Under the pieces are notes generated by a model. The model was not told where the DNA came from, did not search any database, and saw only the letters and a list, made by a program, of their open reading frames with translations. Below are positions 1-64,000 of a stretch of DNA of 64,000 nucleotides, piece by piece. The DNA lies in assembly GCA_050084515.1 (NCBI GenBank), contig CM114271.1, forward strand, positions 6,448,001 to 6,512,000, in the 5' to 3' direction. Source of the DNA: Blasia pusilla (Eukaryota). The translations under genes and the position numbers were made by a program. How positions within the stretch are numbered: position 1 is the first letter of the stretch; every line of letters starts with the position of its first letter.

Positions 1-3000
1 AAACGGGCTACAACCCTTATGAGCTTACAATGCATGTCATGATGCCCTTGGAAAGGGGATATTGCCCTCTTTCTAGAAATATTAAGTTTCTAATTAAAGA
101 ATATTTTTAAAATAAGAAATATGGAGTAAAATCTGCGTGTGTAGCATGAGGAATTTTGAGCTACCCAACTTTGCAAGAAGTTTTCATCCGCCCTACCATC
201 ACTTGAATTTTCCAAGAGGTATCACTATCATCATGTATCATCTATGTTTATAAGTGATATTTTACCTTGTTTTCAAAACAAAAAAAACCCCATCTCTTCT
301 TGGTCTAGTTTATCCTTGAAAGTTTTCATTTTGATAACCCAATAGGGGCACCCTATGTCTCCCTATCCACTCAAGTTCATGAACAAGGGATTAACTGTGA
401 TGCGTGTTTGACCATGTTTCAAGTTTGATTTAAAGTACTATATGAGATGTACCTTGAAGAAATAATCAACGTAATCTGTTATAGATAAGTGATTGTGGAG
501 AGGTTGGTCGAGGCTTACGGAAGAGGCTTCCCAAGAAGATGACACACACTTGAGAAGACTAGGACCCGACTAGAGCTTGGCGGCTTCTTGACTACTAATG
601 GAATGCGCAAAAGGTCGAGTCTCAAGATCGACTTTTTCCTACAAATCTCAAGGTCGAGAGTGCTTTGAGATGAAGCAAGGAGGAGTAGAAGTTGTCCTAT
701 ATGATGGCGAGCGACTTGGGGGAGATTGGTCAAGGTTGACTTCCAAGGGAGATTGTACGCACTTGGAGAGGCTTGGACTTGATTATCACTTAACAACTTT
801 TCAAATACCTATGGAACTTGCAATGGGTCGAATCTTTGAGATTCAACCCAAGACTTCTACTTCCAAAGCTTAAGAAGGTATGTTTAAAATTAGTAGGTGC
901 ATTTTTTGTTATTTCTAGAGTGTTGGTCTTCATGGACTCCATTAACTAAGTGACATTTGTTCCTCTAACATTGGAGGTTCTCTAATTTCCACAAAGCTTC
1001 CAATAAAACTGTATTTGAACCCCTTTTTTTTTGTATCCACGAAAGGTGATAGTGAGATGAGATAAGATAAGGTAAGATGAGGTGACAATCTGCTTGTTTG
1101 AGAAAGGATAAGTACCCCAATTGAATTGGAGGACGAGAAGTTGACTAATAGAATTGCCAAAGTGGAGGTTGATTTGAGAAATCAGAAGTCGTGAAGCTAC
1201 TTTAATGTGTTGGATGAAGCTGTCAATACTTTTAAGGGAAAATATGTTGGGAAGGTTAGTTTTTCCTTAGCTTACGTCTACTTTCCTTGCCTTAGCTTCA
1301 ATATTTTTGTCAAACTCTTTTGGAAACTATCTTTGGGAAAATAGCAATGGGTTGTAACTCCAAGCCTAATATCTTTAGAGGTATAGCTTCTCAAATCTGA
1401 AATTGAGAAAGCTAGAAATTTAGTAAGTGCATATCTGAATCTCTCTCGCTTTCTTCAAGCGATTGCTTTGACTCCCAAGACGTGCTAGATTACATGGATC
1501 CTCTTGGACCTTCGATACGCAACTCGTGTTTCAAGCCCACTCAAGACTCACGAGTCTTTCTTTGCTCTCCATCGTCGACTAAAGCCGAAAAAATTATCTT
1601 CTTTCGTTCCTTATCCAATCCATAAGGAGAAATGTGAAGAGAGATGTGAAGTGCATAGCAATAGCAAATTTTTTTGCCTTACATACAATTTCCTCTAATA
1701 CTTTTAGGTTTGCTAGTTCGACCTTAAGCTATTGAATTTCTAGAAAGCAAGGCATATAAGTAATATGCATGTAGCGATTTAAGTTTAAAAAACTAGAAAA
1801 AGAAATTCCATAAAAAATGAGTTTACATGACTCACTTATTGAGTTTTCGGTCATACTTTTGAATTGTGCTACTTGACGCGAGTGCATTGCAAGGGTGTTC
1901 TCACTAGTACACTTTACTAGAGATAGTTCCCTCTTCTTTAAGTGTAGGTCTTGAATAGAGTTTGTAATTTAATAATGATGCTAACTTGGACTTATGTGCT
2001 TAATTCATATACTCTTTCTTCTTTGAAAAAAATCTTTCATGGGTTCTACAAGTTTCAATAAATTTTGGATCCCCACGCATACTAGTTATCTTCAAATTAT
2101 TACATCATGATTACCTTATGATTTGTTTAGAGCCTTTAGGCCAACCCAAGCCTTGCTAGTGTTTTGAGAATAATTATTGTGAGTTTTAAAAAATTTGGAT
2201 TCTTTCATGGCTCACATCTATCTTGCATATTGCCGAATGGAGAACTAAACATTTTATCCCTTTTCATTAGAATACAATTTTTTCCCTTGCTTGTGAGAGT
2301 GATTCCATCTATATAATAATTAGCGATCACATATGCATAATACGACAAGATAACAGGACAATAAGACAAAATAGGCAACATCCTGATTTTTTTTGCCTTA
2401 GCCCTATTAGATGGTTAGAAATCGAACAAAGGAAACGAATAGGGATTTGAGTCGAATATATATTAATAATTAATTTTATATTATAATGGGTGATTATAAA
2501 TATTAAAAAATTATAAGAATTATGATACATAACTAAAATTTTAAAATTCTTACCTCAATTCATATTTGATGGAAAAAAAGAATAAAATTTAATGGAGGAG
2601 TAGATTTTTTTTGAATTTTATGGAAAGATAAAATTAATTAGTGTTTTGGGATATCTTTTAAATTTGAATGGAGGATTGTAATTACTAAGAATAATGAAAG
2701 TGAAATGTTATTACTCTTCTAAGGTTTTAGAAAATAAAAATCATGTTTAAAATTTGAAATAAATAAAATAATAATTTTGAAAAAATAATCGTATTAATTC
2801 ACATATGATATTTCGGAAAAGGAAAATTATTTTGTTATTTAAAATTAGTTAAGATTTTTGTGAGTGAATATTATTATGAATAGTTAATAGGAAGCATAAG
2901 AATAGTTATTATTTGAACTTTTAGGGAGGATTGAAATATTTAAAGGAGATGGGTGTTATTTAAAAGTGAAATTTTATTATTCTTTTAAGATTTTAAAAAA

Positions 3001-4977
3001 TAAAATTATTATTAAAAATTGAAAATTTAAATATAATTTAAAAAATTGTTTTTACACATGTTTTAAAATCTTTATTGATATGTGATAATTTAAAAAAATA
3101 TAAACTTATAAATATATGAAAAAAATTTGAATTTATACACACCATCATTAATCTCTCACTAACAAAAATTTTCCATGCATCAGTATCCTAAAAGGCAGAC
3201 GTGAATCCTTATGTGATTTCTTCATGAAACTAGGTTGATCTTCTTATGTGCCAAGGAAGGTTTGGCACATACATGTCGAATTGAAGCATGTTGAACAAAA
3301 GAGTGTTTCTACATCCATCCACAGATTATCTTTTCGAGACATGGCGGTGTCATGCTTACCACCACATCCAAGATATATAACTGATGTAATCCACATAATT
3401 CGAGTTTGGGTCTGAACTCAACTATCGGATAGCAGATCGAATCTCCTACGGCTAGTTTTAATTTCTTACGTACATGGCTAAATATATACCATGAGTGGAT
3501 AAGCACAAAAGGTAAATACCAGTCAGAGGTTGAACTAGCCGAGTGTTCACCCGACTGTCCTACTCACCTCCGTTATCCTACACTTAGTTTAGCCGAGATA
3601 TTAGCGAGTTTGATGGTGGGAGACAAAGCGGAGGCGGAAGACGATCGGCGCACTGAGGCCTTTTTCCATTTATTATTACTCCTGGGGTCGAACGGGCGGG
3701 CACAAGCGACGGATAGGGCAGACAGAGTAGCTGTTCCGAAAGGCCGTCGTCACGGAAATATGGGAAGCGCTGTCCGTCGGATGTTCCATCGCTCGGTCCA
3801 GAGTAGTGGGTAGTAGTAGGTGCGGGTAAGCGGAGTTCACATGTAGTAATTCGGTGTGGGATGGAAGAGACTCGAGATATGAGAGAGTGACAGCTCGAGC
3901 GGACGCGATGAGGGAGAATTCAGGAGAGGAGAGGAGAGGGTCGAACATCTCTCGAGTCAAACCCACACCACTTGCAGCGCCGAGTTTGTCGGGGGCTGCG
4001 GTTCAGCACAGCTCTCTCTTTTTAACGGCTTCTTAAGTTCTTGTACTCTCGCACATTCCCGACTTCACACTTCACAGGCAGTTGGTTGGAAAGCGGACGA
4101 AGAGGAGCCCCGTTGAGATGATGAAGTCTGGAGGGCCCGTGAATTATTGCGAGCGTGAGCAGTAGCGAGAGGAGGGTACAGTGCGGCTGCTGAACGTCGG
4201 TACTAACCGCCCGCGAGACAGGAGGAGAAGGAAACGGACCTTCACACCACGGGGACGATAGATCGGTTGTGCTTCGCTTTCGGGCCGCAGCTGCGACACA
4301 ACAAGCGAGGTGAGTCTCTTCTCGCCGTCCATGCTTCTGTGGATGGCGCGGATCGTGCCAATATTTCCAAGTCTTTATTTTTTAGAGTTCGCGCAGTCTC
4401 CTCACATTGAATGTTTTGTGCGGTGCGGTGTCTGGCTGCCTTTGCATTTCTGCAAAATCTGTCTACGGTGGGAACGAATTCCGTCGGTTCATGGGAAGGG
4501 CTCGCGGGTCGTTTCAGAAATGGGAAGCTTCGAAGACAGTAGTAGGATGTCATTGATCTGTGCTATGTACAGCGGGTCAGTGGACGTTCTGGTCTAGAGC
4601 ATCCTCGACGTCGAAGCTCCCGTTCTGAATCGGTGGGGGTTCTGGATCTCGACTTGACCGTCTGTCTGTACATGGAATTCTTGTGATGGTGATACTCGTC
4701 GTTCACTAGGGCTCTGCAGCCCACCCAATCTAGCGCTCCTCTCTCCACACGAAGGGGGAACGCCCATTCTGTCAGGGCATCAGGGTGGTGAGGGGGTGTG
4801 CTTGCAAGGTCAAGAGACCGCTGTAACGCTTCTCATTGAGGCTCCTCTTTTGAGCTTTTTGTATGCGGACTCCTGAAGTGCCGTGCTGACTACGAACATT
4901 GTGGCTCTGCAGCTGTGGAGCAGTGAGAATTCGAGTCGAACTTCGTCAAATTGTTTCGGCTTGAAACTTGAGCCAAG

Positions 4978-6962
4978 ATGGCCGGAGGTGGCATAGTCGT
5001 CGGGCATACCGGAAGGGAATATGAGGGCCGTGTCACACTGTTCGTGGCACTGGCCTGCGTCGTTGCAGCCAGTGGTGGTCTCATTTTCGGTTACGATATC
5101 GGAATTTCAGGTGCGTTTTGTCCCTCCTCGTTTGTCCTCGGCATTTCGGTTTCGCGCTCAGTGTGAATTTGGACTGTGCGCTTGAACCATGCCGGTCGAG
5201 TCGCTCGCATGCCATAGCTCCTACGGTCGTCCGCGTCGAGTTCGGTCGAGCTTCCAGGGTCAGGAGATTTGTTTGCGAAGACTGAACATGGGGCGACTAC
5301 TGTGGGTGGACAGGTGGGGTTACATCCATGGACAGTTTCCTCGGAAAATTCTTCCCGTCAATTCTCAAAAGGCGGACCAAAGGCAGAAACGCCTACTGCC
5401 TATACGATAACCAGGGTCTGCAGATTTTCACATCCTCTCTGTACCTTGCGGGTTTGATCGCCTCCTTCGTCGCCTCTTGGACAACCAGCAGGTGGGGTAG
5501 ACGTCCAACTATGCTGATTGGAGGCGTGTCCTTCTTAGTGGGATCCGTGCTTAACGCGGCAGCGCAAAATTTGACAATGCTCATTCTTGGGCGTATCATG
5601 CTCGGTGTCGGTGTCGGTTTTGCCAATCAGGCCGTGCCACTCTATCTGTCCGAAATGGCTCCCGCTAAGCTCAGGGGAGCTTTGAACATCATGTTTCAGA
5701 TGGCCACGACGCTCGGTATCTTGGCAGCCAATCTAATCAACTACGGTACCGGGAAGGTGAACTGGGGCTGGCGGCTGTCCCTCGGATTGGCTGCAGTGCC
5801 GGCATCCATCTTGACCTTGGGTGGTCTATTCCTGCCCGAGACTCCCAACAGTTTGATCGAGCGCAACCGTAACGACGAAGGGAAGCAGATGTTGCAGAAG
5901 ATCCGTGGCACACCGAATGTGGCGGCAGAATACGATGACATTGTGGTCGCCAGCAATGCCGCGTCTCAGATCCGACACCCGCTTCGCAATCTCCTGAGGA
6001 GGAAGTATCGCCCGCAGCTGACGGTGGCCATCTTGATTCCGTTCTTCCAGCAGGTGACCGGTATCAATGCCATCATGTTCTACGCTCCAGTGATATTCAA
6101 GACCATTGGTTTCGGCAACGACGCAGCTTTGTACTCTGCCGTCATCACGGGAGCAGTCAACGTCGTGGCCACTTTTGTCTCCATCGGTGTCGTTGACAGA
6201 TGGGGTCGAAAAATCCTGTTCTTCGAGGGTGGGATTCAAATGTTATTCTCTCAGGTAACAATCTAATGCCTCGTTACAATCTGTCCTTCGACGACATTTA
6301 CTTATTCACAGCGGTTGCCCCCGTCTTCCCTAGAGCCGAGTTCTTCCCACTCAGTCCCGTCAGTCGCGCACTTCCGCGAAGTCTCGTAGTGCTTCTACTT
6401 ACAAGACTAGTCGTATGAATAAGTTGCTGCCGCTCGTTCCTGTTGTAGCTCCTGAAGGTTGTGGTGCCGTGGGGAATTGCAGATCGCCATCGCGGTGGTG
6501 TTGAAATACAAGCTGCCCTTGGAAGTGGGATCGACCCTTCCCAAATCATGGGCCGCGGTAGTGGTGGTCCTGATCTGCATTTACGTCGCGGCGTTCGCCT
6601 GGTCATGGGGCCCTCTAGGGTGGTTGGTGCCTAGCGAAGTCTTCCCTCTCGAGATCCGGTCCGCAGCGCAGTCCGTCACCGTATCCGTCAACTTCCTCTT
6701 CACCTTTGTGATCGGTCAGGCGTTCCTCACTATGCTGTGTCACTTCAAATGGGGCATCTTCCTGTTTTTCGCAGGCTGGGTTCTGGTCATGACGGTGTAC
6801 ATCTACTTCTTCCTACCCGAGACCAAGAACACGCCCATTGAGGACATGGGTGATGTCTGGAAGCGTCATTGGTTCTGGAAGAAGTATTGCGAAGAAGAGA
6901 ATTACTACAATAACTCACTGTCGGCGGATGCAGAGAAGAACCGCGAGAACCTCAAATTGTAG
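4978..6962 (+). CDS. STP: Sugar transport protein (STP/MST family hexose:H+ symporter, MFS); exons 4978-5110, 5314-6254, 6483-6962
   Basis: The exons join in frame across GT-AG introns ([14 protein letters not shown] and MLFSQ|IAIAVV). Typical STP motifs: [88 protein letters not shown]. The specific paralogue cannot be assigned. Confidence 0.95.
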
Positions 6963-9924
6963 GTCGATGATGGGTCAAATTACGTCACAGTGACACCAAA
7001 TTTTTTTCTTTTCCGACTTTTAGGGGAATAGTGTGTATATATATATACCATTTGAGCAGAACAAGTTTCCGTCGTTCGTTGATATCAACTGTTCCTTCTG
7101 CTTTAGATTCGATTTCGATTTTATCAACACGGCATTTGAGACACAGGCGCAAACAACGACAGTCCCCAGACGAACTTCCCTCCGGGTTTAAGTAGATCCG
7201 AAGACAGAAAGACGCCGCCTACTTTTTCAAGTAGGTGGACGATTTAGCACGCAGGCTTGAACCGCAGTTTATTTGTGCCCAACAAGTTCACTAGCTCATT
7301 ATCCAACAGCGTTTCCTCCTCGCGGGAGTGTTTTGTTCCTAGCCATTTATTCAACTGAACTGTTGGGTGCCCGATGTTCTGTCTTCGATAACGGCCTCCC
7401 AAAATGAATGGGCAACTAATCACTCCTCCTATCTTGACATGACCATTTAATGTAAGCAGACACTCTGAGCATGCATGTGCCTTGCGATTTATGATGTGAA
7501 AGCGCATGTAATTCTCTCTCCAGCCGAGTGTGTTCACGTTGGGTGATAGTGACTGTTGATTACCGCTGGTAAGTCATTGTGGTGGTATCATGAAATCCTC
7601 GCGTCTTATCACCTCCTCGTCCCTCTGCTTTTCGGCTTAAACTCAGCACGTGGAGCACCTCCTCTCGACAGATAGGTCTCTTCCATGGATGAACTCCACG
7701 ACCAGAGGTCTAACATCCGACTCATTGACTTTGTTTTGTTGGCCGTGCAAGAAAGTTGGTACATTTCACTGGTCGTCGTAACGAACACAGAGAGAGAAAG
7801 GTCCCTGAAAAGAGACAGGAATGGACGTTGAGACAAAACAAGCTGCGTGACAGCGTGACTCAGAATAGTACATCGGAACTTAATAAATCGTCAGAATGCC
7901 TATTCTCGAAACCTCGAGATGCTGAGAACTCAACGCCCAGCCTGGACTGCTTTAACATGATGATGATGTAAACAATTCAACCCTTCAAGCCCTCGTTCCC
8001 CCATCTATGATGGTCATTGCACACTGCGGGCGTGCCACGTGATGCGTCAAAGTTGCCCGCTGTCAATTTAATATGTCTGCGATACCTCTCCCAGCTTACA
8101 GACTCGACCCTGTCGGTGGAAGGAGCGAGAAAAAGGACGCAGCGGTTGAATCCACGCTCTACAATCGTATTCGACAATTGATTGTCGCCGGAGATCCGAT
8201 GGAGAAGGTGAAGGGAAGATGAACCTCACTGGCGAAGCGTGCGCACGGTGTGAAAGCTGATCCGGTCGTCTACGCACAGTAGCGAATTGTTGTAATATCG
8301 TATCAGTGAGCGAAAGTAGTCAACAATCCACTGCGGAGCTACGGTGGCCAAGCGTGTGCCCATCCACTCCACTGAATGCCGAACGGATCGCGAACAATAG
8401 ACACGTGAGCGCGGGGAGCGTTCCAGGGACCAGAATACTCTCCCCCGCAGGCTGAACCAAAGTTTCACCGCCGGAGGAGTGCGGAGGCCGGAGGTCCGCC
8501 GGAGGATGGTTGCGGCTCTCGCTCGTCAACCATCCCAAAACCTTAGATTCGGAAACAGGAGCCCACCGCGCGTCCAACCACCTCTACTGGCGGACACGCG
8601 GACCCTCGCAGGATGACGACCGCCATCCACCGAAGGTTTGCGAAAGACGGGCATCAACGGAAAGTGGAGGAACGAGTCCGGACACCCGGATTCCAAGCGA
8701 GGCCAGTCGTCACGGAATGGATCATGAGTCATGACTAGCCCATTCACCTATCACGTCTCTGACCTCTGACCGGTACACTGTACTCCGCGATTGCTTGCAC
8801 TCAGGGCCCGGCCGTCCTTTAACGAGCGAGCGGGAATCGCCCGTGTGACGAAAGGCTAGAAAAGGTGTTGGGAAGATCGAAGGTTGCTTCAAGACTCCAA
8901 GTTCGTTGTGACATACTTGTTGGACCACAGTCCTACTTGTGAGGGACCTCGACATGACGATAGCCTACGACGCTATGCTTGAGCAATCGTCGTCCGAGGA
9001 AGAACATTCATGAAGAAGTGGAAAACAGGAGGGATACAAAAGATTCAAGTAGCTTCACTAAACTTGGTCCATAATGTGGGCAGGATTTGGAGATTTCCGA
9101 CCAGATCTAGAAAGTCGACATGAAAACTCTAGAGAGTTTCTAATTATGTCATAGGAGGAGGAGTCGAAGCAAAAACGAGCCAGAAATATTTCCTATCCTC
9201 CAATTTGTGGAAAAGTAATATGCTTGGAAGATATCTCCTAAGGAAACCAACTAACCTTAACTTTAGAGGGAAAGGGAAAGGGTACTCCCACCTTTCTTCT
9301 TCATTTGAGTTAGGTCTACAAATAGGGTCCTCTAAAAGTTATTACGTTTGTTGCAAGGGCTCTCGCAGGAAGACCCACTTACTCCCACAAGTATACTTGC
9401 TCCATCTATGACATGACTTTAAATTGTGCCATGTTTCTTGTTAAACTCCTCACTAGTATATTCCCCCCACAACTTCACTTTTATTGTAGTGAGGGGGCCA
9501 CACTCCTTCAAATAAAATGCTAAACCCTCGACTAAAATCCTTCCTTCCACACTCAATCGCTTATCAACATACAAGCCCCTCGCTATTAAGCATAGTTTTT
9601 GAATATCTAGATCTTTGTGGTTGCTTTATTTGTCAAATTCAACAAGTGGATCTATCTTACTATATAAGATGTCTATACATTGTACTCTATCTCTAAGCCC
9701 TCATAGTTTTTTGGCTATGGATAAGCCTCCTTCAATTGTTTGCCCTTTGGATATAGGAGAGGTTTTATACTTATTGATTAGTTGACAACTATGCTTGCAG
9801 TTTCAACCCCACTTTAGCGTCCACTTATTTCCTCGTCAATTTGGAGTAGACACCCCTACCATGGTGGTTGTGAAGTAGTAGTTTATGGGATATGATCCAC
9901 TATGGATATTCATCAAGATCGGAT

Positions 9925-10082
9925 ATATTTAATTCAATATCTCATGCGGCCATATTTTAGGAGTTACACTCTGCATGAGGATAATTAGTGAGTCTCATTC
10001 CATTTTTTGCTCCTTCTATGCCTTTGATATGCCTATTATCTATCCTCACCATGCTCCTTTTAGAGAATACATTATTTTCCAA
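9925..10082 (+). pseudogene. Degenerate non-LTR (CRE-like LINE) reverse transcriptase relic, 5' part; continues at 20466-20978 and 22000-22170
   Basis: Translates to IFNSISHAAIF (like the RT motif NAFNSxSR). After the inserted Gypsy it continues as MRQGDPMGAPIF...LFPSI, and after the solo LTR as FGGLGL. An uninterrupted copy lies at 32505-33175. Confidence 0.6.
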
Positions 10083-10720
10083 TGTCGTGCGGATACACAT
10101 CGCTACACAACATACATCGCTATCATCGAACACACACATAAACACACACCATCCCTTACTAACTCACGGCATCCAAACAACAAGAAGAGGAGTATCAAAA
10201 TATTTCCAATAAAATGAAGTAGATCTCGCATCAATGTCTCACACCAAGCTCTCCATGGTGTGCACTCTCTCTCATGTCAAACCAAACCCACTCTCCTAAT
10301 GAAAGGCTTGGCTTACACACACAAGGCAAGGAGGACCATAGCTCCGCCGCCTCATGCCGAGAGGTTCAACAAAGAGAGAATCAGTTCTCAAGCTCTCTCT
10401 CTTGGAGGTATATCCCCTTCCCTCTCCCAATCTCTCTTCTTAGTTACCTATGCTCGCAGGTCACCTCCTTGGCTCTTGGCCTGCTGTAGCAGGTCAAGGG
10501 CCACTTACCAAAGTGGAAAGTCAACTATACTCCGAATGGCAACTTACCCAAAATAGTATGTTCATCTATATGGCTCCAAATGAGCCGAAACGAAGGGGAA
10601 ACGTGCTCTCTTGGGTTACCCGCGACCTCAACAGGTTATCCTCGACCTCTTGAGGCTGCCCTCCAGAATCTCCGAAGGCGCTCTCCTAGATCTCGCCGAT
10701 CTATCCTAAAAGATGTGATA
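10083..10720 (-). repeat. Terminal repeat unit A-B (LTR-like) at the 3' end of copy A
   Basis: On the minus strand it starts TATCACA (family consensus TGTCACG) and ends CACGACA. 10215-10720 is a direct repeat of 19976-20468, and 10083-10210 is a direct repeat of 10723-10850. Confidence 0.8.
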
Positions 10721-11030
10721 ATTGTCATGCGCATGCACATCGCTACACAACATACATCGCTGTCACCGTACACACACATAAATACGCACAATCCCATGCT
10801 AGCTCATGGCATCAAAATAATAAGACGAGGAATACCAAAATATCTCCAATCCTCCCTCTGGCTGGTGGTTAGGTCCCTCTAACTCCACATAGCCATCTAT
10901 CCCTACCTACCATGACATACATCTCTTGGACGCCAAGAGCAAAAAGACCGAGTGCTCATGTGGCCCCATCGTTAGTTGCCTTCTTATCATCCATGTCACT
11001 AACACAAGTCTGAATCTAGAATTACCTACT

Positions 11031-12400
11031 CTATGTACATCTAGGACACATCCATCGTCCTTGAGGAACCCTAGTGAGAGGTGGCGTCAGACATGCCATA
11101 TGCCACCCTCTCGAACATCCATCATAGACTAGCGTAGTGACTGCACCACGGGCTGAACCACATAACATATATTGCAAGCCTGTAGGATCTACAAATAAGC
11201 TCGGATCAACTGTACCGTCAATTTTAGGAAGGTGACATGATGCACAATTACGCACTTGATCCTTCCAAACCATACCATTATGTCCCTCCAATAAGAGAAT
11301 ACCAGATGGCAAAACCTCACACACTCTCAAGATGGTGCGCCCTGCAGTCACATCCAACATCATGGATGTTGTCTGCTGCAAGTAGACATAGTCTCCGTGA
11401 TAAAACCTACAGATAGTAGATCGATAGCCACCTCCCCAAATAGTTGCATACCTCAACGTATCCCGATGCTACGCAATTGCCAAGTTCTCAAACGCCATGG
11501 GCATCACTCTCCGAAATAACTCAACTCTCTAAGAACATGCTCGCATCCATACATCAGGGTCATCAAGGATCAACACCTCACCAACATCTCGGCAAATGGC
11601 CGCAAGTAAATCTGGCTCTCGGCCATAAAGTAGCAAGTACAATGAGAAAGCTGCTAAGGATGCTTGCATGTTGAATCTGTATCCCATCGCCAACCACGGC
11701 AATTGGAGGTCCCAATCTCCTAGGTGACCTCTCTGCAAGCCATACTTGCGTAATCCTCTCTTCACCGTCTGCACAACCCTCTCTGCTAGTCCATCCGCCT
11801 CAGGATGATCTTGCAAAGTGGTGCGGTGGTCGATTAGCGCCTGATGATACAAAGCCTGAAACTCCCCGTGAAACTCTGTACCGTGGTCTATCAACACCTC
11901 AGCTGGTGCACCGTAATGACTCAGAACTCGATTTAGGAAGGCATACGTTACTCCCTCACTCGCTTTGTTAGGCAATGCAACCAACTCTATCCACTTCGAG
12001 AAGTGCTCGACCATCACCAACACATAACGACTATGGCGCTCTATCAAAGGTAAAGGTCCTATAAAATCCAAACTCCATCTATGACCTAAACCCATGATCA
12101 AAAGTGGATGCAATTGTGGAGTCGGAGCATGGAACAATGTCTGGACCCGATCACAAACCATGGACCTGTCAAAAAACTACTGAACGTCAGTCTGCATGCC
12201 TTGCCACCAATATTGTATCTGGAGCAAGCTGTATGTCCGCTTCACTCCAAAATGACCCAACTCCTCCTGGGCATGATGCACCAAACGTGCTCTCTGCAAA
12301 GGATGAGGCACTACATGAATTCTACGATTCTCCCAAACTCGTAACACATGTGTCCCCTCCCACCGGAACCGTCTGGCTCGCTGTAGGATCGGATCATGCT
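11031..12400 (-). pseudogene. Gypsy integrase with C-terminal PHD finger (copy A)
   Basis: Integrase core in ORF 11529-12161. The ORF 11031-11456 C-terminus QYMLCGSARGAVTTLVYDGCSRGWHMACLTPPLTRVPQGRWMCPRC fits the PHD pattern C-x2-C...C-x2-C-x4-H-x2-C-L-x-PPL...W-x-C-x2-C, with two Cys decayed to Tyr. Confidence 0.85.
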
Positions 12401-13138
12401 CTCTAGCACCCCTTGTGCTCGTGACGCTGCCAGTATACATGTACTCCAAGACTACTCCATTGTTGTGAATGTCTCGGCCACTTGTCGTCTCCTCATCGGC
12501 CTCTAGATCTAAGGATTCTCCATCAGACCTTGCCATCGAAGTTTCAGCAATGTGGCTCTTCATAGCCAACAAGCCCAAATAGGCTGACGCGTGCCATCCT
12601 GGCACCAACTCCTCATCACTCGTACCATGACAACGAGATCCAGTCGCATCTTGCTGACTCGGGCATGGGTTACGGCTCAAACCATGTGCATCCTGGTTGA
12701 GCGTCGCACGTCTATGCACCACCTGGAAGTCATACTCCTGCAACAAAAGAGCCCACCTCGCAAGCTTCCCTGCATGTAAGCTTGTCGGACTCCATCAACC
12801 ATTTAAGTGATTGATGATCAGTAATGATGATAAAGGGATTGCAGAATAGATAACACCTGAAATGTGTGACAACCCACACCGTAGCCAAGCACTCACCCTC
12901 ATACGAGCTATACTTCGCCTCTAGAACGTTGTTTGAGCGACTAGCATAAGCCACCACGAACTCTCTACCATCATCGTCATGCTAGATAAGCACAGCTCCA
13001 AGCCCAACATGCTCCAATCGGTATGCAATTGGAAAGGGTGCCCCTTGATCGGTCTCCTCAATATAGGCGCGGATGTCAATCTGTCCTTGAGTAGTTGAAA
13101 TGCTCTCTCTTGCTCATCCCCCTAGTGCCACTCTTGAT

Positions 13139-13495
13139 CAAGGTTGCATGTGGACAAATTTCGTGTCCATGGATATATCCATGTCCGTGGACTTATGTCC
13201 GTCTTATGGAAGGACTTGTCCGTATGGGCCCCACCTTTCCCTTCTCTCATTTCCCTTACTTTCCTTTGTGTTCCATACTCCTCTATTTTTTCCTCCCTCC
13301 ACCTCCACTCCCTCCTCCCTCATTGCTCCTCTCACCCTTGCCTTGCCTTCCATCATGGACTAAAAGTGTGGATCCCACCTCTTGTAACCCATGTCCATGG
13401 ACATGTCCAGACTTGTTTGTCCATGTCCATCCTAAACGGACAAGTTCTTCCATGTCCGTTCTAAGGAAGAACTTGTCTGTTTTTGTGCAACGATG
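13139..13495. mobile_element. hAT-like MITE inserted in the RT/RNase H linker of copy A
   Basis: 8-bp TSD ctcttgat/ctcctgat (13131-38 and 13496-503). Imperfect TIRs CAAGGTTGCA / TGCAACGATG. Many subterminal TGTCC/GGAC motifs. The pol frame (KVDQE|WH) resumes when it is removed. Confidence 0.7.
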
Positions 13496-14859
13496 CTCCT
13501 GATCCACCTTGGTCAGCAAGGTTAGCGGATTTGCAATCGTACTGAAACCCTTGACATACCGTCGATAGAAGTTTGCCAATCCCATGAATGCACGATCTCG
13601 ACTGACATATGTAGGGCGTAGAATGCATGAAATAGCCTCTACTTTTTTCTACTGTATATCAAGGCCACTTGGATATATCGTATGACCCAAGTACTCAATC
13701 TTGTCGTAGAAGAACTTGCACTTGCTTGGATGTAGCTTCAGCCCATGTAATTGCAATCATCAAAATACCTCCTCTAGATGTTGCTAATGCTCCTCAACCA
13801 ATGACCTAAGATTTAATCAATATAACTTAAGACTAAGATGTAATCAATATAACACCTAAAAAAACCTAGACCTTCCAAGATCCTATCCATGATCCTTTGA
13901 AACTCAGCCGGGCCATTCTTTAACCCAAATGGTAAGAACCGCCTCTGGTACAAACAAAACTTCCCTTGAGGATCAATGCCCCAAAATACCGTCTAATGCC
14001 TGTCTTCCAATCTGATAGGCAATTGATGGTATCGGTCTCGAAGATTTAGCAAATTGAAGACCTTTGCATATCCAATAGTATCAAAGATCTCCTCAAGGGT
14101 GGGCATGGCATACCTATTGGACTTGGTATGTCGATTGATAGGTCGGTAATCTCCACACATCTAGCTATCCATCATGTTGCCATGCATATCCTTCTTGGTG
14201 GGCATGATAGTGGCAGATGCATACTCTCTATGCAACATCTCCACTAGTCCTACTCCAACCAAGTCCTCGCTCGTACTTTGAATCAGAGCCCTCTCCATGT
14301 CACTATAACTGTAGGGTTGTCGGAAGATCGACATGTCACTCACCAACTCAATGCGGATCCCTGGATCCTTAAGCGTACCCAAATCATGTATGCTAAATGC
14401 AAAACAGCTCCTATAACTCCTTAGGAACTATATTTGGTGTCGCTCTCCTCTTGTCAACTTAGGCCCCATATCTAGCTCCTAAGTCTCCATCGTGACTATG
14501 GTAGGACTCTCTTGCGAGGGTGTTAATGGTTGCTATAGTGCAACCCCGTCTCGGACAATAGAACTCGGTTGCTCCCCTGCAGCCAACTGCAAACTTTGAT
14601 CTCCACGTGCAGTGCCTAGAACCACGCTCAATGTTGTGGTTATCATCTCTTCGCATACCTACAAAAAATCCCAAGAAGTCCAAGGGTGTCTCTCCCGATC
14701 ACCTCTCGTGTGTCGATCTCCTCGGGTCTTGCCCCCAGCCACTGCCTCAACCGTCTCGGTAGGCATGGGGCTCACCAACGCAACAACTGGGATCTGTCGC
14801 ATCCTCAAACGACGCTGCTCAGCCACTCCTAAGCTGAAAATCCATGTCAAGCAGTTCAA

Positions 14860-15740
14860 GTCCATTGCTTGACCCAAGACATGACGTCGTGATGCCTTTG
14901 AGAGTGACTGTATTTCCATCACTCCTATGGGGAATCCCATCGCTTGCTCTTGCTCATCGGCGTTGGGCTCCACCAACCGATGTACCTAGTCATCCCAAAC
15001 CAAGCCAGGTCCGGCCTCCTTGAATGCATAGGAAGCGGAAAAACTCACCAATGTGGGAAAGGTTGCTCATGGCATGTCAATCATCGTGCCTCATTGCGTG
15101 TGATCGACCACCTGGATCTAGAATATAATTCACCAACAAATCGGAGGGGCGCTCCACTCTTGCATAAGCCCTCCACAAAACCTCATGTGGCACCTAGTTG
15201 GTCCACTAAAGATACGGGCGTTGTGCACGTGAACCTACACTCGCCGCATCCAACAACATTTCTTGGCCGATCCATGCCCACACCTGATGTGTATTCGTCA
15301 CTACGCGGGGCCCCGAATCGCCCAAAATCAACACATTCTCCATAATGTATTCTGGAGAACGAGACTAATGCATCATATCCCAAAATAACATGGATTGAGA
15401 GTCAGCTAACACGCTATCTCGTCCGACACTTGATTGGCCATGACACGGCCAACCAGCAATGACCAAGTCTATGGTCCCTACCCTCTCCAAGTCCTGCGCC
15501 CCTAACAATGAAATGTTCCTCGGTAGGGAACTCTGGTAACTCTAGATAGTGGAAGCAGACAACATGTCGGGAAATCGAAGGCGTAACTACGCCACTTGAT
15601 GAAGTGAAGCTTTCCTTGCAACATCATCAATCTCAATGTACGTGTACTACTGCACTCGCACTCTTGCCTGCAAAATAGTAGCTAAGCCAGTGCTGATCCT
15701 TCCAAAGAGATCCAACATACGAATACCCTCCTCTAGGATG
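14860..15740 (-). pseudogene. DNMT3-like C5-cytosine DNA methyltransferase domain inside pol (copy A)
   Basis: Motif I IRMLDLFGRIS; motif IV IDLVIAGWPCHG (~15440-15470); motif VI YIMENV (~15335); motifs IX/X EQEQAMGFP...RRHVLGQAMDL (14976-14860). Frameshifted. Confidence 0.85.
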
Positions 15741-18700
15741 CACCGCACAATTGGGGTGGTGTCCAAAGAGGTCATAGTAGCACCCCTAGCTACCTCGGGT
15801 TCCCCTGACCCATCACGCTCTGGCACAAACACCTCACTCCACACCGTCTGCACATGCTCATCAGATAAACGTCGGAGCTCCTCACTCAAGCCCCAGAGCA
15901 TCACCTCTCCTCCATTGAATGATGCGGCTACCATAATACTCCTCTCCCTAGAAGTGTGAGGCATGGGGGTGTCCTTTGCATGGACATACCCCTCAATCAA
16001 ATCAGAAGGCCATGTGATAGCGATGCTAAAGTTGCCATCTCTCCTGGTCGTCGCTCGATCACTCCGCATGTGAATCAAACGAGTAATGAACAAATTCATC
16101 CATCACCGGACCGCCATCATGATTTGTAGGACAATGACTCCTCCTAGTAATCCAGGTAAAACCCCATCGGGTACAACACTCCTCCACCAACCAAGACGTC
16201 TCAGGACTCTGCATCGGTCACTACCGTCTTGGCTCGCACCATAGACTCATCTCTAGGATGTCCTGGGAAAATCCTCACCATAACCTCCTGTCGGGTGATA
16301 TACTGTGTGGTACTCGCTCCATCCAAGGATATCTCTATCCGGAATGGACAACGCTCCACATCGGCTCTCGTCAAGCCCAATCCTCTGAACGCCGCTTTCC
16401 CCAACATCAGGGGTTGCACTCCCAAATCCAATAGGACACGCTGCGGACTAAAAACTCTTCCTCCTAGACTCACCAACTGGAAGACCTCTTCCCACTTATC
16501 CAACAACACAACACCAGGAGAAGTGATGGCATGCTCTCTCGCGGGTCTAGCGGGCATCTCCGCCATCCTAGCAACCACAGCCTACCATGAATTTGACGTG
16601 CACGGCCCGAGCATAAGCTCCAAGGGTAGGTCCATCACCTCCTCTGCAATCATCCCTAAGTGTGACACAAGAATACCAACTCCACGCTCACATAGCATAG
16701 CGGAAAGCCAAAAAATCTTGGCGGGCGTACCTCCCAATGTCATAACATCGGAAACAAAAAATTAAAGGAGCGTGGTATACATCAGTGGTCGTCCCCAACA
16801 ACGTGCTCGAGACATGCTACTCCTGAGCATCAGCAATAAGAGTTTTCACACTCGCTTCTCCCATTGCCCTCCGTGCCTGCATACCAACAACATCACCAAC
16901 TCTTCGGCAACTCTGATCAGGACCCATCGATGGGGTCCTCATGCATCGATGGGTCCTGATCAGAGTTCCTCATCACCTTCGACAATGTGAAGGAATGAGG
17001 AAGCCAGGTCTATTTCCTGGCTTCCCCTTGCTATGGATCCAACTCTATGGCTGCTCCACGCGTAACAACTACGGCAGGCTCCATCTAGGCAACCCCGCAC
17101 ATCCAACCGAGAATCCTCCATATCTCTGGCTGCTCCATAAGACGTCGATGCCCCGGATCCGGCATCGGGTAACCTCAATACCATAGCGGCAATCAGCTGA
17201 TGTATCTGAGAAGCCATCCCGGTCTCATGCCCGATGTCTCCCTCGACATGTCTAGGTGGTGGAACTCTACCTCCTCCACGGGAAACTCTAGCAACCCCTT
17301 GAGCAACTCCAGCTACTCGTCCCCCAACGGGACCACCTAGTGCACGACCTTTAGACCCACCCAGACCGGCTACTCGCTCTAGTGCCCTCTTTTGTCCTTG
17401 GTCTAGATGTAACTTAGGGTGCAAGGTGAAACACCTAGCGCGTCTGTGACCCTACCTCTAACAATAGTCACACTCATAACCTCTTGGTGTAGCACCATCT
17501 CCTCCTCCATGCTGAGGCACTTGTCCATGACCCTAACGAGTACAATCGCGTTGGTGATGGGCTTCACCATATGCCCAGCAAATAATCATAGGCGGCTGAT
17601 GTTGAGCGGGTAACTACTCTCGCCCATAACCCATGGTGGCTACGCTCTCCTCCGCCATATTGCGCTCAATCTTCTTGATGGTCCTAAATTAAAAATATCT
17701 CTCAACGTAGGTGAGGTGTTCATAAGAAACACCCCCTCTCACACCCGTGTCCGCAGGGATGGATCCAACATCGCGTACCATGACTAGATAGCTTGGGACT
17801 CTATCACCCCTTGAGTGATATTAATCAACCGGCGCAAGCGAGTGTAGGCCTCATGCAAACTCTCATCCGAGCGCCTTTGGAAGTCGTGGATGCTCCATAA
17901 CTTCTCCGTCCGTACCCCATGGTAGCTTGACCGCAACTCAGCAAAGAACTCAACCACAGGGTTGAACGTGGGACGAAGATGACTGGAAGGTGCATCTGCT
18001 CCAGTGCAAGTCACCCCTCCTAAAACATCACTGGTGGAAGAGGAAGAAGCCTCTCCTGGTTCCTCCTCCTAATCTGGGAACATCTCCGTCCATGACACAT
18101 AGTGTGGGTCATAGTAGAGTCTCCATGCCTCAATCTCATGGGCATATATCTAGGAGAACTCATGGTAATCTTCCATGGGCGCCCCCTCTAAATGTTGGAA
18201 CATACCGTTCCATGTTGTGAACGGGTTGAACTCCCTAGAGTTTCTAGCCCACTGTGAGTCACACCAACTCCTAAACTGTGTAATGAATTCGTGTAGCTCT
18301 ATAGTGCGTATAGCACCCGAAAACCTATGCGGTCCTCTACCCTGTTCGTCCATCTCGTACGCCCAACGAAGAACTCAATGTGTGTGGTGATGCACTAACA
18401 CACTCTTCTACACTCTCTCCCTCGTCTAAAGACGACACAAAAGGAGATCGCGGTGATCTCTCACGTGGCGACCCTCAAAACCTCGCGCCACTCCGGATAA
18501 ACCCTCTAGAGCTACTCTCAGGTCTACCACCTCGCCTCTCAAAGTCCTGAATGAACGCCCTGATGACCCTCATGCCCCTCTCACATGATAATTCTCTACC
18601 TTGGGAGTAATCGCTCAATCACTCAAACTAACCATACGGCACTCAATCTACACTCTCTCACTCAGACGTGTGTTATGCGGAAACAAGTGGCATGGTGCGG

Positions 18701-19608
18701 CAAATCAACTACTGTCTTATTATCTCATCGACATAACATATCATCAACTCTGGATATCCCACACATGTCTATGTCCCCTAAATCCATACATCAATAGTGC
18801 TCTCAGCATCCGCACGAAATCCAATATCCCAAATAACAATATAACCCAATACCCGGAAATCCCTAACACGGGCATGACAAAAGACCAGAATGGATAACTT
18901 GACAATAATGTCGATGTTGCTCCTCAAAAACTGCAAATCTTGACCCCAACTCAATTATGAAGACAAACTCCTCCAAAGAGCATGTCGTACTCCCCTGGTA
19001 TTGATGATGCTCAAATCTCCTCGATGTATGATACAGGTCTAGCGGTGCAGTGCGGCACTAGCGGCACGAAATGGCTACAAACAAAATGGCATGGCACTCG
19101 AGAATAGGGTTCGACATTCAGCGGCATACCCTCCTCAATCAACAAAACACAATCTGCTCCATAGTGATGATGGCGTTCCACGATCAAGACGATGCGATGC
19201 GGTCACGAGCGGCACGGCGCGTTGGGGCTACGGGCATCACGGCATGGTACTCGATAATCGACGAGTGGCTACCAATCACAACATAGCAAAGCAAAAAAGA
19301 AATGGCGAACCCATGACTCCAAAAAGATCACCGTCAAATCAACAACAGTGAAGAACGTCGTCGACGGCGGCCAACGGATGGAGCAAGGACAGCCCGCATG
19401 GACAGTGAAAGTCAATAGTAATTACGATATCTTTCATGTGGGTAAAAATGGTTCTATTTTGAACTTATTCAAAAAGTCGATTTTGTCTTCCCACTCTACT
19501 AACTTCTTAGACGAAGGGTCAACTAACTTAAATTATTCACATTTGGCGTATATTGCACTAAGCCCCATAAATATTGGGTCAACACCCACTAAATAAAGTT
19601 TCCACTCA

Positions 19609-20468
19609 AGTCGTGCAACCCAATATCTCTTTCTCCTACGCAAATTTTGGCAGCGCCTCCGCGCTAATTTCTCCCAAAAAAAATCTAAAACCTGTAAAAA
19701 CATCATTCAACAAGCTACAAGGCACTCTTGAGAGCACCAGCGTGGGGTAACCTGCCCCCATACTCAATTTCTATGCAAATTTTGGCAGCGCTTCCGCGTG
19801 CCACTCTTCCGTACGAAAAAACAGCAAAGGAAACAGCAAAAGTGAGTGGCTCTTACTCTAGTGAGCACTCCCATGAACCGCTAAACAGAGAATACGGTGC
19901 CCAAGCTGCAATAACAATGAGTGACCAGCAAACTCCCCCATTGAAACTCTCTCACTCACTCATTCTCTCTTTGTAAATGAAGTAGATCTCACATCAATAT
20001 CTCACACCAAGCTCTCCATGGTGTGGACTTTCTCTCATGTCAAACCAAACCCAGTCTCCTAATGAAAGGCTTGGGTAACACACATAAGGCCTAGAGGACC
20101 ATAGCTCTTCTGCCTTTTGCCAAGAAGTTCAACAAAGAGAGATTGAGCTCTCAAGCTCTCTCTCTTGGAGGTATACCCCCTTCCCTCTCCCAAGGTCTCT
20201 CCTCGGTAACCTATGCTCACATGTCATCTTCTTGGCTCTTGACCTCCTGTAGCGGGTCAAAGACCACTTCTCAAAGTGTAAATTCAACTATACTCCAAAT
20301 AGAAACTTACCAAAAATAGTAAGTTTCTCTATATGGATCCAAATGAGCCGAAACGAAGGGGAAACCTACTCTCTCAGGTTACCCGTGGCCTCAACAGGTC
20401 ATCCTCGACCTCTTGAGGCTTCCCTCTAGTATCTCCAAAGACGCTCTACTAGATCTCGGCAATTTATC
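19609..20468 (-). repeat. 5' terminal block (A plus extension) of copy A
   Basis: Direct repeat of 10215-10720. Reverse complement of 50389-50974 at the start of copy B; both blocks end at the same (C/T)ACGAC(A/T). Confidence 0.75.
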
Positions 20469-20978
20469 ACCATGTAGCATGCGTCAAGGTGATCCCATGG
20501 GTGCCCCAATTTTTTCCATTGCAAAATTTTGTGCCCTTCAAGGATTTCCTTCTTGTCTCTTTCCTTCTATTGTTTCCAATATCCATATTATAGTTCCTCT
20601 TTCTAAAGTGGTTCTTTCTTATATCCATTTTGTGCATCAACTCTCTATCTTAAAACTTAAAGTCCAATGTAGTAAATATCAAGGATGGTCTCCATCATGC
20701 CTTCCCTCAACATTCATCCAAATTATCCCACCTACTATTGATTGTACCACTTGTATCAAAGGGGTTTGAGTGGTTGGTGTCCCAATTGCCTTCATAGATT
20801 ATATATTTGAGGTTCTTGGTTGAGGCCCTTTGGAAAGCTAAGAAATTTGTTATCTCATCTAGGCGATCCCCAAGTACCTCATAGGATTCTCTTCTAATTT
20901 TTTCTACCACATCCATCCTATCTTCTTTGCACTTGCTCTCCCTCTTTAGAGTATAATCTAACATAGTTTGGCCTCTTT

Positions 20979-21999
20979 TTTTGTGACCCTCATAACCAAA
21001 CCTAGACCACATCCGAACATCAAAACTCTAGTGGGCTTACACTAGGACAGAAACGCATTGGAGTCTCACAAGTGAGACATGAGTTGCATAAGTGAGACGT
21101 GAGTTTTAATAGGCATCTCAGATGATGGGGTTGCGACCTAGAAAAGTGGGACTTGAGAAGAGCTCAAGTCCCACAAGAGTTGGGTGCCACAGGGATTGCA
21201 ATCTAGCTTGGAACTTTATGAGCATTTGGGGGTTTTCCATATTTGAAGTCATAATGACTAGACCCAAGATGCATTTACGATCAATAAGGAAATGCTCAAA
21301 GCCTCGCAAGAAGGTTTTTCCAAAAATTTTAGTTCTAATGTACTAAAAATTTCGGAAAAATGCGTTAACAAAGGTATAGAAACTATCCTTGAATTGTGAC
21401 AATGGTAGTTGGTTCACCGTTCAAGGTCACAAGGAGTGGTCCAAGAGGAGTTCCCTAGATGTAGGGAGGTGGAAGATCTAGAACTATACATAAGGGGGAG
21501 GATCCAAGGGTGTTTGGAACTTGAATCCCACCTTGGGAAACATGGAGGTGAACCAAGGGTACATGATGGATCAAGAGGTTAGCATTGGGTTTAGGGTCAA
21601 GTCAAGTCTAGGTGGACAAATTATATACACAAACTTTGGACCTTGACCCCTAAAATATTGAGTCCGAATTAGATACCCATTCAAGGTCCATTGGGCAATT
21701 ATACCACCAAGTGATGTAGCTACCTTTCAGGTGCCAAGACTATCAAGGAAATATGTCCCAAGTCTTGAATGACTTGCATGTGTTAGGGAATAAGAGATTA
21801 GAGATTAGAGTGATCCGTGTAGATGTGTCAAGCTTGAAGGATTATTCGAGACTAAGATACCAGAGACACAAGGATGATCAACCCAAACCGGGGCTAATTT
21901 GAGTGTGTTTAGATAAAGATCACTAAGGAGAACATGGCCTACTGAGTGCAAGCTTTTGCGACACATAAGATCCAAATTTTAGGGAGTAAGTGTACGGCA
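20979..21999 (+). mobile_element. Solo LTR of a second family (consensus start TGTCGCGACCCTCAT), inserted in the LINE relic
   Basis: Flanked by the 5-bp TSD TCTTT (20974-78 and 22000-04). Ends ...TGTACGGCA. Similar to 34556-35586. Confidence 0.65.
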
Positions 22000-22257
22000 T
22001 CTTTTGACATTTCTATTATGGAAACTTTTGATAAACTTCTTGGTTGGAATATATTGAAGGAAGATCATGTTGCCTTGGTTACACAATAAACTATCTAATA
22101 TTTCTTTTGGAGGCTTGGGGCTTTACTCTGCAATTGCATTTACACCAACAACTTTTTTGTGAAATTGGGTTATTGCTGCCCTCATTTTGACTTCAAGATT
22201 TCTCCAAGAAGTCAAAATTCCCCTCCCTCGGATTCTCTCCTCTCCATGGATTCTCTC

Positions 22258-22545
22258 TTAGTTTGTATACTAGTATACAAACTAGTGGTGGTTTGTATTT
22301 CTGCCCCCTTCCCTCATATTCTCTCATCTTTGTGCGGCTATTCTCCTCATGTATATACAAACTAGTGGTGGTTTGTATTTCTGCCCCATTCTTTCCCAAT
22401 CACTTCCATTGTGATACCTCGTATACAAACTTGTTTGTATATGACATCTTTTCTCTCCTTCCAAAACTTTCTCTCTTGTACCTAATGTACCTAAAAACTA
22501 ATGTAACTGCTATACTTGGTAGTTCGTACTAGTGGTTTGTATGAA
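22258..22545. repeat. Short palindromic/tandem repeat cluster
   Basis: Perfect palindrome gtttgtatactagtatacaaac at 22261-82 and two copies of tatacaaactagtggtggtttgtatttctgcccc. Confidence 0.6.
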
Positions 22546-23184
22546 TTACAAATTTTTTTCTCTCCCACCCTTATGAAAGGCTCGCATACTAGTTGTTATT
22601 CTATTGTAAGGTCTGATGTTGTCCACATTGTTTATGCGGTCACGTCTCATGACGGCCAAGATTAGTGTAAGAGATGGAATTGAGTAGAATGCTTAGGATG
22701 TATATATATTTATGCACTTTCCATTTTCATGATTGTTCTTATATTATGTTTCTTTTATTTGAAGACACATAAGCAACAGTTAAAAACTAGACAACCATCA
22801 CATCGTGGAAGATTCAATTCATTTACTGATTTGCCTCTTGTTGGACTATATCAACATTATATTCATGAAGATCATCTAATATCAAATCAATACTCATCAA
22901 GCCATATAGTCTCACTATAGATGTACAATAATGCATGTACAACGTTGAGTGAAGATAAGGAAAGATCGAGTTAACTATTTATACAAATTGCATATCTTAC
23001 TCATTAGTTAGCTTCAACTTATGACAACAATCATTCAAACATGCTTGCTCTTGAGATTGTAAAGCTGCAATCAAACATAAAAAGGACAATTTGCTAACTT
23101 CTCCAAAGATATTCAATATATGGTATTGGATTCTCAATATCCATTTCTCTCAATATCATTAATATGATCGGCCCCCTTATATGA

Positions 23185-23575
23185 GTAGAATCCTAGATTG
23201 ACGGTTATGACTTAGACGTCGGAGGAGTCATAGTAATATGACGTAGATGGTTTATGGAGTAGCGTTATTAGGATAATCTAACCCTATATTGCATCAAGGT
23301 GTGAGGCATCCTTATGCGTCACGTTGGTCTGGAGGCACAATGCTTGGTATGCCAAGATGGCGCAGGGGTCTAGAGATGTAGCCCTCACAAATTTGTTGTC
23401 TATAAATAATAACGAAGAAAATTAGGTTAGAAATCCTAGTTTCATGAGTAGTGAAACAGTTGGGAGCCGCACCGGTAGCGCATTCTCGTATGTCGAGTTA
23501 TCTCCATAGTCAGGTTCCATCAAAGCTCTTTTGTGAGCGCACGGACGGACTAGGCCACTTTTTATCTCCAAGATT
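23185..23575 (+). repeat. Dispersed repeat; inverted copy at ~28700-28985
   Basis: Long reverse-complement matches, e.g. gagcgcacggacggactaggccact vs agtggcctggtccgtccgtgcgctc. Confidence 0.75.
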
Positions 23576-26500
23576 TGTAACATAATTCAATGATTTTAAC
23601 ACATATGGTTAAACGTAGTCCGCATCCCCCACCCTTATGAGAGGGCCGCACACTAGTTTATTTAATGACGTAGATTACATATATGTTACTTCAAATTTGA
23701 TGTTGTTCCTTACCATGCAATCTCAATATGTGGAACATTAGGAAAAACCACTAAAACCTTATCTATAAAATATTCACTATACTAGTATTTAAACATTATC
23801 TAACTATAATTTTTTCCATGTTAAAATAAAATCACACCTCATATAAATCAAGTATAAGTATAACTAGTTACAAGCATATTTATATTATTTGATGAATCCA
23901 ATTAATTTTAATTTTGACCATCCTCATTATGAAAGAAGGGTCCTCACCCTCTTCAATTCATAACTCATAACTTATCAAAATTTGCATTCTAGTCAAGATA
24001 TCCTCCATACATCATTCCACACTACTTATTTTAAGACAAAACAATTTTCACCAGTTAAGTCCTCTTGTATTAAATATATATAAACTTTTCTACAAACTAT
24101 ATATTGCAATATCTATTCCCAAGTAGTATGCATAAATTCTAATTCTCTAGACTTTGTATTGAACCTTAGGTTATGAAGGATTTGTCAAGTGGTAGATATG
24201 ACAAGAAGATCCAAGTTAAGTTTTATCAATTGGAACAAGTAGATCAAATCTCCAACATTGACCTAAAGGGCATTGTAACAATATGGGATGCGAATATCGG
24301 TGAGATAATATGATTATCCATTGCCTAAACATCATACTATTACACTGGATAATTCTTTGGTTTAAAATTTACGTATGGTCTCGAGACGAACTTACTACTT
24401 GGGCGTCTACTATCTTATTATTTTAGTTACATATGGTTCATAAGGGGTCTGACCTGAGTTTGTCATGTCAATCTTACGAAGTATTATGGATTATGAGGAA
24501 TATGAGAGACAAGCTTTTAGTGTGGATAAGATTATTTTTAGGCAATGATAATGTAAAGGTGAACACCAATTAGGCTTCCACTAATGGTATTTAGTGTTGG
24601 AATGAAAAATAGATGTTGGTCTTATTCGTAGTATTTAGGAAAATTACGAATTTGAGGGATTTCGAAATCATCATCAAGAACTAAAATTTGCAATGTACTT
24701 CGCAATATCATACGGGGGTGTGGTGTAGAAGATAAAAAAACAAGTGTCTTCAATACACAAGCAACCTTCTTTTGTCAAATATAATGTGGGTTTCAAAAAA
24801 TTTATCACGATAAATAATGTCTTTGTGATCTAATGCCTGGTATTTTAATATCTCTCATGAAAGAACCTATTATTGTTGGAAAAAACCTAGGATGGAATTC
24901 AATATTATGGGTTTATTGAACTCTGATCAATTATCCCTACCAAGTGAAGTCTTGGAGACTAAGAGGTTTAAATGACTAAAGGTTCACGTATTCTCCCAAA
25001 AAATGCTTTACCCTCAAAAAGTAAGGGTAATACGAAATGTCTTGCTTCATAGCGTTTTCCTTGATAATATCTTCCGTTAACCAACAATGATGTACTAGAT
25101 CGGCGCCTACCATACAAGGAAAAGATAATAATTTTTATCCACAAATATTTATGCTACAGAAACAAATAATAATGGAGGATTACTAACTCTCAAAAAATCG
25201 AAAAAAAATCTCATGAAGAAACCCACAAAATGTGAGTGGAATTTGTCAATCAAATTTAAATAAATTACGTACATATAGATTTAAAAGTATTTTTGTTAAT
25301 TAGATTTCTAGAATATCCCTTATAATGCTTGTGTTGGAAGATTGTACTCATATAGGAGGATCTAAGAAGTGACGAAATTGCCATATTAAAAGAGGGAGAA
25401 ACTGATGCAAGATATTAGTTAAACAACATAATACATTTAAAATATTAGTTGGCTTGATGTTACTTCACAATTGGTCCGTACTACCAAATCAAAATGAGAT
25501 GCATATTGCATATTCCAAAGATAAGACTTTACTCTGACATGAGATATAATCCTTCATACGATTGAGACATCTCCTTAGCAAGATAGCCACCAACGTCTTA
25601 CTAGGAATATTTAGACCTTTGCCAAAAAATTATAGCTCCAAATAGGTTCTTGAGGTCTCAAAATATATAGATGAAAAAAATAAATTTATTCTCATGCATA
25701 TGTAATTACTCAAATATAATTATTTATTGTAAGAAAATGAAAAAAATAAAAGGAGACAACAAATGTTGAGTGGAGAGTCCAAAGAAATAAACTTGTGGAC
25801 TCAAGAAAGATATAATAAGGTAAGCTATAAGTAAACCTTCCAGATTTCGATGGTACTAACACTTAAAACGTTATTCGCTAGTATTTTCATATATTGGTCT
25901 ATATTTCAAGATGGCATAGTGTCATGTGTATTATTATTAGCGAATCCCTTCTCATTCATACCTCCTCACCATTTGACATGTGTCAATCAAGTTCGAACTA
26001 TTTTTTCTTCGTGCCACCCTAAAGTATGCCTTTTTCATTTTTCTGGTCGTTTATGGTTTAGGAGAGCTAATGATGGAGATTTTGAAATCTACACGTGCAG
26101 AGCACGGACACCTCACTAGTGTTTTTGTAAAGAAAACTACAATTTTTATAATTACAAAATAATCTTTTCTTTCACTTCTCTTCAATTTCATGCAAAAAGA
26201 AATTTGGTTAATATTATTTTACAGTACATTTCTTTGCCTTGCTATCAAAAGTATCACTACTCTTATCAATTGTTTGATTATATATTAAAATTTGAAGGAT
26301 CTGCCCAATATACAAAAGCATATTTTTCATCCCAAAATGGGCATGATGTTAAGGTTATTTCTATACTAGCTCCTCCAAAAGATTCTATTAGAGTAGATGA
26401 GCCTCCATAAGGTTCTGGTAGTTTCTTAAGTTTAGAATATATTCTAGCTAAGGTGACTAAAAGAAAAGTAATTACCATTTAGCTAACAACAGGAATGACA

Positions 26501-26854
26501 TTAGAAAAAACTGTATATTTATAACTTTGATTCTTATTGTAGAATGCTAGGTCTAAATGAATTGTTATTCATGCTAACTCTTAACATAATTTTATGTTCG
26601 TTATGCATTATAAGTGTTTTTTTTTTAATGTATTGCATTATAAACAACTTATTCAAAAGTTTATTTGTCATTGAGAATATAACTTTGTTTCATGAAAAGG
26701 ATACCGATGAAAGACCTTTATGGTGGTAAGATGGGGAATTATGCAAGAAGTTGGCAAATTTGTATTATTCGTGAGGATAGATTTAATAGTATTCAGACAT
26801 AATTATTACTCTTATTAAGAAATCACTCTATCATTGGAGTCTCTAAATCATAAG

Positions 26855-28091
26855 TGTCACGTCCGATATGATAGATCGGCGAGATCTAATAGAGCGCCTT
26901 CAAGGATAGTGGAGGACAACCTCATGAGGTTGAGGATGACTTGTCGAGGCCACGGATAACTTGAGAGAGGAAGTTTCCCCTTCGTTTTGGCTCATTTGGA
27001 ACCATATAGAGAAACTTAATATTTGTTTGAATAAGTCACCATTTTGAGTAGAGTCAACTTTCCACTTTGAGAAAGGGTCATTGATCCCCTACAACATGTC
27101 AAGATCCAAGGAGATCATCTACAAGCATAGGTTACCGTGGAGAGAGTTTGGGAGTAGGAAGGGGATATACCTAAGGAGAGAGAGCGTTGGAGCTCATTCT
27201 CTCTTTGTTGAACCTCTTGGCATGAGATGGCACAACTATGGTCCTTCTTGCCTTGTAAGCAACCCAAGCCACTCATTAGCAAAGTGAGTTTGGTTTGACA
27301 CGAGAGAGAGATATAGTGTGTGCACCTTGTGAGAGATCTTTGTCGTGCGCATACACATCGCTATACAACCCACATCGGTGGTACATCTACACACCACACG
27401 ACATCGATCTTCCCTAGCATACTGGTAGATCCACACATAAAAAAATACACTCACCCATATACACCGAGACCCCACAACAAAATCAGAATAGTAAAAACGG
27501 CTCACCCGACCTAAAACTCCACTCATGAATCTACATCGGCATATCGAACCACATCCACCCTCCGCTATGAGAGAATCGAGATGCTAGCATCCTAGCTCCT
27601 ACACACCCACACACATACATGTAAGAGATGTGTTCCTAAGGCTCAACATGAGAAAGATGGCTTGGGGAAGCCATCTTCCTCACTGTTATACCCTTAGGAA
27701 GAGCCAAAACGCTCTTCCCCCAAAAATAGCCCTACCAACTGTAATCTATGTGCACACGTTACTGGTTGACCGTTGACTCGGTCAACATGTCACTTGACGG
27801 ACTAAAACCAAAATAGGGAAATCGCCATGAACGATGTTCTCGACACAACAGACGTGTCGCCAACCTCATTCGACATCTCGGAACGAAGTTACACCCGAAC
27901 AACCCGTTGACTCTCTATGTCGTCGACGCTATAAAACTCTACCTACGTCAAAATAAGATTGAGAGAGAACCTTAATTTAATTAGAGATATTTTGATACGC
28001 AATTGTCTTTGTGTGTGGATACTGTGAGTTAGCATGGAAATTTGTGTGTTTGTATGTATAGTTGGTGACAACGATGTGTATGCACATGACA
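26855..28091 (+). mobile_element. Solo A-B unit of the DNMT-Gypsy family with a nested fragment (27341-~27950)
   Basis: Starts TGTCACG, ends CATGACA, exact 4-bp TSD TAAG (26851-54 and 28092-95). The nested part resembles 34490-34555 plus 35587-35940. Confidence 0.75.
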
Positions 28092-29008
28092 TAAGGTTAA
28101 AATTTGGGTTAGAACTTTGTCATAACTTGTTTTTCTAACTTATCACATGGGATATAAGATGAACTTTGTTGGCATAAACTTTGTGGATGGTTATAATAAA
28201 TGAACTCTAGATAGGAGTGAGTGATATTTAATCTTTCTCTCAATACTATAATCATGATGTATTTTGTCAATTCATTATCTTGAGTGTAAATTTCCTCTCA
28301 GGATTAAAGTCGAAAGGGTACGGAGAAGATTAGTGAAGGAAAAAATATGATAGGGAGAAAAAGGCAATAACTCTTATGGCTAGCTATGAATGAAAATATG
28401 GAAAAAGTCATAATAAGAACCACCACATGTAAAAACCCTTAATTTGGTATCATTTATTGTGTGATTTGAGTTTTTGTATATCTCTAACTCGTGTCCAATT
28501 GCATCAAATAAGTTTTTACATGGTTTTCTTTTGAGTCCATAGTTAGATCATTCAGTCGCCATTCTAATGGCTCCTCATCGACTATGAGATGATGGAAGCA
28601 ATGGAGTGTATGTAACATGTCTCTAAGATGTTTGAGTAACTTGGTGGCTCAAAAGTGTGAGAAAATAAATTGTGACAAAATCACTGAAACATGTGATAAA
28701 TATTGGAGATACAAAGTGGCCTGGTCCGTCCGTGCGCTCATAGAAGAGCTTCGATGGAACTTGAACATGGAGATAACTAGACATATGAGAATGCGCTATG
28801 GTTGCAGCTCCCGATTATTTGACTACTCGGGAAATTAGGGTTTGTTATCCAATTTTCTTTAGTTCTATTTATAGAGAATGTTGGGTTAGAGAATCCTAGT
28901 AACGCTATTCCACAAACCACGTACGTCATATTATTATGACTCCTTCCACGTCTAAGTTAAAACCATCAATCTAGGCTTCTCCTCATAACTTAGAACATTA
29001 CAGTTCAG

Positions 29009-29225
29009 TATGAGCGTATCCATGCACGCCTAGACATATTAATGCACAAAAAGGTTAATAGTTTTGTTGGTTGTGTAATGTTTTTTCCCTTCCTGTGTTG
29101 CTGCAAAAATATTCTTTGGTATGAGCATATCCATACACTCCTAGTTATATTAATGGACAAAAAGTTCATAGTTCGTTGGTTGTGAAATGTTTTTCCCTTC
29201 TTGTGTTGCTGCGAAAATATTCTTT
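29009..29225. repeat. ~110-bp tandem duplication
   Basis: tatgagc(g/a)tatccat...gctgc(a/g)aaaatattcttt occurs twice in tandem. Confidence 0.75.
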
Positions 29226-29549
29226 TGTTTCCGAAGTGCTATGCGTCGAGGAAGGAGGTTGTTCAAGAATCCAGATGTCACCCTCTCTTAATAGTGTAGA
29301 CTATCTATTTTTTTATTCAACTAAGAGTGAAAGAGTTATTAAGCTCTTCTTGATTTATATCCTCTCTCCCAATTTCTTTCCTCCATGACTTATGTATATT
29401 GGCGCAAAGGTCCTGCAAAGTCTAGACTCCACTGATAACATAATCCCATAATCAGAAAAGAATGCAACTTCGGAGTGGGAGCATTAAAGAATGCTCGCAC
29501 TCAATCACATACCATACACCGGTTACAAACTGCTAAACCTCAATATGCA

Positions 29550-32500
29550 TGCCGTGCCACCAATACTAAACATGAATTGAGCTGTAAGTAGTCTTTACCC
29601 CAAAATGCCCCAACTCCTCGTGGGCATGTCGCACTATACGTGCACGCTAGGAAGGATGAGGCACCACTCATACCCTACCATCCCCTCACACCCGTAAAAT
29701 ATGTGTCCCCCCCCCTTAACCTCCTAGCTCTCTATAGGATCCGATCTCACTCCCTAGCACGCTATGATGCTAGTACATAGGAATTCCACAAGCTCCACGT
29801 CGTCATGGATATCATAACTACCTGTTGCCTCTTCACTAATATTCCGATCTGGAGATTCATCATGTGACCCTACCACTCGAATCATCATTTGATGCTCACA
29901 TGATATCGTCAGCCAAAAAAAAAAGGCACAAGCGTGCCAATCGAGCACCATCTTTTCGTTACTCTTTCCATGCCATAAAACTTGTGTATTGTCTCTCTCC
30001 CTCGGTTATGGGTTGTGACTCAACCCATCTTCATCTTAGTTCAGTCAACTTAGCCTATGAACCACCAAAAACTCATACTCATATAGTAATAAAGCCCACA
30101 TGGCAAGCTTCCTAGTAAGCTTTTCAGACTCCATCAACCACCTCAACGATTGATGATCAATGATAAGTGTGAAAGGATTTCCAAATAGATAACACCTAAA
30201 ATGTGCCATGGCCCACACTACACCCCAGCAGTCTCCATCGTAGGAGTTGTACTTTGCCTCTGCGATGTTGTTCGATTGGCTCACATAAGCAACAACAAAC
30301 CTCCTTTCCTCTTTATCTCTCTAAGCAAGTGAGCACTACTCCTTGATCCAACATGCTGCAATCCGTATGTAATTGGAATGGAAAACCCCTAATTAATCTC
30401 TGTAAAATGAATGAGAACGTCAACCTATCCTTGAGCTCCTAAAATGCTCGCTCTTCATCATCTCCCCAATTCCAAACCTAATCAAGTCATGTTAGCAAGG
30501 TCAAAGACTTTGCGATCGCTTTAAAACCCTTAGCATATACTTGATAGAAGTTCATTAGTCCTAGATTGTATAAATACTCGAACTCAACTCACGTCTGTAG
30601 GGCATGGAATTTCCACAATAGCCTCTGTCTTTGTATGTTGAACACCTAACCCACTTGGGTATATATATGGTGTGTCCCAAGTACTTGATATGCTCTTAAA
30701 AGATCCTGCACTTGCCTAGATGTAACTCCAGTCCATGTAGTTGCAATTGCCAAAACACTCCTCTAGCTGTTGCTCATGCTTCTCAACCGAGGAACTAAAG
30801 ATAAGAAGATAATTTCTGTAACGCCGTACAATATGCAACTTGCAAGAATCCTATCCATCACTCTCGGGAACTCCGTAGGGGCGTTCTTCAACCCAAATGG
30901 TAAGAACTCCCACTAAAACAAATAATCTCTCCCAAACTGATCTATCCCCCTAAACTTTGTCTTCTTGCGTCCTCCATCTTGATAGGAAGTTGATGATAGC
31001 CAACACAAAGATCTTTGCATGTCCTACTCATCAAAGATCTTCTCAAGAGTAGGCCTGACGTATCAATTTGACCTCATCTGTCTGTTGATAGGACGATAAT
31101 CTCCACACATCCGCCTATCCACTGAGTTTCCATATATCCTTCTTTTTCGGCATGGTTGTGGCAAATGCATACTCCCCATGCAATAACTCCACCAATCTTG
31201 CCTTCCACAAGTCTTGACTCCTACTCTAAATCAATGCTTGCTCCACGTCGGAATACCTGTAGGATCGACGAAAGATCGGTGTATTAGTAGCCAAATATAT
31301 CTGTATCGCGGGACCCTTCAACATATCCAAATCTCTCATACTAAAGGCAAAACAACCCATATGCCCTCTCAAGGATCTATGTGTATGCCGTCTCTCTCCT
31401 CTTGTCAACTCAAGACCTATCACAGGCTTCCAAGTCTCCATCACTCGAAGAATATGCAATCTTTGGCTGTGATTACTATGTAGCAACCCTAGCCACCTCA
31501 AGTACAACAACCCCACTATTACCTCCCACATCATGCTCCACACCAAAAAAATGAACATGTGCCACTTTGGCTGCCTCCGCACTCTCTACTTGAACGATAT
31601 CCCAGGAAGTCCATGGTTCCCTACCTCTCCCCGCCTTGCCCCCAATCAATACCTCTACAGACCCTATAGGCAATGCGCTAACTCATGGACGTGACAACAT
31701 GGATGACAATCGCATATTCCTCTACTCAACTATACCTAGATTGACTATCCATATGACACAATTGAGGTCCTCAAGTCCATTGCCTGCCCCAACACTTATC
31801 TCCGTCACGCCTTTATCATAACTGGCACTGCCGAAATACCCATAGCAAACCCCATGGCACGCTCGCACTCATCAAGAGTAGGCTCCTCTAATGTTTGGGT
31901 CTCCTCATGCCATTTTATGCATGGCCTTGCCTTACAAAAGGCATGGGATGCGAGGAAGCCTACCAATGTAGGTAAGGTTGCCCTCAACTCCCCCACCCTA
32001 TTGGCTACCGCCAATGGTGGTTCGTCATCCCCTATCACCACTTGAGACCGATGCCATGGACCACAGATAGCATCCACTATCAAGAGTGGTGCTCTCTAAA
32101 CTCCATCATAAGCTAGCTCGCCTCAATACCTCCGATGGTAGAAGGTTCGTCCATCATAACCGTGACCTCACTTGATGAACACTCGTCATCAATTGTGCGT
32201 GCGGAAGCCTCCGCGGTACGACTATCTCCTCTAACAACACGTCGAACCTTTCTTCAGTAGATGCAAACTACCGGTCAACATTAGCATGTGTGTCTCCTTC
32301 ACTAACAATCCATTGCAAACTCTCGGTGCGGATCACACATCTCATCGCCACTTGGAAAAATGCTAACAAATCAAAACTCTGTCTCAAAAACCATGGGTCG
32401 AAAAAATCCTCGCCAATCCCAACACTTTGGTACCTACCACATCCATCACCCGACCACTTCTTATGCCATCAAAATTGGATAGCAATGCAAGTCCATGTGA
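29550..32500 (-). mobile_element. Diverged, internally deleted DNMT-Gypsy relic (copy C)
   Basis: DNMT C-terminus LEEPTLDECERAMGFA; linker GREPWTSWDI; RT start FAFSMRDLDMLKG...RSYRYSDVEQALI; RNase H SNNIAEAKYNSYDGDC...HFRCYLFGNPFTL; integrase N-terminus near 29600. Collinear with copies A and B. Confidence 0.8.
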
Positions 32501-32504
32501 CTAA

Positions 32505-33315
32505 CATATTTAATTCAATCTCTCATGCAACCATATTTTAGAAGTTACACTCTACATGAGGATAATTAGCGAGTCTCATTCCATTTTTTTGCTCCTTCTA
32601 TGCCTTTGATATGCCCATTATCTATTCCCACCCTGCTACTTTTAGAGAATACATTATTTTCCAATCATCATGTGGCATGCGTCAAGGTGATCCCATGGGT
32701 GGCCCAATTTTTTCCATTGCAATTTTTTGTGCCCTTCAAGGATTTTCTTATTGTCTCTTTCCTTCTATTGTTGCCAATCGCAATACCCACATCATAGTTC
32801 CTCTTTCTAAAGTGGTTCTTGCTTATATCCATTTTGTGCATCAACTATCTATCTTAAAACTTAAAGTCCAATGTAGTAAATATCGAGGATGGTACGTCTC
32901 CTTCATGCCTTCCCTCAACATTCATCACACCTACTATTGATTTTACCACTTGTATCAAAGGGGTTTGAGTTGGTGTGCCAATTGCCTTCATAGACTATAT
33001 ATTTGAGGTTCTTGGTTGAGGCCCTTTGAAAAGCTAAAAAATTTGTTACCTCATCTAGGTGATCCCCAAGTACCTCATAGGATTCTCTCAAAACTTTTCC
33101 TACTGAATCCATCCTACCTTCTTTGCACTCACTCTCCCTCTTTAGAGTTCAATCTAACATAGTTTGACCTCTTTTTGTGTGACCTCCGTAACCAAACGTG
33201 GGCCAACGCAGAACATCAAAACTCTAGTGGGCTTACACTAGGACGGAAACGCATTGGAGTCTCATGAGTGAGACATGAGTTGCACAAGTGAGACGTGAGT
33301 CTTAATAGGCATCTC
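32505..33315 (+). repeat. Duplicated LINE-RT relic plus the start of the family-2 LTR; empty-site paralogue of 9925-10082 / 20466-21120
   Basis: Near-identical to both flanks of copy A, joined contiguously (attattttccaa|tcatcatgtggcatgcgtcaaggtgatccc). Confidence 0.85.
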
Positions 33316-34555
33316 ATGCCTCATTTCTTCACCCTCGTAGTTCCTACTAACCAAGTAGTGGATAACTCACCATATCCAACCCCAAATACGTTTGGCTACC
33401 ATGTCAGCATGTCTAATCTCATTCATGGCTCCTACGACGTACTCCGTGCCTTGACTGGACTCCGTATGGTTCATCCAATGACATCCGTAAGTCTCTCTAA
33501 CTATATCGTAGTCCCCAACTTGTCCCTTCCTCATTAAGGTGGGCACACACAGCCCCCTATGACAACCCTCTTGTTAGTCCTCGCCACTCCCTCCATTTTC
33601 CTCCGCACGGCTCTAGCGGCATGGTGCCCTATGCACCTCCCATATACTTCTTGGAGGCCAGTCACTGCCTCCTCTCAATCACGTTGACCCCTTTTGGACT
33701 TGCCACATGGTGTGACTCCGACTCCCTTCCACCTATGTCCTGATTACTTCCGTGCTTGTGATTGTACGCTTTGAAGCTCCCGCGCCCACACTCTCTCCCA
33801 ACACCCGACTTCCTTGCTCCCAACTTTCGCGCAAGCTTGCATCCCTTTGGCTTTGGCTCCGTCGGCCCTGGGTGCCTCCATTTCTCACACGCATTCCTAT
33901 ATGTAGGACTCCTTGACGTTGACTCTCAAAGCACATACGGCTCTTTGTGCACTTACCACATACTTCCCCGTACTGGTTCCATTCACGTGTCGCTCTAAGT
34001 CTCTCGCCTCCCTAGCCATGTATACCCCTTGCTTCCATCTCCGAGATGTGGATGCGCTGCCCTCTGCAGTGTCGGCCTTTCACGCCCTTCACTTTAGTTT
34101 TTGGATCCTCTATCAACCCTATGGCTACTCACCCAAGACCTAATGGCTATATCTACGACCTAACCTCTGCGGCTATGCCCTTAAAGGAGCTACGGTGATC
34201 TTAACCTAATATACGTCTCTTTCTTCCCGAAAATACTTGCCGCTCACTCAACGTTGCTACCTACATGCTATGTACACCCAAGCACTCCGACCCGCCACTC
34301 TACCCGAATTTGCTACCAACAAAAATCAGTGAAAAACAAGCAACTCTTCCGCACATGGCCTTTCGAAGCGGTAAAACGACAACACAAGTGACAACCAACA
34401 TCTCTTGGGGCTCCCCACCAAGACAACTTGCTTGCCTTTGTCCATATGATGAATTCCCCCTACCCCCTTGCATCTTTCTCATGTGAAATAAGAGTAAAAA
34501 TGGCTCACACGGCCAACTCCACACTCAAATCTATATTGGCATATCGAGCCACATT

Positions 34556-35586
34556 TGTTGCGACCCTCATAACCAAACAAGCGCCAAGAGGAACATCCAA
34601 ACTCTAGCGGGCTCATGCTAGGATGGTTTGCACTTTGGAAAAGTCTCAAGAAGAGACAAGTCAGGAAACACAAGTGCAAGGTGCATTCACCTTGCACTTG
34701 TGTTTATGGTTATGACTAGGAAGACAGAACCAAACGCAAACTTAGACTTGAGAGGAGTCAAGTGTGAGATGAGACGTGGCCAAGGGGTGAGAGCCGGACT
34801 TGGCATGGGACGTGGCTAGCGTTTGGGATTTTTTTCTCTAATTTTGACCATAACTTTTAGTCCCAAGATGAATTTGGGATAAATAATGTAGTGTTGAAAA
34901 GCTTATGCGGAGCCGGTTCCAACGCACTAAAGATCTTTGCAAATACGCAAGGAGGGGTTGAGATATTGGCCAAAAATGAGTGTATAGGGAGTAGGGTTGA
35001 GTGCCAAAAAGAGGGGCCCAGGGGTCTCTTCCCCAAAGGTAGGGGAGGGTGGAAATCCCCACAGGTACTAGTAAGGAGGAAGATCTCCAAGGGTGCTTGG
35101 GACTCGAATTCCACTTTGGGCGCCGCGCGGCGACTCAGAGGCATGGGATGGATCAGAGTTTTGGCGTTGGGATTTGAAACCCAAACCAAGTCCAATAGAG
35201 TGGATTTGGGAGGTCCCTATTGGATTCCAACCCGCAACTTATATTTTGGGTCTCGGTTGGGAGCTCATACGAGGTCCATTGGACAGTTTGGATGCTAGCA
35301 TAGCAGAAGCATACGTTGGCCGCAAACGCCGTTTTAGGTGCCTAGACTAACCAAAAAGTGTGTCTCAAGTCTCGGAAGACTTGCTTGTGTTGGGAAGCTA
35401 GGAATGAGGGAAGGTTGAGTTTGATGAGGTGCCGAGTTGAGAACTTGGTGGATTGGCTGGCCGTTTGACCCTAAACAAACTAATGTGAGAATGTTTGGGT
35501 GTGGATCGGCGATGAGAGCATATCCTACCAAACGTACGCTTCCAAAACACTAGAGATTTACGTTCAATGGGACTAGGTGCATGACA
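34556..35586 (+). mobile_element. Solo LTR, family 2
   Basis: TGTTGCGACC...TGCATGACA with 5-bp TSD ACATT/ACATC. The interrupted host sequence is contiguous at ~27490-27580. Confidence 0.7.
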
Positions 35587-36149
35587 ACATCCTCCTTCCA
35601 CTATGAGGGAATCCGGACGCTCACACCATAGTGCCTACTACACATGGAAAGAGATATATAGATGGCTTGGGAAAGCCATCTCTCCCTATCTCCCTCTCTT
35701 ATAGCCTCTCCCAAAAATAGCCTCCAAATAGTAACATGTGTGCATAGGTTACGGGGTAACGACTGACTCAATCAACGAGTCACTTTGCCACAAATAGAAA
35801 AGAGGGAAAATTGTCAAAAATGATGTTCTCGACATGACGAACTTGTCACCAACGTCATTCGACATTTCAGGACAAAGTTACACCCAAACAACCCGTTGAC
35901 CCTCTATGTTGTCAACGCGGTAGAACTCTACCTGTAGGTTAATATAATTAATATATGACACACAAAAATAGTCACAAAACGCAAAGGGCGCAAAGAAAAC
36001 CATGAGACTCCAAACCGGAAGTTAAGACAAGCGCTAGCCCTGAGACACATGAAACGAGGGTCCAAGCTCCAAGATTTGATTTGGGGAGCTGAGAGTTGCA
36101 TAATATGCATGAAGCCTCTGCCAAGCTATCTTGGCAAATAACTAGTCAA

Positions 36150-36570
36150 ATATAAATTCGCGGATTGCAAACCACGTTTGGGTTGAGAGCCAAAATCAAT
36201 GGTCCAAGGGGGACAATGAGGAAAATAGATTTTCCCCCGAAGAGCCCTAGGAGTACATGTAGGGGGGACACTCTCCCTCCCTACCAACTCAAGTCCTTGA
36301 ATTAGCACCTAAGTCTGATCAATGCGTGTTTGGCCATGTTTCAAGTTTGAGTAGGGAACCCACCTTGGGGAATTAACCAGTGCGCTTCTATATGGGCGAA
36401 AGACTTGGGGAGATTGGTCAAGGGTTGGGGAAGAGAATTCCTAGGGAGATGGTATGCACTAGGGGAGACTCAACTCGATTATGCTTGGAGGCTCCTCAAC
36501 TACTTACAAAACGCGCAACCAGTTGAGTCTTTGGGACTCAACCTAAATCTTCCGCTTACAAAGCTTAAGC
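36150..36570 (+). repeat. Dispersed repeat shared with ~330-870
   Basis: Shared blocks tgcgtgtttg(a/g)ccatgtttcaagtttga and gacttgggg(g)agattggtcaagg. Confidence 0.55.
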
Positions 36571-37199
36571 TGCGGAGTGCTTTGGGGCGAAGCTAAGAGG
36601 AGTAGAGGTCAGACTTTATCGCGATGTCGCATCATCATTAGACATCTTCTTGTCATCCATGTCACTCAAGCGACTCTAGATTTCTAACAACCTATCACAT
36701 ATACATTTAGGAAACATCTATTGTCCAAGAAAAACCCTAGCCTAGTAAGAGATGAAATCAAATATGAAATGCATCGGCCTCTAAAATACCCAATATTGAC
36801 TAGCATGATGGTCTTTCCTAGTATTGACTAGCATCCCCCTCCTTGTGATAAGAGAAAGCATCATGACAACACCAAATGGAAAAAAAGTGCATTTTTTTGT
36901 GATGATATTGAAATAGTGTTGAATCTCAATAAGGTGGGTGTGAGTCTATTCTCAATAGGTAAAAACATTTTATGAGTCACACTTGCGGAGTTTGAGAACT
37001 TGGCTCTTACACATCAACATTCATCAAGGTATGCATGAGATAGCCCCCATGATGTTGATATACATCTTCACTTTTGTGGGTATACGTACGAGTGTTGCCT
37101 TGTAGAGGATTGTAAACAAACTTGTGAGGCAAACATTAAGCCATGCCTTTGTTCTTGAGCACACACAATCAGAGGATAGTTGTGTTCTTAGAGTGGAGA

Positions 37200-37870
37200 C
37201 CTTGATATCCTTTGATACGTACCACACTCATTTTGTGATAGTGTCTAGAGGAAGGTATCAGAGACTTTAAGAGTGCTAGATCTCTTTGGAGGGATGAGCA
37301 AGACGTTAGTTGCAATTTTGTGGGATGGCATACTATTACAATAATGTCTATATGTTGAGAGAGATGTGTGCAATCATACTACGAGTCTGATTGCATTGTG
37401 TGGCGAAGTTGATTCAATACGTAGAGTTGTTATAGGTATTGTAGTATTAGAAATACGTGGGTAGGGTGATATATTAGCCTCCGATATTTCATTGTTGGGG
37501 ATATAGGATGTGGACATGGTTAGCACCACTCATTTCATGATGTTAGGATGGCCACATCAAGGTTTATTCATCGGTTGGTGGAGGGCTCGGATCCAAGGTT
37601 CAACATGTTTTGGGAGATGGTGTGGGTATTACAACACTCCCAAGAGAGTTAAACATGTTCTCTGACGTTCATTTCCGAGAGCGTGCCATTGTTAAGATAC
37701 ACAAGTGCATAGGTGATGACGAATGTGCATGAGGTGAGTACTTGATTAGGACCATTCTTGTTCTTCGATGCAACAAATCATTCGTTGGATTGATTGCATG
37801 TTGTCCACGATTTTGGTGGATCAACCTTCTACCATCATAGGTAGTGAGTTAGGCTTGGGATGGCGCAATG
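37200..37870 (+). pseudogene. Highly decayed DNMT domain relic of the same Gypsy family (copy D)
   Basis: LEEGIR..VLDLFGGMSKTLVAIL, LYVERD, MLGWPHQG, RFNMFWEMV, ESVPLL, CPRFWWINL in the expected order, with stops and frameshifts. Confidence 0.7.
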
Positions 37871-38008
37871 CTAGTTAAGCTTATGTAAATAATTAAAATT
37901 TTATCTAATACTAATTTTAGTGAGGCCCTAACAATGAACAAACTTACTAAGCGAGCAAAAAACCTAAGGAGTTGCTCTCCATTTCTAATCATGTTGCCTC
38001 CTACCAAA

Positions 38009-38202
38009 CTAGCCGGTGCCCGTGCTCAAAACGGGTGAAAGATTACTTCATTGTAGGTCGCCAAACGATCAAGAGAACAAAAGCTCCGACATTTCAAAAT
38101 CTTTGGAAGGAGCTTGCATTCTTGGAAAATACTACGCGTGTCAAATAATTACATGCCATAAAGGAAGGTGTCACCCCCTATAAGGGCACAAGGGAGTATA
38201 GA
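38009..38202 (-). mobile_element. Non-autonomous mini-Helitron
   Basis: Minus strand reads A|TCTATACT ... hairpin CCCGT-TTTGAGC-ACGGG ... CTAG|T, i.e. 5' TC, 3' hairpin plus CTRR, inserted at an AT site. Confidence 0.65.
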
Positions 38203-38619
38203 TTACTCTTCAAACCTACGAAATTGCTCTCGAACTTCTTTCTCATTTGTGTACTTTCATGTGTATTTCTCGTCGCCGACATTTCATCCTGAAAACCATT
38301 CCGGCATTCATTGGTTCTCACTTGGTGAGGTCCCTCCTTTACTTCGTGGGTGTGTGGGGGTGAATAAAAGTTCACCTTCTGCCCGATGGGTTCCCCGTCC
38401 TCTTCGTATTCGTGGGTCCTGTAAAACCTCATCGCACACACTGACAAAGAAAACACACACGAACGGACAGTCTCCGACGGAGTATTCTTGATTATCTTCA
38501 CAGATTCGGTTTCCACGAACGCAACGCACAGGGAGAGAGATAGTCGTGAGAAGACGAAGCGAAGCGAAGCGAAGAGAGCTATCGACTACAGTTTCTGGTG
38601 ATCAGGACAAAAGGCAGCC

Positions 38620-40759
38620 ATGGCGATGGTGATGTCCTCGAGCGCGTGCGGAGCGATGGTCGGAGTGCTGTCTTCTTCCTCGCCATCGAAATTTTCTGCC
38701 CGTTCCTCTGTCAGCGTTTGTCCTGCCCTTCCCTCGTCCAGCTACCAGGTGTGCTCCTCCTCAAGGAAATTCTGCGCTTTGTGAATTTCAGCCTGCTTAT
38801 TCTACTTCTCGGAGAATGGCGGTATCTAGGAGTATCGGATAGAGAGGTAGAATTGAAGTGACTTCGAACCTTGAAATTTTGCTGTAGAGGAATTGTGTGA
38901 ATAAGGTGAAGGAGGCCTGTGAAACGAGTTGAAACGTAGGATCTCTAAGTGAATGTGGTGCGAAAGTGGTAAGCGCTTGGGCAGATGCAAATCCCGAGCT
39001 GAGTTCATGATTTTGTTGATGTGGTTGTACAGCTTATTTCAGCTCTTTCATACCGGAGCTTACGGTGTGCTCGTGTTGGAGGAGAGGTTTGTTTCCATTG
39101 GAATCACCCGTTCGATGTGGAATTGTAGGAAGCTCAGCTCTTGTGACGGAACTTTTGGTAAAGAAGAGATCAATGCAGGATCGATTGGCCACCCGGTAAG
39201 AGGATGAAACGTGAATCCCTGAGACAAAAAATTAATCCGTTCAGATCTGGAATTCAGTTCTTGCTTCCTTTTTACATATATTATTGGTCGTAAAGATGAG
39301 GTACTCGCTAATGTCCTACACACTTTCACATGATTTATTTTGATGGTCACGTGGCATTTCCTGCTGATATTATACTTCAAACATATTTCTTCCTTTCCCC
39401 TGTAAGACACAGCTCACTCTTCTAGTGCTGTGTCTTTATACAAAAGTGGAGGATAAGAGGTTCTATTCTCTTGAAGAAACCTAGTCCGAACCGTACATTC
39501 CCGATAATGGTTGTCGTCAATAGGTCCTTGTCGGAGACCTAAAGAGTCGGAAGAGCTGAGTACATAAGTATGCCTTCCTGACCACCTAGTTGAGCTATGA
39601 AATTGGGATTTTGATGGGGGCTCAGGTGCTGGTTAATGATGCTAGAAATACAGTTGTGGGTAGTTCAGCTGCTTCTCGTTTGTCTCGCATTATTTCTGAG
39701 GCTGTGGGAAGTCTGGTGTCTGCAATTTTTCCTCACATCATTTTTGAGGCTCGGGGTTCTCCATCTGATAAGAGTGTTCTCCTACTTCATTCCCGGTTAG
39801 TGTCAATGCTCACTTCTTCAGTCTCCTTACTGCTCTCTTGACGTGCTGTCTTTCCTAAAACTTTTCAAGTATGAACAAAGAAGAAAAACTCTGGTGAAAA
39901 ACGGAACAACACTGGAGATGGGCATTCTTATCCGGCCTTGTTTCTTGCAGCTTACGCATCCAAATAAAAGCTTGTTAGTTTGCGTCTGTACTCAAGACCC
40001 AGGATAAACAGTCTTGCCGGAAGAAAACCCGAAACGATTGTTAGTGTGCAATCGTTCTTCCTTTCATGGAAAATTAATGTGGAACCCGTCACTCGGAGCG
40101 ACAATATGCATCTCAAAGTTAGTAGCGTACTAGTGAGAATACCCGTGTCACAACTGAACAATAAAAATGAACGGAATTCTTAGAATTTCTTCGTATCATA
40201 CGGTAAGAGAAGTCGTTGCCTCTGCCTGGTCGAAATCATGATGGTTCGATCTCATCGAACTATGCTGGTAAGCTAAGATGGAAGCTAAGAAGAGTAGGTT
40301 TCCAGACGAAAGGATGATCCGGTGGCAAAATAAGTGTACACGGACTCAATGGAACGGTGGGCTGTAGAGGCATAAGCCATTGTTTCTTAGATCAGGAGAG
40401 TGTAGTTTTAAATCTGTTGGAAGCAATTTTGTTACCATTTTGGAAGCTCTGATTTGGCTGGCGGTGCTCTGTGGCAGGTTGTTGCAAGAGGTGGTCGCTC
40501 ACTATTGTACGAGGAAACGGAGACTTACGTACTTATGGAGCCTGGACGGGAGGAGGAGTTCGTCTCTCTAGAAGAGCTGGAGACGAGATTGAAGGCATGG
40601 CTCGTGAAGTGGCCAACCAACGAGCTGCCTGAAGACCTGGCCAGGTTCGGTAGTCTAGACGAGGTTGTCACGCACCTTGTTTCTTCAACTTGTGAACTTG
40701 ATCTTGGGGGAGGCTTGGGATCCCTACAATGGTATGAGGTCAGGATGAATTTGCCATGA
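38620..40759 (+). CDS. CRR7: Chlororespiratory reduction 7 (plastid NDH complex assembly factor); exons 38620-38748 and 40478-40759, possible internal exon(s)
   Basis: Ser-rich transit-peptide exon (MAMVMSSSACG...SSYQ|GT). The last exon encodes ETYVLMEPGREEEFVSLEELETRLKAWL...LPEDLARF...CELDLGGGLGSLQWYEVR, characteristic of CRR7. Both junctions are phase 0. Confidence 0.85.
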
Positions 40760-41629
40760 GACACAATTTGGCAAGCAGGCCTCCAACGAACGCCACAGAG
40801 AAGCAACTGATGAAGTGGACTTGACCAGAGCAAATCTGGCGTGAGGCAACATAGCACTGCATTAGTGATCTGGTGGAAAGGAATTGCATAAAGGAATTGG
40901 TGGTATCTAAAGGAAATTTACCACCTTCATTACTTCTCGAAGTTGTAGAATTGGATATTAAGGAAGGCAGAACAACTTTTATGCACATCGGTTTGAATTT
41001 CCTGGATGATAAAGAATGGACTGCAAAGATTCTGGCGAGAAATCATGAATCCTGGCCTCAAAAAAGAAAATACAAAATGTCTCTCGACATTAAACTGGAC
41101 AAAAAATTTAGCTACACAACTTTTTGGACGATTTTGACGACAGGTGAGCGAGCACGTGACATTCCATGCAGGATTCTTCTTCTTACGAACGCTCAATGTA
41201 ATCGAGTTCTGTTAAACATGTGTGAATGAGTGTCCTTCTGCTTTCAGCTTGGAGTAGGCATACCGTATTCATGCTTATGTCGTGGTGACGTCTGACTCCC
41301 CATGAGTTGCTCTTGGTCAGGAGTCACGAAAAGAAGAGAGTTGTCGCCATGGCCTGTCTACCAGATTAAACATTTCTCATTACCAAATTACCATTGGAAA
41401 TAACGGCCTCGTGTGAAATCTTGATCGGATTAAACCGGACGGCTCAAAAGCCTGAAACTGACACATCTGAAGTACGCGCTCTACTTTATGATTATTTCTT
41501 GTCGCCAGAATTTTTGCAGTGCGAATTTGCTGACATTTTCAGGATTGTCGTGAATACACCGTTTGAAGAGAACCGGTGCGAACACTGTGGATGAGTATCG
41601 AAATATCGGTAAAGAACACTCCTTTTGTC

Positions 41630-41860
41630 GTGGCCACATGATCTATGTCGTAATCGCATCACTTCCCTTCACGATTAATCATCTATGTAATCTCTTTTTG
41701 AATCGACTATGTAATCTCTTTCATCATGGCCACAGAATCCATGTCGTAACCACATCACTCAATTTATTCAACTATGTAGTCGGTTTCATTCATCCTGGCC
41801 ACAGAATCTATGTCAGTCTCATCATTCGCGTGTATCAACTGTTTTATCTGCGGTGGCCAC
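41630..41860. repeat. Degenerate minisatellite
   Basis: Three to four copies of ggccaca(t)gaatc(t/c)atgtc...ctatgta. Confidence 0.55.
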
Positions 41861-42739
41861 GATCCTGTCATGAATCCGACTTAGCAAGTTTTCGAGCCCA
41901 GATTATGAACCACAAGCTTTTACTTCCAATCAATAGCATGGCGCCGTTGTCCCACAAAGAGACAGTATATCTGGATGGGATGTGTAGGATGCACTACAGC
42001 CCAATCCATGTACTGGAAAAATTTTGAAGGCTGGAGATCAGTTCGCACTATACGACTGGGTTTTCGCATTTATAAACGTGGGATTTTCCAGACATCTCCA
42101 TACGTCCTAGATCCTCCCTTCCACAATTGCATCAGAGCTTCATTGGGGAGGAGTCTGCCGTAGGTGGGAACTCTACTGCTTGATGATGCGAGTTCCAAGT
42201 TCAGGTACTGCTCGGTAAATGGTACTCGGATGAGATAGTGAATTCTGGAGTCCTTGGCTGACTCTCATCAAGGGTTCAGCTTTACAAAGTACTCACTCGA
42301 ATCTTCACATACTGCTTTTGCGGCATGACTACCTGAATCTTCAATTGTGAAGCATCCGTGTCCCTAGAGCATTGTGCTCCCTTCATTTAACTCAACTGTC
42401 GAAATTGAACACTCAGTCCGGAGCTTAGCGGTTGTTCCAAATATTATCAGACTCCAGTGGCAAGCGTACTTGCTCGTACTCCCAACTTGAAACAAGATCT
42501 CAATTATCATTCCAAAAAGCCAATATCAATAGACTTTGGCTCCCGTGCACCATGGAGCTCTTCTCATACAAATGTGGAATGGAGAGTTCCGCTAATTGTG
42601 AAATTCACGGCTTGAATGAAAAAATTACAGAATATCCATCATGCTGCCAGATAGTTCCATGTGAGATCCAATATCGATCCCGGTGAACTCCTAATTACTT
42701 AAACTATTGCAGGACTATAAAATTCTATGCTATTGTGAA

Positions 42740-44989
42740 TTACTTTCCTGGAGCCTTCTTCTTCCCTGCAACAGTCACCTTCTTGCCTCTCCTGGTACGG
42801 GCATTACATTTTGTATGCTGTCCTCTGCAGGGAAGACCCATGATGTGCCTCTTTCCTCTGTAGCATTGGATATCTTTCAACCTCTTGATGGCAAGTTGGT
42901 TAAACCGCCGCTGCAATAGGGAGGAGGAAATTATCAACTGTAGCCATCCAAATTACAACTGCGGAGTGCATTTTATCCACTTCCTAACATGGAAACACTT
43001 GATGAACACATCCATCTTTGGAACTCCTGACAGAAAGCAAATTGTCGTGAATGATTTGTAATTTCTTTCAAGGCAGTAAGAAGCTCCAACAACGTGAAAA
43101 GGAAACCCTACAATCATGGGAATTCTTATGTAAAAAACAAAGGCCCTAAGGCAATTGGAGACTGCACTCATTAAGTAGTGTCTGGAATAGCCTTACGAGA
43201 CCATACACCCTAACCCCATGGACTGCGCAGAGAATGGCAGAAGTGAAGAAAGTAACGTATGAGAGGAGGGACTCGTACAGAGTGAACACTTACCATAGAG
43301 AGTGCTTCTAGGTATCAGCCGAGAAACTCTCTACAACATTATCTAACTTACATAATTGGGATCACATCGAGACTTTTGCTTACAGTGCAGCAGCTTTGGG
43401 CAGTGAATCTAGTCTACAGGACGTGTTGAACAGTTTTGGTGTTACCACCTTAGCAACATCAGCATAGGCCGTCGCTCTTTGTGTTGTGCATTTTGCACAG
43501 GTGACTGGAGGTTTCATCCCCATTATGAACAAAAGTGTAAGACTTTAGTTGTGTTCCTGCCCTACTTTATTTATGGTTCAGGGGGACTGCCCGGTCTGGA
43601 GCTTGAATTTCAGTCGGGTTTCCACAGAGAATAAATGAATTGATTTATTGTCCTCGAAGATCCAAAGAGGATCATGGGACTACGTTCATTAAGTAGAGCT
43701 TGTTATAGACTTGTGACCATAGACCCCATCCCCTAGATGACGATGAGAGAGATGACGTGCGCTGATCAAAAAACGAAGTGAGGGCCTTTGGACTTAAACT
43801 ATCTATGAGTTCACTGAATGAACTTTCCCAGGGACACACACCACAGACCAATCGAAATCCTTAGCCATTCGGTGAAGGAAATTCACCTGATGGATCATTG
43901 TAAACAGGGACGTTTGCTGGCCCAACTTTAAAAGCTGCGTAATCCATAGAGAATTGAGAGACGCAAATGCTATCCGCCCAGGGACAAAATCTTATCTCCT
44001 TTCGAATGGATGATAGTGAGAGGGGAGGAGTGAGAAGAGAGGAGAAACGAAAGGGGGACGGAGTCGATTACAATAGACTGATTAGAAACCAGAGGAGAGG
44101 CTGTGGATGTGAGTTAAATGTGCGAGTTCGGGTTGTGCGTACCAAGTCTCCTTCAATCATGTACTTCGTCACCTCGTCACGAAGCTTGGTGAGCTCCTCT
44201 TCAGTCAGTTCCCGAGTGTGCTTGTTCTCCAGCTCTACGTCAAGAAGAATCTGGCGAGCAGTTGTTTTACCAATACCGTGGATGTACTGCAGGGAAACTT
44301 CTATTCTCTTGGCGTTGGGCACTTCCACACCTCCAACACGAGCACATCGGATTTGCAAGTACCCGGGACTCGGAATCCTCTGCCATCCAAATCACATAAA
44401 CATCAGCAAGCAGGTCCTGTTTCCATATTTTCTCGCACAACTCGCGAATACAGACACATCTTAGCGGATTTCCAGCCCCAAGCTGATAATTGAGGGGCAC
44501 TTCATCGTCTTTTTGCAGCAACCCCAACGAACACCACAACTACAGAAAGTTCTGGTTCGCCATCGCATAGTGCGACACACGAACATTGATCTCCTCCAAA
44601 TCTTTCAGTTCAGAGACAACAAAGCCCTATTCCTCATACCCAAGTAAGTACAATCTTCAAAACGGCGGAATGCTCTGGTTCGCTACTACATTGGAACTGA
44701 ATTCTTAAAAGCCTCAGAAACTCATTCCATACCCCCATAGAGTGGACGACTAATCCTCCACGAGGAACGAAACGCAGGGACCCAGTAGCTAAACCCCCCT
44801 AGGGCTTTATGGCATCCATAACCTTGGAAGCTTCTGGTTCACTATTCCATGGGAACCGAAGCTGCTTCTAATTCCGAAGTGGTCAAAGAATCATCCAGAG
44901 ACAAAGAAGACGAAGAAGTGATTTCTAGTCCACGGGAAGTCGACTTGGCTTATGGAACCCCTTCCACATATGTGACCTTGACATCGCAC

Positions 44990-45036
<47 letters not shown>

Positions 45037-45207
45037 TCACTGCTTCACCTGTGCGGCATGGAAGCCATGGCTTACCTTGCAGCTGGAGGAAGGGACGGCG
45101 AGAGACACGTTGGGCGAGGAGCTCCCTCGTAATCCTGAGGAAGAAGGAGCTCCAAGCGTTACGTTGCTCATTGCCGAAGCCAAGCTCGTCGCCATAGCCG
45201 CTGCCAT
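42740..45207 (-). CDS. RPS13: Nuclear-encoded plastid 30S ribosomal protein S13; exons 45207-45076, 44379-44143, 42910-42740 (179 aa)
   Basis: Transit peptide [13 protein letters not shown]..., then [25 protein letters not shown]...[45 protein letters not shown]. Phase-0 GT-AG introns. Confidence 0.95.
44992..45034. repeat. (GA)n microsatellite in RPS13 intron 1
   Basis: About 21 GA units. Confidence 0.95.
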
Positions 45208-46232
45208 CGCTCTCTGTTTCAGTCGCTCGCGCCCACAGAGCTTCAGGTAATTTAGCAATCCTGAGTATTGTGCTTTGCGTTCTGCGCTCCGAAGAGGAAG
45301 TTGCCAAGCTCACCCAACTCAACCCAACCCGGTCCCGGTGAATATTTTCAAGATATTAGAGAATTATGCATAAATTGTGATATGAGAAATTGTTTTTATA
45401 TTCCGAGTTTCTTGACCGTGCATCCAGCGTATCCGATCTGACGGTGTAAGACCCACGGACGTGGATAAGGTGGCGTCGATAGTATCCCCGAGAACGGGAT
45501 CCCATATTTCATTCATTTCCACGCTCTTTCCAACCATCCAAAAAGGCTCGCAAACAGTGTGCACCAGAGGAGGTCGAACCGGGTCTGCCGAGCGGCAACA
45601 GCCAAACCTTTATGCTAAACGACCGATGCCAAATGTATTACATCACACTTCTTATTATTATTATTTGCAAGTGTTGCTTTAGGGTAATGGTTCACAGGTT
45701 ATGGGTACCCAAGAAAAAATAATTTGTATATAACATCATTATTTTTTTCATTATTTCTTTAAAGGACATTAGTAAAAGTTCCTATAAGCATTTCATTTCC
45801 CGTTTATGGTGTAAACATTTTAGTAGTATAATTCAAAAAGGACGAGGTTTGAGAAACCCTCTTCTAGCATGGACAAGTGTACTTTCCATTCTCCCCGAGT
45901 AAGAGGTTGGAGAAACCTCCCTTGTTAGTATTTAACATATTTTGACGTCCTTCTTTTATTATAATTCCCCAGTAGGGGCATTGTGCCAGTCTCATATGAG
46001 AGAACCTTAAAATCACGTCTTACAAGAATAGGACATCTGTAATTAAAAGAGGACTAGGATTGAGGAAACCCTCACCTGGTATGAAGTGTATTTTGGCTCT
46101 CTCCGGTACTAACCCATGTAATATTTATCAAAGGAGTTACATTTTAACACACAATTTAATTTAACAAGTAATTTAAGTGATATCTTTTCTCCTGTGATTT
46201 TCACATATCCATAATACGGGACATTATACTAA

Positions 46233-46337
46233 TCTATACTATTAAAAGAGTGATGGGTTTAACAATTAAAAACTAAGAATTAAATTAAAAGGGACGACGA
46301 GACCGGTTTTCACCAAAATCGGCGGGGCGCAGGATAG
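46233..46337 (+). mobile_element. Possible mini-Helitron
   Basis: A|TCTATACTATTAAAAGAG ... stem CCGGTTTT-CACC-AAAATCGG ... GATAG|T; the 3' end deviates from CTRR. Confidence 0.4.
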
Positions 46338-47277
46338 TTTTTATACTTGTCTGGGACACTTTTGAAAGTTACTTTCTCCTCACCCCTCCCAAAGTGGCGC
46401 ACATACGTTCATACATCTACATTCCATGCTCAAACCAAGACGTACCTCCGAGACTCTACGGACATGGCAAGCACGTTGGACTCGATCTCGACACCACGAC
46501 CGCCGGGTCGGAGGTCGACGGATGGATGGGGCTGTCCTGTGGAAAAAATCGTGTAGAGTTGATTCGAGATCTTAAGGTGGACCAGAATGACACTTCTGAC
46601 GGAGGCTGGTTCCGGCCTCTTGAGGCCTTTTTTTTTTTCTCTCCATGACCCCTCTTTTGTATCGTGATGGGTTTCCCATCCTTTTTTCTACAATAATTTT
46701 TTTTTTCCTGACGGAGGGTTTCCAGATGCTTACACTGAGACCGCTTCAGGGGCTCAGAGATGTGCTTGCTTGGAACGGAACTTCCACAAGGTACGATTCC
46801 TAAAGGTACGAACATGCTTGGAGTAAAGCTGCAAGCCTATCACTACATTCCAGTGTGAACATTTGAGAGGAGTAAACAGACGTACATTTATTGCTTGTCG
46901 CAGCTTGGCCACATGATACCGTAAAACACAAGGTTCATAGTATAAACACGATAGATTCCGTTGCACATAGATTCCTAGCCCATCCACACTTCAGCATCCA
47001 GGCCCGTGTTGTAATTTCTCGCTAATCCTGTACAAGTTGTCACGTACGGTTGGTTTCCAGAAGATGGGTCTCAATTACTTCTGCGCGTGGAACTATTCCC
47101 TACGGGGGTATGGTGTATACTTCAGGATACAAGATTGAAGGTGTAGACGCACGCTCCACTGTGTTGCGTTCAAGTTTGTGCAGTCAGAGGTCTCCTTTCG
47201 GCATTATAAGGTGAAAGGAAGGATGCGAGAGAAGGGCGATTGAGAGCGACTCAAGTTGAATCACTTGTACGGTGGAT

Positions 47278-47886
47278 TTACAACTCTGAATGCTTAGGCT
47301 CCGGTTTGCCGTCATTGAGAACAAATTTTACACCGTACTCCATACCCAAAGTGAGAATTCTTTGCATGTCAGCTGGGGTCAGTGTAGGAGGAGGACCAGG
47401 AGCAGAAGGGTCGGCTACAGGAATTCCTACATCCAAGAAAAACTTCTCGAACCCACTGGGAGCATAGGTGAGAACCATGGTAGCCATCTTACCAGACTTG
47501 TTCATGAATTGATGAGGAACTAATCTAGGTAGGTGCACAAAGGAGCCCTTCGTGGCATGGAACTTTTGATCTCCGACGATCCACTCGAGCTCTCCATCGA
47601 GCATGTACCACGTTTCTTCTTCCAAGGAATGGATGTGAGCTGGAACAGTCGTCCCTGGGGGTACACGATCTTCCCAGCAGGAGTAAGTTCCTCCCGTTTC
47701 GTTTCCCAAGACTTTGATGGTGACCAAAATCCCCACCACCCAAACACTCACTCCTTCGCCTGCAAGGTTTAAAGGATACTTGTCCACATTAGCACGGATA
47801 GGAGGGCAAGAATATCTGCAGTGCAACATGAAACAGACAGCCCTTTCCATACCAGTTCGTTCTAGAGCCGACTTCTCTGCAATCAA
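47278..47886 (-). CDS. Monocupin, quercetin 2,3-dioxygenase (QueD/YxaG)-like; 5' end uncertain (likely splice acceptor at ~47816)
   Basis: Cupin metal site PAHIHSLEEETWYMLDGEL (HxHx4E) and GSFVHLPRLVPHQF; flanking TGGTYS and PSGFEKFF motifs. Uninterrupted ORF. Confidence 0.8.
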   Translation of the reverse strand: MIAEKSALERTGMERAVCFMLHCRYSCPPIRANVDKYPLNLAGEGVSVWVVGILVTIKVLGNETGGTYSCWEDRVPPGTTVPAHIHSLEEETWYMLDGELEWIVGDQKFHATKGSFVHLPRLVPHQFMNKSGKMATMVLTYAPSGFEKFFLDVGIPVADPSAPGPPPTLTPADMQRILTLGMEYGVKFVLNDGKPEPKHSEL

Positions 47887-50388
47887 GACTCACAAATTTC
47901 GTACGCCTATTGTCTGCGACGTCGTCTCAAGCATTAGAGAGACGAAGAGTAATCACAATCACCTGGACCCATCATCCGCAAGTGCGGTGAAGCCACAGAG
48001 GCGAAATCAGAACCGCTGAAAGATACTTGATCCATAGATCCACCTGAGCTTAATACCACACAAGCGCCACATGAGTATCCTCCTTTCAACTTTAAAGTCG
48101 ACACGCTCCACTAGCCTATCATAACCGGACAGCGCGTGGGTCTAAACATTAGCGAATCATATAGAACTCATTCTTCGGAGCCACTTTTACAAAGCCAAAA
48201 GGGCTACAGGACTTCACAATCGCACAGCAGCCACGTTCCACTGAAAGAAAACTGTGGTCAATATTCACAACGACCACCACGACTCGTACTGAAAGATCCC
48301 TCGAGTTCTTCCCATATAAAAAACAAAAAACAAAACACGCATCGACCACGGGCAGATTCTTCAAAACAGGATGACCTCGCGTGACTGTCCCGCTGATTCG
48401 CCGAAGAAGGCAGGAGTCCTGAGCCTCCCAGAATAAAATACTGTGGTGACGACGTTCGTAGTCCAGCCAATCGAGTCCACACGCTTGTCACCCTCCGCCT
48501 GCAACGCAACGCAACGGCAGCCGAAGTGCACTCACATCAGCCCTGTGAGTGCACTTCGGCTCCCCACTCCAGCGCAAGACTGTCACGCCCGAGACGGAAG
48601 GGACCCTAATTCCTTGGGAAGTCACTGAGCAACGGAGTGATCAACTCACTGCGACACTCGTACAGACAGGATCTCCAGGAAAAAGAAGATGAACCTCAAT
48701 AAATGTGCATGATAACCCATCCGAAAAACAAAAAAGGGCCCGAGAGAGTCAAGTATCCAAAGGCCACAACCGGCCCTGAAAAGGAAGAAGGGGGCATTCC
48801 CCTATCAAGGAAGTATCGGCTCCACTGCGCTGACATCAACCGACGCATCATCATGAGAGCAAGGATGAAGGGAAATTTAACTCAAACTTCATCGCAGGAA
48901 CCCCAGAATCCACGCTAGAGCCAAGGACCGCGCGACAACTAAACAGAACGAATACAACCGTCTGAATTATGATCACAGTAACTTATTTTATCCAGGACAT
49001 CCCCGAACTTACGCAGCTCCACCTCATTCCTCGAGGTGACGAGCGCGTCCCTCAGACAGCAAGAGTGTCCTAGGACTCCGTTGTCCTCGTTACTCCACCC
49101 GGGCTTTCAGGAGGAGGTCGGATCGAATGGCACCCCGCGATGCGAGCTACATCTCCGCCCCTGCGAAGCTCGCGAAACACACTCTCTAAAAGAAGAAATT
49201 AAAATCCGAGAGGTCCCTAAATTCTGGAAGAAGGACGTTCACACCCTGTTTGTTCCTCGTACCTGCTTCCTCCCGTGTATCTCCGGAACCGGCAAATCGC
49301 TCCACCGTGAAGCAATCGGCAGGCCGCTGTTTCTCTCGTGATTCAACAGATAACTGCTCGTCGAGTGGGGCTTTTAAAGGAGGGATTTGGGGGATGGGGG
49401 GTCACCACGAAGCATCCATACATATGTAAAGTTGTTAACCATTTTCACAAAACGACGAGTCCAACGCAGGGACCGGGTAGTTTTTTCGTGAGAACCTGTA
49501 TAAAAATTAAAAAATAATTTAAATTTTTCTTAAGAAATCTTATATGTATTTTGTGCGTTTCTGGGCCCTAATTGAAAATCTGAATAGATAATTTTAAAAT
49601 TTTCCACCCTAGTTCAGCACGTAGCCCGAGTTCTCCTCATACATTATTCCAAAGTGCACTCTTCCAGAATTTGCCCGCACATTCTAACTAGTGGGGCTTT
49701 TTTTTCCGGCTAGTAGTCCCGTTAAAATTACCTCTCATAATTAATTTTCAAATGTCATTTTAAATTAATTTTGAATCATCTTAGTAATTTAGAAGTCACC
49801 TATCTCATTTGCTAAAAGTGTCCAAGAAGAGAGGAGATTACAAAATGAAGGGGCAATCTCCAATAATAATAATAATATAGATATAGATTACAATCAAAGG
49901 TGAATCCCACACTCCCTACCTTTGAAACATTGAGATTTCTTTCAATGTGTAGATTGGTCCATTTAGGCATCGTTATACAACCTTTATTTTTTCAATCACC
50001 AATTTTCAAATTATGGATTTTTTTTTTAATAAATTGTGTGGGATTTGACTTTAAGGGGGTTCCAAGAAGAGATGGTTCTTTTCATTGTACAACAAGAGAG
50101 GAGATACCATTAATAGATCCGAATAGTACAAATTTTAGTGGGGGTTTATTGGTAAGTAATTCACCATTTTTAGAAGCAAGTAATGCATCAATCATGGACC
50201 ATAGAGTAATTTCATCATTTGGAGGTAAAATTGTTGTCATATGGTGTTAATTTTCTGAAACACTTTATAGGGAGTCAAATCTGACCACATTTCCTCACTT
50301 GAATGAGATGGAGACCACGTTGGACGAAGATATAAGTGATATGAGATCACAAATTGAGATTGGGTAGAGGGAGCAACAAAATAAATGG

Positions 50389-53300
50389 AGTCACGTCTTT
50401 TAGGATAGATGAGTGAGATCTAGTAGAACGCCTTTGTGAGTAGTGGAGTTAAGGCTCAATAGGTCGGGGATGACTTGCTGAGGCCCCGGGAAACCTGAGA
50501 GAGCAGGTTTCCCCTTCGTTTCGGCTCATTTGGACATTGAGAGAGACATGTGAGAGTGCACACATGTGAGAACTATGGTGTTGTGAGAGATATTGGATCT
50601 TATTTTACAAAGAGAGAATGAGTGCGTGAGAGAGCTTCATGGGGGAGCTCGTTGGTTGCTCGATGTTTGGTGCAGGTTGGGGGACTGTGTTCCCCACTTC
50701 ATGGCTCATGGGAGTGCTCACCGGAGCAAGAGCCGTGCGAGTTTTCTATTTTTCTTTGTTGATTTCTTGTACAGGAGAGTCGCACGCGGAAGCGCTGCCC
50801 AATTTTCGATAGGAATTGAGTATGGGGGCAAATTGCTCCATGACGGTGCTCTTGGGACCACCATGTAGCTTATTGATATGTGTTCTCATAGATTTTACAT
50901 TTTCGTTGGGAGAAATCAGCGCGGAAGCGCTGCCGAATTTTGTGTAGGAGAAAGAGACATTGGGCTTTACGACAGTCCCCGTCAATTCTTACTAGAATGT
51001 CCAATTCCAAATTATTTTTGATGCTATCATAGATCGTGAAGTTGTGCACGTTGTGCAATAAACGATGCGCAATTTGGAGTTGCGAGAAAAAAGTTATGGT
51101 CAATCTTGCAAAATTGCCAATACTAGGCAATTTTTAGGGTTAAATTATTCAAACCCTAAACCAGCCGCAGCGCCGGCGGTGGCCATCGTCGTCATAGTCA
51201 CCATCAACGGTCCACCGTCCACCGTCGGCCGCTGCCGCCACCCAGCGTTGCTCAGAGTGGCGTTCGACCGTTGTCCACCCTTCGGTTGCCATTGCCGCCA
51301 TTACGGAATGGAGGGTCTTCCACGACCATCGTTGATTCTTTGACTTGCGCCGCCACCACGTACTTTGGTTTGGCCGCCACCCTCATCGTAGTTTCATCAT
51401 TAACGTGTGATGGCAGGTGACCTCAGGTTATGGTGTTTGAGTTTTCATTTCATGCTACTATGTTGTGATTGGTAGCCACTCGACGACGATCGAGTACTGT
51501 GTCGTGACGCCCGTAGCCGCAACGCGCCGCTGATTGTCGTGTCGTGCCGCTCATGGACGCACCGCAGCGTCTCGATCGCGGAGCCGCTACTTCACTAAGG
51601 AGCAGAGCGTGTGAAATGCTGATTGAGGAGGGTATGCTGTCGAGTGCTGCACCCCATTCCCGAGTGCCGTGCCGTTTGTAGCCGTTCCGTGCCGCCAGGG
51701 TCGCATCGGACCGCTCGACCTGTACCGCACATCGAGGAGGTTTGAGCAGCATCAGTATGCGAGGAGTATGACTTTCTGATTGGAGGAGTTGTCTTCACGA
51801 TTGAGTTGGGGTCGAGATTTGCAGTTGCCCAGGAGCGACATTGAGATTATTGTCAGGTTACCCATTCATGTCTCTTATCCTGCACGTGTGAGGGATTTCC
51901 GGGTATTGGGAAGTTATTTGGGATATTGGGTTTCGTGTTAATGCTAGGAGCATCGATGATGTATGGGTTTAGGGGACATAGATCTGTGTGGGATGTCTAG
52001 AGTTGAGGATGGTTTGGCGATGAGACAATAGATCGGTTGATTTGCCGCACCACGCTGCTTGTTGCCACACAGCACACGTCTCATTGAGAGAGTGTAGATT
52101 GAGTGCCGCATGTTTAGTTTTAGTGATTGAGGGATTACTTGCGAGATTGAGAGTGATCTTATGAGAGGGGCATGAGGGCCATCATGGCATGCTTTCAGGA
52201 TTTTGAGAGGCGAGGTAGTGGACCTGAGGGTAGCTTTGGAGGGTTTACCGAAGTGGTGCGAGATTTCCAGGGTCTCCACGTGAGAGACCACCTCAATTTC
52301 CTTCTGTGTTGTCTTCAGAAGAGGGGGAGCATATAGAGGAGTGTGTTAGTGATCCATCGTACACATTGAGTGGTCCTACCAGTTGGGCGTACGAGATGGA
52401 AAATCGGGGGTAGAGGACCGCGTAGGTTTTCGCGTGCTGTAGGCACTATAGAGCTACACGACTTCATTGCGGAGTTTAGGAGTTGGTGTGACTTCAACGT
52501 GCTAGGAACTCTAGAGAGTTTAACTTGTTTATTGCATGGAACGGTTTGTTCCAGCATTTAGAGGGGGCTCTCATGGACGATTACCATGAGTTCTCCCACA
52601 GATATGCCCAGGAGATTGAGGCATGGCGACTCTACTATGACCCACACTATGTGTCATGGACGAAGCCGTTCCCAGATGAGGAGGAGGAGTCAAGAGAGGC
52701 TACTTCCTCTTCCACTAGTGATATTTTAGGAGGGGTCACTCGCACAGGAGCAATTGCACCATCTAGTCGGGTTCATCCCAAGTTCAACCCCGTGGTTGAG
52801 TTCTTTGCTGAGTTGAAGGCGAGCTACCAAGGGGTACGGACGGAGAAGTTGCAGAGCATCCATGACTTCCATAGGTGCGTGGGTGAGAGTTTGCGTGAGG
52901 CTTACACTCGCTTGCGCCGGTTGATCAACATCTCTCAAGGGGTGATAGAGGCTAAGTCATGGTACGTGATGTTGGATCGGACCCTACGGACACGGGTGCG
53001 GGAGGGGGTGCTTCTTATGAACACCTCCCCTACGTTGAGAGATGTTTTTAGGATCTTCAAGAACATTGAGCACAACATGGCGGAGGAGAGCGTAGCCACC
53101 ATGGGTTCTGGGCGAGAGCAGTCACAATTGTCTACATCACTTGTGCAGCAACTTGGACTCCCAGATAGATCGACTGTGGCACCATGAGCTCAGGGAGGAT
53201 ATCGGGAGGTTGTGCCACAAAGACCTACGCCTTCATATGCACCTCAGAGCCAACCGCCTACGATTACTTGTTGGTCATATGGTGGAGCCCATCATCACCA

Positions 53301-56300
53301 TGATTGCACTCGTTAGGATCATGGACGTGTGCCTCAGCATGGAGGAGGAGATGGTGCTGTACCATGAGGTTATTAGTGTGACTATTGTCAAAGGTATGGT
53401 CATACACGCGCCATGTGTTTCAGTTTACACCCTGAGTTACGTCCGGACCGAGGGCCAGAGAGGACACCAGAGCGAGTAGCCGGTTCGGGTGGGCCTAGAA
53501 ATTGTGCACCAGATGGTCTCGTTGGGGGATGAGGAGCTCGAGTTTCCCGACAAGGTGGTGGAGCTGCCCATGGAGGAGGTAGAGTCCCACCACCTAGATG
53601 CCTCGAGGCAGACGCCGGGTGTGAGGCTGGGATGGCTACTCAGATACAACAGCTACATGAACAGATTGCCGTTATGGCATTGAGGTTACCCGATGCCGGA
53701 TTTGTGGCATCGACATCATATGGAGCAGCCAAAGATATGGAGGATCATGGTTGGATGTGCGAGGTTTCCTAGATGGAGGCCGCCGCAGTTGTGACATGTG
53801 GAGCAGCCGAAGAGTTGGATCCACAGCAAGGGGAAGCCAAGAAACATAATAGGCTTCCTCAGTCTTTCACGTTGTGTGAGGCGATGAGGGCCCCATTGAT
53901 GAGTCATGATCAGAGTTCCTAGAGAGTTGGTGATGTTGTTGGTGTGCAAGCACGGAGGGCGATGGGAGAAGCGAGGGTGATGACTCCTTTTGCTGATGCT
54001 CAGAAAGGGCATGTGTCGAGCACGTTGTTGGGGGCGGCCACCGTTGTGTATCGCGCTTCTTTATTTTTTGCTTCCGATGTTATGACGTTGGGAGGTACGC
54101 CCGTCGAGGTTTTTCGGCTAGCCGTTACGCTATGTGCGCGTGGAGTTGGAGTTCTTGCATCACGTTTAGAGGTGATTGCAGAGGAGGTGATGGACCCGCC
54201 CTTGGAGCGGATGCTCGGGCCGTCCACGTCAGATTCATGGCAGGCTGCGGATGCTAGGATGGCGGAGATGCCCGCTAGACCCGCGATAGAGCGTGCCATG
54301 GCTTCTCATGGTGTTGTGTTGTTGGATAACCGAGGAGAGGTCTTCCAGTTGGTGAGTCCCGCAGGTAGAGCTTTTAGTCCGCAATGCGTCTTGTTGGATT
54401 CAAGAGCGCAACCCCTGATGTTGGGGAAAGCGTCATTCAGAGGATTGGGCTTAACGAGAGCCGATGTGGAGCGTTGTCCATTCAAGATACAGACATCCTT
54501 GGGTGGGGTGAGTACAACATAGTATATCACCCGACAGGAGGTTGTGGTGAGGATTTGGCCGGGACATCCTACAAATGAGTCCGTGGTGCGAGCCAAGGCG
54601 ATAGTGACTGATGGAGAGTCCTACGACGTCTTGGTTGGTGGAGCAGTGTTATACCCGATGGGGTTTTCCCTAGATTATTGGGAGGAGTCAGCGTCCTACA
54701 AACCAGGATGGCAATCAGGTGATGGGCGCCTTAGCTCATTACCCGTTCGATTCATAGATGTAGTGATCGAGCGACGGCCAGGAGAGATGGCGACCTTAGC
54801 AGCATTTAGCAATGCCATCACTTGGACTAGTTATTTGATTGAGGGACAAGTCCATGTAGAGGATACTCTCGTTCCTGACACTTCTATGGAGAGGAGTGTC
54901 ATGGTAGTCGCATCAGTCCGTAGAGGAGAGGTGCCACTTTTGGGGCTCGACTGAGGAGCTTGGACGCTTAGCCACTGAGCTTGTGCAGACCGCGTGGAGC
55001 AAGATATTTGCACTAGCGTGTGACGGGTCAGAGGAACCCTAGGTAGGCAGGAGTCCTGCTATGACCCCTTTGAACACCACCCCGATTGTGTGGTGCATCC
55101 CAGAGGAGGGTATTCGGGTGTTGGATCTCTTTGGAGGGATCAGCACTAGGTTAGCTGCTATTTTGCACACTAGAGTGTGCATGCAACATTACGTGTATGT
55201 GGAGATTGATGATGTTGCAAGGCATGCTTCACTTCACCATGTGGCGCAGTTACGCTTCTGTTTTCCCGACTTGTTGTCTACGTCCGCCATTCAGAGTTAC
55301 CAGAGTTCCCTACCGAGGGACATCTCACTTTTGGGGGCGCAGGACTTGGAGCGGGTAGGGACCATAGACTTGGTTATTGATGGTTGGCCATGTCAGGGCC
55401 AATCGAGTGTTGGACGAGGTAGCGGGTTAATTGACACTCAGTCTAGGTTATTTTGGGAGATGATGCGGATCTTGCGACATTTACAAGAGCAGCAGCCTCA
55501 TTCTCCAACATACATTTTGGAGAATGTGCCGATTTCGGGCGATTTGAGGTCCCGCATGGTGACGAGTGCACATCACGTGCGCGCATGGATCAGACCTGCA
55601 GTGTTGTTAGATGCAGCGAGTGTAGGTTCTAGAGCACACCGCCCGAGTCTTTGGTGGACCAACTTGGACCCACATGAGGTGTTGCGGAGGGCTTATGTGA
55701 GAGTGGAGCGTCCCTCCAATTTGCTCGTGGATTTTATATTGGATCCGAGCCGTCGATCACAGGAAATTAGGCACAATGATCGACCGCCGTTGACTGTGAT
55801 GAACATGAATGGCATGCCATGAGCAGACTTTCCCAGATTGGTGATTTTTCCCGCTTCCTATGAATTCAAGTAGGCCGGACCTGGCTTGGTTTGGGTTGAC
55901 CAAGTACAGAGGTTGGTGGAGCCCAACGCTGATGAGCGAGAACGAGCGTTGGGATTCCCCACAAGAGTGACAGCAGTAACGTCACTATGAGAGGCATCAC
56001 GACGTCATGTCTTGGATCAAGTGATGGACCTGAACTTCTAGACATGGATTTTCAGATTAGGAGTAGCTGAGCAATGTTGTTTGAGGATGCAATAGATCAC
56101 AAAATTTGCGTTGGTGAGCCCCATGCCTACCGAGATGGTTAAGGCAGTGGCTAGGGTGAGACCCGAGGACATCGACACACCAGGGGTGATCGGGAGAGAC
56201 ACCCTTGGACTTCTTGGGATGTTTTGCAAGTACGCCAGGAGATGATAGCCGCAGCATCGAGCGTGGTTCCGGGTACTACACGTGGAGATGAGAGTTCTAT

Positions 56301-57947
56301 TATCCGAGACGGGGTTGCACCATAGCAACCACGGACATCCGCGCCGGAGAGTCCTACCGTAGTCATGATGGAGACTTGGGAGCCAGATATGGTCCCTAAG
56401 GTGATAGGAGGAGAGCGGTGTCAGATACACCAACTCCTTAGGAGTTATAGGAGATGTTTTGCATTTAGTATGCATGATTTGGGTACGCTGAAGGGTCTAG
56501 GGATCCGCATTGAGTTGTCGAGTGACACGTCGATGTTTCAACGACCATATAAGTACAGTGACATGGAGAGGGCTTTGATTCAGAGTAGGATCCAAGACTT
56601 GGTTGGAGCAGGACTAGTGGAGATGTCACATGGAGAGTATGCATTTGCCATTGTCATGCCCGCCAAGAAGGATGTGCATGGCAATTGGATGCGTGGAGAT
56701 TATCGACCTATCAATCGGCAGACGAAATCCAATATGTATGCCATGCTCACTCCTGAGGAGATCTTTGATGCGATTGGGCATACAAAGGTCTTAAATTCAT
56801 TGGATTTGCGAATCAAATACCATCAGCTGCCCATCAGATTGGAGGACAGGCAGAAGACGGCATTTTGGAGCATCGATCCTCATAGGAAGGATTGTTTGTA
56901 CCAGTGGCGGTTCTTACCATTCGAGTTAAAGAACGCCTCGGCTGAGTTTCAGAGGGTCATGGATAGGATCTTAGCAGGTCTAGATTTTGCTAGGTATTAT
57001 ATTGATGACATTGTAGTCTTTAGCACCACGGTTGAGGAGCATGAGCGACATCTTGAGGGGATATTTTGATGATTGCAGTTACATGGGCTGAAGCTATATC
57101 CAGGCAAGTGCAAGTTCTTCTACGACCAGATTGAGTACTTGGGTCATACAATATACCCAAGGGGCCTTGGTGTGCAATAGATAAAGCTAGAGGCTATTTC
57201 ACACATTCCACATCCTACACATGTGAGTCTAGTTCCTACATTCATAGGATTGGCAAACTTCTATCGACGATACGTCAAGGGTTTCAGTTTGATTGCAAAG
57301 TCGCTAACCTTGATGACCAAGGTGGATCAGGAGTGGCACTCGGGGGATGAGCAAGAGAGACCATTTCATATGCTCAAGGATATATTGACATCCGCGCCCA
57401 TATTGAGGAGACCGATCAAGGGGCGCCCTTTCTAGTTGCATACCGATTGGAGCATGTTGGGGCTTGGAGCCATGCTCACCTAGCATGACGATAATGGTAG
57501 AGAGTTTGTGGTGGCTTACGCTAGTCGCTCGAACAACCCTACAGAGGCGAATTATAGCTCGTATGAGGGTGAGTGCTTGGTTGCAATGTGGGATATCACA
57601 CATTTGAGATGTTATCTATTCCGCAATCCCTTTACCATCATTACTTATCATTAGTCACTTAAGTGGTTGATGGAGTCCGAAAAGCTTACAGGGGCTTTTG
57701 GGCTCTTTTGTTGCAAGAGTGTGACTTCCAAGTGGTGCATAGACCTAGGATGCTCAACCAGGATGCAGATGGTTTGAGCCGTAATCCATGCCCGAGTCAG
57801 CGAGATGCGACTGGAGCTTGTTGGCATGGTGAAAGTGATGAGGAGTTGCTGCTAGGATGGCATGCATTAGCCTATTTGGACTTGTTGGCTATGGAGAGCC
57901 AGATTGTTGAGACTTCAATGGCGAGGTCTGATGGAGTCCTTAGATCT
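50389..57947 (+). mobile_element. DNMT-carrying Ty3/Gypsy retrotransposon (copy B), 3'-truncated before the integrase
   Basis: Terminal block 50389-50974; gag 52376-53430 (knuckles CWSYGGAHHHHDC and CDYCQRYGHTRAMC); protease VLLDSRAQP ~54390; DNMT 55100-56040; RT 56365-57200 (YYIDDIVVFS); RNase H 57430-57720. Collinear with copy A. Confidence 0.9.
55100..56040 (+). pseudogene. DNMT3-like C5-cytosine methyltransferase domain (best-preserved copy)
   Basis: Motif I IRVLDLFGGIS; II YVEID; IV IDLVIDGWPCQ (PC at 55388); VI YILENV (55520); VIII LLDAASVGSRAHRPSLWWTNL; after stops, IX ERERALGFP and X RRHVLDQVMDL. Confidence 0.9.
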
Positions 57948-57984
57948 TAATTAGGAGAGTGGGTTTACTGGGTCATGATCATCA

Positions 57985-58128
57985 TCACTTGAAACGCCCA
58001 ACCTTGCTCGCGTCTCGCATCTTGTGTCTCATTCAAGAGACTTTTCTGACACACATCCATCCTAGTGTGAGCCTACTAGAGTTCAAATGATCCGCATCGG
58101 CGCACATTCGGCTATGAGGGTCGCGACA
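57985..58128 (-). repeat. 5' fragment of a family-2 LTR
   Basis: The reverse complement begins TGTCGCGACCCTCATAGCCG...ACTCTAGTAGGCTCACACTAGGA. Confidence 0.6.
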
Positions 58129-58259
58129 TAATGTGGTTTAAAAAATGTGAAAACCACGTAAAGAGAGATATCGTTTCTATGATATTGCTTATGAGATTTG
58201 GAAGGCCTTGAATAAAATTTTAAAACATACTTTTTTTTCAGAAATTGGCATAAGCTAGG

Positions 58260-59500
58260 AAGTATAATGAAGAGCCCTACATCTATGATCATATTGATTT
58301 AGTGGAAATTTATCTAGATGCTCTTATTTATGGAGGTCTAGTTATGGATGCAAATCAAAAGGTAGTTACCCTTCGTGTCATTCTTGGTAGAAATTATGCT
58401 TTTGTATTGAATAAATATCTGAAAATTAATCTTTCACCTTAAACATGTAGTATGTAAGTGGTGTGATCCAATAAGAGGTCGGAGAACATGGACCAACAAC
58501 TATATGAGTTTGAAGCTAGTTAGATCAACTTCACATTTCATTCTGAGGTTAAGAGCCTAAAAAAACTTTCGAAGTAAAGAGAAAAATAAAGGGAAGAAGA
58601 AAGAGAAAGGGGTTCTATCTCATCTCATATGCAAAATTTGTGGAAAGACTAGATATATTGCTTTGGACTTCTATTTCAAGAAAATAAATTTATGGGCACA
58701 TCATAAGGAGAAGATCAAGAAGCGCAAGATCTAAGGCAATGGGCTTCCTAGTTCATCTATCAATACTACCAAGAATCTTTTAAAAAAATTGAGTCTTCTA
58801 TTCAAAAGGCATATGGGTAATTAATTGTGGATCATTTGGGCATACGTTTCGAGAGGCACAAGTGCTAGATGAGATACATGATATCTCATTATTTAATATT
58901 TCTGCTTACTATGGTTTCTATGTTGGATATTGATGAGTGGGAGTGCTACTATTTCCACAAAGGTTAGAAATGACATCAACACTATTAAGTTGATCAAGTT
59001 ATTCTTATCAAATAGACTTTCATAAAATGATTGCAACTACACAAATGAAGAAATATGGCATGAAAAATCAGCACAAAAAGAGAAGGATTCCTACCACCAA
59101 AATCACAAGTTTAAGCCCAAGCTTGGCCTAATCCACAATCACATTTGAGGTCTTTTTTAGACCATGTTCCTTGGAGGTACCTTATATTATGTCTCTTTTG
59201 TTGATTAATTTACAAGGACTTCTTATGTATTCCCCGCAAACTTCAAGGCCTTTAGTGACTAGGAGGAAACCCAACTTGACAAGAAAATAAAGATATTTCA
59301 ATTTAATGGAGGTGGAGAATTCTTTACGCATAATTTTTGATATGGCTATTGTTGAGAAAGGGATAACACATCAATCTTTTAAAAGGCTTAGTCCTCAACA
59401 TAACAAAATGGCCAAGAGACTAAAAAATACACTTGTCACCAAGACCAATTCCATGCTTGTTGACGTCAAGTTAAGCAAAGGATATTGGTTAATTTGAGGA
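58260..59500 (+). pseudogene. Decayed Ty1/Copia gag-integrase relic
   Basis: GGTLYYVSFVD*FTR, QLDKKIKIFQFNGGGEF and PQHNKMAKRLKNTLVTKTNSML match Copia rve motifs (DxGGEF, PQQNGxAER). The 5' boundary is approximate. Confidence 0.6.
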
Positions 59501-59999
59501 AATCAAGTACATATTCAAATCCACTTTATAATCTAAGTCCTACAAAAGCTCTAGCAAGAGTCAAAATATTTAAAGTTGAGTGGAAGCAGATAGTGTGCCT
59601 TGGTAGGGATGCTACATGTGTAGTTAGCGGGGGAGAGCCTAAGAATTACATGTTGGCCTCCTTTGGTAACATGCACCATAAGAAATCTTGGTTCTTATAA
59701 CTTTAATAATAGTGACTAGGTCAAGCCATTGTTCACAGTAAATGATTCACAACCATTAGTGTAACATAAACCAAGTCATTTATAGGGAATGACTAAAGCT
59801 ACCCGATTGATAAATGATTGTAGTCATTGATGTATGTTTAAGGTATAACGTGTGAGTGCCATGTCAGAGTGCCACCTTAGCGTATGATATGCAAGAAGAG
59901 GATAATATATTCACCATGGAATATTATGTGCATGAAATGAGTCAAATGACTAAGCCATTTCATGCACATATCGTTCCATGATGACTATTCTGCATCATG

Positions 60000-62900
60000 A
60001 AACACTCAACCACACTTGTTCCCCAACTTGGAATCTCACTTGGTGTCTGCTCTTGTTAGCATGCTTCACGTATTTCAGTTGAGCCTTTTCAAGGTTTCTC
60101 CTTGCTTGCTCCTCCCGTTCTCTGTCACGACTGTTAGGATAGATCGGTGGGATCTAGCAAAGCGTCTGCACGAGTAGTGGAGGACAAGCCCAAGAGGTCG
60201 AGGATGACCTGTTGAGGCCCTGGGAAACCTGAGAGAACAAGTTTCCCCTTCGTTTCAGCTCATTTGGAGCCATATAGAGAAACTTACTATTTTTGGTAAG
60301 TTTCCATGTTAGGGATAGTTGCCTTTCCACTTTGGGAAGTGGCCCTTGACCCGCTACAGTAGGTCAAGAGCCAAGGATGTGACCTGCGAGCATAGGTTAC
60401 CATTGAGAGGGCTTGGGAGAGGGAAGGGGGTATACCTCCAAGAGAGAGAGCTTGAGAGCTCATTCTCTCTTTGTTGAACCTCTTGGCATGAGGCGGAGGA
60501 GCTATGGTCCTTTGCCTTGTGAGTGTAACCCAAGCCTCTCATTAGGAGAGTGGGTTTGGTTTGACATGAGAGAGAGTGCACACCTTTGAGAGCTATGGTG
60601 TGAGATGGTGTAGAGAGAGATTGGATCTTACTTTACAAAGAGAGAATGAGCTATCCTTCTCATTCTCCAATGAGCTCTCAAGCTCATTGGAGATATTTTG
60701 GTACTTCTCGCCTTTGTGTATGGATGTCATGAGTTAGCATGGGATCGTGTGTGTTTGTGTGTGTGTTCGATGACAGCGATGTATGTTGTGTAACGATGTG
60801 TATGCGCACGACAACTCGCATTTCCGCTAGAAAACCTTCTGTCGTCGCTTGTCGGGTCTGTGCCGATGTAATACCCTTTGAAAGGGCCAGGTCAAGAGGC
60901 CCTTCTGGCTCACGTCGATAATCCAAGAGAAACAGAGATTCTCCAGTTTCAGAATGCTTGGTGGAATTGTAGCAAAACTCCGCCATACTCAGCCACTTCG
61001 CCCAATCTCGCTCGTTTGCGCTCATGTAATTTCTTAAGTACTGGTTCACTAGGGAAATTACCTTTTCCGTCCAAGCAACTCAGCTTGGTCTTAAACCTCC
61101 TGAACAAATGTCTCCAAAAGGCACTGGTAAACCTTGGATCCCGATTTGAAACAATACTCCTCGGCAACCCATGCGCGCGCCACCAACTATCCAAGAAGAC
61201 TCAAGAAGTCATGTAGGTCATCGCTGAATCCACCGTCGGGACGAATCTCCCCCAACTTACTCAATTGATCAACTATCACAAGTATAGCATTGTATCCCTC
61301 AGACTCTGGAAGAGTGCAATAAGCCTTATTTCTTCGCATAAGAAACTTTGTTCGCTTGACAGGTCACACAGGTCTTCACATATTGAGCAACATCCTCTTT
61401 CATGTTGGGCCAGAAAGAACCTCTTAGCGAGAGTAGTCAACGTTGATTTCTCCCCTTTACGTCTTGCCAAGGGTCTGTCATGATATTCCCCTAACACCTT
61501 CGTTCGCAGTCTGCCTTCGCCCACATAGATCTAGCTCTGCTTGAACCTTAGCAAACTGTGCCTCAAACTTATGTTGGCCACCTTCTCACTGTGCTTCAAC
61601 TTCCTTACGTACTCACTCACCTGAGTGTCTTTCATGTATCCCTCACGAATCCTTCTTTCCAGATCTCTTTCCTTAGGGAACATTGCTCTTAAGACTCGTG
61701 TTGTCGATGGCATATCCCTATCCCTACGACTCAATGCATCTGGAATGCCATTATCCTTCCTTGGCTTGTGGATCCATTCTACATTCATCAACGCCAAAGT
61801 ATCATGTCATCGTAGTTGTTTTGGTATCACTCGATCCTGGGTCTCAAAATACTTGAGTGATACGTTATCAGTGAACACTCCATTCCTGTGAAGTCCCGAA
61901 TAGTGATGCCACTTCCTCAAGCAATGGACCACCGCGAACAACTCTTTCTCATGAGTGGGCTACCTCCTCTTGGTGTTGCTGAGCTTCTTGCTCTCGTATG
62001 CTATTGGTCTTCCTTCCTGTATCAACATTCCTCCCTACGCAAAATCACTAGTATTAGTATGCACCTCGAACGGCTTGTTGAACTCCGGCAGCTTCGGTAC
62101 TGACTCCTGCGATAGGATCTCTGTGACTCGGTTGAACACATCATTCACTTCTTGGGTCCAAGTTGTGTTAGCATACTTTGCGGTCCAATCTGTAAGAGAT
62201 CTCACAATCCCCAAAAATATTCCTCACATAGGTTCGGTAGAACTACACCGCGCCGATAAACCTCCTCATTCCCTTCACTATGGAAGGCGGTTTCCACTCG
62301 GCGATGGCTTTCACCTTGTTCATATCTGGACTAACTCCACCTTTTCTAACCACATGACCCAAGAACTTGATCTTGCACAACCCGAACTCACTCTTTTCCA
62401 TATTTACGTACAACTTGTTCGCCCTTAGTTTCGACAACACCGCTCTCAAGTGTTGAGCGTGCTCCTCTAGTGCCTTCGAATAGATAAGTATATCATCAAT
62501 GTAGATGATCACATACTCATCCGTCTCCTCGTGAAAAATGGAGTTCATGAATGTGTTGAACGTCAGAGGCACATTATACAGATCGAAGGGCATCACCACA
62601 AACTCGAACAAGCCATATCTCGTTCTACACGCAGTCTTTTCCACATTTGCTTCAGCAATTCGAATTTGGTAATATACTGACTTCAAGTCAATCCTACTGA
62701 AGTACTTTGCCCTTGACAGTCTATCAAAGAGGTCAAAAATCCCTATAAAAGGGTAATTTTTTCTCACCATCACGTTATTCAGTGCATGGTAATCCACACA
62801 GAGTCTCATCTTTCCATCCTTCTTCTTCACAATGAGAACAGGCGCTCCATACGGTGACTTGCTGGTTCTAATGAAGCCCTTCTCTAAGAGCTCACTTAAT

Positions 62901-64000
62901 TGCTTTTTCAACTTAGCAAGTGCCTCCTGATTCAATTTGTATGGGGGCTTTGGAAGGTGGTTGAGATTCAGGAATAACCTCTATCTTATGATCGACTGCC
63001 CTAAGTGGTGGCAACTCGTTCGGAAGCTCATTCATCAAGACATCATCAAACTCCTTGACTACTCTCTATAGCAGTCCTAGGATTCCCCTCGAATTCGCGT
63101 CTTGATCTCTGCACTTCTTGCTTGTGACGTACTCCTTTTGTCTCATTAAGCAAAGGAACCCATCCTCCAACTCGGTGAGACTCCTCCTCGTAATGGCGTT
63201 CACCAACTCCTTTCTCACGGGTATCTTGCAAACCAATCTCACTTGCAACCGTTTGCTTTTCACTAAGACGCTCAACCTCATTGGCCTTTGTCTCAACTCC
63301 ACCTCATATGCATCCAGGAATCTGTTCCCCAAGACTCCGTCGATGCCATCCATTTCACACACTGTAAAATTCTCCTTCGACTCGAATACTCTGCATCCTA
63401 TCGCCAAACCCAGCACCAACTCGGAACTTCGATGAGACTTGCCTTTGGCAAAGCCTACTGAATGGGCTCGTCCACCTTAGAGGTTGACAAACCCAACTCC
63501 TTCATGATTCTCGGGCTCAGGAAGGAGTGCGAAGCACTTGTATCCACGAGCAACATCACATCGCGATCAGCAATCTTGGAGCTTAGGTACACCAAGTTGG
63601 GCGTCCTCTTGGTGACTTGAAGGGAGGTCTCCAGACCTCATGCTGACAAGTGCTTAGAAGCCAACCCAATCATACTCCCATTACTAATCTTCGATTTGGA
63701 GCATCCCTTTGCCATGTGCCCAGTTTCGCCACAGTTGTAGCATACCATCTTGCTGTTTCCTGACATCGGAAATTGCGCTCCCTTTTTCTTAGCATGGCGT
63801 TCCTGTCGGGTTGCCGCCGGGTTGAGAGACTCTCCTTGGTCCAGCGCAACCCCACTCTAGACTCTCTTGGGTGCCCCTTTGTTTTTCAAACTCTTGGAAA
63901 AACTTTTCATCTCAAAGGGCTTCGGCGTTTGGACCTCGTCGTCCCCAATCCACTCTGCTAGCCTCAACACTTCCACGCAGGTGTTCGGCAACTCCGACAT
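60000..64000 (-). mobile_element. Conventional Ty3/Gypsy retrotransposon (no DNMT), runs off the window end
   Basis: Zinc knuckle CYNCGETGHMAKGC (~63750-63700); protease MLLVDTSASHSFL (~63550); RT 62243-62935 (SPYGAPVL, YIDDILIY); RNase H; integrase HGLPRSIVSNRDPRFTS and FCYNSTKHSETG; tail AQLKYVKHANKSR..FQVGEQVWL at 60122-60000. Confidence 0.9.
60123..60813 (+). mobile_element. Solo A-B unit of the DNMT-Gypsy family inserted in the integrase of the conventional Gypsy
   Basis: TGTCACG...CACGACA, flanked by TCTC/ACTC. Removing it plus 4 bp restores the host frame EMR|EREEQARRNLEKAQ. Confidence 0.85.

Follow-up and report, generated by a model that had tools for sequence, protein, structure and literature searches.

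Can a single retrotransposon carry both a writer of DNA methylation and a reader of histone state, and if so, would the two act together? This question is raised by a locus in a 64-kb window of the Blasia pusilla genome ("the window" is the whole stretch of DNA that was analyzed). A sequence-only reading had described, at positions 10083 to 20468, a near-complete retroelement with a DNA methyltransferase (DNMT) domain and with a PHD finger on its integrase (IN), and had proposed that the two constitute a self-contained epigenetic module.

A decayed Ty3/Gypsy element with a DNMT domain and a PHD finger

Pfam, tblastn, and remnants of two gag zinc knuckles bear out the claimed domain order, gag(2xCCHC)-PR-DNMT-RT-RH-INT-PHD, with all coding remnants of the element on the minus strand. 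Direct long terminal repeats (LTRs) flank the coding region and the Pol order is PR-RT-RNaseH-IN, as in Ty3/Gypsy elements; the integrase of one relative (P0001) also aligns to the Ty3 polyprotein/integrase chain 7q5b (E = 2.5e-14). The 5′ LTR (repeat A, first copy; 19975 to 20468) and the 3′ LTR (repeat A, second copy; 10212 to 10705) are 494 bp long and 86.8% identical, i.e., 13% apart (65 of 494 sites; JC distance, 0.145). A shorter repeat, B (128 bp, 84% identity), is found just before the 3′ LTR (10723 to 10850) and again after it (10083 to 10210), and the repeat layout of the element, read on the minus strand, is A-coding-B-A-B. Read joints of approximately 9.7 kb ("go back" and "skip") were rejected as rearrangements; they are LTR-to-LTR equivalences around a diverged stretch.

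Closest to the 5′ LTR lies the gag remnant (16950 to 18338), which contains the two decayed zinc knuckles and aligns in tblastn with residues 9 to 490 of the Marchantia protein P0040 at 36 to 47% identity, with 10 in-frame stops. The protease region (16072 to 16761) is assigned by position and homology only, through tblastn to residues 530 to 757 of P0040; Pfam gave no match on the open gag and PR fragments, and in the relative P0037 Asp_protease_2 scored 20 bits, below the cut-off of 24.3. A decayed domain resembling DNMT3-type C5 cytosine methyltransferases follows at 14665 to 15766 (tblastn, P0040 and P0043), with a Pfam DNA_methylase match at 15541 to 15368 (22.4 bits; cut-off, 22). Between it and the reverse transcriptase is an in-frame TAG (14533 to 14535) followed by CAA CCA. 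The reverse transcriptase remnant (13460 to 14469; tblastn, P0043 and P0011) includes an RVT_1 match on a 59-amino-acid fragment (13992 to 13816) with 27.1 bits, below the cut-off of 29.6. An extra segment of 365 bp (13131 to 13495) is absent from many family copies, as seen in read joints and in a second copy in the window; the joint 13130-13496, which lacks it, occurs in 469 DNA reads and 74 RNA reads. The RNase H remnant (12733 to 13142; RT_RNaseH, 71.9 bits; RT_RNaseH_2, 38.6 bits) is followed by the H2C2 zinc-binding domain and DDE core of the integrase (11532 to 12278; Integrase_H2C2, 39.1 bits; rve, 44.6 bits), by the integrase C-terminal domain (11172 to 11468), which aligns without a break to relatives at 57 to 71% identity for the closer group, and finally by the PHD finger at the polyprotein end (11037 to 11171).

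The element is dead. It contains about 39 in-frame stops (25 + 14, counted in tblastn segments) and at least 8 frame changes, and the description "near-complete" thus holds for its domain content, not for its integrity. One gag knuckle remnant (17580 to 17542) has Tyr in place of the second Cys and the other (17472 to 17431) has two in-frame stops; the knuckles of intact relatives read CWTCGGDHQRRDC and CDHCGRAGHTRDRC. The DNMT domain of the window copy has FGR as motif I and PCH as motif IV. The integrase core and the PHD finger share one frame with three stops between them, and zinc ligands 1 and 3 of the finger are Tyr, leaving six of the eight ligands of the Cys4-His-Cys3 pattern.

The PHD finger belongs to the integrase

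The finger that had been placed at 11034 to 11175 was matched by PF00628 at 11165 to 11037 (residues 102 to 144 of the ORF at 11468 to 11034) with 32.3 bits, above the cut-off of 24. It forms the last 45 residues of the integrase in the window element, after the C-terminal domain, which is indeed the position of the chromodomain in chromoviruses. Pfam found no chromodomain on this C-terminal ORF, where only PHD families matched at E ≤ 0.1, and no chromodomain family appeared among the Pfam results for the relatives.

The ligand losses described above are not general in the family. Most full-length aligned relatives keep all eight PHD ligands, with some showing losses of their own, and PF00628 scores of the relatives range from 31.8 to 45.1 bits. 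In family reads from the same organism, ligand 1 is Cys in 865 of 927 DNA reads and in 157 of 161 RNA reads (first-mate-on-plus reads). The finger is also in frame with the integrase, within a 1,047-amino-acid ORF in each of the loci L024 and L027. Loss of the Cys4-His-Cys3 ligands or of the shared frame in other copies had been named as an observation that would speak against the proposed module; the relatives retain both.

The finger is likewise fused to the integrase in related proteins. PF00628 was found in 31 of 36 matches, 21 of which have rve and PHD in one protein, and the five without it end before or inside the finger. At E ≤ 1e-10 there were 591 cluster representatives; of the 150 with the best matches, 138 aligned continuously through the C-terminal domain and the finger.

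DNMT and PHD co-occur across the family

Other family copies in the window carry the same methyltransferase. A second copy, about 80% identical (50391 to 57947, plus strand), contains a DNMT ORF at 55043 to 55819 (Pfam, 38.2 bits) and a junction TAG at 56323 to 56325; it has no PHD finger because it is cut off inside the integrase. An LTR followed by repeat B is also found at 60125 to 60814 (B at 60686 to 60814). A third, more distant copy (29405 to 32198, minus strand; 67% nucleotide identity) spans the C-terminal half of the DNMT, RT, RNase H, and the start of IN, and an isolated DNMT fragment from a further related element lies at 37273 to 38008 on the plus strand (tblastn, P0040/P0043; 25 to 49% identity, with stops). 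The four family fragments of the window sit in a repeat-rich stretch and are uninformative on target choice.

Beyond the window, integrase-PHD relatives were found in Marchantia, Calypogeia, Sphagnum, and a Coleochaete transcript, with the same domain order in named liverwort and moss proteins. Of 80 metagenome loci chosen solely by their IN-PHD, 17 extend into gag or PR, and all 17 have the DNMT between PR and RT. Four loci considered as DNMT-free relatives (L003, L010, L036, and L037) were rejected as such; gag and PR are missing from them as well, as is RT from three of them, and they are therefore truncated or interrupted copies. The reverse selection gave a similar picture. We counted PHD fingers in the 120 listed of 236 proteins found by their DNMT: 110 have DNMT and IN, 104 extend at least 260 amino acids past IN, and 101 of these 104 green-algal polyproteins show the PHD pattern. 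Green-algal members have the DNMT at a different place, between RNase H and IN, where it immediately precedes IN-PHD within a single ORF.

Purifying selection acts on both the DNMT and the PHD finger. Between the two intact copies, L024 and L027, pN and pS were 0.16 and 0.61 for the DNMT (Ka/Ks, 0.14) and 0.07 and 0.66 for the PHD finger, and dN/dS was 0.03 for the integrase C-terminal domain; these ratios are rough because dS is near saturation (1.2 to 1.6). The proposal that a DNMT and an integrase-fused PHD finger belong to one element is thus upheld by co-occurrence across the family and by selection on both. These observations also refute the view, to which we give practically no likelihood, that the window copy alone has acquired either domain through chance capture or through a chimeric assembly: three window copies and the proteins P0043, P0048, and P0037 have DNA_methylase between PR and RT, as do every informative metagenome locus and named liverwort and moss proteins.

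The family is abundant in the sampled organism and is transcribed strand-specifically. Genomic reads matching the element at ≥85% make up 0.94% of the total, and matching RNA reads make up 0.043 to 0.046% in three RNA runs with a 10- to 100-fold strand bias, a strand-specific reading that presumes the usual library type. The RNA reads are 85 to 95% alike, with 0 to 1 reads at ≥99%, and so do not come from the window copy. They could stem from many defective copies.

The PHD finger resembles readers of unmodified H3K4

What might the finger recognize? In a PDB search with an IN-PHD relative, the best solved fingers among the top 60 of 94 matches were those of CHD4, PHF12, KDM5B and KDM5A (PHD1), PHF21A, ATXR5, DPF3, UHRF1, AIRE, and BAZ2A/B. 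Fingers of this kind read an H3 tail unmethylated at K4. By sequence likeness, the element's finger therefore appears to most resemble those that read unmodified H3K4. A structure model of the IN-PHD relative P0001, built from a 12-row alignment, was poor overall, with a mean pLDDT of 42 and a pTM of 0.24; only the finger (residues ~341 to 390) stood at 72 to 82.

Many PHD fingers read H3K4me3, and some yeast elements prefer regions upstream of genes; a finger of this type would send insertions to active promoters. We consider this very unlikely here, as classical H3K4me3 readers are absent from the best 60 of 94 solved matches, and in the alignment of relatives the conserved Trp immediately precedes the zinc-binding His, whereas in cage-type readers it stands two residues before the His.

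Instead, we infer that the integrase-borne finger would tether the integration complex to nucleosomes with H3 unmethylated at K4, and that such tethering would keep insertions from active promoters, with a steering role like that of the chromodomain in chromoviruses. A finger without any histone-reading role, which might engage a host factor as a zinc-stabilized module for protein interaction or nuclear import or might help intasome assembly, seems distinctly improbable to us. PHD fingers are a frequent accessory domain of unproven role in many unrelated algal transposons, as described in text from PMC8557442 and PMC9940879, which is compatible with such a role. However, the closest solved relatives of this finger all come from chromatin proteins and bind the H3 tail, and its position is that of the chromovirus chromodomain. 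Some algal relatives also have a Tudor-like stretch after the PHD finger, although in P0026 it scored 22.7 bits, below the Pfam cut-off of 27.2.

A DNMT3-like domain ahead of a leaky-looking stop codon

The writer appears to be DNMT3-like. Among solved structures, DNMT3A/3B come closest (E about 1e-10), followed by DRM (4e-7) and then by bacterial enzymes. In relatives, the motifs occur in the order I, IV, VI, VIII, X with the catalytic motifs retained, and motif IV reads PCQ, where DNMT3 has PCN. Beside the retroelement domains, Pfam gave DNA_methylase alone in the relatives, with no ADD or PWWP.

A homologous in-frame TAG stands at the DNMT-RT junction in the window element, copy 2, L017, L024, and L027. 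It is followed by a CARYYA context in all of these except L017, where TAG CAA CCC agrees in five of six letters. UAG-CARYYA is a read-through motif defined in PMC4132726, and by this resemblance the UAG looks leaky. The conserved TAG splits gag-PR-DNMT from RT-RH-IN-PHD, with the DNMT approximately 1,100 residues from the PHD finger. Writer and reader should therefore be made in different amounts and would probably be different mature proteins; the DNMT, encoded before the stop, would be made in gag-like amounts. This separation weakens the analogy to DNMT3 with its ADD domain that the sequence-only reading had drawn, while its idea of an epigenetic module keeps the presence of a DNMT and an integrase-fused PHD finger in one element.

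Overall, we think it probable that 10083 to 20468 is an old, inactivated Ty3/Gypsy copy from a green-lineage family whose intact members encode gag-PR-DNMT, a leaky-looking UAG, and RT-RNaseH-IN-PHD, with the PHD finger presumably tethering integration and the DNMT presumably methylating DNA. If so, the DNMT may act on the new cDNA or on the insertion site. The sole published activity test of a Gypsy-DNMT3 domain (from Klebsormidium nitens, in yeast) was inconclusive according to the text of PMC5890265.

A tighter coupling would make the PHD finger and the DNMT one module, in which the finger, carried by the integrase or by a read-through polyprotein that stays uncleaved, anchors the complex to H3K4-unmethylated chromatin. 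The DNMT would then methylate the new insertion together with the DNA around it, in the manner of DNMT3 with ADD, resulting in self-silencing or in camouflage as host heterochromatin or gene-body DNA. Strict co-occurrence in two domain orders, purifying selection on both domains, and the direct adjacency of DNMT and IN-PHD in the single green-algal ORF are consistent with this idea, and self-methylation of cDNA has been proposed in the discussion of PMC5890265. In the streptophyte form, however, the stop and some 1,100 residues intervene and a protease is encoded, and no ADD domain is among the best 60 of 94 PDB matches of an IN-PHD relative. We therefore find a single module doubtful and favor tethering and methylation by separately dosed proteins.

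Relation to described elements and biological meaning

Elements that share parts of this anatomy have already been published: Gypsy-DNMT3 elements, PHD-bearing algal Gypsy elements, and EpiLTRs that combine a chromodomain with a methyltransferase. KnitGypsy-Dnmt3 of K. nitens, also a streptophyte, is a Gypsy LTR element with a non-rearranged Dnmt3-related domain inside Pol, the layout A-coding-B-A-B (Fig. 4c legend), and a Ka/Ks below 0.2, compared with 0.14 here (PMC5890265). The word PHD is absent from the main text and legends of that paper, and the finger may be in its figures or supplements; its text stresses few copies in K. nitens, in contrast to the read share observed here. No K. nitens protein appeared by name among the relatives from our protein searches. 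We see the present family as the form that the published Gypsy-DNMT3 kind takes in streptophytes, a likeness drawn from description rather than from sequence.

Gypsy-7a_cRei of Chlamydomonas reinhardtii, also compared by description, has a Gypsy Gag-Pol with a PHD finger, but its legend gives GAG, PROT, RT, RH, PHD, and INT, without a DNMT; the authors propose a part in the avoidance of harmful insertions and find 2.6-fold more intergenic insertions than expected (PMC9940879). EpiLTRs (bioRxiv 10.64898/2026.05.21.726589) likewise are LTR retrotransposons with DNA methyltransferase domains and a histone reader in one element. As described in the text of that preprint, however, they occur in Cymbomonas and Euglena and pair a chromodomain as reader with a prokaryote-like adenine methyltransferase and a DNMT4-related cytosine methyltransferase as writers; the authors hold the DNMT acquisition distinct from that of Gypsy-DNMT3. 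Chromoviruses share a histone-reader-type domain at the integrase end after the C-terminal domain and presumed tethering to a chromatin state, but in the present family the reader is a PHD finger rather than a chromodomain and the mark likely differs. Animal DNMT3A/3B with ADD offers the most similar solved catalytic domain and a zinc finger of the unmodified-H3K4 type in the same genetic unit; the element differs in lacking ADD and PWWP, in its motif IV, and in bearing its finger on the integrase instead of the methyltransferase. Searches of openly available texts found no description of a PHD finger on the integrase of a DNMT-carrying Gypsy element; one may be in print in figures, supplements, subscription journals, or the thesis Craig 2021. 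The pairing of DNMT and PHD looks under-described.

A broader scenario, which we offer tentatively as a possibility short of probable, is that a single ancient Gypsy clade ranges from chlorophytes to liverworts and mosses, and that its DNMT3-type writer and the reader of unmodified H3K4 on its integrase predate the split of these lineages and have been retained together since, with some algal members adding the Tudor-like stretch. In streptophytes the writer would have left the RNaseH|IN junction for the PR|RT junction, where a leaky UAG follows it, and would be made in gag-like excess. In bryophytes such as Marchantia, a measurable part of de novo methylation or of insertion bias may be due to such a minimal "read K4me0, write 5mC" system.

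Retrotransposons with chromatin tools show mobile DNA negotiating with host silencing. Members of this family also occur in the model plant Marchantia polymorpha, for which histone-mark maps have been published, and natural intact copies could therefore serve there to ask whether a retroelement selects its insertion sites by a histone mark and supplies its own methylation. Retroelements that dose an accessory enzyme by recoding would be rare, and the moved DNMT with the conserved, leaky-looking stop would be such a case.

Domain order and decay of element 1

The sequence-only reading had assigned to the minus-strand Ty3/Gypsy copy at window 10083-20468 (element 1) the order gag-protease (PR)-DNMT3-like methyltransferase (DNMT)-reverse transcriptase (RT)-RNase H (RH)-integrase (IN)-PHD. 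Every coding remnant is on the minus strand, with no open frame longer than 215 codons, and we called domains on these open fragments with Pfam. Matches were obtained for PHD (PF00628, window 11165-11037; 32.3 bits, cut-off 24), rve (44.6 bits), Integrase_H2C2 (39.1 bits), RT_RNaseH (71.9 bits), RT_RNaseH_2 (38.6 bits), and DNA_methylase (22.4 bits, cut-off 22), and RVT_1 matched a 59-aa piece at 27.1 bits, below its cut-off. No Pfam match to gag or PR was found on the open fragments; both regions align by tblastn with the Marchantia protein P0040, and two gag zinc knuckles persist as remnants. Because of the Pfam matches, the P0040 alignment, and the knuckle remnants, the assigned order is right, and the PF00628 match places the finger where the reading had put it.

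The 494-bp LTRs (repeat A; 19975-20468 and 10212-10705, minus strand) are 86.8% identical, differing at 65 of 494 sites (JC distance 0.145); on this LTR divergence, element 1 would be millions of years old. Repeat comparison also revealed a 128-bp repeat B on both sides of the 3' LTR, just before it at 10723-10850 and just after it at 10083-10210 (minus strand), resulting in an A-coding-B-A-B arrangement. The succession of A and B is repeated at 60125-60814, where a second family copy (copy 2) ends. The unusual A-coding-B-A-B layout of element 1 is also that of KnitGypsy-Dnmt3 of Klebsormidium nitens, as described by de Mendoza et al. 2018 in the legend to their Fig. 4c (PMC5890265).

Element 1 is heavily decayed. 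About 39 in-frame stops interrupt its tblastn segments (25 in the alignment with P0040 and 14 in that with P0011, another related protein), and the reading frame shifts at least 8 times. DNMT motifs I and IV read FGR and PCH, and Tyr occupies PHD ligands 1 and 3; at ligand 1, Cys is encoded by almost all reads of the family. Between RT and RNase H, a 365-bp segment of low complexity (13131-13495) has no counterpart in copy 2 or, judged from DNA and RNA reads, in many family copies. Element 1 has A/T where family reads have G/C at 715 places and the reverse at 318 (run X12), as expected if decay proceeds by deamination. The two lost PHD ligands have each changed from Cys to Tyr, and together with the A/T bias these changes fit a silenced copy whose methylated cytosines were deaminated.

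Other features in the window

Copy 2 (50391-57947, plus strand) is about 80% identical to element 1 and carries gag, PR, DNMT, RT, and RH before ending within IN. A third copy (29405-32198, minus strand; 67% identical) retains the C-terminal half of DNMT, RT, RH, and the start of IN, and a further DNMT fragment lies at 37273-38008. DNMT lies upstream of RT in every copy in the window, and element 1 alone reaches the PHD. The segment at 26867-27310, 79% identical to the family LTR, in opposite orientation and with no adjoining coding part, is probably a solo LTR. Another Gypsy lineage is represented at 61726-62980 (minus strand) by RT and RNase H that are 25 to 33% identical to those of the DNMT/PHD family and include an uninterrupted frame of 245 codons (RVT_1, 102 bits). 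A sugar-transporter exon at 5286-6266 (plus strand; Sugar_tr, 280.7 bits) and a cupin-domain frame at 47278-47889 (minus strand; Cupin_2, 56.6 bits) are likely pieces of host genes, and the retroelements cluster between and around them.

Abundance and transcription of the family

We counted reads on element 1 at a likeness of at least 85% in one genomic run and three RNA runs from one study. In the genomic run, 116,717 of 12,434,590 records (0.94%) fell on element 1, only 143 of them at 99% likeness or more; the family is very abundant and element 1 is one of many copies. The RNA runs yielded 4,710 of 10,132,408, 5,181 of 11,974,664, and 4,947 of 11,053,536 records. First mates were 10- to 100-fold more frequent on the plus strand, which, given the usual library type, is sense-strand element RNA, and this asymmetry rules out DNA carry-over as the source. 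None of the three RNA runs had more than one read at 99% likeness or above, so expression of element 1 itself was not seen.

The integrase-PHD fusion and its association with DNMT

A word-indexed search with a 145-aa ORF of element 1 returned 36 proteins, 31 with PF00628 and 21 with rve and PHD in one protein; by alignment, the 5 without PF00628 terminate before or within the finger. Named matches came from Marchantia polymorpha, Calypogeia fissa, and Sphagnum fallax, and one is filed under a Coleochaete scutata transcriptome. Most aligned relatives retain the Cys4-His-Cys3 ligands expected of a PHD finger, and some have ligand losses of their own. Proteins of the closer group end 1 to 15 residues past the finger, with one exception (P0004, which diverges inside the finger and continues for 198 further residues), and those of the more distant group extend 60 to 380 residues beyond it. 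When 1.84 billion representatives were searched in full with HMMER, 591 reached E<=1e-10, and among the best 150, a single match covers the C-terminal domain and the finger in 138.

A metagenome scan with an IN-PHD alignment recovered 80 loci. In all 17 that also contain gag or PR, DNMT lies between PR and RT; 2 loci have the order RT-RH-DNMT-IN-PHD. Four loci with long upstream sequence and no DNMT were set aside as broken copies, all lacking gag and PR and three lacking RT.

We used the 259-aa DNMT ORF of copy 2 to search for DNMT relatives and obtained 21 proteins (13 from Marchantia polymorpha, 2 from Calypogeia fissa, 2 from Sphagnum, and 4 unnamed). In the related proteins P0043 and P0048, Pfam finds DNMT-RT-RH; in P0037 it places a weak protease match ahead of DNMT. 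Motifs I (FGG), IV (PCQ), VI (ENV), VIII (RxR), and X of the relatives stand in canonical order, and the best solved structures are DNMT3A/3B (E about 1e-10), followed by DRM (4e-7) and bacterial enzymes. More distant polyproteins have the second order, RT-RH-DNMT-IN-PHD, and their DNMT is 38% identical to the liverwort DNMT over about 370 residues (E 1e-62), making the two clearly homologous by sequence. Because the two forms are far closer to each other than either is to solved DNMT3A, the simplest reading would be a single capture of DNMT followed by a move inside pol, the direction of which is unrooted.

A search with the second-order DNMT region gave 236 proteins, 120 of them listed; among the matches listed, named hosts are chlorophytes (Chromochloris, Monoraphidium, Haematococcus, and Hariotina). 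DNMT and IN are both present in 110 of the 120, always in that order. At least 260 residues follow IN in 104, and 101 of these 104 carry the PHD pattern. Because the query was DNMT alone, co-occurrence with the PHD is tested independently here. The proposed pairing of DNMT and PHD across related elements thus held in 17 of 17 loci reaching gag or PR and in 101 of 104 algal proteins. Four green-algal relatives (P0026, P0023, P0058, and P0178) each consist of one ORF, up to 3281 residues long, with about 320 extra residues beyond the PHD. A Tudor-like match below cut-off (22.7 versus 27.2 bits) is present in one green-algal relative, and in one a G-patch (30.7 bits) lies between DNMT and IN.

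Selection was assessed by Nei-Gojobori counts between two intact, mutually diverged metagenome loci, L024 and L027. The ratios, which are rough because dS is near saturation, were 0.14 for DNMT (pN 0.16, pS 0.61), 0.03 for the IN C-terminal domain (pN 0.04, pS 0.61), 0.04 for the PHD (pN 0.07, pS 0.66), and 0.06 for RT-RH-IN-PHD as a whole. The excess of silent change is plain despite the near-saturated dS.

An in-frame TAG between DNMT and RT

L027 consists of a 1369-codon frame (gag-PR-DNMT), a TAG, and a 1047-codon frame (RT-RH-IN-PHD), all in the same frame, and L024 is built alike; in intact copies the PHD is therefore in frame with the integrase, as the fusion claim demands. The TAG is followed by CAG TTA in L027 (TAG at 5083-5085), CAA TCA in L024 (TAG at 4661-4663), CAA CCA in element 1 (TAG at 14535-14533, minus strand) and copy 2 (TAG at 56323-56325, plus strand), and CAA CCC in the metagenome locus L017. 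Four of the five, all except L017, fit CARYYA, the context described for read-through in tobacco mosaic virus and in many plant viruses (PMC4132726). In Marchantia, Calypogeia, and metagenomes, protein models stop shortly past DNMT or start shortly ahead of RT, as expected from an in-frame TAG. The conserved TAG and CARYYA-type hexamer suggest programmed read-through at a point past protease and DNMT, not at the end of gag. If the TAG is leaky, DNMT would be produced alongside gag and PR and more abundantly than RT and IN-PHD.

Putative PHD target and relation to described elements

Among the best 60 of 94 solved matches to P0001, a related protein, classical H3K4me3 readers do not appear. By sequence, its finger is nearest to those of CHD4, PHF12, KDM5B and KDM5A (PHD1), PHF21A, ATXR5, DPF3, DPF2, UHRF1, AIRE, BAZ2A/B, KAT6A/B, and ORC1b (E values of 1e-15 to 1e-7). 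Because fingers of these types hold the K4-unmethylated H3 tail, we infer that the PHD may tether the element to K4-unmethylated chromatin. Chromoviruses follow the same tether logic through a chromodomain, although the mark differs.

In the portions of the literature consulted, Dnmt3 inside Gypsy Pol of K. nitens is reported to be under purifying selection, with an inconclusive yeast activity test, and "PHD" is absent from the text and legends of that paper, figures and supplements aside (PMC5890265). DNMT3s within streptophyte retrotransposons are restated elsewhere (PMC12344493). PHD fingers are described in the Gag-Pol of Gypsy-7a_cRei and as a common accessory domain among Chlamydomonas transposons (PMC9940879, PMC8557442), and can occur in Ginger1 DNA transposons with a Gypsy-like integrase (PMC2836005). 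In EpiLTRs, a chromodomain occurs together with adenine and cytosine methyltransferases (2026 preprint 10.64898/2026.05.21.726589). In open literature text (figures, supplements, and non-open literature aside), we found no description of an integrase-fused PHD in DNMT-carrying Gypsy elements, nor of such elements in liverworts or mosses, the two DNMT positions, or the in-frame stop.

Element 1 is a dead member of a real family, abundant and under selection, that is best filed as a variant within the known Gypsy-DNMT3 kind. The observation made by the sequence-only reading stands; its interpretation as a self-contained epigenetic module does so in part, its functional side being a prediction from sequence. 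These functional claims would be most readily tackled in Marchantia.
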